55,564 nt of DNA from Neophaeotheca triangularis (Eukaryota): NCBI GenBank assembly GCA_054600435.1, contig BAAIJX010000088.1, forward strand, positions 1 through 55,564, in the 5' to 3' direction. This document shows positions 1 through 55,564 of the stretch, in pieces; the first letter of the stretch is position 1, and every line of letters begins with the position of its first letter. The notes under the pieces are model-generated. The model searched no databases. It saw nothing but the letters and a program-made list of their open reading frames with translations, and was not told the origin of the DNA. The position numbers were made by a program, and so were the translations under genes.

Positions 1-1405
1 GGGGGGGGGTAAACTGGTTTATCTTCTTTTTAAAGACCTGAGTGAATGATGTGATATGATATGATGGTACGTGTGTGGTGCGGTGTGAAAGTCATGAGTC
101 TGCTCGTCTCGAGACCGAGAGCTGCTGGTTTGGATTTTGGAGAATCGGCGACACTTTTCCTTTCGGAGCACTCCCGAGTCGATTTCACCCCCTTTTTTCC
201 CCCTTTTTTTTTCAGTCCAGTAGATCTCACTCGCCACCCTTGAGCTTCCCGCAACGACTGCAATAACACCTAGTTTGAGTCTCTCCTTTAATCCTTGTTC
301 TGCTGGTAATACCATCTATCAATCAGTTCGCCCAGACTTTCGCGCTTCCCCTTGCCCTTACCCAAGCGTCTCGAAATCGTCGTCCGTGGGTCGGGTGCAT
401 CTGCAACCTCACCACGTGCGCCGTGCGTCGCCTTCGGCATGCTGGCGGGCTACTTTGCTGAACTTCCAAAAGCGCCGTGCTAACAGGCGTCTCGAGTTGT
501 TGTACTAGTTGTCTGGCGCTCAAAAGCCAAAAGCCGGGAGCCCGCTGCTACAGAAACGCTCGTCGTGATCTTTTCTTTTTTTTACAGATCTCAGCGGCGC
601 GGCTTTCCGGCTCTCGTGGAAGTTTTGGCTCAGGTTCGGCAAGGGAGAGGGAGGCTGGGTGTTGGTCTGGCCGCTTTGGAGGCTATAAGGCCGATCTTGG
701 GAGCAGGAAGAAGACGGACCAAGTAACAGGATGGAGGCGATTTACAACCACCATAAGAGCCGACCGAGTAGCAGATCGCGAGCGAAATTGAGCTCGGAGA
801 CTAAGAGCTCGTCCGAAGACCCTCAAGCTCGAGGTTCTTGGGAAATATACCTTGGCCATTTGCCTTGGTTCGACGCCGGGATGCTAATGGAGCGGAATCA
901 GTTTGCTCCCTGGGCACCTGCTCTGTTTGTCATTGGAGATCGAGCTTGGAGGTATCAAGAGGGGTAGCAGCGTTACTTCCCACGCACGGTGTGACTCTGA
1001 AGCTACCGTCCGAATCGAGGTCTCGGCAGTCTGATTTGTGCGTTCATGTTGTTGTCGTCGATCTGTTTGTGGGTTATCTTCGTCGTGAAGGGAAAATCTG
1101 ACAGCGACAACTCAGCCACGTGCCCGTTTAGTACAATGCGGCGCTACAGCTGAGATGACCCTACAAAACTGGTCAATCTTTTTCTTTTTTCCAATTTTGG
1201 TAATTCTCGCAGAAGGCAAGCTCCCATTTTTGAAAAAATACGCCTCGATGATGACTCCACTGACTGGTCGAAACAGCACTGGGCGACTGCCTGGTTGAGA
1301 GGTGGACACGTTCTCTGTGTTACTTGTCCAATATGACCAGGAACGCTGATAGTTGTCGCGCACCCAACCTCTGAAGAGGTCTTGATCATTGGCAAGAGGT
1401 TTTAG

Positions 1406-2670
1406 CGCTAGCTAATGGACAGATGTAAGTATCCAGGCGCGCGCTTTAAGAGTCCCACTGAGTTCCACGCAGCCTAAAGCTAACCTGGCATGCCTTCTTG
1501 AAAGAGCTCTAAAGTCCTGGAATAAGCAGCGTCGCTGGTTTCTGGCCGCCGCGATACAAAAATCCGACCCTCAGCTAGCGTCAAAATCACGATGAGGTGA
1601 AGTTTAACGATTCGACCGTAGACGTGTGCGCTAGCAAAAGTACTGTATGGGCATCCGGGCGCCGCCACGAGGTCTCGAGGCCTCAGTGCTTCCTGCGAGG
1701 TTTTTGGCAGCATGGGGTGCCGTGCGTTGGAGCTCGAAGCCCTGGCTGGTGCTGCCAATGCAGTCCAGCGCCGAGATACTGGAAACCCATCCCTTTGCTA
1801 GGGCCAAATGCAGGTCACGTGGAAAGGCGATCATTAGACGCGACTATTGGCGCTAGCTTGTGGACGTATCCCGCTATCCCGGCGCCCTCGAGTGCTCCAA
1901 GGCTTGCCAATTTCAGTGCTCGCGAGTCCGACCTAGCGACCGGCTCAAGCTGCAGGTTCCCTTTGGTAGTAGGACTCGAGAGCAGCAAACCGGCGCCGCG
2001 ATGTTCGTCTCCGTCCCTCAGCTAGCGTAAGAAGGAGGTGAGCAGCAAGTGAAGCTGAACCCAGGTAATGAACGCTCCGACCTAGCATCAGCTCAAGGAT
2101 GGAGAGTGGAATCCCGGCGCTGAACCCCTCAATACTAGGACTCTTACAGTGGCTTCTTGGAATCGAAGGCAGCTTCATTGGTCTTCGCGATAGCCGGGCG
2201 CTCTCCCTCGATTGCGAAATCGCCGCCGAGATGCAAGAAACACATCCCTTAGCTAGCACCTCCGCAATCTCAAGCCTCGGGCTCTTCTCGCGCTAGCTGA
2301 GGGACGGATTCTCTTATCCCGGCGCTCATCCAGAACTTTCCGGCCTCGACGAGCTGTTCCCCGAGGTGGTTTTCTTACAGCCTCTTCAGAGCCGGCAGCC
2401 ACCTGCATTCTTCGAGACTAAGAGAGCTCGCCGCGATAGAAGAATTCGTCCATAAGCTAGCGTCGTTAAATATGGTTGGTCCAAAACATCGGAGCCAGCT
2501 CGCGCTAGTCAAGGGATGTATTGTGGTATCACGGCGCTTTCCCAGCCCCTCCTACCTGCTAAACTTTCTTGTCCCCGTCTTTTCGGAACGCGCAACGTCA
2601 GAAACCTGAGCGCCTGCGTGGTATTGAGTAGCCGCTCACCGAGATGGCATTTTTCAGCCTTCAGCTGCCC
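1406..2670. repeat. Array of six inverted-repeat units built from a degenerate 35-bp motif in alternating orientation
   Basis: Forward copies at 1406-1440, 1629-1662, 1851-1885, 2086-2120, 2291-2325 and 2503-2537. Reverse copies at 1546-1580, 1768-1803, 1993-2027, 2223-2258, 2428-2462 and 2636-2670. Example: F5 CGCTAGCTGAGGGACGGATTCTCTTATCCCGGCGC vs revcomp(R5) CGCTAGCTTATGGACGAATTCTTCTATCGCGGCGA, 28/35 identical and ungapped. Confidence 0.9.
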
Positions 2671-2966
2671 AGGTGGGCTGAGTACTCACTTGCTGAACTG
2701 CACTGTATGTATTGGTTCCAAGAGCTCTTGCACCAGCTAAAGGCTGTGTTTTCGCACGGCCGAGGGGTATCCAGCGAACGGCCGGATTCAGTGCTGGGCA
2801 GCCGTTTTGCATTGCTTCAAGGTCGTAGACTGCCTTCATTCCGCCGGGGTCACGATCCAAGTGTGGATTCATTGACCCAACTCGGTCTCAAGATCCCAAG
2901 GGGCCGATAGATATCGTTCCACCGGTCATATAGCGACGACACTACAAAGCACGCCGACCCTTTCCT

Positions 2967-4643
2967 TCAACCATCCGCAGTCTCAGCATACCAGAAATCG
3001 GCCGGCACCAGACAAGGCTCCAACTCCCCATAAGCATACAGCCCCAACATCATGCCCCCAAAAGCCATACCAACGGGCGGATCACGCGTCATGGCTTCCG
3101 TGCTCACGGAGCCAATCACCTCGCTCTCTGTCGATTGACCTTCCCCTGAAAACTCGCGGTAGTGGAACGAATAAGAGCTGTCCTGGCAACGTATCCACAG
3201 CTCGACCGGGGAATCCACTGTATCGAGTGTTTTCTCCACGACTGGACCCTCTGCTGGTCGGAAGCGCACTATTCGCTTGCTAGTGGCTGGATCAAGTCGT
3301 ATGCCGAGACTGCTGGAAGTAAAGTAATTGTAATAGACCACCACACCGGCCTCTGTTTGTGATGAGGTTGGGTGGAACGAGAGCTTTGTAGCAAAGGACA
3401 TATTCCTCTGAGTCTGTTTACGAAGCAGTGTTGTTGGCGCTGCAGGCGAGGATAGGCTGTAGGCTGAGCCGTAGAGTCGGAGCCGATCGGGTTTCTCGGG
3501 TGGGTAGAGACTGATGTCCGTGGGCTTGATTGGCGTGTTCTTCCGATACCAGCCTAGTTGTTTTTTGGTGAAATCGTCTGTCCATCTGACGTCGTGCTGT
3601 AGCTCGTGCATGCCAGGTCCTTGACCGTGGAGCTGGATCGGAGAGCCTTCATTGAAGATTGGCCAATCGTCTTGCCACTTGACGGGTAGGAGAAAAGTTT
3701 CCCTGCCAAAGACTGAACGCTCGAATGTTCCGTCAGAGGTCTTGTGAGGCCTGACGGCTAGGCAGACGGCCCACCAATCGCCGGCGGCGGTCTGAACCAA
3801 GTCGCAGTGGCCTGTGTTTTGAACGTCGTCTTTGGTCGTATTTCTCCAAAGTGGGTTCTGCGGTCCTGAGACGATCGTTGCGATCAGCGGTCGCCCTATC
3901 ACCTTGGTGTGGAGAGACATACCTAACTCATACGGCCCGAGTGGCCCTTTGTCACTCCGCAATACCCACTCGCTATGCCCGCTCTCAGTCCCTCCCTCGG
4001 CAGTAAAAAGGTAGTAGTACCTTCCGCGCTTGAAGATATGGGAGCCCTCAGAAACCCCCGAGCTCGACTCCCGCAACAAAACAGGCGAAGTGAGCGAGCT
4101 GCCAGTCTCAACATCAATCCTACTCGCGTGCACGCAAAAGTCTTTGAGCTTGCTTTCCGGCGATCGGTCTACTTTGCGGTACGTGGTCGACAAGTAGCAA
4201 GACCCGTCATCATCCCAGAACAAGTCTTGGTCGAAACCTACTTGGTCAAAATATACAGGATCGCTCCAAGATTGGTCCTTCCAGATATCCCTGGTCCGGA
4301 CGTAGAAGCCTCGCGGCCAGACTCTGTCGTCGGCTTGCGGCCTGTAGCGATCGAAAACGCAGGTCGTGATGTAAAACCAACCATCGCAATAGCGCAGAGT
4401 GGTCGCCCAGACGCCTCCACCCGGCTCGGGGGTTTTGATGTCGAGTTGGGATTTGCGCGACAAGGCGTGGCCGATGAGTTTCCATCTTATCAGGTCCCTG
4501 CTGTGGTAGATGGGGGCTCCGGGGAAGTACTCAAAGGTGGAAGTGGTTAGGTAGAAGTCTTCACCCACGCGGATGATGCTTGGGTCTGGCGAGGAGCCCG
4601 GGATAATAGGGTTTGTGTACGATCCAGTGACCTGAGTAGCCAT
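2967..4643 (-). CDS. Glycoside hydrolase family 43 beta-xylosidase/arabinofuranosidase with C-terminal beta-sandwich; probable in-frame intron 3866-3922
   Basis: NPIIPG..PDPSIIRVGEDFYLTTSTFEYFPG..IYHSRDL, WA motif, FDQDLF and EGSHIFKRGRYYYLFTAEGGT are GH43 motifs. No signal peptide. The 57-nt GTATGT...CTGAT...CAG segment has intron signals. Confidence 0.92.
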   Translation of the reverse strand: MATQVTGSYTNPIIPGSSPDPSIIRVGEDFYLTTSTFEYFPGAPIYHSRDLIRWKLIGHALSRKSQLDIKTPEPGGGVWATTLRYCDGWFYITTCVFDRYRPQADDRVWPRGFYVRTRDIWKDQSWSDPVYFDQVGFDQDLFWDDDGSCYLSTTYRKVDRSPESKLKDFCVHASRIDVETGSSLTSPVLLRESSSGVSEGSHIFKRGRYYYLFTAEGGTESGHSEWVLRSDKGPLGPYELGMSLHTKVIGRPLIATIVSGPQNPLWRNTTKDDVQNTGHCDLVQTAAGDWWAVCLAVRPHKTSDGTFERSVFGRETFLLPVKWQDDWPIFNEGSPIQLHGQGPGMHELQHDVRWTDDFTKKQLGWYRKNTPIKPTDISLYPPEKPDRLRLYGSAYSLSSPAAPTTLLRKQTQRNMSFATKLSFHPTSSQTEAGVVVYYNYFTSSSLGIRLDPATSKRIVRFRPAEGPVVEKTLDTVDSPVELWIRCQDSSYSFHYREFSGEGQSTESEVIGSVSTEAMTRDPPVGMAFGGMMLGLYAYGELEPCLVPADFWYAETADG

Positions 4644-5476
4644 GGCTGAAGAGAGACGAAAATTGAACGGCTTGCGGACACAAGTTCATTCCAAGAACAA
4701 TTGAAACACACTTACTTTTTCTATTCTACAGCTTTAGATTGCCTCGAGAGCGCCGAGCTGAAGATATAGTTTTCGCGGCGATAGATTGTGTAATTGGAGA
4801 CGGAAGAACTTGTTGCGTGTGCGAAGAAGGAATCGGGACGACTCCACCCGAGCAAGCGACTCCTCCTCCCCCGACGACACGACCTGACCTGCGCTCATAT
4901 ACTATCACAAAGATACAAAGCGCAATACCGACCCTTGGTAATTCACGAACAGTGTTTTGTTCCGGGATGATGGTAAGAATATGTAAAGAATAGCCAATGT
5001 CCCACAGGAACTGCCATATTGAGAAAGAGATTGGATGGCCAATGCTCGTCCTTGCCACCTCTTCAACCACAGGACTACACTCATTGCTCATCTCCTGATG
5101 GAGGGGTCTAATGCATTGACCGCGACCAAAATCTGAGAGGCAGGGAACGAGTATGGGAATCTGATTTGAATGAGATGGAGGTGGTGGTCGATTGAATGGA
5201 GCTTATTTTGTTATTAGTCGAGCGATGGCGCTTCGTGTTTTTGGTCAAAGAAACAAGGCCGAATCGTTAACTGAGTGATCTGTAGAAAATTGCACCTCTA
5301 TCTTGTCTGTATGAAAAAGCGATATTGGTATCATGCGCAGCAAAATGTAAAAGCGCCGGAGCTATGCATGGAAACACCTCCACAAGCAACGCCCATACCC
5401 TCCCGTGCTTTCTCACAACCACCATGAACCTCTCAGCATTCCGCACCCTCACGCGCCGCCCCTTACGAGTGCCCCC

Positions 5477-8400
5477 TCAGAGCACATCTGCAACATTCGC
5501 CTGCACAATCTCACTCTTCTGGCTCTTATTCCTGCCAACCTGATAATACACATCGGCAAAATCATTGCACTGCATCTGCTTCAAGAAATCCTCATCGTGA
5601 GTGATGACCAGCAACTGAAAATTCTTCTGCTGGCGACGCAACTTGATAATGTCGGAAAGCGACTGCGCCAGAGCGCGGATGTTGTCCTTGTCGAGATTCG
5701 TAGTCGGCTCGTCGAGAGCAATGAGACCGCAATTGACGCCGAAACACTCGGCCAGAGCCAAGCGGATGATGATGCAGGCGAGTACTTTTTGGCCCGCCGA
5801 GCAGCGGCCGCGCATGTCCATTTCCGCGTCCTGCTTCACCATGCACACGCGGTAGTTGTAGTTTTTGTTGGCTTTTGTGGTTTCCGACTCGCTGCGGATG
5901 ATGATGGTGTCGACGTCGGTGCCTTGGTAGGTTTTGCGCCAGAGCTCTTCGATGATGCGGTTGATTTCCTCCATTTTGAGGGAGTGGTACTTCATAATTG
6001 CTTTGTCAAGGGCGCCGCCGTAGCGGCCCAGGTCATCGATGCAGGCTTTGGTCGTTTCCACCTTGACGTGGGCTTCTTTGTAGCGGCGCGCAGAGTCCTT
6101 GTAGTCCTTGTCCCATTCCTCCATCTTGGACATGAGCTGGCGATCAAGGGCGCCACCTTCGCCTGCGAGCTTAGACTGGTCGGCGGAGAGTTTGTTGCGC
6201 TCCGTTTGGAGACGCTGACCTTCGCGTTCGTAGCGGGCGTGGTCCGCTTCCGCGTCGTGGCTCTCGAGTTCTTCAATCTCTTGCCGAACGGCTTGAAGCG
6301 CGGCGAGGTCACGTCGAAAGCGCAGGTTGTCTTGGATGCTACGCTTGGTGTCGCCCACGTTGCGCAGCTTCTCCTGGTATTGCTTCACCTCACGACTGAT
6401 CTTGCCCATCTCCTCCTCGATCCCTGAGAGTTCGTTCTTGAGCTCCTCCAGTGCGTTCCTGCCTTGCTCCAGCTGTTGAGGGCCATCACGCTCGATGTAA
6501 GACTTCACCTCTTGGTCGGCCATCTTCAGCTGGTTTAGACTAGTATTGATCTGACTGGTCTCGGCTTGGAGCTCGCGATCTTTCTCGTCGCCGCGACGAG
6601 AGATGTCCTCGTATTTCGTTTGAGCTTGAGCGAGTTGAGAGGCGAAGCCTTGCAGCTCCTGATCCGCTGACTTGACCAGTTGTCGCTGTTCGTCGCTGTA
6701 GCCTTTGACCTCTTCAATCTGGGTCTCGAGAGAAGTGCGCTCTTTGAGCTGGTAGACGGCGGTGTCGAGCTTGCCCCTGATATCTCTGACCTCGAGCTCC
6801 ATGGAGTTGATCTGGGTTCTAGAGCGGTCGCGCTCGCCTGTGGCCTTGTTCGACTGGCCCCTCCAAGTCTTGATTTGGTCGGCGGTCTTCCGAATCTCGT
6901 CTTGAATCTGCTCAAGCCCACGCGAGCTGCCCGCTTGCTTCTGCTTCTGAGCGAGGTCTTGAATCTGAGCTTCATATTTTGTGATTTCGCTGCTGTGTTT
7001 CACGATGCTTTGGACAGTGCGGGAGATCGATTCGACATCGCGCTTAATGGCTTTGCGCTCGTTGATGTCTGCCTCTTGGTCTTCGAGTTGGCGGTCAAGC
7101 TCGGCTTTGCGACTAGACAATTCCGCGTCTTCCTTCTTGAGTTTGGGTATCTCCTTCTCCTTGAGACGTTCCCACGTGTCAAACTGCGAGTTGACAAGAC
7201 TTGCAGACTTGAATTGCGAATTGGCCTCATCAATATTTGAACTGGCCTTCTTCTCGTCCCACTTGTCCAGCTGCTTCTGGATTTCCATCTTGAAATCCTT
7301 CGTTGCAGCAGCGTTCTTCAGGCCCCGTTTACAGGTCATACATGCTTGGTTGTCATCGGCGGCTTTCATGCAGTCGGTGAAGTATTTCCTCATGGCAGAG
7401 GCATACTCCAAGTTGGCGCTTAAGATGTCGCGAGCTTCCTCCAGCTCTGCTACAGTCTCGTGATATTCTTCGGGAGGGCATCCCGCGCCATCTTGAATTT
7501 TCTGGGCCGCGGACTTCAGTGAGCGCTCTTTAGCTTCAAGCTCGGCGCGACAGGTCTTGAGCTTGTAGTGCGTTTGCTCGTCTTCCCTGCTGGTACCGTC
7601 CATTTGCTTCTCTGCATCGCGGACGGACGCTGTGCTGTCATCGACAGCTCTCTGGAACTTATTCTCGAGTGTCTCGGGTTGCCATTCGCCAACGACTTTG
7701 CTGAGCTGATCGCCGTGAGCGCCCTGCATCGTCTCCAACTTCAGCTGCCTGTCTTTGAGCTCCTGCTGGAGGTAGTCGAGCTGAGCCGAGTCGCCGGCAC
7801 GCTTGGTTGCTTCGATGAGCTCGCTGTCCAGTATTTCCTTTTGTTCTTCAAGCGAACGGATCTCAGCTTCGCTGGCGGAGATTTTGGCATCCCATTCAGC
7901 CTTCCCTGCTTCTCCCTTGGCGTTGTTGAGTCGAGCACCGACCTCTTTGGCCTTCGCCTCAAGGCTGACCCTACCGCCTTCATCCATCTCAATCTGGTTG
8001 AGGCTGTTCTGCAAGTTGCCGATCTTACGATCGTTATTCGTGATTGTCTGACGGGCGTTCTCCTTGCGTTGCGTGGAAGCAGACTTCTTCTCGTTGATTT
8101 GAGTCAGGACGTTCTGTGCGCCTTGCAGCTCTTCTTGAGTCTCGCGCCGGGCCCGCTCAAATGCTGCGTTCTGCTCCTTGGCCATCTTCGTAATTCGCTC
8201 GATGAAAGAGCCAACTTGCTTGTCGTCCACGTCCGAGTCGTACCCTCTAATGCCATGCCTGCGAGCAGTCTCCTTGACGAGCTTCTCCCGGTTGGCGACT
8301 TGACGTTCGTAGCTCGCCTGCTCGGCTTCGTGTGAGCCACATTCACGCTCTTTGGCGTTGATGCGCGACTTGGCTGAGTTAGCGCTTGATTGCAAGTCTT

Positions 8401-9382
8401 GCCAATCGCTCGTGTGCTGCTTGACGCTCCGCTCGTAGACGCTGACTCGCTCCTCGTACTGCTCAAGCATCGATGCCAGCTGTTCGTCAGACTCTTCCAT
8501 CTCTTCGAGGTGCTCGCGGAGGCTCTGGACACTTTCCTCCTTGGTCTGCCGTTGAATGCGCTTGCCGTTGAGCTCACCAACAATCTTGCCGGTGCTGGCA
8601 GCTTGCGCAAAGGCTTCCTCACAATGGCGGGCGACGTTCTTCATGCTCTCCGTGACCTTATCCTTCTCCTTACCTTTTTGCTCGATCAAGGCCTCGAGCT
8701 GGATGATCTCATCGTGGACCCTTTCGCCCCTCGCTTTGTCGGTTTTGTAATGCTCTTCGTCCTTCTTCAAGCTGATGAGGGAATTGTTCTGGGCCTTCCT
8801 CAACTCATTAATATTTGTGATAGCGCTGGTGTACTTGACGGCTTCGAAGATGTCGTCAAACTTGTCCTTGAGTTTGCTTCCGGCATTCAAGGGCCAGAGA
8901 CTGTCTTCCTGGTGGCAAAAAACGACATTTTCGAGGACTGCTTTACTGACGCCCAGATATTTTGGCATGACGGAGTTGAGTTCGGCCACGCGAGAGGATA
9001 GGGTGACTTTCTCTCCGTTTTTACGCATCACTAGCGAGCCTTCCAACATCTTCTGCGAACGAGTTTGCTTCTTGGCTGTGAGCTGCATGCTGCGAGTGAC
9101 GACCATGCTGGCTCCATCGACGCTGGTGAATTGCAGCTTCACCTGGGCTAGGACTTCCTTTTCGCCGCAGAGCTTGGGGTCGTGGATGAAAGCGCCCCCC
9201 GTTTTGCTCATGTCCGGAAGAGAGCCTGTGGTGGCGAACTTGAGACATTCGATGATGGTAGTTTTGCCAGAGCCGTTCAACCCGACGATAAGAGTGAGAG
9301 GGGTGTGAAATTGGATAGTTTCGGCACGCTGGTTGTCAAAAGACCGGACGCCCAGGATGGAGAGTTGCTTAATAGCAGACAT
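5477..9382 (-). CDS. RAD50: DNA repair protein Rad50 (MRN/MRX complex)
   Basis: Walker A GLNGSGKTT, Q-loop FCHQED, long coiled coils, zinc-hook CMTC, signature MRGRCSAGQK, Walker B/D-loop LDEPTTNLD, H-loop ITHD; single 1301-aa ORF. Confidence 0.98.
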   Translation of the reverse strand: MSAIKQLSILGVRSFDNQRAETIQFHTPLTLIVGLNGSGKTTIIECLKFATTGSLPDMSKTGGAFIHDPKLCGEKEVLAQVKLQFTSVDGASMVVTRSMQLTAKKQTRSQKMLEGSLVMRKNGEKVTLSSRVAELNSVMPKYLGVSKAVLENVVFCHQEDSLWPLNAGSKLKDKFDDIFEAVKYTSAITNINELRKAQNNSLISLKKDEEHYKTDKARGERVHDEIIQLEALIEQKGKEKDKVTESMKNVARHCEEAFAQAASTGKIVGELNGKRIQRQTKEESVQSLREHLEEMEESDEQLASMLEQYEERVSVYERSVKQHTSDWQDLQSSANSAKSRINAKERECGSHEAEQASYERQVANREKLVKETARRHGIRGYDSDVDDKQVGSFIERITKMAKEQNAAFERARRETQEELQGAQNVLTQINEKKSASTQRKENARQTITNNDRKIGNLQNSLNQIEMDEGGRVSLEAKAKEVGARLNNAKGEAGKAEWDAKISASEAEIRSLEEQKEILDSELIEATKRAGDSAQLDYLQQELKDRQLKLETMQGAHGDQLSKVVGEWQPETLENKFQRAVDDSTASVRDAEKQMDGTSREDEQTHYKLKTCRAELEAKERSLKSAAQKIQDGAGCPPEEYHETVAELEEARDILSANLEYASAMRKYFTDCMKAADDNQACMTCKRGLKNAAATKDFKMEIQKQLDKWDEKKASSNIDEANSQFKSASLVNSQFDTWERLKEKEIPKLKKEDAELSSRKAELDRQLEDQEADINERKAIKRDVESISRTVQSIVKHSSEITKYEAQIQDLAQKQKQAGSSRGLEQIQDEIRKTADQIKTWRGQSNKATGERDRSRTQINSMELEVRDIRGKLDTAVYQLKERTSLETQIEEVKGYSDEQRQLVKSADQELQGFASQLAQAQTKYEDISRRGDEKDRELQAETSQINTSLNQLKMADQEVKSYIERDGPQQLEQGRNALEELKNELSGIEEEMGKISREVKQYQEKLRNVGDTKRSIQDNLRFRRDLAALQAVRQEIEELESHDAEADHARYEREGQRLQTERNKLSADQSKLAGEGGALDRQLMSKMEEWDKDYKDSARRYKEAHVKVETTKACIDDLGRYGGALDKAIMKYHSLKMEEINRIIEELWRKTYQGTDVDTIIIRSESETTKANKNYNYRVCMVKQDAEMDMRGRCSAGQKVLACIIIRLALAECFGVNCGLIALDEPTTNLDKDNIRALAQSLSDIIKLRRQQKNFQLLVITHDEDFLKQMQCNDFADVYYQVGRNKSQKSEIVQANVADVL

Positions 9383-10017
9383 GATGGCGGGTGCGTAGAA
9401 GAATCAAAGGTGGACTTGAGATGTGGCCTTGGCCGAGCAGATTTCTTCTCCGCCCAATTCACTTTGAGAGGGCCAAGCCGCCACTAAGTGGCAGCTATTG
9501 CTTTGGGGAGGTCAAACGTTGGGAGGGCAAGGTATGCTGATGGAAAAACTTGGTGGTCCTTGTAAGGTTGTTCGAGAGTGAGGAGCATAGGATCGTCCAG
9601 AGACTGAGATAAGGAGTATAGGCAGGAGGCGTTTCTTGTGTGTCGCAGAGGTGTCTCTGGAGGAGGTGTCGTTTGGTCGTTTGGTGTACCTAGAGGCGTA
9701 TAGATAGCTTGGCGTTTGCCTGTCGCGTGTCGGTTGATCGCGGTGTCAGGTGACTTTGATGAATCGGCTGTCCATGTCGACGTCGTCCCGAGCGAGCGAG
9801 CCAGCAGGCGGTCGGTGCCGTCCGCTCCCCGCCCCGCCCAGCTCGGTGACGGTCAGACCTCCGTCAGCCGTATCCGTGTCGGAGATGTGAAGCTGAGGTG
9901 CAGGTGCATAGCGAATTGCCCATCTTGCCGTCACCCCACAGCACCCAGCCTGCACGAAGCGCGACGCCGGCCGCTTCGCGACGACTTAGCAGCGATACGG
10001 GCGACTGATGTCCTCCA

Positions 10018-11702
10018 ATGTCCCTGTACAATTCGGGAAACGGCCTTCCTCAGAATGGCCTCCCGTCACCGCAGAACAATAACGTGGGTCCTCAGTCTTC
10101 TTCCTGTACCACGACGCAGCCATCGTCGACACTAACGAATCCCCACTCTAGGCTCAGATGGCCGGACCGACAGAGATGGGAGGCATGTTGGACCAGAACG
10201 GCAACGTCATGAACGGCATATCGGGCCTCGATATGGACATGAGCCTTCCCATGGACCTTGACCTCGACTTGACACAGGCAGACCCGCAGACCTTCACGCC
10301 CATGACCCAGAACCAATCACGGGACCAAAGCATGGCGACGGTGACATCAGCCAACAACAACGGCAATTATGGCATGCAACAGCAGCAGCAACAGCAGGTC
10401 GAGGCGCAAATGACGGGCGCCGGCGCAGGACCTCTACCTACGGGGTTCGGTATGAGTGCGCAAGGCAATACCAGCACCCTGACAGAATTCACGAAACGGA
10501 GGAATTGGTCGCAAAGGATCATAGAAGAGCTCAAGGACTTTCTACACATTCTGACTCCGGACGGGAGGATCCTGTACGTCTCGCCGTCCTGCCGGGGTAT
10601 CACAGGGTACGAGCCTCAGTCTCTCATAGGAAAATTCATTGGCGAGTACGTGCATCCGGACGATAGCGGCATCTTCATGCGCGAGTTCAACGAATCGATA
10701 GCATCGGGTAATAGTTTGCGCTTCTTCTACCGCTTCAAAAAGGACGACGGAACATATATGATCTTCGAATGTGATGGACACCCACACATATCACCAGAGA
10801 CGCAAGGGCAAGGTTTCGGGCCATCGCAGCAAAATGGAATGGCAGTGGCAGGAATATGTAGAGGCTTTTTCATGATGGCGCGACCCTATCCCACCAAAAA
10901 CGCCGCTCTTCTAGACTCTTTCCTCGAACACAAAATAGAAAATGAGCGTCTTATGAAACGCATCGACGAGCTGAAACGCGAAGAAATCGAGGAAACCGCC
11001 GAAGCCGACCGGCTCTACCGCGAACAAATCTCCCAAGGTAACAATAACCAAAACGCCTCCGAATCTCCCACCACCGGCCAGCGCCCCTCGGCCGACACCA
11101 CAAGCGATAACACCACCGGCGAAACCCCCAATTACCAAGGCATGCCTCCGCCCGCCAAACCCTCCGTCTCCAACACCCTGCTCACTCGGCAAAACCTCGA
11201 CTCTGCCCTCTCGGGCCAAAAAACCGACAGCATCGCGGACAAAATGTCGCGCTACGAAGCCTCTTCCACCCATCTCGAAAGCATCGAACTGCTAACAGGG
11301 CTACGCTACCGCGACGGCGAGCGCAGCCACGGTATCAGCACAGGCGACACCTCACCCGCCCTCATCCGCGGCGACGCCGGCATAGCAATCCTGCTCGACC
11401 GCGACCGCGAAAACAGCAAAAAGGAGAAGAAGAAGCTCAAAGTCGCCGATGAGTACGTGTGCGCAGATTGCGGGACGCTGGACTCGCCTGAATGGCGTAA
11501 GGGGCCAAAAGGGCCAAAGACGCTTTGTAATGCTTGCGGGCTAAGGTGGGCGAAGAAGGAGAAGAAGCGGACGGGCGATGATGGGAAGCCCAATGGTGGT
11601 AGCCCTGGGAGCATGGGCCCGCAGATGGGGAGTGTGCCTGGCTTGACGCTTAGCGGGCAGCCGCCGGGGTTGATGCATAATGCTAGTACTGGAAGTAGTT
11701 GA
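10018..11702 (+). CDS. wc-2: White Collar-2 / LreB PAS-GATA transcription factor; exons 10018-10083 and 10152-11702
   Basis: [33 protein letters not shown] domain, [28 protein letters not shown] finger [32 protein letters not shown]. Intron GTGGGT..CTAAC..TAG keeps frame. Confidence 0.95.
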
Positions 11703-12094
11703 GGGATGAGGTTTGGCTTGATGTATGTGTTTAATGGCTTTCATGTGTTGACGTAGAGGAACATCTTTCCCGCGGTTTGGCGCACGCTTAGACGGAAGGG
11801 GGTGTCGGGTGTTATGCGGTGTTCACTAAGGGAAGGGAAGACGAAGATGGGACGGCAACGGACTGCCTCTATCCAGATACCACTTTAGACAGATTTTGTG
11901 CTCATGCTAATTTTCAGATGATGCTACGCAAGAACAGCGGCGGGTGGGCGGGCAGGTAGGCAGGTAAGTAAGCAGGCAATCTTGCCAGAGCCGACCCCTT
12001 TCGCTCCAAACCCTCCCTCCTACAGCAAGAGGAAGCAAGAAACAGCACCCGCCGCAAACACCCCTCTCAACCACCACCCCTCACCTCCCAACCT

Positions 12095-13582
12095 TCACCC
12101 ACTACAAACCATCCCCTCCCCCTCCTGCCCAAGCGGCTGCGGAAAGAGTCCTTCCTCGATCAACAACAAAGCATCCCATTCGGGACTTCCCTCTGTTTTA
12201 AAATTCCAAAAAATCCACCCCTCGCTCCTCGCCTCAAAAGTCTCAATCTGCGTCTGCACATAGCGCCGCGTATCCTCCCGCATCTGCTCCGTCCAGCGCT
12301 CGATGAAATTCACATCCTCGCAACTACCCACGTAGAAACTGCCCGGGTAAGTGCCATCGTAGCGAGCACCTATACCGTAGCCGTTGAGAGCGGCCGCGCA
12401 ATCGGTCATGGCGCCCGACCACTCGCCGATAATGGTCCATTTGTCAGCTCCGTCGTAGACAGCCGCTTGCGCGCAGACGAGGTCGAGGTGCTCAGACGGC
12501 GAGAGCGCGACGAGAGCCGGTATGAAGACTTGGTATTCGTGGTGGTCGAGAGCGACGTTTTGAGAGTCGTTGTCCGAGGGCGTTAGGAAGCCGTTGTAGC
12601 TGCTGGGCGGGTAGAAGGCGTCGGAGATGACGACGACGCGGCTTGCGGAGGACTTGCGTTGTTGGGCGAAGGCCGCGCGGTTGAAGGTTTCGATTTGGGA
12701 GAGGTCGAGTTCAGGGCCCAGGGGTTCGTTGAGGAATTGAACCCCGGCGATTACGTCGTCGTAGCTTGGGTTGCCATAGTGGTCTTGGATCTTCTGGAGG
12801 ACGCGGAGGGTGCGCTCTACCGTGTCGTTTTGCCGCCAGCCGGGAACATCGACCTTCTGGCCGCTGTTGTCGAAACCCTGTTGTGAATCGTTAGTAGACC
12901 GTCTCAAGTAACTCCAAAGATCAGATAGCGATTCTCAGCCAGGGAAGCAACTCACATTTTGACTCCCGGGCGCTCCATGCAGATCTACAATCACCTTCAA
13001 CCCCAAATCTCTCGCCCACTCAACAGCAGCTTCCAAATACGGCGCCGCGCCACTTGCATAGGGCGAGTCCTCCCTGCCCTCGTCCTCAAACGCCCAGAAC
13101 CCAATCGGAATTCTCACAAGGTTGAAACCGGCTTCAGCGATCCTCTCGAAATCCTCAAAACGCGCCCAGCTGTCCCAGTGAGGTTTCAGGACTTCGTCGT
13201 GGGCGCGTGAGGCCCCAAGGGTTTCGCAGAGCGTGTATTCGTCGATGATGCCGGCGCTCATGGGAAATTGTTGGAAGATCGAGGGGGTGATCCATGGCTA
13301 TGACATACGATGCGTGGTTAGTTGAAGAAGAGGTGGGTTAGGATTGTAGGCGTGGCTCACTTCTAGCAAGAGCCAGCCGCCGATGTTGACGCCGCGGATC
13401 TTTTCCTCGCCCCAGGCGAAACCGCTTGGGCCTTTGCGCTTAGTGAACTGGGTTCTAAGGGCAAAGCGAACAATTAGCTTTATCAAATCTGGTGGTTATT
13501 CGTGGTCAAGATAATAGACTTACGGAGCGCAAAGGATGAGAGGGATGGCGCAGAGCGCCAGCATAATCTGCTTTAGGGACAT
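12095..13582 (-). CDS. Secreted GH5 exo-beta-1,3-glucanase (Exg1-like); exons 13524-13582, 13361-13454, 12956-13297, 12095-12877
   Basis: Signal peptide MSLKQIMLALCAIPLILCAP, RGVNIGGWLLLEPWITPS, VRIPIGFW, DLHGAPGSQNGFDNSG, LNEP, DHHEYQVF, IIGEWS, GWIFWNFKTE. Three canonical introns join the ORF pieces in frame. Confidence 0.93.
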
Positions 13583-14679
13583 GCTCGATTGACCTCCAGT
13601 GCTGAAATCTTGTGGTTCGTTGTTGTCGTGCAGATGTTTTGAAATCAAGTCGAAGCCTCGTTTACCGGAACGCTTTGGGGGCGTGAAACCTGAAAGCGAA
13701 GGGAAGTTATGCAAAGAAGGTAATGAGAGGGAGGCAAGGCGAAGCTTCGTAAGGTAGACGTTTGGCGATCGGCCAAGGATTGCTACTGAGGAATGTGGAA
13801 TGCCCAGGTGCTTGGGTGCCTCAATCTCGTATGGTGTGACCTCACGCAATGGGTATAGGTGGGTCTCGACGGTGACGAATGCCGTGATTGTCTTGCTCGG
13901 TAGACTGGATTGGAAGTGAATTAGATGGGTATTGAAGAAGAGACTATTGACTGCTCAACGTGCTGGGAGTGTATGGGTATGCTGGTAAGTGAAGTCAAGT
14001 AAGTGGTCTGTGAAGTTGAGGTTCTTAGACGGAGGAAACAGGGCATCGAGAGAACCTTGGAACATCTTTGAGACACTTACCACGCACCTACCCGATTACC
14101 CCATTGGCAATGACGAGGCAGTTACACTTCCATGCTTGGCGAAGCGTGGAAGACGAAAGGAGCAATCAAGGCCACACGTCTTCTGGCAGGCGAGTCGTAC
14201 AAGATGGCTTATGTACGACGACTTTGACATCCGGTTTTCCGTGACGATCGACGACATGGCTTTCTTTTCTCGAGACGAATACAATAAGACTGATGCCGGC
14301 CAGTGCCATGATATGTTTGCTTATCCTCAATCCAGTAACCCTTGAGTGACCTCCAGCTGTAGGTGTGTTGCCGACGTGGAAGACAACGACCAGTCGCGCA
14401 GCTAAGGCCGAGAAAAGGAGAGCGCCTAGTCTTAACGAGCGCCGGCAAACGCCTTTGTTACTTGTATAGTACATTGTCGAGATACACGACGGCATCTGGC
14501 AGCCGTTTGCTCAAGCTCGTCTGCGCAGCGGTCTAAGGGGCGCTAAAGGTCCTTCAATCTTCGACCAAGAAGACAAACTTCAATGCACCTCATTGAAGCC
14601 TCAACAGGCCTTCCCTAGGCCGACCCAAAAGCGCCAAGAAACGCCTTGAGTGATCACCGCGCTGCCGTACTGTCCCCTT

Positions 14680-17105
14680 TCACCTCCCACGTCCAAGATA
14701 GCTCCTTCCGAACCCGCCCACAGCATCTCCGCCCAAGCCCCCATACCCATCCATTCCGCCCTGATCGCCCAGACTCCTCGCCTCGCGCTGCGCAACCTGC
14801 ACCTGCTGCTGCAGGCCCGCGGCGCCCTCGTCGATAGCCTGCAACTGCGTCAAGTGGCCGTTAAGTACGCGGACAATCTGGCTGAGTGGGTCATCCATAG
14901 CGGCGGCGTTGGTGGACGAGCCTCCAGAAGCGGAGGTGTTGGAGTTGAGCTTGGCGGAAGCCGAGTTGACTTCCTCGACCATTGAGGTCAAAGATTTAGA
15001 CATTTCCGTAAGACGCGAGGTACATTCTTCGGCTGCGCGGTATCTATAATTGGTTTGTTAGCGAAGACACAACACATTAAGCAGTAAGTGGCTGATTTGT
15101 TGGAGACTTACGTCCGCTCTCTCTCTCCGTTCGCACCTCCGACGTCTCCCATACCTTCGCCGACACCCGCTTGCTCCATCATGTTGTCCACTTCATTCTC
15201 ATACCTGTCTAGAAGCGCTTCCAGGTCGAATTGCTGTTGTGTGACATTGCCCAATTGCCTCTCCACTTCGGTGCAATCTCTCTCGGCTTGGAAGCATCGC
15301 CCATACACCGCAGAGATCTTGCTGCTGTTCTCTACAATTTGCCTATCCCACGCCGAGACTTGGTTCGCTAAGCTTTGGAAAGATTTTTGGTGCGAAGCGA
15401 GAGAGGTGGACCAGGTTGTGAGAATGTCGGACATGGACTTTTGAGCCAGGCGAGAAGAAGGCGGGGCATTGGCTGTGCTGGCATGGTTTTGTGTCTGGGT
15501 TTGTCCTTGAGTCTGAGATTGTGCCGTGGCGCCGGTCGCGCCGAATGTGTTGGAGGATTGCGGCTTGCTTGTTTCGGTCGAGGTGTCCTTCTTTTCACCG
15601 CCTCCGAAGAGCCCGCCGCCACTGGATGGTGTGTCTTTCTTCTCACCACCTCCGAACAGTCCGCCACCAGTGGACGGCGTGTCTTTTTTCTCACCGCTTC
15701 CAAACAGCCCTCCACTGGCCGGTGCGTCTTTCTTTTGTGCAGCAGCTCCAAATGCTGCGCCGGTGTTGGAAGCACCAAAGCCTGCCGTCCCGTTGTTCCT
15801 GGATTCTGAGGTGGTGGTTGCCGGTTTTGCGCCGAACAGTCCGCCTCCTGCACCACTTGTGCCAGTGGTAGCGTTGTTTGCGGATTCTGATGTTGTCGTC
15901 GACGCAGGCTTAGCCCCGAAAAGGCCTCCACCACCAAGTGTAGGTGCAGGCTTTGATGCGTCGGCGCCGGAGCTGGGAGCGCTACTGGTAGTGGCCGCGC
16001 CACCGAAAAGGTTGGACGCACTCGAGGTAGTTGCCGTCGATGCCGCAGGTGGGTTACCCGTGCTAGCGCCAAAGAGTCCTCCTCCCGAATTAGCACTTGT
16101 TCCGGCCTGAGAAGTCGCTGCACCAGTTGATGCCGGGGCAGAAGTGTCTTTGCTGGCATCTTTGTTGCTGCTCAGACCGCCAAAAAGATTGCTGGCACCT
16201 GAGCCGGCCCCCTGGCTGGTGGGAGCTTTGAACCCGCCGCCAAAAAGTGATGATCCACTCTGAGCTGGCGCCTGACTGCTTGGAGTCTGGGAAGTGTTTG
16301 TGTTGGAGCCTGCACCGCCGCCTGGTGTGAACCCACCGAATGATGGTTTCGGGTCGGCGTCTGGCTTCGTTCCACCAAACAAGTTTCCGCTGCTATCTGG
16401 TGCCTTGTTCTCCGATTTCTGCTGCCCGCCGAAGAGGTTGCTGCCACCAGTGCTTGCTCCCGCTCCTCCAAATATACTAGGCTGAGGTGGGTTGCCAGCT
16501 GGAGTGGTCGATGGCAAGAACGAAGTCTTGTTCGCTTGCGGTGTGCTCGAGCTCTCATTGCTCTTGTTTGGCAATGCTCCGAAAAGACCGCCCGAGCTTG
16601 AAGGAGGGTTTGAAGCAGTCGCAGCACCTCCACCGAATGCTCCTCCACCAGATGTGTTGTTCGAGCCAAACAGGTTGGAGCCACCTTGAGTGGTAGCGGG
16701 AGAGCTAGCTCCGAACAGGCCACCCCCACCCTGAGCGTTTGGCGTAGTCGAACCGCTCTGAGAATTGTCTGCTGGCTTGCCGAAGCTGAATCCTCCTTTT
16801 GATGCGTTTCCACCTGCACCGCCAAACGGATTGGATGTGCCCCCCGTTGCTCCTCCTTCTCCTCCACCAAAAAGACCCCCACCGCTCAAGCCTTGAGTGT
16901 TGCTGCTGTTATTCGCGGTCGCACCAAAGATGCTGCTCCCTGACTGGCCGGATGTCGTCGTTGGAGTGCCGGCACCACTCGGGGCGCCGAAAGGTGTCGG
17001 TGTGCCTGATCCTCCCCCGAAGAGACTGCTGCCCTTATTATTGTCGGTGTTATTGTTGTTGCCGCTGCCAAAGATCCCGCCGAACTTAGGTGGATCGTTA
17101 GACAT
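14680..17105 (-). CDS. NSP1: FG-repeat nucleoporin Nsp1/Nup62; exons 15112-17105 and 14680-15043
   Basis: Many LFG/FG repeats followed by the Nsp1_C coiled coil (KSMSDILTTWSTSL..QVSAWDRQIVENSSKI..ERERTY..DPLSQIVRVLNGHLTQLQAID). Intron GTAAGT..GCTAAC..TAG. Confidence 0.93.
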
Positions 17106-17360
17106 GTTTGCGGCGGTCGAGATGGTTGTAGGGCCTTCAATGTATTCAGGCGCGTGCATGAAGCTTCAATCTTGTGCTTTTAGAGAACGCGTGAAGCTCC
17201 AGAGTCGTTGCGACGGGAGGGCCCGCGCTTGCTTACTAATCAACGCGACTTCACGTCTCCCCTTCCCTCGTGTCACTAAGACAACCCCCCGCCATATCCA
17301 AAACACACCTCTGCTACCGTTAGAGTTATCATAACCAAGACTGGTGGTCGGTCGGACAGT

Positions 17361-19212
17361 ATGGAGGAGCCAAAAGAAGAAGGTAAGCTGAAACTTCGTA
17401 CCTCACTCGTCCTTCAGTGAACGACCGTCCATCGACTCTTGCGACTATGCGACGGCTGGAGTCTGGAACCTGCGCGATCCCGCAACACGTTCCATGAACA
17501 CCAAATCCTTTACGTTCTGGAGGCTGTTGGAGCTCGGGCGCCATACTGTACTGAAGCTGGAAGCTGGCATGGCGCCGGGATCGAGCATAGCAAGATGCTA
17601 GGAGCTGTATTAGCTGTACATGGATTCGAATCGTTCGGAGAGCTTGATCACGGAGAGGGTGCTGGAGACACGGGCGCCGCACGGAGAAAAGACCTATGCG
17701 CTTATCAGGCACATGGAATTGGCCGAAGTGAACGCCTTACTACACGAGGTCGCGGAATGCACGACACCCGAGAATCGCGTGCGCAGCGAGACCTGAAACC
17801 CTTTTGTGGATGTCAGAGCCTAGGGCTGCGCACAAGAGGAATGCATGTATTTACGAGTAATAAGCGCCTATGCTGACTCTGTGCGATTAGTAACGAAACG
17901 AAAGGCTGAATCCACGAACGGCGATAGCATCACCAACGGCGAGGATGGCCATCCAGCGAAACGGTTCAAAGCCTCCGCTTCTCCTGCAGTCGACGTCCCA
18001 GAGACGAATGGCGATACAGTAGCTTCGCCTAAGCCTGCGCCAGCTTCTGCTCCTGCTGTTCCGTTCCCCGAGAAGCCTGCTGTGCTCGAAGAGCGCAATG
18101 GTGATATTTCTTTCCGTGTGGTCAACAACGATCGCAAGCCGGAGTCGATGATCATTCTTACAGGCCTCAAATGCATATTCCAGAAACAACTCCCCAAAAT
18201 GCCAAAGGATTACATTGCGCGCTTGGTCTATGACCGCACTCATCTCAGCATTGCCATCGTAAAGCGACCTCCAGACGGTAGCTACGCCGCAGCTTCGAAC
18301 ATGCCAGGCGAAATAGTCGGAGGGATAACCTACCGTCCTTTCAAAGGCCGTCAATTTGCCGAGATTGTCTTTTGTGCTATCAGCAGTGACCAGCAAGTCA
18401 AAGGCTACGGTGCGCATCTGATGAGCCATCTCAAGGACTACGTCAAAGCAACCTCGGATGTGATGCACTTCCTAACCTATGCGGACAATTACGCTATCGG
18501 CTATTTCAAAAAGCAAGGCTTCACCAAGGAAATCACGCTCGACAAACCCAAATGGATGGGCTACATCAAAGACTACGAAGGCGGCACAATCATGCAATGC
18601 TCTATGCTGCCCAAAATCCGCTATCTCGAATCCGGCCGCCTACTTCTCAAGCAAAAAGCCGCCGTGCACGCCAAGATTCGCGCCGTGTCTCGTTCGTACG
18701 AAATTCACCAAGCGCCAGCTCAATTCCGCAAAGCTAAGCCCGGCTCCAAACTTCCTGAAATCGACCCCCTCGCCATCGATGCTATCAAGGCTACCGGCTG
18801 GAGCCCAGACATGGACATGCTAGCGCGCCAACCCCGCCGTAACCCCTCCCATTCCATACTACTCCAACTTCTCAGCGGTCTGCAACAATCCTCCAATGCC
18901 TGGCCTTTTCTACAACCCGTCAATGGTGAAGAAGTTCATGATTACTTCGATGTCATCAAAGAGCCCATGGATCTCTCGACCATGGAGTCGAAATTGGAAA
19001 AGGACCAGTACGAGAATGTGGAAGACTTTGTCCGCGATATTTTGTTGCTCGTCAGAAACTGCAAGCGTTACAATGCGGAAAACACCGTCTATGCCAAGGC
19101 CGCGAATAAGCTGGAGAAGGAGATGTGGAAAAAGATCAGGGACGTGCCTGAGTGGAGTTATCTGGAGCCAGACAGTTTCGAGAGCACCAATCGTAAGGAC
19201 GGGGAGCATTAG
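17361..19212 (+). CDS. GCN5: Histone acetyltransferase Gcn5; exons 17361-17382 and 17891-19212
   Basis: GNAT domain ([53 protein letters not shown]) plus C-terminal bromodomain. Exon 1 ATGGAGGAGCCAAAAGAAGAAG|GTAAG joins in frame to GCTGAC..TAG|TAACG, giving MEEPKEEVTKRKA. The exon 1 assignment is inferred. Confidence 0.95.
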
Positions 19213-20851
19213 TTCCAGCGGATGGAGTGAGTGGATTTCTTTTGGCGAATATCTTGACTAAAAAGAGGATGTAGCGCCTGCAGATTCTGCGCCTTTCAGC
19301 AAAGCAGAGACTCCGCGGACACGCAGTGGCAGAACAACACGTTCGAAATGAGAGGCGAGGCGTTTATGGTTTACGAGACTAGGGGGCTGGCGAATCGGAT
19401 GAGATACCCACAGCTGCTGCAAATCAAGTTTTTCAGTATGTCGTTTAGAATGGCAAATCCCATTTGGACCTTGAGCGATCCTACCCTCTTCGATACTGTA
19501 TTGCTTGTATCGATGATACCTCGCTCCTTTCCCCACTGATAGTCAAGCGATGGCGCTCAACAAGGTGGTCAGCGACCGAGCTGCCAAGTCACCGCCAAAA
19601 CACGAGCAACAAGCGAACGAGCATGCTATGAGTATCTCCTCTGAGCGAGCGAGCTACCTGTTTCCGCTGAGACTTGCGACGAGCATACCTCTTGCTTGTT
19701 GTTCGCTCGTCCGTTGACCGCTGGCGCTCAATGCCTGCTTGCACTTCGACATCGCTTTTCGTTGGTGCGCGAGACCTAGCGATAGATGGTGCAGTGGACA
19801 CTTCTCTACTCGGGTCTGTGTTGAAGTGATTGGTCTGGTAGGGCCCATTTGCGAACATGTCTACATACTAATCTAATCCTGAACAATATTACGACTGCTA
19901 GACCGTAAATAGAGGTCTGGAGGTAGACGGTCAGCAGCTTACAACCAAATCTTACGCCGGCGCGCTTGTTCTGGACAGACCCTCCACACGGAACCTTCAC
20001 ACAGATATGACACCTCGCCTTCGCTATCGGCCTTGGATCCAGAAATGGGTATATAGCAGGGTGAGGTCGGCGAGAAAGAGAGGTTGCATCCGAGATGTTG
20101 CTATTTGCATCTCACGCTTAGCCTGATCAGGCTAGCTTGCTTGCTCTTTTTCGCGGCAAGGCTGACAACGTCCCATCAAACCTTCAGCTGAGGTACCAAC
20201 GTCAAAAGTACATGATTGTACAATGTACCTATACCCGACTAATTACATGTGACGACCACGTGGACGCCGACTCTAGTCTTCGGCGACACCGCATTCGTCG
20301 GTCTACAATTCCCGCAAGGGAAACCATGCGGAACGCACGAGGCTACGAGTTTTTGAAAGACACCCATGGGATCTACCCATGGCACACCCGTGACACGGCC
20401 CAACGCCAGATGGCAAGGTCGCTGAAAATATCACAGAGAAATTATTCATCACCTGTCAACTTTAGCTTTGAGGCGCAGACGATCAGCAGCGTACTCGTAT
20501 GTTTCGCGGGACAGGCAAAGAATATTTCTGTCTTGGAGAGGTACCATGGATTCCTTCGTGAGCGCAGCGAACCACGCTCTTGCGAACCTCGATCAGAGAA
20601 CCACGTTCGTGTCATCCTGGCGCATCGTAGCATCGTAGAAACTTGAAGGTGTATGGTTGTGGGTATATGAAGGCGCAAGCATCCTGTCTCCTGTCACATC
20701 TCCCCTTCTATCCAGCATCAACGTCTTCCTTACTGTCTTTGCTTTAATATCACACTCGCTTCGACAGTCACCGTCGCTTGGCTTCACTCATCTGTCTCTC
20801 CAAAATCTCATCGATATCTCTGGGTTTGTCAAGCACCGATACAGCAATAGA

Positions 20852-22831
20852 ATGTACAGCACCCTTTCCTTCTTCGCCATCCTTGGCACGGCCTCGGCTT
20901 TGTCTGGTTATTCGGACACGCCTCCAGCATACCCAACTGGCTACGTCTCCAGCAGTACGACTTCGACGCTGGAGCCCCACCTGCCACCGTCTTACGTTCA
21001 GAGCAGCTCACCCATTGAGAGCCTGGAGGTTTACCCCACCACGACGAATTCTGAATCGACGCCCCCAGTGTACCCAACTGGCTACGCTTCGAGCAGCACG
21101 TCTTCAGCGCCTGAGCCGTACTTGCCACCTCCCTATGGTCAGAGCAGCTCGTTGACTAGGAGCATTGAGACTCATTCGACGACCACGTCGACTCTGGAGC
21201 CGTACTTGCCTCCGATTTACGGCCAAAGCAGCTCGTCCACCGAGAGCATTGAGACGTACCCTGCTACAACGTCCACTCTTGAGCCGTACTTGCCTCCATC
21301 CTACGGTCAGGACAGCTCGTTTACGGACAGCATCAAGACTTATTCAGTCACCACGAACTCCGCATCGATGCCTCCAGTTTACCCAGGACAGGCCAGCTCG
21401 TCAACTGAGAGCATCAAGACGTACCCTCTCACAACGAGCTCCGATGTCAAGAACCCTGTCTACCCGACTGGCTACGTGAGTCACAGCTCTGAGTCTTTGA
21501 CGAGCTCCACTCAAAACATAACGAGCCACCCAACGGCGTACACGCAAACCTCTTCCATTTCGTCCGCCCTCACTTCCAGCAGCCATGAGAGCCCTTCCAG
21601 GAGCGCATCTGCAAACAGTACTACCGGCAGTCCTACGAACAGCTACTCCATTCCGCCAGTCTATACAACGATCACCACTACCTCGCCATGCCCTGTCACC
21701 CACACGTCTGGCACTAAGACTTGGACCGACACTACGACCAGCACTCTGACTATCACTTCTTGCAAGAGTGGTTGCAGTGGTCATGAATATTCCACCAGCT
21801 CATACGCCAACGGCACTACTGTCCACCCAACTACCACCGAGTCGATCCCACCAGTCTACACCACCATTACCACTACCTCTCCCTGCCCTGTCACCCATAC
21901 CTCTGGCGATAAAACTTGGACCGATACCACAACTAGCATAATCACCCTCACCTCATGCAAGAGCGGATGCGGTGATAATGAATACCCTCAGACTTCCACC
22001 AAGTCCCACGGTACTGGGATCTCGCCTCCCAAGTATACTACTTTCACTACTACGACCATCTGCCCTATTACCACTACTACTGGTCAGTCGACATATACTA
22101 CGGAGACCACTAGCACGGTTACGGTCACGTCTTGCACAGCTGGCTGCAACAGTCATCCTACCGGATATACCATCAAGTCCAGCGACCACAGCAAGCCGCC
22201 TGTCGAAACGCCAACGACTCACTACATCCCAGGTTCGACCACCAGGGTCATCACCTACACTACTGTCCACCCTACGACGTCGACCAAGACAAAGTTTGTC
22301 CCTTGCAGCAGCGCTGTCGGCACCAGCAGTGGCACGACCTACTACTCGACCTCTTTGACCACGACTCGCATCCCTATTACCTACATGACTACCGAGACGA
22401 TTAGCTACGTTGCCTACCCTAGCCACAAGCCGACCGACAACCCCCACCTAAGTGACTACCCCGGAAACCACGTGGTTCCCTCCAAGGAGCCCATCAGCTA
22501 CGTCCACCCAGAACAAGCCACCTCAACTCAAGCCCACCCCATCGAAGGCACCTGCCCGCCTAAGGAGACGACTACCATCTACAAAGACGGACCCTGCCCC
22601 ACTCAAGCAACATTGACAATTTTCTCCGTCTCCACCGTCTACGGCGGCATGCACCCCCCACCTTCCAACAAGGCGACCGACTCCGCTGACACAACGCCAA
22701 CTACCTCGAACAAGAGACTCCCACCCTACCCTACCAAGAGCTCTGGCGGTCATGAGGGCTCTTCAGTCTATCCTACCGGCTCCGGCGCTCCTCACTACGG
22801 TCCCTGGACCACCAAGTCGTCGCTGTCGTAG
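20852..22831 (+). CDS. Secreted Ser/Thr/Pro-rich repeat protein (putative cell-wall mannoprotein or adhesin-like)
   Basis: Signal peptide MYSTLSFFAILGTASALS, tandem EPYLPPxYGQSSS repeats, and three Cys-containing YTT..CP..TSC..GC repeats. Confidence 0.8.
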   Translation: MYSTLSFFAILGTASALSGYSDTPPAYPTGYVSSSTTSTLEPHLPPSYVQSSSPIESLEVYPTTTNSESTPPVYPTGYASSSTSSAPEPYLPPPYGQSSSLTRSIETHSTTTSTLEPYLPPIYGQSSSSTESIETYPATTSTLEPYLPPSYGQDSSFTDSIKTYSVTTNSASMPPVYPGQASSSTESIKTYPLTTSSDVKNPVYPTGYVSHSSESLTSSTQNITSHPTAYTQTSSISSALTSSSHESPSRSASANSTTGSPTNSYSIPPVYTTITTTSPCPVTHTSGTKTWTDTTTSTLTITSCKSGCSGHEYSTSSYANGTTVHPTTTESIPPVYTTITTTSPCPVTHTSGDKTWTDTTTSIITLTSCKSGCGDNEYPQTSTKSHGTGISPPKYTTFTTTTICPITTTTGQSTYTTETTSTVTVTSCTAGCNSHPTGYTIKSSDHSKPPVETPTTHYIPGSTTRVITYTTVHPTTSTKTKFVPCSSAVGTSSGTTYYSTSLTTTRIPITYMTTETISYVAYPSHKPTDNPHLSDYPGNHVVPSKEPISYVHPEQATSTQAHPIEGTCPPKETTTIYKDGPCPTQATLTIFSVSTVYGGMHPPPSNKATDSADTTPTTSNKRLPPYPTKSSGGHEGSSVYPTGSGAPHYGPWTTKSSLS

Positions 22832-23381
22832 TACGCTGGGCCCACGCTTAAGTATAGCGAATACTGATTGGGCTATCTTTGATGCGGATTGCGATAGATT
22901 ATAGAGCTCCACAGCAGGTGGTTTTTCTTGCATTGCTTTTTTCTACATGTTTGTTCGCAACACTCTTTTGAAGACGATTTTGTGAGCATGGGGGTTGGGA
23001 GTATGTTTTGGCTGCTAGGATCGATCTTGTTCAAGTTTTATAATTAATCTGTAGATTCATTTCGCCGTACAACATATGCTTCGTTCAAAGTCGAGAATGT
23101 CAATGAAATCTTCGATAGAATCTCTACAGTATTTTTATGTGAATGGATCCTGTTATTAGTTATATGTTGTGAAGCTTAGCGGCCCGTAGGCAACAGCTCA
23201 AACCGAATCCGAATCCAATGGCTTCGGGGGAATCTCAAAGCTGTCCACTTCCAAGCACCCGCAAGCTCCCAAACATCCCCCACAACCACCTCAATATTGA
23301 CCTCAATCCCACACACACACGCACACATCACAAACCAAGACGCAAGCAAGCAAGCAAGCCAAACTTCCCTCACCACCCTAA

Positions 23382-23630
23382 ATGTCCTCCTACTCCGACC
23401 TCGAAGCCCTCTGGACCGCGTCCGCCAACACGCCGCACGAGCCCGCCATCGGCAAGGAGACGCAGCTTACTGTCGGCTTCACGCTCCTGCTGCTCGCCTT
23501 TCTCTTCACCGGGCTATTCGGCCTCAACAGCAAGAACTTGGCCAGCTTGCCCATGTATGGTGTGCCGGCCAGTTTGGCTTTTGGGTTCGGCGCGGTCTAC
23601 ATGATTTGTGCTGTTGGCGTTTACGTTTAG
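23382..23630 (+). CDS. OST5: Oligosaccharyltransferase subunit Ost5/TMEM258
   Basis: 82 aa, two hydrophobic helices, characteristic C-terminus GVPASLAFGFGAVYMICAVGVYV. Confidence 0.85.
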   Translation: MSSYSDLEALWTASANTPHEPAIGKETQLTVGFTLLLLAFLFTGLFGLNSKNLASLPMYGVPASLAFGFGAVYMICAVGVYV

Positions 23631-23768
23631 CTTGCGCGTGCTGCCGTACGTGAGAGAAGGCTCCCAGGAGAAGGAGGCGGTTTTCTCTTTCAGAGACGGT
23701 TTTTAAGAGGGAGGGGATAAAGAGGTCGGGAGAAGGCGTTAGGGGTGTGGGAGTGATCGCTGTTTCAC

Positions 23769-23774
23769 ACGCGT
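23769..23774. promoter_or_regulatory. MCB-like element ACGCGT about 55 bp upstream of the rad1 start codon
   Basis: Exact ACGCGT directly upstream of a DNA-damage checkpoint gene. A 6-mer can occur by chance. Confidence 0.4.
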
Positions 23775-23828
23775 CCTCGGTAGGAGCTGCCGAGGGGAAG
23801 TGCTACTTTTACAACATCGACGGTCAAC

Positions 23829-24821
23829 ATGGCGGCAAACGCACCTTTGTTCACGGCGGTGTCTTCTTCGGCGCGCCAACTTGCTCTACTTCTCCGCTGC
23901 ATCTCGTTTTCCACCAAAGCTCAAGTCCGCATTGCACCAGATGGATTACGCTTCAGCACCGACGAGGGAAGCGTGATGGAGGCCCTGGTTCTTCTCGAAA
24001 AGGGTCTGTTCACATCATATAAATACAACCAACAACCACGATCTTCGTCCGAGGATGAGCAAGCCGAGACTCCCATCTTCCAGATTTCTCTCCATTCCTT
24101 GCTAGAAACCCTCAACATCTTCACTCTCTCCGATCCCAACGCTCTGAAGAAACCAGGCGACTACGACGCATTCGTAGCGCATCGTCTGAACCGGCACGCT
24201 TTCGGAAACTCCGCACTAGGCGTAAGCGGCGTTTGCACTTTCAGCTACGACGGCGAGGGCAGCCCGCTCAGTATCCACATGTCCGAATCCGGCGTCGCTA
24301 CAACGTGCGACCTCACGACATACGAACCCCACAGCACGGAGGAAATACCCTTTGACCGCGACGCCATCAACCTCAAAGCCATTATGCGCTCTAGCTACCT
24401 CCTCGACGCCGTGACGGAACTTAGCTCCACTAACCCCTCCAGCCTGACCATCGTAGCTACACCTGAAACCCGCTCTTCGCCGTCCAAACTCTCACTAAGC
24501 GCTGCGGGAGTCCTGGGTTCCGCTACCGTGGATCTGGAAACGGACGCCCTCTCCGAAACGCCTGTTCTCGAGACCATGCATTGTCCCGTCAAGAGCAAGG
24601 CGTCGTTCAAATTTCCACTCTTCAAGGCCGCGCAGCGAGCCATGGCCGTGGCTACGAAGGTCTCTCTGCGTCTAGACGAAGAGAGCGTGCTGAGTCTGCA
24701 GTTCTTGGTCGAGGTTGATAGCGATGGGGGCGATGCGGTTGCTTTTGTTGATTTCCGCATGGTGCCACTGGTAGACGGGGAGGCCGAGGCGAATGAAGGG
24801 GATAGCGATAGCTCTGGGTGA
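23829..24821 (+). CDS. rad1: 9-1-1 checkpoint clamp subunit Rad1 (S. pombe Rad1 / S. cerevisiae Rad17 / Rec1 family)
   Basis: LFTAVSSSARQLALLLRCISF, GLRFS..GSVMEA, YDGEGSPLSIHMSESGVATTCDLTTYEP, KVSLRLD..VLSLQF, FVDFRMVPL match the fungal Rad1 family. Confidence 0.88.
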   Translation: MAANAPLFTAVSSSARQLALLLRCISFSTKAQVRIAPDGLRFSTDEGSVMEALVLLEKGLFTSYKYNQQPRSSSEDEQAETPIFQISLHSLLETLNIFTLSDPNALKKPGDYDAFVAHRLNRHAFGNSALGVSGVCTFSYDGEGSPLSIHMSESGVATTCDLTTYEPHSTEEIPFDRDAINLKAIMRSSYLLDAVTELSSTNPSSLTIVATPETRSSPSKLSLSAAGVLGSATVDLETDALSETPVLETMHCPVKSKASFKFPLFKAAQRAMAVATKVSLRLDEESVLSLQFLVEVDSDGGDAVAFVDFRMVPLVDGEAEANEGDSDSSG

Positions 24822-26397
24822 TACGTGCGTGCAAATAAGTGCTGAGGACAAGAAAGGCCCGTAGCTATGAAATTTTGAGGTCTGAATCACTGTCCTTGTT
24901 TTTCTACAAACGTTCAAGTCACCCCATACTGCCTTGCAGCTAGGTAAATGTCTCGTCATGTACTGCCTAGTTCATTCTAGTAATCATGTGCAATGCTATA
25001 TACTAAATCACTACTATGATATGAGGTAACACCGCTCAGTCTCACCGTCAACATGACTACTAGTACATCGTCAGTTTCCCCCGCCCTGCCCTACAATAAT
25101 ATCAAATTAACGCAACGACGACCACCTACCCAGCTTTAACTTCCAAGGTTCCAACAAAGCCTCGGCCCTCTTCCCCAAGACACCTGAAACGCAAACCGCG
25201 AAACTGCCGTCTCTCAAACCCCCTCGACAAGGCAAATAAAAGACGAGACTAAAAGGCAGCAACGATGCCAGCAAAACACGTTGCCTCCATGCTCTCTTCT
25301 ACATTCCCCATAAGACAAAGATGCAGAGTCCAGACGAGAAAGCCTTGGCTTCAACATGTCCCAGTTACTAACTCGCTACTAGTGCTAAGAGGCTACCACT
25401 GACCGGAAGCAGTTAACTTAGGCGATGCGAAATCGATCCGGCAAAGGTCAACGCGAGGGGGCGTGCCAGGGCTGAACGGGCGCCCCCCGCTGTTCCCGTT
25501 GTCTCTTACTATATAAGGTTGTAACTGCATACCTTACTATAGGTGACTTGCTATATTCATGGGTACTTTAGATGTGTTTGTAGCAGGTACGTTGTTGCTT
25601 GCAGTGGGTACGTGGTGGTGATTGCCACTTGTTTTGAGTGTTAAATAATCGTAAGCAATACTACAGTAGTAATGTTCACTATCGAATTGATAATGGTCCT
25701 TCTCGAAGCATACCTTACCTTTACTGTACATAGACGATCCCGGAGCTGCTGCAGCATGCAGTGGGCAGCTGCATAATAGTAGTAGTGTACCTACCTATCT
25801 ATTTGTAGTGGGTAGCGGCGCATCGGCTCGTCTCTAGAGGTACCTCCACTCCTAGGAGGTACCACTCCCACCCAAAGTCGCAAAGCCGAGCTCGGGTGGG
25901 AACGTAAGGTATGTACTTTTGACTCTGACAAAGACATGGACACGACTAATAAGTGTAGACGGGAGGTTAGCGGATTTATCCAATGACAGGGACCAGTGGC
26001 TTTGCTTTGTCTACTTAGCTTACACTGTACCTCTTTGGGATGTCGAGTCTCAGCCGCAATGATTCAATGTTGAATAGTTGTGTAGGAGATGGATATACGA
26101 GGCGTTGGAGACACAAACTGGAATGCAATGGCCGGATGGCATGTAAAAGCTGCAGCTGGGTGGAGTGGCTGTCTTTCTATACTTGTAGGCAACTACTAAC
26201 TGTAACTACCTACTAGTTACTAGTAGTAGGCGCGGAGACAAGGTTTCGCTCGGGCAAGGCGTTGACGAGGCACAAGCACAAAGCGGTTTAGTTTTGGGGG
26301 GGACGGATTAAGCTGCGCTAAACTCGACTCTCGACTTGAGGTACCAACTCCGCTTCCCACTAAGTTACCTGACGGACTAGGTGCTTTGTCCCTCCAA

Positions 26398-26472
26398 CCT
26401 CTCTGTCTCTCTCTCTCTCTCCCTCTCTCTCTCTCTTCTCTCTCTCGCCTTCTCTCCCCCTTCCCCCCTCCT
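26398..26472 (+). repeat. Imperfect (CT)n polypyrimidine tract upstream of the ELL-like gene
   Basis: ctctgtctctctctctctctccctctctctctctcttctctctctcgcc read directly. Confidence 0.85.
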
Positions 26473-26847
26473 TCTATGCTTGTTCTTTTGGGCAAGGTAG
26501 TAACGACCGGAAGATTACAGCCTGCTCCCTCTCGCCACTCCCGCAGCAAACTTCCCTAAACCGTCCGGCCTTTGTTGCCAGTGCCCTGACTTGAAGGCAC
26601 GATTCCAGGTCCACGTGGGGAGAGCGTCATTCGACCGGGTTTTTGGGCCGTTGTGGAACACACTGCGTTCCATCAATCAATGCTCACCTCGCTTTCAGCT
26701 TTGTCGTCACGGGTGATAGCAAGCAACATCCTTATGGCTCCTTTGATCGATCCCTGAGACCTTCTTGGCTTCAGGCCCGTAGCTTACTTATCTTCGACCC
26801 TGTATACCTACCTACCTACCCACCCGTGCGCATCATTTGCCCATACA

Positions 26848-29293
26848 ATGGCTCCCATTTCCATACCAGAGACCGGCATATCGCTTCACGCAGCGGGCGG
26901 AAATGCTCAAGATGCTGGCAAGCATGCAGGCAAGTCGGCTATACTGCTGCGGCTGAACGATGCGTTGGTGGAGGACATGAGAGTGGCGGCTCAGAACAAG
27001 AGACTCCACTTTGACGCTGGCAAGGCTCCAGTATGTCGATCCCGGGGCATGGTCCCGCCGCGGACGTTCTCTCGGTTGGAGCTAACATTCTCGCTCTCTG
27101 TAGAAACTCAGGCTTGGCACCAAGACCATTGACCTCGATCTGTCCCCCGATGCTTTCAGGCACGAGCTCTACACTGCCAGCTCGCTGACCGATTTCGCTT
27201 TCGATGCCCTCATTACCCACCGAGCTCGAGTCAAGTCGGCAGAGAAGGAGGACAAGGGCACAGCGGGTGCGGATGCCGCGTTGGCGAGTCTAAAAAATAA
27301 CCTTGCTTCGTTCGCTCAGGAGAAGCAGGCAAACTCAACAGCTATTTCCAATTCGGTACAGGCCACGCCGAAAAATCGTTATGAAGCTGCTAGGACGCAG
27401 AAGCAGACGAGCCGTTCGCTGCTTAGTGGGACACAGAGCGGTGGGAGAAGCCCCTCTGCAGGTGGAGTGGGAACTCCTAGAGGACTTGCGCCGACTTCAC
27501 AGCCTGTGAGTGAAGACCAGGCGAAGTTGAAGGCCATGCGGGTTGCGGTGATTCATCTCCTGGCCATGAAGCCGGCTACGCTCGAGGACATTTCCAGCAA
27601 GACACGCATTCGTAAGGAAGAAATGGAGAACGTTTTGCGCAAGGTTGGGCAGGAAAGAGATGGAAAGTGGGAGTTGGTGAATCGATCGTACAAAGAGTTG
27701 GATGTTTGGAGCTGCAAGTATCTTTCGCAGGAGGACAGGCAGGCGGCTATTGACAACGCCATCAAGGCATTTGACAGGCTTCGGCTGGGAAAGGAGGACA
27801 AGGTGTGGCAGTTGCTTCTGCCAGCGGAGGAGAGAGGGAAGGGTAAGGTCTTGTCGAAACTCCACCTCGGTGCTTCACAGTCCGCGGCCGGAAACTTCAC
27901 TCCTGGAATTGGATCCAGCCCTCAGGCCACTGCTCAAGGTAGTCAGCCTGGAAGCTCAGCTGGCACGCCTCAGCTTGGTGCCGCTTCAAAGACAGCCGCG
28001 GCTAAGAAGAGCTCGGACATTACGAAGCGGTTACTGTCCAAAGACCCGAAGAAGGCTCGAGAGCAGGAAGAGGCCAAGATGAAGAAGAGAAAGGAGCGCG
28101 ATGCGACGGCTAGTGACGTCGAAGGTAAGAAGGCGGCGAGAAGGGAGACGGCGACTGTCAAAGGTCCGCCTGCAAAGAAGATCAAATCGGCGGAGATTGT
28201 TCACAGCTCAGAGGACGAGGATGAAGAGGCTGGTGAGGTGAAGGAGAAGAAGACAAGCCCCTCAAAATCCGCAGCTAAACCTGCCGCCACGAAGACGACG
28301 AAAACGAAGTCATCTTCATCTGATAGTAGCGATGTGCCAGTGAAGCAAGCAAAGGCCGTCGAAAGACCGCCGGTGACGAAGAAGCGAGATGCTCCTGCCG
28401 CCAAACCGGAGGCTTCACCCGCAACAAAACCCGCCAAGCCCGCTCCCGTCCCCGCCGGCAAGACAACACCCCGTACAAACGGCCTCTCTGCACCTTCAAA
28501 CAAGAGTCGACCTGGACTCAGTCCGCAGAAACCAGACAGCAGACCTCATGTGCCTTCACCACTAGGAGCCGCTCGCCCACGAAACGCTTCCGACGTTTCC
28601 GACCGCAGCGCCATTGGCGTTCAGAGGACGAAACATGGCGGTGGAGACAAGGGCACGCCGAAAGGGCTCGGTATATCCCACGGTGGCGTCAGGAAGAGGC
28701 AAGATACAGTCACGAGTGCGACTTCATCCTCCTCCAGTGGCCCCGAACAGCGAAGTACCACCGAAAGCTCACAAGACAAGGCACGCAAAGCTACAAAACC
28801 TTCTGGCACGAGCGACACTCCTCCCACCAAACCGTCAACTTCCAAATCAGACGGCGACCGCGTAGCCAAACGCAAACGCGCCGACGAAAATACCCGCGAA
28901 GACGACACCGCCATCCATCAATCCGAAAGCAAAAAGCACCGCAAGACCGACTCGGCCTCATCGCAAGGCCAAGATGACAGCTCATCGTCGACAGCAACAG
29001 GCTCAAGCACGGCCAAGACCTCCCCCGAAGTCGTCTTCGACAGCGGCAGCAGCGACGCCGCCAACTCCTCTTCCGCAGAGAACGCTATGTCCTTCAGGCA
29101 GGCTGTCAGCGTCGCCCAAAATTTCAAGGCTTATTACCCCAGCTACTCGGAGTTGTGGGAGAAGCTGGCGGCTATACAGGCAAAGGGGGAGGAATTGCCC
29201 AAGGCTGAGGTGGAGCGTTTGTGGGTTATGCAGAATCGGCTTGCTGAGATGAAGAGGGATATTCAGGAGGCATCGAGGGTAGGTGGTGGGTGA
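26848..29293 (+). CDS. Putative RNA polymerase II elongation factor ELL-like protein; exons 26848-27030 and 27104-29293
   Basis: Intron GTATGT..GCTAAC..TAG joins the ORFs in frame. Winged-helix-like block AVIHLLAMKP..YKELDVW..YLSQEDRQAAIDNAIKAFDRLRL, long K/S-rich linker, and occludin/ELL-like C-terminus FKAYYPSYSELWEKL..LWVMQNRLAEMKRDI. Confidence 0.72.
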
Positions 29294-29752
29294 AGGAGCA
29301 ACTGTTCGATTCGTATGTTCCAAGGCTGTCGGGCGGGACAAGGATGTCGTTTGGCATCTCAATGTTGGTAGCCGAACGTCGGTAGCCGAGGCCAGGCTGG
29401 TGGGTCTCTACCAGCTGGAGGGTTCCGAAGTGACATCTACAGTTACCTCACCTCACATATGTACGCTCACAGTAATCTCTCGCAAATACCAGAAAACTAT
29501 TTTAAACGTACTGCATATCCATCGATCAAACAATGATTAGATTGGCATATGTTCCGGCGATGCGATAAGCGCTCCAAAGAACACGCACTGCTAGAACTGT
29601 CAGAGTTCACGTTACAGCCGTAGGTGGCGTCGCAAATAAAAGTCAGACACCTAGTTATTAATGATCCAGGAGTTCGTATAATAACATACCGTCGCGACGC
29701 ACGGCACATTTTATCGACGAACGATTAGAAGATTACCGACAAACGCCTTACC

Positions 29753-30847
29753 ATGGCCTCCTCCTCAGTCACCGTCGCCGTTTTAGACGATTACGCCGGA
29801 ATCGCAGAGCAGTACTTCACTCGCATCAAAGGGGTATCCGTCGACTCCTTTCCCTCAACCCTCGACCCATCCAACCCGGACGAATACAAAAGCCTAGTTA
29901 ATCGCCTCCAAGACTACGAAATCATCAGCACCATGCGCGAACGCACCCCCTTCCACGACGACCTGCAATGCGACCTCCCCAATCTCCGCCTGCTCCTCAC
30001 AACCGGCCGCCGCAACGCCGCCATCGACCTCCAATGCGCCAGCGACCGTGAAATCGTCGTTGCCGGGACCACGGGTCTCGCGAAACCCGAATCCAAGCGC
30101 GAAGAATACCCGCCCTCTATTCCCGCCCCGCCACCGCCAAACTACGACTCCACAACCCAACACACCTGGTCGCTGCTCCTAGCCCTCTGCTCGCGCATCC
30201 CCCACGACGACAATGCTCTCAAGACATCGGGCACGGCCTGGCAATCCGGCCTCACGTACGCGCTCGGCGGCAAAACTCTCGCAATCCTCGGGCTCGGACG
30301 TCTGGGAACCAACATGGCGCGTATAGGCCAGCAAGCTTTCGGCATGAAGGTGATAGCCTGGAGCGCGAACCTGACGCAAAGCAAAGCCGATGAAGCGGCC
30401 GAGGGAGCGGGGCTAGCCAGGGCGAGTTTCGAGGTCGTGGCCGATTTGAAGGAGCTGTGTCGGCGTGCGGATGTGCTGAGCGTGCATGTCGTGCTTTCGG
30501 AGCGGACGGAGGGGTTGCTAGGGCTGGAGGAGTTAGTCGCGATGAAGCGGACAGCTTTGCTGGTTAATACGGCTCGTGGGCCTGTGGTGGATGAGGAGGC
30601 GCTTTTGGGGGTTTTGGAACGGGGGGGTATTGGGGGCGCCGCGTTGGATGTTTTTGCCCAGGAGCCTTTGCCGGAGGATAGTAGGTGGAGGTCTGTGGAG
30701 TGGGGGCGGCGGGGGAGGAGTGAGGTTGTGTTGAGTCCGCATATGGGGTATGTTAATGAGGGGACGATGCACAGGTGGTATGAGGAGCAGGCGGAGAATG
30801 TGGAGAGGTGGATCAAGAGACAGGAGATTTTGAATAGGTTCAATTAG
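29753..30847 (+). CDS. D-isomer-specific 2-hydroxyacid dehydrogenase
   Basis: VAVLDDY, MRERTPF, TTGRRNAAID, Rossmann GLGRLG, LVNTARGPVVDE, AALDVF..EPLP, SPHMGY. Confidence 0.93.
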   Translation: MASSSVTVAVLDDYAGIAEQYFTRIKGVSVDSFPSTLDPSNPDEYKSLVNRLQDYEIISTMRERTPFHDDLQCDLPNLRLLLTTGRRNAAIDLQCASDREIVVAGTTGLAKPESKREEYPPSIPAPPPPNYDSTTQHTWSLLLALCSRIPHDDNALKTSGTAWQSGLTYALGGKTLAILGLGRLGTNMARIGQQAFGMKVIAWSANLTQSKADEAAEGAGLARASFEVVADLKELCRRADVLSVHVVLSERTEGLLGLEELVAMKRTALLVNTARGPVVDEEALLGVLERGGIGGAALDVFAQEPLPEDSRWRSVEWGRRGRSEVVLSPHMGYVNEGTMHRWYEEQAENVERWIKRQEILNRFN

Positions 30848-31177
30848 CGATGAGGTCTTTGTGAATATATACACTTAGAGATCATTGAAATGGTTGTTCC
30901 TAATTAAGGTATAATCATTTCTACATACCTTATGTATATATGTTGTCACACATGAGGGCGATGTTGATTGTCAACTCCAACTCTGACCCTGACTGCACAT
31001 CGTCCAAGCTCAAGCTTCAGCCGCTGAGGGGGTCGTCGTCTCTTCGGCTTGCTGAGAATGGAAGGCAGCGTAAAGATGAGGAGAAACACATGTTTCTAGT
31101 AACTTAAAAGGCGACCTTTCCTTCATTCATGCTTCAAATGTAGCTGTTCCCTTTTTGTTTCTCTCAGTACCTCAACC

Positions 31178-33149
31178 ATGTCACGATCCATCTCGCGGCG
31201 ACTGCTGCAAAGGCAGACCACCCTCCAACCAACGACATGCCGCATACCATCATCAGTAGCTGGAAGGCGGGGATATGCGACGGAGAAGGACGAAAGGGAA
31301 ACGTTCAAGGGCCAACTCTACCAAGCGACCCATGAGCGAGTCCTACGGGACAAGGCCGAGCAGGAGAAGTTTGCACAGCACAGAATACAAGAGAGGGCGG
31401 CCAGAGGGAACTCAGGGTGGATAACTCCAGTCGGTACGATAGCTACATACCACTTGTATAAACCTTCCAGTATTGATACATGAAGCCAGTACTCGCTGTC
31501 GGAACAATTGGAGGCTATTATCTCGCTAAGCAGAGCAACGCCAAACCCTCTACTGCTTCCACTGCCCCCTTGTCCACCACCGAACCGCCTCAGCACGACA
31601 CCTCCCCCGGTAATCTTCAAGCAGCATGGGCCGACTTCAAGAACATCGTTGGCGAGCAGCACATCTCGACCACCGAGGCAGACCTCGCCTCTCACTCTGG
31701 TAGCGAATGGTCCTCATACCCCGCCGAACCAGGCGACAAGCCATTCGCCATTGTCACCCCCGCCAGCACAGAAGAAGTCTCGGCAATCATGAAGGTCTGT
31801 CACGCCCGGCACATCCCAGTCACCGCCTACAGTGGCGGCACTTCGCTCGAAGGCCACTTCGCCGCAACCCGCGGCGGGATCTGCATCGATTTTAGCCGCA
31901 TGGACAAGATCGTCTCCCTCCACAAGGAGGACCTAGACGTCGTAGTGCAACCAGCCGTCGGCTGGGAAGTCCTCAACGAAGAGCTCGCCGAACATGGCCT
32001 CTTCTTCCCTCCCGACCCAGGCCCGGGCGCTATGATTGGTGGCATGATCGGCACCGGCTGCAGCGGCACCAACGCCTACCGCTACGGCACCATGCGCGAC
32101 TGGGTCCTTTCCATCACTGCGGTCCTCGCCGACGGCACCATCGTCAAAACCAAGCAACGCCCTCGCAAATCCAGCGCCGGCTATGACCTCACGCGAACTC
32201 TCATCGGCAGCGAAGGCACCCTCGCCCTCGTCACCGAAGCCACGCTCAAAGTCACACCCCGCCCGCAAAACACCAGCGTCGCAGTCTGCACCTTCCCCTC
32301 GATCCGCAGCGCCGCCGACGCCGTGGGACGTGTCGTCGGCGCCGGCGTCCCCATCGCCGCCGTCGAAATCCTCGACGACGTGCAAATGCGCTGCATCAAC
32401 GACGCCGGCCAGACGAGCCGCACCTGGTCCGAGACCCCCACCCTTTTCTTCAAATTTAGCGGCACCCCTAGCTCCGTGAAAGAACACGTGGGCATCGTGC
32501 AGAAACTGAGCAAAACCGCCGGCTCGACTAAATTCGAGTTCGCGCGCTCCAAAGAGGAAGCCGACGAGCTCTGGTCCGCCCGCAAAGAAGCGCTGTGGTC
32601 GGTGATGGCGAAGAAGAAACTCGAGAGCGACCATGTCTGGACCACCGACGTTGCGGTGCCGATCTCGCGCCTCCCGGACATTATCGAAGAGACCAAGGAG
32701 GACATCAGCCGTAGTGGGTTAACCGGGAGTATTGTCGGCCACGTTGGGGATGGCAATTTCCATGCCATCTTGCTTTATAATGACGCTGAGCATGGCGTTG
32801 CGGACGCGGTTGTGCATCGTATGGTCAAGAGGGCGATTGAGATGGAGGGCACGGCTACGGGGGAGCATGGGGTTGGTTTGGTGAAGAGGGATTATCTGGA
32901 GCATGAGGTTGGTGTTGAGGCTGTCGATATGATGCGGAAGGTAAGTTTTTGATTGCCCCCTTTCGCTTGGTATCCCTGCATATGGTGGGAGTGGCGGGGA
33001 GTTACGTGGATTGTGCTGCGGGACTTGTTACTGACTGTGTTATGTGATCGATATAGATGAAGCAAGCCTTCGACCCCTTGTGTTTGCTTAATTGCGACAA
33101 GATTGTGCGGGCTCAGCGACCTAAAGCTGGTGAAGTTCAGGAATGGTGA
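31178..33149 (+). CDS. DLD1: Mitochondrial D-lactate dehydrogenase (cytochrome), FAD-linked oxidase; exons 31178-31433, 31490-32940, 33057-33149
   Basis: Arg-rich presequence, SGGTSLEGH, FFPPDPGPGA, GCSGTNAYRYGTMR, SSAGYDLT..GSEGTL, GHVGDGNFH, TGEHGVG, final exon MKQAFDPLCLLNCDKIV. Both introns are canonical. Confidence 0.92.
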
Positions 33150-35061
33150 GAGGGTTGGCAGATGGAAGAATGGGTTCATGTATGTCCATGGTATCTGTTT
33201 CTTGTTATGAAGTTGATTGTGCATATCTGCCGTTCCCGCCATAGGCTGTTTGAACATTCCAGAAGAATGATCGCTAGTGATACCTTCGGAAGGAAAGTAA
33301 GTGCTGGTCTGTAAGCGTCCAATTCCTTTGGGTCCACTACACATGCTGGTTGATATGTCGTCCTCGAGACCAACTCACAGTGAGGCCGCAGAGATCACAG
33401 TGACCGGCTGCCTGCTGTGTAACGTTTCCGATCGTTGGAGGTTTCTAAAACAGAATTGAACGCGGGCAATGTCGCCTGCAGGGCCGCTGTGCGGTGACCT
33501 CTCAGGGGCCAAGGGGAGTAGAAAAGTCCATCTGCCGGTATTTTTGGCAGTATAGCAAGATCATTGACATGACCTCGCTGAGAGCATAATGAGCAGTCTT
33601 CTGTAAGTACCTTGAAAACTGTCACACTATGAAGACGGGCCAAAACCGGTCACCCAGGCAGGAGGCAAATCAGCGCATGCCAACCATAACAAGCTGAAAG
33701 CCCCCTCTTAGGGGTAGTCAATATATTGAAACCCTCGCCAGACACCCCAGCGACAACCAACAATAGCGAAATCGGTACGTACGTCCCCAACACTCTCCCA
33801 TTCCCAATTGGGACACGCACACCTAACCAGAAGCAGATACCAACCACCCCCCCATGGTCCCGGGTTCGAAACCCACCAGCTCCGCCGAGCCCAAAGAAGA
33901 AAAAAGAGCAAACCAGCCTTCTTTCTCAAGGCGCCAGCAAGATATGTGAGGGCTAAGTGGTTTCTCTTCTCCCCTGTAGACGCCAGCTCTACCCTCGGCG
34001 AGAGGGTGAAGGGCGAGAGTTTCTCTTTTGCCGTTTTGGGCGGTAATTGGGATTTTACTAAGGGGTGCGCTTGGGCCGTTTGAGTTGAATTGACATTTGC
34101 TCTACTGGTCATGATTTTAATATGGGTGATGGAGACTGTAGATTTGTAGAGGCGAACGGGGAATTCGAATGATCCTTTTCTCGCTTTTATACTTTTGGCT
34201 GCAACTCAGATCCACGGCTTACTTGCTGGCCGAAGGGTGCTCTCGTCCATGTTTTCAAGGTAACTCATTTTATCTAATCATTCGATTGCTAACCGTGGTA
34301 TTGCCTTGCACGAAGCCTAAAAGCGTGCAGGAAGCCATTCGCCAGTTCATCATGTAGTTCTACTTGTCCCCTGAGGGATACAGCGTTGGAAAAGGAGCGA
34401 ATTGTTACTAATACCTTCTCCCTGCGATAGCGGGAGAACTCCTTCTACTTCTACCACGTGAAGAGGCTTGGGATATAGATTACTAAGAAGATGTGTTCGG
34501 ATCGAAGAAGTATCTCCTCGTCATAAGTCCTGTCTGCCAAAAGTAGAGCTTTCTAATATCATGGCTCTAGCTATCAAGTACGCTAGAACTTCTTGAAGTG
34601 TTGGTCTAAAAGAGATGGTGCCGATGTAATCGATACAATGTCAGCTACCTACCTAGCTAGAGCAAGGCAGCAGTGTCTTCGAGGAGATATTGCCGCGTTC
34701 CTTCTTCGCAAACATGTCTCGATCTGAGGATGACACGTCATGAGTGGGAGGATGTCCAATATTTGGGTACGAGCGAGCAAACTAGAAGACCGATTTTATA
34801 GGTATTGTCGATGTATGGGGGAGGATGAAGCACCTTGGGGTGAGGCCGAACCCCTGAAACGAAACTCGCCGGAGCTTGGCAGCGCAAGCGCCGACTTCAC
34901 GTGGTGGCTAGTGCATAGTAGTGAACGGATAAACAAACCAGCTTAAGCATTCACTCCACCCGACCCTGTGACCCTCCTCACCTAAGCAGCGTTAAGTGAA
35001 GCATTAGCTATGAGTGCATTTGGTCCGCTCGCGCGCACTGCATTCGAGCGCAGCCACCACC

Positions 35062-37563
35062 ATGTCCCCCGATGCGATCCAATCGTTTCTCTCCAGCTAC
35101 GAACAAAGCAGCGATAGCAACAATAGCGGCAGCATTCCTGCCCAGCAAGTAGCCTGCTGCTGCGGCAACACGGCTTGCGCCCACCTGCAGCATAACCAAA
35201 GCGCGCTTGAGGGTTTGGAACGCGATGTCCGGACCGCCGCCAAGCTGGGACAGGTATGTGGACCTCTGGCGCCTTTGAGCCAACGTTGGCTTCAGAGAAG
35301 TAGACGTTCGTGGTGGAAGAGCATTAGTTTGAATGAACGCAGCAAGTGAAGCGGCATGGTGTTTCCGCCGCATTCGGCGCGTCACAAGCGTCGAGGACAG
35401 GGGCCGATTAGTGAGGGTGGGAAGGAGGAGACGTCGCTAATGGTTTTCTCGCTGCAGGCCCTGCTCGTCCGACATGAAACTTACATGGCAGATGCGGAGA
35501 AGGAGCGACAGACCATGACTGAACACATCGAGAAGCTGGAGGGCGAGAAGAAGCAGCTGGAAACCAAGAACGCTACTGTTATCGAAGAGAATCGGAATCT
35601 ACTGGATCAGTTGGAGGCTGTCAACAACGCCGTTTCGGATTCGGAGGCGCATGTCACTGGCTTGCAGGCGACTCTTTCGGAGACGCAGAGAGAGTTACAA
35701 AAGTTGTCGCACTTGGCGCATCGCACTGAAGAGCTCGAGCGACAGTTGGCCGAGTACGAGAGGGAAGAGGCGTCCTGGCACGATACACTCACGGCCAAGG
35801 AAGAAGGGGAGAAGTCGGCATTGAAGAGATGGAGGGAATCAGAACGTACGCTGGCCAGACTGCAAGAAGAAATGGACCGCATTGAAAGGGAAGCGAGGGA
35901 GGAGAGGGAAAGGCATGTCGAGGTTGTTGGAAGGATGGAGAGGAGGCATGCTGTCGAGCAGGAGCTACACACTGCCGCCAGCAGGCTCAAAGGTGCTGCT
36001 GCTTCTAAGACTGTGGCCAAGGACTCTGGAGGGACGAACGTGGTATCGCACTTTGTCAAAGACATTCTCCAGGACAACGCAAACTTGCAGATGGGCATCG
36101 TTGAGTTGAGGGAGATGCTTCACAATTCCAATGATGAGGTCGAAACCCTTCGAGAGAAGCTCTCGATGCACCAGCCTCAGCACGACGACGTCGAAACAGA
36201 TGAGCGCCCGGGGCTTGGAAGGAGAACATCATCGCTGAAGCAGGAACTCGATGCAGCCGCCGCTCAAGAGCTACACGTCCATCATCACTATCACGCATCA
36301 ACGGCGGCGAATAACGCCTCTACGCTACGCAAGCCGAGAAAGAAGCGCTATGGAGCACTCACACCTGGCCACTTTACTCCGCCTTCTGGGAGAAGCTTGC
36401 CTCGTACATCCGTCCAGGGAACGCCGTCTTCCGTCGCTACTATTCTGAAGCAAACAGCGGTCAGCGTGCCAAGACCTGCCCCTCTAGACAAGCGGTGGTC
36501 GTCGCAGTCTGATCAGACATATCACTCCATGCTTGCACCTTCTGGACCGAGCTCACCCCTCTCTTCGCTGAACCGTACCTCCTCCCTTTTTGACCGCGTT
36601 TTCAGCGATGCAGGCCACGAAGACGACTCCTCCCGACCAACAACCCCAGAGACTGAGGAACCCGCTTCGCCTTGCATGCTACCGGCATCTTCCAAACGCA
36701 TGCCGGCTAACGGCTTCCGCACAATCAGTGCGCCCATCGTTCCCAGAGTCTCTCGGGGCTTCAGTCCAGGGCCAGGCAAGGCCTCCCTAGACTCCATCAT
36801 GGACACGAGTACGGAGGAAATGCCGGCTCTTCACCGCACATCCACCACTCACGACTCCATTGTCGAGGAGTCTGAGAGCGATTGGGAGAATGCAGAATCC
36901 TCAGCACAAGGCTCAGATCCTGGCCTCGAAACACTCGAGAACAAGAACGACACCCTCGATCTGGACTCGTTGGACCTCTATAACCAGCCACTGCGGCGCG
37001 CTACGTCCCACGACTCCCTCTTCTCCGTCCGCGGTATGGACATACACACCGTCAAAGCTCGCCCTTCACAGTTCCTAGGCTCCCATGGCAATCGGTCCCT
37101 CTCGACTCAAGCGGTCCTCACCGATACCACAGCACATGCAACAAGACCCACCGCGTTATCTCGTCCCTCTGATGGCAGCAGCAGACATATCCTCCGCGGT
37201 ATGGCAGCTGAGCAACGCCAGCGTGCTAACGGCGGAGGAGGCCAGACATTGGGTAAAAAGGTCGGTGGCTGGGTGTTCGGGCGCTGGGGTGCTACACCTG
37301 CTCCCGCCCAGGCCACCTCAACCTCGGCGACCCTGAAGGATGCGTCAAAAGGCAAATTGCCAACCAGTGACAAGGATAGCGTAAAAGGCAAAACCAGTGC
37401 GGAAGACCCGCAGACTACGCCGAAGAAGCCGAAAGTTCGAGCCCCTGGTATTAACCAGAGCGGGCCGATCTTGGGTCTTGCGCCCGAAGTGAAGATAGTC
37501 AGGCCGCCGGTCTTGAAGAGTTTGGACGAGAGCGGGTTGCAGGAAGTTCTTGGAAAAGAATGA
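35062..37563 (+). CDS. Fungal coiled-coil protein of unknown function; exons 35062-35253 and 35458-37563
   Basis: CCCGNTACAHL..LERDVRTAAKLGQ|ALLVRHE joined by intron GTATGT..GCTAAT..CAG; long heptad region, VVSHFVKDILQDNANLQMGIVELREML, LHVHHHYH, GWVFGRWG. Confidence 0.85.
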
Positions 37564-37817
37564 AGAGCACGATGATGAAATTTGATGATGGCGACGGCAA
37601 AACGGTCAACAGCTTGGCTCGATGATACCCCATTCGCGGAAACGTTTACTCAATTGTTTCATTTGTTCTTTTACAAGGCTTGCGATAGCTCGATAGCAAA
37701 CGAAGCCTCTGCCACCACCTAAGCAAGACGCTTTCACTGACCTCTCTCCATCACCCATCAAGCATGGCACATGCGCCCAAGCTCTTGAACATGAAGTTTA
37801 TGTTACTCCATTTCCCC

Positions 37818-38801
37818 TCACCTCCTCGGCGGCCTAACACCAAAAAGCTCCTCCGAATTTCTAAATGCAATCCCCTCCATGACCTCCCTACTAACCATCC
37901 CACTCCCCTCCAACTCCTCCATCCACTTAACCCCATTCTCATTCTTCTCAAAAGGCCAATCCACCGAAAACAAAATCCGCTTCGGATCAGTATTAACCAG
38001 CAAACAAGCCAGCGGCGCCAGACTCCAAACGCCACTGGTGGTAACCCACAAATTCTCCCTCCAAACCGTTCTAAAAACCCTCTGCCGCTCTCCCCACCGC
38101 TGACTCAGAGCGAAAATCCTCTCGAGCTGGAATGGCAGCATTTCCCCCATGTGCCCGATGACGATCTTCAACCGCGGAAAGCGGTCGAAAATGCCGGCCG
38201 CGAAGAGTTTCAGCACGTGCAGCCCGCAGTCCGAGTGCCAGCCCCAGCCGCTGCTGCCGAGCGATTTCGACGCTCCCGACGTGATGTTCTCGCCCGTGTT
38301 GCGAGAGGCCATTTCCGGCGTCGGCCACGTCGGGTGCAGGTAGATGGGCATGTCGAGATCCTGAGCCGCTTGCCAGAAAGCATGGTAAGCGGGGCCGTCG
38401 TAGTGGGTTCCGGCGGCGTGGTTGTCGATCAGGGCGCCGACGAAGTGGAGGTCGTGTTTGCAGCGGGCGAGCTCCGTGGCGGCGGCCGAGGGCGAGCCCA
38501 TCGGTAGCACGGCAAAACCTGCAAAACGTGTTGGATGGGCTTGGACGGCGGCTGCGAGCTCGTTGTTGGCGGAGTGGCATTGGGAGGGGGAGGGGACGCC
38601 GCCCGAGGGCGCGTGCGAGATGATCTGGAGGGAGATTTGGTTGGCGTTCATGTCGTTGAGGCGGACGCTGGAGAGGCTGGAGAGTTTTTCTCGTAGGCCC
38701 GGGATGGCTTTGAACTGTTCCACGTATTTGTCGTCGAGACTGTTTAGGACTGTTGAGGAGAAGAAGTGTTCTTCTAGGGCTATGAGGGGTGGGAGAGGCA
38801 T
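37818..38801 (-). CDS. Amidohydrolase-2 family non-oxidative aromatic acid decarboxylase (2,3-dihydroxybenzoate/orsellinate decarboxylase-like)
   Basis: IALEEHF, NNELA..HPTRFAGFAVLP, PIYLHP, WGWH, FDRFPRLKIVIGHMGEMLPF, TTSG, ILFSVDWPF. Confidence 0.9.
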   Translation of the reverse strand: MPLPPLIALEEHFFSSTVLNSLDDKYVEQFKAIPGLREKLSSLSSVRLNDMNANQISLQIISHAPSGGVPSPSQCHSANNELAAAVQAHPTRFAGFAVLPMGSPSAAATELARCKHDLHFVGALIDNHAAGTHYDGPAYHAFWQAAQDLDMPIYLHPTWPTPEMASRNTGENITSGASKSLGSSGWGWHSDCGLHVLKLFAAGIFDRFPRLKIVIGHMGEMLPFQLERIFALSQRWGERQRVFRTVWRENLWVTTSGVWSLAPLACLLVNTDPKRILFSVDWPFEKNENGVKWMEELEGSGMVSREVMEGIAFRNSEELFGVRPPRR

Positions 38802-39288
38802 GGTAAGGGTTGATGGGGGGTTGATGGGGCAGCGCTGGTGAGTGATAGGCTTTCGAGAGGGGTTTAGATGTACTTGGGATTTTATGCTGGAAGGTAGAGA
38901 GAAGCTCGACGAGACAGTCCTGCCCAACGATAGATGACTTGTCTCAGTTCATGTATCCCGAAGGTGCATGACTGTATGTAATTGGGATACGACATGAACC
39001 TTCAGCTGCGGGGCCCCGCGGATATAGATGTTGTGGACGTTCAACGAGTTGTGCGTAACTTTGTTCATCTACAGCGTATACAAACAGATATGCTTGCCGT
39101 GTGAATTGCATGGAATGTCGTCCCAGTGGCATGTTAATCGCTCGTAGTTGTCCAATCCGCCAAGTGAAGTTGGTCGATTCCTCCTTGCTCGCCCGCCCAG
39201 CGGCTCTTTGTGTCTCGACCTCGGTCCACAGCTTCAATGCCCGCGTTGGATTGGAGAGGACGACTTCACATCTTCCCGAACAAATTAC

Positions 39289-39290
<2 letters not shown>

Positions 39291-39321
<31 letters not shown>
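39291..39321. repeat. (AT)15 microsatellite
   Basis: Perfect AT dinucleotide run in the divergent intergenic region. Confidence 0.97.
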
Positions 39322-39323
<2 letters not shown>

Positions 39324-39426
39324 AGACGTAACTCAATTCCCAGCCCTGCCTACTTACCCAACGAACACAAAGTCTACGAGCAGCCCGTCCAAAGTCAATT
39401 GCATTCACACTCCAGCATCAAGCACA

Positions 39427-40990
39427 ATGCCTATTCCCGAAATCCCCCTCCCCGAGTCCTACGCTCAGCTGCCAACGACACAGATCCGCTGTTCGCATGT
39501 CCCAGAAAGCTCCAAGGAAGTCACCCCGGTCATTGTGATCACGCTTTACAGGCCGGAGAACCATAATGCCTTCACCATTCATATGATGTGAGCCAATCCC
39601 TTCTCTCAGCTCTAGCAGCATTGATCAACTACTCTTCTCCCGCTTCCCATGTCTCGGAACACCTTACTTAGCATCTGAAAACACTAACACCTGTCCCAAC
39701 CCCCAGGGGCGAGCTCGAAAAAACCATCAACACCCTCTCCGTCGACCCCCGAGTCAAATGCATAGTCTTCACAGGCCACGGCCGCATCTTCTGCGCCGGC
39801 GCAGACCTAAGCTCCAGTTTCAAAGGCGGCGAGGAGAATATCCGGTAAAGCCAGCTCCCAAACCCCTCCCATTCCCCTACGAACCAAAACTCTAACCCTT
39901 TCCTCCCAGCGACCACCGTGACGGCGGCGGCCGGGTCGCACTCGCCATTCACCGGTGCCAGAAACCCACTATCGCGGCTATTCAGGGTTCGGCCGTGGGG
40001 ATCGGGATTACTATGACTCTGCCCATGACGATTCGGATTGCCTATGAGCAGGCGAAGATTGGCTTTGTGTTTGCGCGGAGAGGGTTGATCATGGAAGCCG
40101 CGAGTTCCTTTTTCTTGCCCAAGTTGGTCGGGTGAGTCGCTCCCGTTTCCCTCCTCGGTTCTCTGTGCGCGCGCCTGCCTGTTGAACGCACCCATGGTGG
40201 TACTTTGATGGAGCCTCCTGAGCTAGGGGCGGTGGTCTGGTTAGACCAATTCGTTGGCTCGAGTCAAGCAAGTACTTCCGCCTCTGGCCGGCGCAACCCA
40301 CAACCAAGGAGACCAAACACGGAAATCAGCGAAGAGCGCACACATACAAAACCTCCCCCCTCCCCCCTTCCGCTTGAGAAAAAAGACCCAAAACTAACCC
40401 AACCACTGGCAGCCTCTCCCGCGCCCTCCACCTAGTAACCACAGGCCTCACCTACCGAGCCACGGACCCGCTCCTCTCCCAACTCTTCTCAGAAACTTAC
40501 GCTCAACCGGAAGCAATCCTACCGCGAGCGCTCGAGCTGGCGCAAGAAATCGCCCAAAACACTTCCACCGTCTCGACGCAATTGATGCGCGAGCTCATGT
40601 ATCGCGGTCCCGAAACGGCCGAGGGCACGCACCTGCTGGATTCGAGGTTGATTTATGCCATGTTTGGGTCCAAGGATAACAAGGAGGGGGTTGATAGTTT
40701 TTTGGCGAAGAGGTGAGTTTTCTTGCTCTTTTCTTTTTTGGTATCTTTTAACTTGGCTGCTTGTGTGCGTTTTGGGTGGTTTCAAAGAGGGACAAGTTGG
40801 ACTGGAAGGAAAGGTGCTGATGGTACTCGTGTGATTGATTTGCTGATTCGGACTTTTCGCTTTATACAGACCTGCCAAATTCACAGCACAGATGGAGACG
40901 GATGCGCCAGCTGCTTGGCCCTGGTGGCAGCCGGTGGACACTGGAAACAGGGCAGTCGCTGAGAACAGTGACTTGAAGCCAAAACTTTGA
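39427..40990 (+). CDS. Enoyl-CoA hydratase/isomerase (crotonase) family protein, 5 exons (approx. 39427-39587, 39707-39844, 39910-40131, 40413-40711, 40870-40990)
   Basis: Spliced product has [110 protein letters not shown], and ends KPKL*. The ORF track misses it because of the introns. Confidence 0.9.
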
Positions 40991-41163
40991 AGACTTCCAT
41001 TGTTTGTGGGAGTTTGGAATTTCGTAGCATTGGTTTTGAGCTACATACTCCACAAACACTTCGCTTAGACTCAAGCTCGAAGACTTTCCGAATGAGCTGT
41101 GTCGATGCGCTTGCTTTTCGTTTTCCACCCTCAAACTCCATTCGACGCAAACACTTCCCTCCT

Positions 41164-42068
41164 CTAAGCAAAGGTAGAAGGCCTGGAGGCGGCGAAGATC
41201 TTCTTGCCGGACTTGCGGGGCACACGGTGAGGCAGGGGGAACTTGAGGTTGGGCTGGAGGAGCTGCTTGATGTAGGGGCGGCGGATGTCGTCGACCTTGT
41301 TGACCTCAACCACCTTGAGGATCTACAGAGCGGAACGTCGTTAGTATTCCTGGTTGAATAGGAGGTAAGGCGTTGGGTTTTACGTACGTGGACGGACCTG
41401 AAACGGGTACGGTGACGGGCGGCCATGTCCTGGTACATGCTCTCGACGGCATCGGTACGGGACATGTCGCGGTACTCGCGGTACATGTTGTGGGTGCCGG
41501 AACGGGAGTCGTAACGGATCCAGATGCCGAAGTTCTTGACCTTCTGAGGGCGCCTCTCGTGGATCTAGCATTTCCATGGCGGTTAGATACTCCCTTCCCC
41601 CATTCGTGTTGCCTTTCTTCACTCGGATGTCCAGTACGTACCACGTTCAAGCTGACGATCTCACCGTTGGCCTTCTTGACCTTCCTCAACTTGGCCAAGA
41701 AGTACCAGAACCTGCTCTTGGCAACGACATCGTTGGGAGCAAAGATGCGCATGCGGTAGAGCTTGGGGGTAGGCTGGCCCTCAGTCGGGAGGTGGCGACC
41801 GATGACCTGGTATTCCTGCAGGCGACCTGTTGGGCGGACAGGGTCAGCGCCGTCTTACGGACATTTTGTGTGTTTGTATGGCTTTGCGCTTCTTTCGTGA
41901 CCTTCACTGCAGTGGCACGCTGTCGCGATTACTCGAAAGTAGGCGAAGGTGTTGCTCCGGTCTTATGTGGTGCGGTTTCCATGCTCTTCAACCCATATAA
42001 TGTGCCTGCGCGAACAGGACTTTTGCGCAAGCGCTGGTCGTGTTCGAGGAGGAAGAGTGCTTACCCAT
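41164..42068 (-). CDS. RPL20: 60S ribosomal protein eL20 (L20/L18a), multi-exon
   Basis: [95 protein letters not shown], ends SRPSTFA*. Confidence 0.96.
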
Positions 42069-42501
42069 CTGCGCTGTGTGTTAGCAAGGAATTGAGGTCA
42101 GTGTAGACGGTGCCGCCTTCTCATCTAACTCACTGTGACTGTTGTTGTTGTTGACCTGTGTGGTTAGCTGGGGGAGGTTGTCGTGCAGGTCGCTGTCTTC
42201 GTGAATTTTGCAAATTACCTCCCGCTTGTGGCAGGTTCTCACATCCGGCTGCTCCCGTCTTGAAGTCTTGGCGGGACGTTGGAGCCCAGTGGAAGGTCAG
42301 CCGAGCATAGGTAAAGCTTCAACCACCATGACTTACTCCACCTGCAAACGTTCAAACATCAACACCTCACTTTCCCCTTCACATAATCAAACGATTTAGG
42401 CGGAGGTGAACTTGACTCGACGTGGTCTCTTGAAGACATGAGAGTCTGATCCCGAAAACGTTTGCGGTAAGACTTACGCGATACACTCAACCAAAACCAC
42501 C

Positions 42502-43993
42502 ATGGACGCCATCTTCGCCGACTTTACCAGAGCCCACGTCTACCAATCCGCCTCTGATGGAGGAGATGGGCAACTCCTGGCAAGTACAATCACCCCAGAC
42601 GCGCCCAAAAACGATCCAGGCCGGCTTTACCATTTCTATCGCTCGACGAATCCTCATATGGTGCCCCACGAGCTGGAATACCGCATCAAGTTCAACTCGA
42701 AACTGCCTCTTGACCCCGATCAGCAGCGCTGTTGGATCGACACCTTCACCACCTACCACACCTTCGTCGGAGAGCTTCTACTCGCCGAAGAAGCGCAGAA
42801 TGCCGCTGCCAACCGTGTACGCGACGAGTGGGGACGAGTGTACGCTGCGTGGAAGAAGGTCGTCAACTCTATCTACAAGGGCTACCAAACGGGTTGTTAC
42901 GAGGCGTGGACCATACCCTGCCTTTATGTCGTCGTCCGTTACCTGCGCATCTTTGCCACCAAAGCCGATGAGAGCGCCGACGCGCAAAAAGACAGCGGCG
43001 TTAGCCTCACCGGAATGGTAGAGGACGAGGAAGTAGGCACAGAAGGCAAGAACACAAATCTCAAAGACGCGGCCAACCAAATCCAGCGCGTCTTTGGACT
43101 CTGCGCAAACGACAGGTCCGTGTCTCGTTTCCCTCCCAACTCACGCTTCCTTTCCCCAACCAAAGCTAAAGGTAGGTACTGCCAGATCCCCCATCGAGGA
43201 CTCTCGCAAATGGGCCCTCTACAACATAACCAACGCCCTTTTCCGCACCTACTCCCGCCTCAACTCCGTCTCCCTCTCCAAAAACATCCTCAAATCCCTC
43301 CGCGCCCTCTCCGACCTCCCCGACATCTCCCTCTTCCCAGCCTCCCACCGCGTCACCTTCCATTTCTACGTCGGCCGCATCCATTTCCTCGAAGAAGACT
43401 ACGCCCAAGCCACCGAGCACCTTTCCTCGGCCTTCGCGCTCTGCCCGGCCTCCCACACCCGCAACGCCCAGCGCATCCTCACTTACCTAATCCCGACCAA
43501 ACTCGTCGCACACCACAAGCTCCCCTCCCCTGCCCTCCTAGCCCCCTACCCACACCTCGAAGCACTTTTCGCGCCCTTCCGGCCCGCCGTCAAAACCGCC
43601 AACCTCGCCGCCTTCGACGCCGCCCTCGAAGCCGGCGAAGCCTCCTTCATCAGAACACGCACTCACTTGACCCTCGAGCGCGCCCGCGACATCGTCGTTC
43701 GCAACGTCCTGCGCAAAGTCTTCCTCGCTGCCGGTTATGAAGACCCGAAACCCGATGCCCCGCCCGACACACCCCGTGTCCGGAAAACCCGCATCGAAAT
43801 TAAAGCTTTTGCGCAGGCTCTGGCGGACAGCGGCGCCGAAATCGGGGATGGTCAGGGTGGTTTCGATACCGATGAGGTCGAATGCTTGATTGCGAACTTG
43901 ATTTACAAGGATCTGCTCAAGGGGTACATTGCCCATGAAGCCGGGAAAGTGGTTTTGAACAAGAAAGGCGCGTTCCCTGGAACGGGTGTCTGA
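42502..43993 (+). CDS. CSN12: PCI-domain protein, Csn12/PCID2 family; exons 42502-43115 and 43186-43993
   Basis: WTIPCLYVVVRYLRIFA, CANDR|SPIEDSRKW, LFRTYSRLNSVSLSKNILKSL, VTFHFYVGRIHFLEEDY, ILTYLIP, DEVECLIANLIYKDLLKGYIAH..VVLNKKGAFPG. Confidence 0.85.
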
Positions 43994-45140
43994 GAGAACG
44001 CAAGCGGAGGATCGCAGTAGCGTCCGATCAGACGCGCAACTAGCCCCCTATCCCTTACAACAATGAGAGATGAGCAATGCGAAACGAGCGGATGATCCTT
44101 GAACCATTCCCCCCAGCCGCCGGAAACTCTGCGAACCACTGCCTCGCGTCAAATCGCTCGCAAAGTGAGTTGAAGGTTTTGCCCTAGCCATGAGTCACAC
44201 TCACCCATGCTTTATGACTACCGGTACACCGGCCCAAGTATCTTGGGAGTCAGGCGGCAAGCGAGAGCTCGCAACGACAACTTGCACGATCTGTGATGAG
44301 TTGAGCAGAGAAAGCTGGGCAGATGCATCATGGCGCGGATTGGAGTAGAGATGATACTAGCAGCTGGCTGTCCGCAATAGAACGGGATGTGGTGTGGTAC
44401 ATAGCAACCCCGGTCCATACGAGGTACAAAAAATTGCCGGTGCAGAACACTCGGGGATCTACAACCTCTTTCTCACTCTCGCGTGTCGGTTTGGTTGACA
44501 GGTCTGTGCAATAGACGATGGCTGCAGAACTCTGATGTGATCAAAGTGCAAATACCATACCAAGTCTATCTGACGATCACAGAACGTCCGCCTCGGGAAA
44601 AGGGACAAGTCGCGCTGCTCTGTCCGAGCCAAACCGCGAACTGGAGAAGAGTGCGAGTGTGAGAGGTTCAAGAGCGACGGGAATGGGTCAAACAGGCTCA
44701 GCTAGTAACGACCCGTCGTCCCGTTGGCTCAACGGCACAAGCTCGCTCTTGCAATTGTAAAATTCGGACTGTTGAAGCAATTTGATTTAAGAGGATACAC
44801 GGAACCTTTCGGTCCTGTAGTGTGCACACCGCGTACAATCTGCCCCTGGCCCCGTCCGTGGTCAAGCCAAAGAACGCCGTGTTCGCTCGCGAGGGTACTG
44901 CAATCTTGGAGAGGAAATCATGGTACGGGAAAAAGCTCTGGTGGTAAGGAGAAGAAGGAAAGGTGAAGAAGGCAAGGAAGGAGAAAAGGGCGAGAGAGGC
45001 GGCGATGCGGCCGCTGATATCTCTTTGCAAAGCGGGTGTCGCGCTTCTCTCGTCGGTTAGTCATACAGTCTCTTGTACGCAAAGACAGCACAGCGACATC
45101 GTCAGGCTCAGGCCAGATGACTTTCAAGGCAGCAAAGAGG

Positions 45141-46270
45141 CTACTCTCCAGTGCGTAGCGAGCGATGAGCGGCAATGTCGTCCTGCGAAGTCAGCAGCGT
45201 CAGCAAAGCCACGTCCCGAAAGCCACAAGACTCGACAGCATCTCAAACCACTGCCAAAAGAAAAACGCACACGTCAAGACTCACCAGATGGTTCACCAAA
45301 GCCACGAAAAGATCAAACCACAACGCGCTGCCCCCGGCCTCCATCTCCATCTGCATCGTCCCGCTGCGCTTGAAAGTCGCACGACAGCGGATTATCAACG
45401 CCAAGTAATGGGCCCGTAGCTTGCTGTCGGTGGCTGGAGTTTGGCTGTAAGCGAAGCGCGCGGAAGCGAGAATGGTGCTGCATTGGACGCCGGATTGGAG
45501 TCCTTGTTTTTTCAGGGCGAGGCGTTGGAGGGCTGGGAGGGCGTAGTGGTGGGCGGAACACTAGATAGGCGTTAGTTGGTTGGGAGGTGGGGTTATAGGG
45601 GTAGAAAGGGGGAGCAGGTACGTAGATGACGGTGTCTTTGAGTACTATTGCGCCGACGGCGTGGTGGTAAAGGGTGTTTTCGCCGCTCGTGGCTGTGTTG
45701 GAGGTTGGACTGGTGGCGGGAGAGTTCTCTGCGTCTTCGAGGTAGTAGCTCGAGCGCTTTTTGTCGTAGGCGAGTTTGGGCGTGTAGTCGCCTTTGTAGA
45801 GGAATTCGAGGATGGAGGAGAAGACCTCTGGTTCTTCGTTGGGAAGTTCGAGGCGTTTGCCGTTGGCGGCGAAGAATTGCGAGCGGCAGGCCTGGGCGAA
45901 ATAGGGGGAGTTGCAGAGGACGTCTTCGTGGGCCGCGAAGAGGCGTTGCGAGGGTCCGATGCTGAGGGTAATGATGGAAGAGTTGAGGGCGCTGTTGCCG
46001 TGGCCAGGCTCGTTAGTAGATGTTGCTTTCATGATGGCTGGGAGGGTTTACTCACGGTGATGTCGGTGGGCTTGCCTGACTTCTCGCCGTGGGAGTCGAC
46101 TGGTTTGATGCGGATTGTTTTTGCTGCTGCTGTTGTGCAAACACCCTCCTCGCAGGCTCTTTGAACGACTTCTCTTTGAAGGACTTCTGCTTCCTGCTAC
46201 CGGTAGCCTTGCCCGCCTTGTAGGAAAAGCTCTCACGATGTGACTTGCTCGTCTTGCTAACCCCAAACAT
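45141..46270 (-). CDS. BTB/POZ domain protein; exons 46056-46270, 45622-45991, about 45285-45560, 45141-45182
   Basis: SIITLSIGPSQRLFAAHEDVLCNSPYF..LPNEEPEVFSSILEFLYKGDY BTB fold, continuing after an intron as VIYCSAHHYALPALQRLALKKQGLQSG..LRAHYLALIIR..FKRSGTMQMEME..DLFVALVNHL|DDI. Confidence 0.88.
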
Positions 46271-47513
46271 GGTCATAACCTCGATGATCTCCACCCAGCA
46301 GTAAATAACCAGCGAGACAGCGTAAGAAGACTATACCACGGAAGCAAGACAATTTAAAGCAAGAAAGAACCCTTCCTCAGCAACAGTAGTCACACAACGC
46401 ACGGAAAAAAAAAGCGAGAACCACACCACCTCAGCAACCAAGCTACCTTTAATAAATACACCTCCCCCTTCCCACTCCACGCCGATCCGCACCCATCCAT
46501 CCACCTAGGTAAACCCAAGACCCCAAGCAAGTCTGATCAAAGCCCCAACAACGGGAGTCAAAACGCGTGTGCCCGCCCACCCATGCAAGCACTCTACACG
46601 CGTCCTATCACAAAGCGCGACTAACACGCGATATCACGGGACTTGGCGAAAGTGGGCAAGCGTAGCGACAACGGGGCGCGGTTTTGCTCGGGTCGCCCGA
46701 GGGTTCTATCATTCTGGGGTCGCGCGGCAGCGCGGATGCAAGGCCGCTGGGTTTCAGTGTTGCCTGGTCTTAACTTTAGATTTTGAGAGGCCGCCTAAGC
46801 AAGCACTGTGCTGCTGTGCAAACGAGAGCGTCGAGCTAGCGAACTCTAGTCAGGCACGGGCTTGGCGCGGATGACAACGTCGACTCGGCTATGCAACGTC
46901 AGGTAAGGTACCTTAGGTGGCACTCGTACACTTTGTGCGACACTACCTAGATAGTAAATACCTTACCGTATCGGACTCCAAGATTACAGCTACAAGGAAG
47001 AAGCAGCAGGAAGCGCGGAAGCCACAGTACCAGTAGCTAACGTTACGAGCTTCCCTACCCATCATCGATACAGTTGGTCGATATCATCATCGTCACAGCA
47101 AAAAGCACGACAGCCGACTCCTGTCTCATGCCTACCCATAGATACACACATCTCGGCCATGATAAGTGAAAGCTGCATACCAATACCGAAGTCTGTACAC
47201 CGCACTGCCCGACCTAAAGTCTAGGACCGAATAAGCCTAGATCTCAGCCGAAACCCAACCCAAAGAATCCAATTGGCTGTGTTGTTGCAACGCTTTCTTG
47301 CCTTTGCCGTTAACCTGATACCCTTGGTCCCAACTTCTCAATGACCGTCATCTGTTGCTCCGAAAAAAGAAATCAAATCCCATCCCCATAGAGCAGCGCT
47401 TTCGCCCACACCCAGACTCCTTTCCCAAACCTTTGCACAAAAAACCACGAAAACTTCCCCAGCCACGTAGCCCACCCCAACCAAAAATAAATACCGCCCA
47501 CTGCCCAACACGT

Positions 47514-50489
47514 CTAATCCAATTCAATAACCTCCACGACCCTCTTCTGCCTCGCCAGGGCCCCTGCCCGACCCTTCTGCAACCCCGAAATCCCCAACCC
47601 CTTCTCTTCAGCCTCCGCCAACTCCCTCTCCAAACTATCACTCCTAACCCCACCCCTGACCTCATCCCTGACCTTCCAATCCCCGTCCTTCCCTACCACA
47701 ATGCTCCTAGCATCCAGTCTCCCCATCGCTTCCAAAACCTCCCTTACCCCCACCATCCAGCCATCGCAAACCAGCTTCCCGGGTCTCGCGTCCCCTCGGC
47801 AAATGGGACAGCGCCAATCGTCCACGACGCTAGGCCAGCCCGGAAACTCGTGGCGCCGCATTAGCAGGAAGGTCTCCAGGTCGAAGCAGTCGCGGTGTAA
47901 GCAGCTGTAACCGCGCACGGGGGTGGTGAAGATGTTGCAGCCGCTGTAGGGGTCTGTGAGAGTCAGGGTCAGGGTTGTCGAGGTGAGGGTCACTTCGTCG
48001 TCAACGCCGGAGGAGCTGGAGGACGAGTTGAGGGAGTTTTGGATTTGCGCGAGACTGATTGCGACGGGAATGGTGGGGATGGAGGCTGTGAGGGTTTTGT
48101 GGGATGTTGTGGCCACGGCTTCGATGGCTATGGCGTAGGGAAAGGGGCGGGTACTTTCGTCAGTTGAGCGGGTGAGGCAGAGGGTTAGTGTGTTTGTGCC
48201 TAGTCGTAGGTGGGGGGAGAGGGCGATGGGTAGGTTGCGGCCGTGGTGGAGTTTACGGCGCGGTTCGAGTGGGGTGGAGTTGATGTAGAAGAGGAGATTG
48301 TCTGGCCAAACGGTGTCTGAAGTTGCCCAGTGATTTGAATTGGTGGTGTTGGTCTCTGTTATCTTACAGCAGCGGAGGCGGAATAGACGGGATCCCTCAG
48401 TGAGGATCGTTGTTGGACGCTCGCCTCTTACTGGAGGTTTAGTGGGTTGGGGTATCTTCTCGAGTGCTTTTTGGGCGAAATGAAAATTTATCATCTGGAC
48501 CGCCTCACCAGGATCAACCTTCCTCGGCGGCACTACATAGGAATCGACATGTCGATAAAGCTTTTCTGCTCCGGGTGCAGGCTCCTTGGGCCCAAGCAAA
48601 GGACTCCGCAGATGCGCCTGATGCAGCGCGACCTTGTTGGTGTCGGGGTGAGTGGGCTGGGGTCGTGGAATCTCGTGTGCCAAGGGATATACTCGCTTGG
48701 GCTGTGGCCGCTGTCTGTATTGTTGGTGAATAGGGGGCTGCCACTGCTCTTGGGCTACCACAGGCGAAGCATGCAGCGGGCTGTGAGCTGCCATGGCACG
48801 TTGCTGATGATGATTCTGTGCTTGAATGGTCATCGGACTTGCCTGCATCTGTTGCTGTTGCTGTTGCTGTTGCACGTAAACGTTGTTGGAACGATGAGGC
48901 GGTCGTTGCGCAAACCCATTGTTTGCTTGCACGAGTTGGGTTTGCTGCTGTTGCGCATTTGCTATGTTGAGTGTCGGCGGACTGCCAGCACCGGGGCTCA
49001 TGCCACTGTTTTCCATCCACTTTTTGAAAATTCCCGCGAACGCTGCATAATACGTCTCTCGACCGTGCTGGTTAAGCCGAGAGCCGCAAGCAAATATCCG
49101 TTGGTCTCGTTCGTGAAGCGCCTCGAGCTGTTCAAGTCCTTGACGGCATCCGCTAGGCCAAAAATTCCTCGCAACGCACCGAAATGCAGTGGTCTGTAGA
49201 ACGGGACTGATCATGCCCATTCGGTCCACCAAGTCCTGTACAATTGGTGGAGCAGTACGAGCTTTACTCTCCTGGATGATCGTCTGCCAGTGGTGTGGAA
49301 GTAACTGCAGGAAATGAGCTACCTTTTCCAGATACCAAGAATATGCCTGGCGCATTGCGTGAGGAATGTTGGTGATGCGATCTGGAAAGCTTGCCGACCA
49401 TTGGTTGAAATCTGGATTCAGAACCCTATTATCGCACAATAAAGCGGCGAGGTGGGCCCACGATTGGTCTGGTATGCGGGCGAAGCCAGATGGTAGCGTG
49501 GTGGGGGCAATCGTGTGCGTGCAGTAGACCTGATTGAGCACAATATAAAACCAGTCGGCCTTTTCGATGGCTTGACGTAATAACGTCAATCTACCCACAT
49601 CACTTTCTCCCCAATCTCCCAACTTGTGCTGTACTAGCAACCCCTCGAAATGATTGAGATGGTTCATCGCAGCGTCTTTGTGGTAGAAGGGCATTTGAGT
49701 GAGCTCTTGTGGTGGAGGCGGTCCAGACGCGGTGCCAGACGTCGAGGGGCGTGCTGCTGGACTTTGACTGAAGGCATGAGCTTGTGCTGGCACCATAGAC
49801 GCCGGGGCAATATTGTTGCTAGGCAGAATTGGCCTGGCAGTGGCCTGAGACGGCATGGTGTTGTGGGAGTGATGGACAGGGCCTTGGCGAGGAACGTTCG
49901 GGCTGCGTGCCCCATCTTGTACATTTGCACTGTTACTTCTCGAGGCCATGGGTTGGGCGTTGGAGCCGATTTGTGTGACCAAGGGTGTTGTCGGATTAGT
50001 TCGCGGCCTTCCAATAACGGGCGATTGGGTTTGCTCTTCACTCGGAGCAGGCGATGGAAGGAATGGCAGCTTCTTCCCCTTCACAACTTCCTTGTTTGGG
50101 GCGTTCCTTCCCACTGCTACAGGCTGCTGATGTGGCCTTAGTATATCGCCTGGTGATTCGTGATCAACGAGATTTGTAACCTGGTGGTTCTGCTGTTGCA
50201 GAAAATCGCCAAATGAAGTTATGTTTCCGTTAGTGGCTGCCGCTGTTGCGTTCTGTGCTGCTGTCGCTGCGGCGCATGCTCCAGGACTGCCGTTCGGAGC
50301 GTGGGACGTGTTGTCAGACGCGGACACGTCTCTCGTGGTGGCAGGTGTTGGTACAGCAGCAGCTCCGGTCATCCAACTACGCCGGTTGCTGGCGAGACGA
50401 TGTAGGTAGTCGTTGCTCCTTGCAATGACATCGTCCGAAGGCGCATCTTTGCCGCCCTTGCGCCGCTTGGGCGATGGGGCTTGGAACAT
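47514..50489 (-). CDS. MIZ/SP-RING zinc-finger protein (putative SUMO E3 ligase-like)
   Basis: C-terminal DPYSG..FTTPVRGYSCLHRDCFDLETFL..WRCPICRGDARP..LVCDGW; RLRCC and RRKLHHGRNLPI blocks; Q-rich low-complexity regions. Confidence 0.88.
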   Translation of the reverse strand: MFQAPSPKRRKGGKDAPSDDVIARSNDYLHRLASNRRSWMTGAAAVPTPATTRDVSASDNTSHAPNGSPGACAAATAAQNATAAATNGNITSFGDFLQQQNHQVTNLVDHESPGDILRPHQQPVAVGRNAPNKEVVKGKKLPFLPSPAPSEEQTQSPVIGRPRTNPTTPLVTQIGSNAQPMASRSNSANVQDGARSPNVPRQGPVHHSHNTMPSQATARPILPSNNIAPASMVPAQAHAFSQSPAARPSTSGTASGPPPPQELTQMPFYHKDAAMNHLNHFEGLLVQHKLGDWGESDVGRLTLLRQAIEKADWFYIVLNQVYCTHTIAPTTLPSGFARIPDQSWAHLAALLCDNRVLNPDFNQWSASFPDRITNIPHAMRQAYSWYLEKVAHFLQLLPHHWQTIIQESKARTAPPIVQDLVDRMGMISPVLQTTAFRCVARNFWPSGCRQGLEQLEALHERDQRIFACGSRLNQHGRETYYAAFAGIFKKWMENSGMSPGAGSPPTLNIANAQQQQTQLVQANNGFAQRPPHRSNNVYVQQQQQQQQMQASPMTIQAQNHHQQRAMAAHSPLHASPVVAQEQWQPPIHQQYRQRPQPKRVYPLAHEIPRPQPTHPDTNKVALHQAHLRSPLLGPKEPAPGAEKLYRHVDSYVVPPRKVDPGEAVQMINFHFAQKALEKIPQPTKPPVRGERPTTILTEGSRLFRLRCCKITETNTTNSNHWATSDTVWPDNLLFYINSTPLEPRRKLHHGRNLPIALSPHLRLGTNTLTLCLTRSTDESTRPFPYAIAIEAVATTSHKTLTASIPTIPVAISLAQIQNSLNSSSSSSGVDDEVTLTSTTLTLTLTDPYSGCNIFTTPVRGYSCLHRDCFDLETFLLMRRHEFPGWPSVVDDWRCPICRGDARPGKLVCDGWMVGVREVLEAMGRLDARSIVVGKDGDWKVRDEVRGGVRSDSLERELAEAEEKGLGISGLQKGRAGALARQKRVVEVIELD

Positions 50490-51689
50490 GATGGGTATTG
50501 CGCCTGATGAGGGAGTTGTTCGCTCTCGATCATGGTCGATTCAAAGGCTCCGAATGGAAGAAGGCAGTGGAGTCTGGATTGTGCTCGCTCTTCACATGGT
50601 ATACTTGTACGACCCAATGCTCTACCGTGTTATCGTGTCGACAGCGGTCGCTTCTGCTTTTGCTTATGTTACACTCGAAAGCCGTACTTATATCGAGGTG
50701 TCAGGCTAATAGTATGTCCGGGGGCGAGGGGGTGCTTGGTAGGCAGAAGTGGTGCATCAAGGTAGCCGCGAGTTGCAGTACTGAAAGCCGGGATACCTAA
50801 GGTAAGGTAGGTAAGGTGATAACCACCAAGAGGTGTGTGATTCAGCAGGAAGTCGCGAGATCCGGCGTGTTGACCATCGTAAGGTACCGTATCCACCAGG
50901 CCTTCCTTCTCTTCTTACGCCCTGCAAACTTCTGCTCGCACCTATCCTCACCAAGAATGGCCCCTGCTATTCATGGCTAGCTGTATGTCAAACGCGCGTG
51001 GTAGGAGGTACTGTACATTAGTAGTAGTGGTAGAGACCATCGCATTCCAATTCACAATCCAATCCTTTATCTTATCGGTCTTGTGCATGTAGATTATATA
51101 TACACTATTAATAATACACTAGTCTTAAGTTATGCCCTGTATCTCGGCTTGACCCGCAGTCGGAGGCGGAACGGGTGTCTTCTTGATTCACGACTCTCCA
51201 ATGCATGCACCAACCAACCTCGTCGTCGCTCGTCCCATCTCTTTCCACTTCCTCCCCTTCTTCCCCCCTCTCAACCCCATCTCTTCCTACGGCCTCCTCC
51301 TCCTCCTCCCCCACCCCTACGTTGTTGACGACGTCCTTACGGCTCTCATATTGTGACGACCCCTCCTACTAATGATATCCCTCCTAATAATGTACAATTG
51401 AATCCCATCCCACGAGAGGTCCCCGCATCACCCGCACCGCACAGCATCGCGACTTGCGGTACCAATCGCAAATACCCACGTCACCAGCCACATTGATCTA
51501 CCTGCACACAAAGACTCCTCCGAGCTTAGGTTACCTCTGCACTACCACTCCCATTCCTCCCGCTGCTATGAGACACTCTGCGCAGTGACTCTTGCATGGT
51601 CACAAACCTCCTCGCAACGCAAAGGCCGACGCGCGCATTCAGTTTACCACGAGATCCTCGCAATAGCTTGTTGATACTCCTATCCCAAC

Positions 51690-54600
51690 ATGGCTTCCCG
51701 AAATGGCGGCAGAGAGGACGCGGCGCCTGGCGGTATTCTCCTGGTCGTCCACGACTTTGTCGCCCGTAGTCCGGACGAGCTTAGCTTAGCAAAGGGCGAC
51801 AGGATAGAACTGATCGAGCGGGACGACGACTTTGGCGATGGCTGGTTTCTGGGCAGGCATATGACCAACGGCAATACCGGCCTGTTCCCAGAAGGTGCGC
51901 ACTCGCATGCTTTGCCAAAGAAGCCAGGCCAAGTAGAGCTAACAAGTGCCAGTTTATACTACTCCTGCCCCGAGAGGAACTCTCTCCAATCCTCCTCAAC
52001 AGAGGCGCGTCAGTGCTGGTACTCCAAAGCCTCAAGACATCGATACGCCTCTCGCTCAGCAGCGCTACGCGAATAGCCAGCAGCGGCCTTCCAGCGCCAA
52101 TCAGAGTCAGACCTCTCCTTTGGCGCAAACGGCACTACGTTCCTCTCTTCCCTCTCCCAACAATCCGAGAACCTACAGTATGATGAGCGCAGACTCGCCG
52201 GTGATGAATGAGACTCTCTCCGTAATTAACGAGCACATTACCGATATGCACACTCCTAGGCAATCTTTCGCCAACGGCAACAAACGAGACACACAAGGTT
52301 CCATGTATTCGCAACCCATGAACCGCTTGTCCTACATCATGGGCCATGAAACGGACGAAGAGGAGCACGATGTGCATACTGAAGACGAGGTCATGGCTTG
52401 GGGTCCCGAACGAGTCGCCGAATATCTTGAAGACCATGGGGTCGAAAAAGCACATTGCGAGGTTTTCAAAGAGCAAGAGATTAGTGGTGAGGTTCTCCTT
52501 GCCATGGATCAAAGCAGCGTCTTCATCAAAGAATTTGAACTTGGGCCCGTAGGCAGGAGACTGAAGACATGGCACAAAATCAAGGCTCTGCAAGACGAGG
52601 TCAGACGAGCGGCTGTGCCCAACGTGCCAGCAAGCAACTCTGGATACTCAGGGGCCGATGATGATGCTGCCGGTCCTGCGTCCAGAAACCGCAGCGCCAG
52701 TACTGGAAACGCTTTACCTCGAGCGCTTTCAACACGGCATGAATCAGCACCTCAACAGCAGCCTACTGTAGCAGGAGCCAGCAACACCATGTCGCCGTTG
52801 CAGTCCATGACATCAATAACATCGTTGAACAGGCCAGAAAACACCCACAGGCCTAGTGCGCAGAGCATTCGCAGCATGAACCATTCGAGAAGGCACTCGA
52901 GTATCGACTCCACTTCATCCCACGTCCGTGGTCACAGAAAGCAGCCTTCGTTTGACCAGAAGTGGACAATGGGGCAGGCTGGACAGTCAGATTCCTACAA
53001 TCGCGCGTCTGCGGTTAGTACCGAGTCTGCGCAACAATTTGCCAGCCGTCACTTGGCCTTTGTCAATTCCGCAACCAACGAAGACGCGGACAAGGCATTC
53101 TCATCGACTGAATCGGACGGTCGTACGAGGACGAACGGTAACAAAACCGTGCTTGCAAAAAGAAGCTCGAACCCGCCAATCAATCCCGAGCACTCACGTA
53201 ACAACAGCGCGAACACAAACGCTCGCCCAAACATGTGGAACGGACGTCTGGCAAGCAGTGACAGCCTGCGTCAGCCAGTCAGTCCTATGAGTACGTCAAC
53301 AAGTCAGTTTGGCTCGATGAACGGCCTAAGCAGCAAGGTTGGTGGTGGACGCATAAACAGCTCGCCTCAATTCAACAGTAAGACTATGAAGAATGCGCGC
53401 GAGACCATGAACCCTGTTGTCACCAAATTGGACTACGACCAGAGTCCCTCATCCAAGACATTCACGTCCAGCCCTGGCGCAAAGTCGGGAAACAATACAC
53501 CAAGCCAACAACCAACACCGAGCCCGTCGAGCAATGCTTTCACATTCTCTCAAGCAGGGTTCAAGCAGCAGGTACGCGCCATCAGTGACGCTATCACCAG
53601 GAGCGAAAAGACTGTCGCTACCGACCGTATACCGGACACAGTCAAAGAAGGCGAAGTACAATCACCCACCCGCCCGAGTACAGAAACCCCGAGCACCGAC
53701 ACCACCTCTCTCGATTACGCCAAAACCGACGCCCCGACCCGCGCCTCAACCGGCTCAGGCCCCAATCTCGCACCTCCTCCACCCGCAACGACCAAACGTG
53801 CAAAAGCCGCGCGCACCAAGAAGCAAACCTCCGCCTACACCCGTGGCCTGCAGAAGCTCTCCCCTGCAGAACAAATGTCCACATGCGATTACAGTGGCTG
53901 GATGAAGAAGAAGTCCGGCTCGTTGATGACGACCTGGAAACCGCGCCTCTTCGTCCTTCGTGGCTGCAGACTAAGCTACTACTACTCCGAAACAGACACA
54001 GAAGAAAAAGGGCTAATCGACATTTCCTTCCACCGCGTCCTCCCTGCTGACAACGAAAAACTAACTTCCTTCCACGCCTCCCTCACCAACGCCGCCTCCA
54101 AAAGCCCCACCTCGCCCAACCCCAACACCACTAGCACCACCACTGACCCCAACTCCCACGCCTCCGAGACCCCTTCCTCCGAAGACAGCCTCTTCATCTT
54201 CAAACTTCAGCCCCCAAAATCCGGCCTCTCCAAAGGCGTAACCTTCACCAAACCAATGGTCCACTACTTCGCCGTCCCAAACCGCTCCGAGGGCCGACTG
54301 TGGATGGCCGCCATGATGAAAGCGACTATCGACCGCGACGAGGACGGCGTCGTCACGACTACTTACAATCAGGAGACCATTAGTCTTGCCAAAGCGCGAG
54401 CGAGGAGGGAGCGGCCGCCTGCGCTTAAGGAGAAAGAGGCCGAGGCCGAGGCCGGGTCGGAGGTTGCCGAGGGCAGGGCGGAATTGGAGGCTGGGTTGGG
54501 GATTCAAGGGTTAGGGGGTGCGAAGGATGAGGAGGTGGCTGTAGGTACTGCTAGTACCACCAGTGAGGACGCGAATGCCGGCGCCGAGGAGCGCGAGGAC

Positions 54601-54777
54601 AAGGTTGCTGTGAGCGAGGCGGAGAATGACGACAGCGTTATCATCCATGCGAAGGATGCGGAGTCTGGCTCTAATGCCCCTGGCGCGGCTTCCGGGGAGG
54701 ACGCTGCCACTGGGAAAAATGATACCGACGCCCTGGATGAGAAGGAGCGCGAGGCCGTGGCGTTGAATACTAGCTAA
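51690..54777 (+). CDS. Polarity scaffold Boi1/Boi2/Pob1-like protein (SH3-SAM-PH); exons 51690-51894 and 51953-54777
   Basis: SH3 VHDFVARSPDELSLAKGDRIELIERDDDFGDGWF..TGLFPE|VYT; SAM WGPERVAEYL..FKEQEISGEVLL; PH YSGWMKKK..TWKPRLFVL..LSYYYSE..EKGLIDI..HYFAV..GRLWMAAMMKATI. Confidence 0.93.
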
Positions 54778-55172
54778 TTAATCCATCTAGCCAACCGGCC
54801 GAACAGGCGGTTAGGGATGTATATACATTACTTTGTCGACGTATAAATTCACCTGCCCAAGCACAGTATCTTCACCGCCTCAACTCGACGTGCAGCAAGC
54901 TTTTGAGCCGATTCCACCAAAGGCTCACAACGAGCGCGGAAGCAGCCTCTTGTCGCCAACTGTTGTTAGACACCGTACTCGCCCCTTGCGCTACGGAGAC
55001 CAAACAGAAGAAAGAAAAAACCAAAAAAGGAAAGCCCCCACGTCCGAAGTCCCCACCTCTCTCCAAACCACCCCCTCCTCTCATCCCGTCCTCATCCCTT
55101 CATAGGAATCCCAAATCCAAAACCGCCGCAGCCCCACATCCCCAATATCTAAAACCCAGACCCACCGAACTC

Positions 55173-55413
55173 TCAAGGCAGGACCTTCAGTGCTTTCGAG
55201 TAATCAGGCAAAGGGGGGTCGCGCCTTCCGGTTGCCCTTCGTCTCCGACTGCCAGAGCCACAGCCACAGCCACAACCACAACCACAGTCCTTCCCATCTC
55301 GACCCAAGTCTCCGAGGTCCCGGCTTTCGAGGTCCTGGCTTTCGAGGCTCCCGGTTTCTCGATACCGTTGGATTTCCTTCGCCGCCGGTGTCTGGGGGTT
55401 TATGGACGCGATG
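55173..55413 (-). CDS. Possible terminal exon of a gene truncated by the window end (contains a CGCGCGCGCG stretch)
   Basis: Open frame ending PPLPDYSKALKVLP*, preceded by a CTGAC..CAG acceptor-like sequence. No recognisable family. Confidence 0.25.
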
Positions 55414-55564
55414 CTGAGATCCACGGTCAGAAGAACACAAAAGACCACCTAGGACATCGCCAACCCCGACCCGACGATTTCACGCACTGCACGGTGCTGC
55501 GGAGGCTCTTGCTTGCCGCTCGCTGTTGGCTTGGTGCTTGGCCGAGTTTGGGGAGGGGGAGGGG

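Follow-up and report, generated by a model that had tools for sequence, protein, structure and literature searches.

The window analysed here comprises 55,564 nucleotides (positions 1 to 55,564) of contig BAAIJX010000088.1 from Neophaeotheca triangularis. It represents an ordinary gene-dense core region, in which Pfam searches with 20 long ORFs detected housekeeping genes only. No transposase, recombinase or cas genes were found among these ORFs. Within a region of about 3 kb without genes, which has GH43 and RAD50 genes as neighbours, positions 1406-2765 (1.4 kb) carry about 13 copies of a bipartite motif of 35-36 nt. The copies alternate strictly in orientation and form six inverted-repeat units and one additional forward copy (Table 1). 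Eleven copies are unambiguous; R6 and F7, the copies nearest a GH43 gene, are decayed and were counted as probable by register. The units are separated by 48, 47, 58, 32 and 40 bp, with a further 60 bp preceding F7, and successive forward copies start 223, 222, 235, 205, 212 and 228 bp apart. The centres of the two motifs in an inverted pair lie about 140 bp from each other. These results bear out the original prediction of a regular alternating array in a window lacking cas, recombinase and transposase genes; the coordinates, lengths and spacers of its six units were all reproduced, and its decayed seventh forward copy, noted at about 2731-2762, was placed at 2731-2765.

Table 1. Positions of the array, its units, motif copies and interiors, and of a possible relic, in the window
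Feature	Position	Strand	Description
Whole array	1406-2765		13 alternating motif copies, six units and an extra forward copy
Unit 1	1406-1580		175 bp, type A
Motif F1	1406-1440	+	Type A (GGAC); PWM 39.6 bits; nhmmer E 6.7e-7
Interior 1	1441-1545		105 bp, unique
Motif R1	1546-1580	-	Type A; PWM 44.2 bits
Unit 2	1629-1803		175 bp, type B
Motif F2	1629-1662	+	Type B; PWM 31.7 bits, lowest among the 11 robust copies
Interior 2	1663-1767		105 bp, unique
Motif R2	1768-1803	-	Type B: AAGGGATG, centre +1 nt, ATCT; PWM 41.5 bits
Unit 3	1851-2027		177 bp, type A
Motif F3	1851-1885	+	Type A; PWM 40.3 bits
Interior 3	1886-1992		107 bp, unique
Motif R3	1993-2027	-	Type A; PWM 42.1 bits
Unit 4	2086-2258		173 bp, type B
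Motif F4	2086-2120	+	Type B; PWM 32.6 bits
Interior 4	2121-2222		102 bp, unique
Motif R4	2223-2258	-	Type B; PWM 40.6 bits
Unit 5	2291-2462		172 bp, type A
Motif F5	2291-2325	+	Type A; nearest consensus; PWM 46.8 bits; nhmmer E 1e-8
Interior 5	2326-2427		102 bp, unique
Motif R5	2428-2462	-	Type A; PWM 41.9 bits
Unit 6	2503-2670		168 bp, type B
Motif F6	2503-2537	+	Type B; PWM 41.0 bits
Interior 6	2538-2635		98 bp, unique
Motif R6 (decayed)	2636-2670	-	PWM 10.6 bits, outside training set; in register
Motif F7 (decayed)	2731-2765	+	PWM 12.4 bits, outside training set; in register
Possible isolated relic unit	116-250		Lead only, not significant; F-like 116-151 (+), R-like about 212-250 (-)

The motif consists of a "15-nt half" (gCGCTAGCTnAgGGAyG), about 10 variable T-rich nucleotides and a 10-nt half (ATCnCGGCGC), with approximately two helical turns between the halves. 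Pairwise identity among the 11 good copies is 87% in the 21 core columns, 42% in the 9 centre columns and 32% in the 12 flank columns. A loose pattern (GCTAGC N20-34 CGGCG) gave seven matches at six sites, every one within the array. Shuffled sequences gave a mean of 0.73 matches, and seven were reached in 0 of 100, so the array beats the shuffled controls against which it had been proposed to be checked. A PWM trained on the 11 copies, with R6 and F7 excluded, scored these copies at 31.7-46.8 bits; the best match elsewhere (about 54 kb, both strands) reached 15.4 bits. Since R6 and F7 score below this background value, their assignment relies on register and expected orientation. When the 13 copies were used to train an nhmmer profile, they were recovered at E 1e-8 to 3.5e-4 and the next match had E 3.4; training and test copies being identical, this result is circular. 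We calculate that 13 sites would alternate strictly by chance about once in 4096 cases. Neither PWM nor nhmmer searches detected further copies in the remaining ~54 kb of the window. Neither half-site was convincingly found again in the rest of the 55 kb, which gives no indication of a wider regulon. Searches for relic copies in 1-1405 gave nothing significant (8.2 bits, E 0.041-5.8, nhmmer E 3.4). The 8.2-bit match belongs to the possible relic at 116-250, where a stretch of 24 nt (223-246) shows 83% complementarity to F4 (E 0.041); neither of its two sites was recovered by the nhmmer profile.

The sequence is supported by an independent contig (X1, possibly the source sample), which spans positions 5-3400 with zero differences. 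Structure could be compared between two strains only, from contigs; pieces from two further runs (242 nt and 151 nt, depth ~2) were excluded from the evidence. The second sample or strain (X2) is collinear with the window across unit 1, R2-S2-F3 and 2139-2952, and has neither joints nor inversions there. It carries a 4-nt insertion in the conserved 5' half of R3 (behind 2021), which, together with the decay of R6 and F7, indicates that individual copies are dispensable. Among the 40 of its 182 differences that were listed, a weak depletion of core SNPs was observed: 2 of 28 SNPs in the array fall at core positions (5.6 expected, binomial P 0.06), and one of the two turns R4 to the consensus base.

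Alternating orientation is a hallmark of multiple-inversion systems, and we take the motif, an imperfect palindrome with conserved ends and a variable centre, to resemble attC. The copies could thus be recognition sites of a site-specific recombinase that inverts or excises short segments, as in a shufflon or an integron, and recombinase cassettes had been put forward in the original prediction. The collinearity of the second strain weakens this proposal. Moreover, no recombinase gene is present in the 55 kb, the segments are non-coding and too short for cargo, and the motif is without the internal dyad typical of tyrosine or serine recombinase core sites. We give this explanation only a very slight chance.

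The interiors are mutually unrelated. Ungapped end-anchored identities were 0.252 (+) and 0.261 (-), against 0.264 and 0.247 in shifted controls, and 132 local alignments compared with shuffles gave a mean z of 0.2, with no interior-interior pair above z 2.7. The view first formed by eye, that the motif and its spacing persist amid otherwise unrelated sequence, is thereby upheld as a description, and the significant alignment among interiors that would have marked an old degenerate satellite was not found. Tandem Repeats Finder reported no array in 1406-2765, and k-mer enrichment in interiors and spacers revealed nothing notable. A satellite or other head-to-tail tandem repeat was rejected on these grounds: interior identity (0.25) equals that of the controls, and only the motifs recur, with a period of 205-235 bp. 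Young copies would share interiors, so mere recency of the copies is disfavoured. Interior length is nearly constant, against a range of 32 to 60 bp for the spacers; it differs by up to 9 bp between units, so helical phasing is not strictly maintained. A CRISPR array was likewise rejected, since the repeats alternate in orientation and the window is eukaryotic and lacks cas genes.

The array might still be an old functionless tandem repeat whose cores were kept alike by short-tract gene conversion or mutational bias. Decay is strongest in the end copies, as would be expected if the array had been homogenised from its middle. The core SNP depletion in the second strain is marginal among the 40 of 182 differences listed, and one core is disrupted in that strain. 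Conversion would, however, have to be confined to blocks of 15 and 10 nt, sparing the 10-nt centre and all interiors, and the constancy of interior length would be left unexplained. A signature of RIP was also not detected: GC content of the array (0.535-0.547) is like that of adjacent DNA, (CpA+TpG)/(ApC+GpT) is 1.30, and TpA/ApT is 1.02, the latter raised by 13 CTAG in the array. With neither AT enrichment nor CpA/TpG depletion, a RIP-mutated repeat was rejected. A functionless repeat is in our opinion very unlikely.

Odd and even units carry distinct arm variants, an (A-B)x3 pattern that is absent from the original prediction. Every arm of units 1, 3 and 5 has C at column 20, where five of the six arms of units 2, 4 and 6 have T. 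R2 and R4 have a 1-nt insertion in common and are 85% identical (repeat family D4). In column 35, F1-F5 have C, whereas the six R copies read G,T,G,T,G,T, which gives the six units a common polarity. Uniform polarity and A/B alternation favour tandem duplication over independent insertions. The pattern suggests an old array of tandem origin in which apparently only motifs and interior length were retained: a two-unit block of about 445 bp (type A plus type B) may have been triplicated long ago, with subsequent drift to randomness everywhere but in the motif cores and the length of the interiors. If the array arose by tandem duplication, the conservation of the arms needs to be explained in place.

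The size of the units (168-177 bp), the 35-nt inverted ends and the two-module end sequence all fall within the usual range of MITEs. Alternatively, the units could be decayed non-autonomous DNA transposons, clustered and MITE-like, whose arms would be terminal inverted repeats and transposase-binding sites; they would have no present host function. Inverted arms of 35 nt were found at all six units, decay affects the terminal copies, and the second strain has one disrupted copy. Tandem MITE arrays are also known, from the coral CMITEs (PMC2872659, available text). Against this origin, target-site duplications were absent at all six units, the outward flanks of which share just a preceding G, and there is no additional copy in the other ~54 kb and no transposase gene in the window. 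Uniform polarity and the A-B-A-B-A-B order disfavour independent insertions. Interiors and subterminal flanks are unrelated, unlike those of the coral arrays as described in the same text (PMC2872659). Given an ancient duplication, neutral relics would be expected to lose the arm cores as well. We regard decayed MITEs as unlikely; if the array were such a cluster, it would be a curiosity showing how far interiors can diverge while ends persist.

A multi-hairpin RNA precursor had also been considered in the original prediction. The arms of every unit are able to pair, and units 3 and 5 fold better than shuffles (z -2.5 to -4.9). The other four units fold no better than shuffles (z +0.23 to -1.32), and neither do the interiors alone (12 folds, z +1.67 to -1.48). 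Arm identity is 0.655 within units vs 0.648 between units, so complementarity is not unit-specific, and column 35 is constantly mismatched. What is conserved in the arms is their sequence and not just their ability to pair. The hairpin proposal is weak in the light of these results. In a related scheme, each inverted pair would frame a unique insert of about 100 nt, transcribed either from both arms convergently or into a hairpin precursor with paired arms, in an architecture like that of the Trypanosoma brucei minicircle gRNA cassettes, where inverted repeats surround a unique interior of constant length and several cassettes lie in a row. A fixed-distance initiation signal was not seen: inward of the arms, 0 of 55 columns reach 0.7 bits (13 sequences). 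No Rfam family was identified either. A search over 1-6000 at E <=1 returned only a chance mir-2300 match (E 0.41, 22.6 bits vs a gathering score of 90). We consider an array of small-RNA cassettes distinctly unlikely.

No coding signal was detected in the array, in which the best Pfam match of 20 stop-to-stop frames of at least 45 aa had an E-value of 0.053 (none at E <0.05). A 142-aa ORF over units 2-3 gave 36 candidates and no homologue at E <=0.01. A protein-coding repeat pseudogene, the finding of which would have spoken against the original prediction, was rejected on this basis. The 5' half of the motif presumably resembles a tRNA acceptor end and A box; ARAGORN predicted 0 tRNAs, and a tRNA-derived origin was rejected as both ARAGORN and Rfam were negative. 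A telomerase RNA gene was rejected because neither CCCTAA nor TTAGGG occurs within 1-3000. We know of no XlnR-type or other transcription-factor site that fits the motif near the GH43 gene. Beyond the window, motif pattern scans yielded 42 loci (27 in metagenome contigs, 15 in prokaryote genomes and 0 in viral contigs), all of them single matches, none with a second copy of at least 12 bits in register. The best of these, at 39 bits, was regarded as chance; it is located upstream of a bacterial dihydrolipoamide-dehydrogenase-like ORF. A literature search, with subscription journals largely outside its scope, found no description of such an array; the motif letters turned up in primers only.

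Of the explanations considered, we tentatively favour an array of bipartite protein-binding sites that would be maintained in situ, perhaps from former transposon ends. Identity falls blockwise, from 87% in the cores to 42% in the centre, 32% in the flanks and 25% in the interiors, and interior length stays near constant though interior sequences are saturated. The array may be a cis-acting DNA element in which a sequence-specific DNA-binding protein would recognise a series of bipartite sites that selection would hold in place as inverted pairs; the case for long-term conservation draws solely on comparison within the array. The binder could be a multi-domain protein (paired-like, Myb or multi-zinc-finger). 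Since the arms match transposon terminal inverted repeats in size and in their two-module layout, it may also be transposase-derived. The element might serve as a regulatory, boundary or architectural module of the ~3-kb gene-free region. Part of the original prediction stands here: a bipartite protein-binding array is still the best reading, while its more specific suggestions of nucleosome-sized units and of a centromere or origin are unsupported in an ordinary gene-dense core region.

A broader proposal, to which we assign a low probability, is that the array exemplifies an undescribed nuclear element of filamentous fungi, made of a row of cassettes that are framed by inverted repeats and held in place by selection. 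Such an element might act as a sequence-defined chromatin or architectural module with its own dedicated reader protein, perhaps derived from a transposase, or it might be a nuclear counterpart of kinetoplastid gRNA cassettes, with every unique insert of ~100 nt giving rise to a small RNA. If selection keeps the motifs, the array would be a non-coding element, compact and defined by its sequence, within the core region of a fungal chromosome, with a reader protein or an RNA output to be found. It could then offer a handle on fungal chromatin organisation, the domestication of transposon ends or a new type of small-RNA gene.

Several known systems share parts of this architecture. The CENP-B box of alpha satellite is a protein-binding box within a satellite whose monomers stay alignable. 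The array resembles such satellites in its tandem arrangement, its higher-order two-unit period and the preferential retention of a short box; unlike them, it has interiors at random identity, is negative with Tandem Repeats Finder and consists of six units rather than kilobases to megabases. The MATE/AMA1 elements of Aspergillus nidulans, genomic repeats of ~6 kb with target-site duplications, contain clustered CTAG-centred Spe-motifs (RWCTAGWY). They are likewise non-coding fungal elements with many clustered, CTAG-based short motifs, but the Spe-motif does not fit the GCTAGC found here. Bacterial BIMEs are clusters of REP sequences in alternating orientation. In these prokaryotic elements, which are dispersed in hundreds of copies, every REP forms a hairpin of its own, and the short linkers are conserved. 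Strict alternation of ~35-nt motifs, alternation of two variants and an extragenic location are common to BIMEs and the present array; in contrast, the motif described here forms no convincing hairpin, the linkers (32-107 bp) are unique, and a single locus was seen. BIMEs are named in the available text of PMC3184786.

MITEs and CMITEs are also units of <200 bp with terminal inverted repeats of ~35 nt and are capable of tandem arrangement (PMC2872659, available text). Within coral CMITE arrays, both the elements and the intervening DNA are highly similar (PMC2872659, available text), whereas the present array lacks target-site duplications and shared interiors, and neither dispersed copies nor a transposase were found in the 55 kb. 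The gRNA genes of T. brucei lie in cassettes of ~140 bp (about 142 nt) with imperfect 18-bp inverted repeats and unique contents, several per minicircle; one third of the cassettes have no identifiable gene, and the initiation region lies 30-32 nt from the forward repeat (PMC9202587, available text). These mitochondrial cassettes have an AT-rich sequence, 18-bp repeats and a defined initiation region (PMC9202587, available text), while the array lies in nuclear fungal DNA and has 35-nt bipartite arms and no inward positional signal. The two are nevertheless alike in their overall plan: a row of unique interiors framed by inverted repeats, with near-constant length (~142 nt vs 168-177 bp here) and short variable gaps separating the cassettes (PMC9202587, available text).

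Thirteen copies of a 35-36 nt motif were found at 1406-2765 in strict strand alternation, designated F1-F7 (forward) and R1-R6 (reverse). The consensus consists of g-CGCTAGCT-n-A-g-GGA-y-G, about 10 variable T-rich nucleotides, and ATC-n-CGGCG-C. The six F-R pairs form inverted-repeat units of 175, 175, 177, 173, 172, and 168 bp, followed by gaps of 48, 47, 58, 32, 40, and 60 bp; the figures given for units and gaps in the original prediction were obtained again. Among the 11 good copies, pairwise identity was 87% in the 21 conserved core columns, 42% in the nine centre columns, and 32% in the flanks. Outward of the arms (the two motif copies of a unit), the sole conserved base is the first one, the G preceding CGCTAGC; inward, no conserved columns were detected within 55 nt.

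Positions of the motif copies and of nearby genes along the forward strand of the window
Feature	Position	Strand	Remark
Forward motif copies (F1-F7)	starts 1406, 1629, 1851, 2086, 2291, 2503, 2731	+	
Reverse motif copies (R1-R6)	1546-1580, 1768-1803, 1993-2027, 2223-2258, 2428-2462, 2636-2670	-	
GH43 beta-xylosidase gene	2967-4643	-	ends ~200 bp from array
RAD50	5477-9382	-	best solved relative 7zr1_C, E 2e-269; two further chains named RAD50
GATA zinc-finger/PAS protein, white-collar-2 type	10158-11702	+	beside RAD50
Nsp1, GCN5-type acetyltransferase, Rad1, others			also beyond the GH43 gene

The array is genuine, with solid statistical support, and matches none of the families tested. A loose motif pattern gave seven matches at six sites, every one inside the array; shuffled controls, which the motif beats, averaged 0.73 matches, and 0 of 100 reached seven. 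The 11 copies used to build a PWM scored 31.7-46.8 bits, while the top score in the other ~54 kb, both strands, was 15.4 bits. The end copies R6 and F7, outside the training set, scored 10.6 and 12.4 bits, under the best background match, and are counted as copies only on the strength of their register and expected orientation. An nhmmer profile recovered the 13 copies at E 1e-8 to 3.5e-4 and the next match at E 3.4, a circular result because these same copies had served to train the profile. No convincing recurrence of either half-site was seen elsewhere in the window, and the array was not detected by Tandem Repeats Finder. An artefact of assembly is ruled out: sequencing run X1, possibly the source sample, has a contig that spans 5-3400 with zero differences, and X2, a second sample of the same organism, is collinear with the window.

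Two alternating unit types, absent from the original prediction, were recognized. At column 20, units 1, 3, and 5 (type A) carry C in both arms, whereas five of the six arms in units 2, 4, and 6 (type B) carry T, as does F7. R2 and R4 have a 1-nt insertion in common and are 85% identical. At column 35, F1-F5 all carry C, and the bases in R1-R6 are, in order, G, T, G, T, G, T. From these patterns it follows that all units have the same polarity and that the array is (A-B)x3 with a period of ~445 bp. This order is consistent with a two-unit block having been duplicated in tandem, not with six independent insertions. No target-site duplications were found at the units.

Tandem duplication, to which the uniform polarity, A-B alternation, and regular period point, implies that the interiors (the DNA between the arms) were once alike. 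They are now unrelated to one another, as had been noticed by eye: 132 local alignments on both strands gave a mean z of 0.2 against shuffles, with no interior-interior pair above 2.7, and ungapped end-anchored identity was 0.252 and 0.261 versus 0.264 and 0.247 in shifted controls. No k-mer stood out in interiors and spacers. Interior lengths in units 1-6 are 105, 105, 107, 102, 102, and 98 bp. Identity is now random while length is kept within 9 bp and two short arm blocks remain 87% identical, a combination that cannot arise by neutral decay; nor can it arise by selection during past transposition, which affects only copies produced at other sites. A neutral MITE-like relic cluster is considered unlikely. 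The arms may be former transposon ends. A selection-free repeat, with copies kept alike by short-tract conversion, is a very unlikely source of the arm similarity. The most economical reading would be in-place constraint on both motif blocks and on the spacing of the two arms within a pair. Recognition by protein is favoured since the arms are conserved as sequence, not complementarity, and the interiors lack a fold or signal. The arms might be recognized as double-stranded DNA by a putative protein with two DNA-binding modules, to which we give somewhat less than an even chance; the probability left over by this reading and all its rivals, those discussed below included, goes to something not considered.

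The multi-hairpin non-coding RNA of the original prediction was not convincing. Whole units 3 and 5 folded better than dinucleotide shuffles (z -2.5 to -4.9), the other four did not (z +0.23 to -1.32), nor did the interiors alone (z +1.67 to -1.48), and arm identity within a unit (0.655) was close to that between units (0.648), showing no unit-specific likeness. Small-RNA cassettes, by analogy with the T. brucei minicircle cassettes bounded by 18-bp inverted repeats (PMC9202587, available text), seem quite unlikely. The only Rfam match, to mir-2300, is attributed to chance (E 0.41; 22.6 bits versus a gathering score of 90), no tRNAs were found, and a telomerase RNA gene was ruled out as the identity of the array. 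A coding array was likewise rejected: none of 20 stop-to-stop frames of at least 45 aa had a Pfam match better than E 0.053, with no sign of the repeat-protein pseudogene considered earlier, and no homologues were found of a 142-aa ORF over units 2-3. RIP mutation was also discarded; the GC content equals that of neighbouring DNA, CpA/TpG is not depleted, and the 13 CTAG that the array contains account for the TpA/ApT value of 1.02. Recombination sites, another function offered initially, are highly improbable; no transposase or recombinase genes were found in the window, as originally reported.

Divergence of X2 in the array (1.6-7.7% among the contigs listed) was similar to that of the upstream non-coding DNA (3.3-5.6%). 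The 40 of 182 X2 differences listed include 28 SNPs in the array: 2 in the core (273 positions; 5.6 expected, P 0.06, a weak test), 3 in non-core motif positions, and 23 outside motifs. One core SNP turns R4 to the consensus base in X2, and a 4-nt insertion is present within the conserved half of R3. Two further insertions, of 29 nt at 2765 (directly after F7) and of 12 nt at 2859, fall within the 200 bp that separate the array from the GH43 stop codon. Several stretches within 1-3400 are represented in X2 by two contig versions, which at 1698-1943 show 4 differences and 19 differences with 4 gap letters, respectively, pointing to two haplotypes or two strains within that sample. In exact-pattern scans of public collections, 27 loci were found in metagenomes and 15 in prokaryotes, each with a single match, and 0 in viruses. 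No second copy in register was present at the metagenome and prokaryote loci, and the best locus (L002) is a solitary site located upstream of a bacterial gene.

At 116-250, 1.16 kb upstream of the array, lies what may be a stand-alone decayed unit, not significant on its own. It comprises an F-like site (116-151, 8.2 bits) and an R-like site (~212-250, with 83% complementarity to F4 over 223-246, E 0.041), with a low-complexity C/T-rich run (183-215) between them. The stretches 469-485, 594-616, and 867-883 resemble the CGGCGC half together with a few bases on its interior side in F6, R3, and F4 (half-site PWM 11.3-12.5 bits; blastn E 0.11-2.1); they may represent earlier relics or chance similarity.

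The window comes from a fungal core region that is dense in genes. RAD50 and the white-collar-2-type gene are presumably also neighbours in Neurospora crassa, which would mark a conserved syntenic core. No long ORFs were found in the 1405 bp left of the array; an ATG-started small ORF of ~79 aa was noted by eye at 731-970, amid listed ORFs 477-791 and 838-1101 in ORF-poor surroundings. Four long ORFs (412-735 aa) without a Pfam match at E 1e-5 lie at 20657-22831, 27281-29293, 35356-37563, and 42502-43740. The window starts with a nine-G run (1-9); the X1 contig ends at position 5, and X2 extends leftward past the window start with unrelated or diverged letters, which leaves the left neighbour of the gene-free region out of view.

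We rate the array as a repeat array whose conserved boxes would bind protein, or as a cis element derived from transposon ends; that it represents a wholly novel kind of element in fungal nuclei is unlikely. In a literature collection with few subscription journals, no fungal array of this kind was found described. BIME/REP arrays have alternating orientation and two alternating motif variants, both in common with the array described here, but are bacterial hairpin elements. Satellites with a conserved protein box likewise have a higher-order period; alignable monomers are retained only in the satellites. Tandem arrays of MITEs exist, and in the available text of the source their elements and gaps are alike, unlike those found here (PMC2872659). 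Although kinetoplastid gRNA cassettes are, in the text available, mitochondrial and equipped with a defined initiation region that the array lacks, they are the nearest architectural match, with inverted repeats, a unique interior, constant length, and several cassettes in a row.
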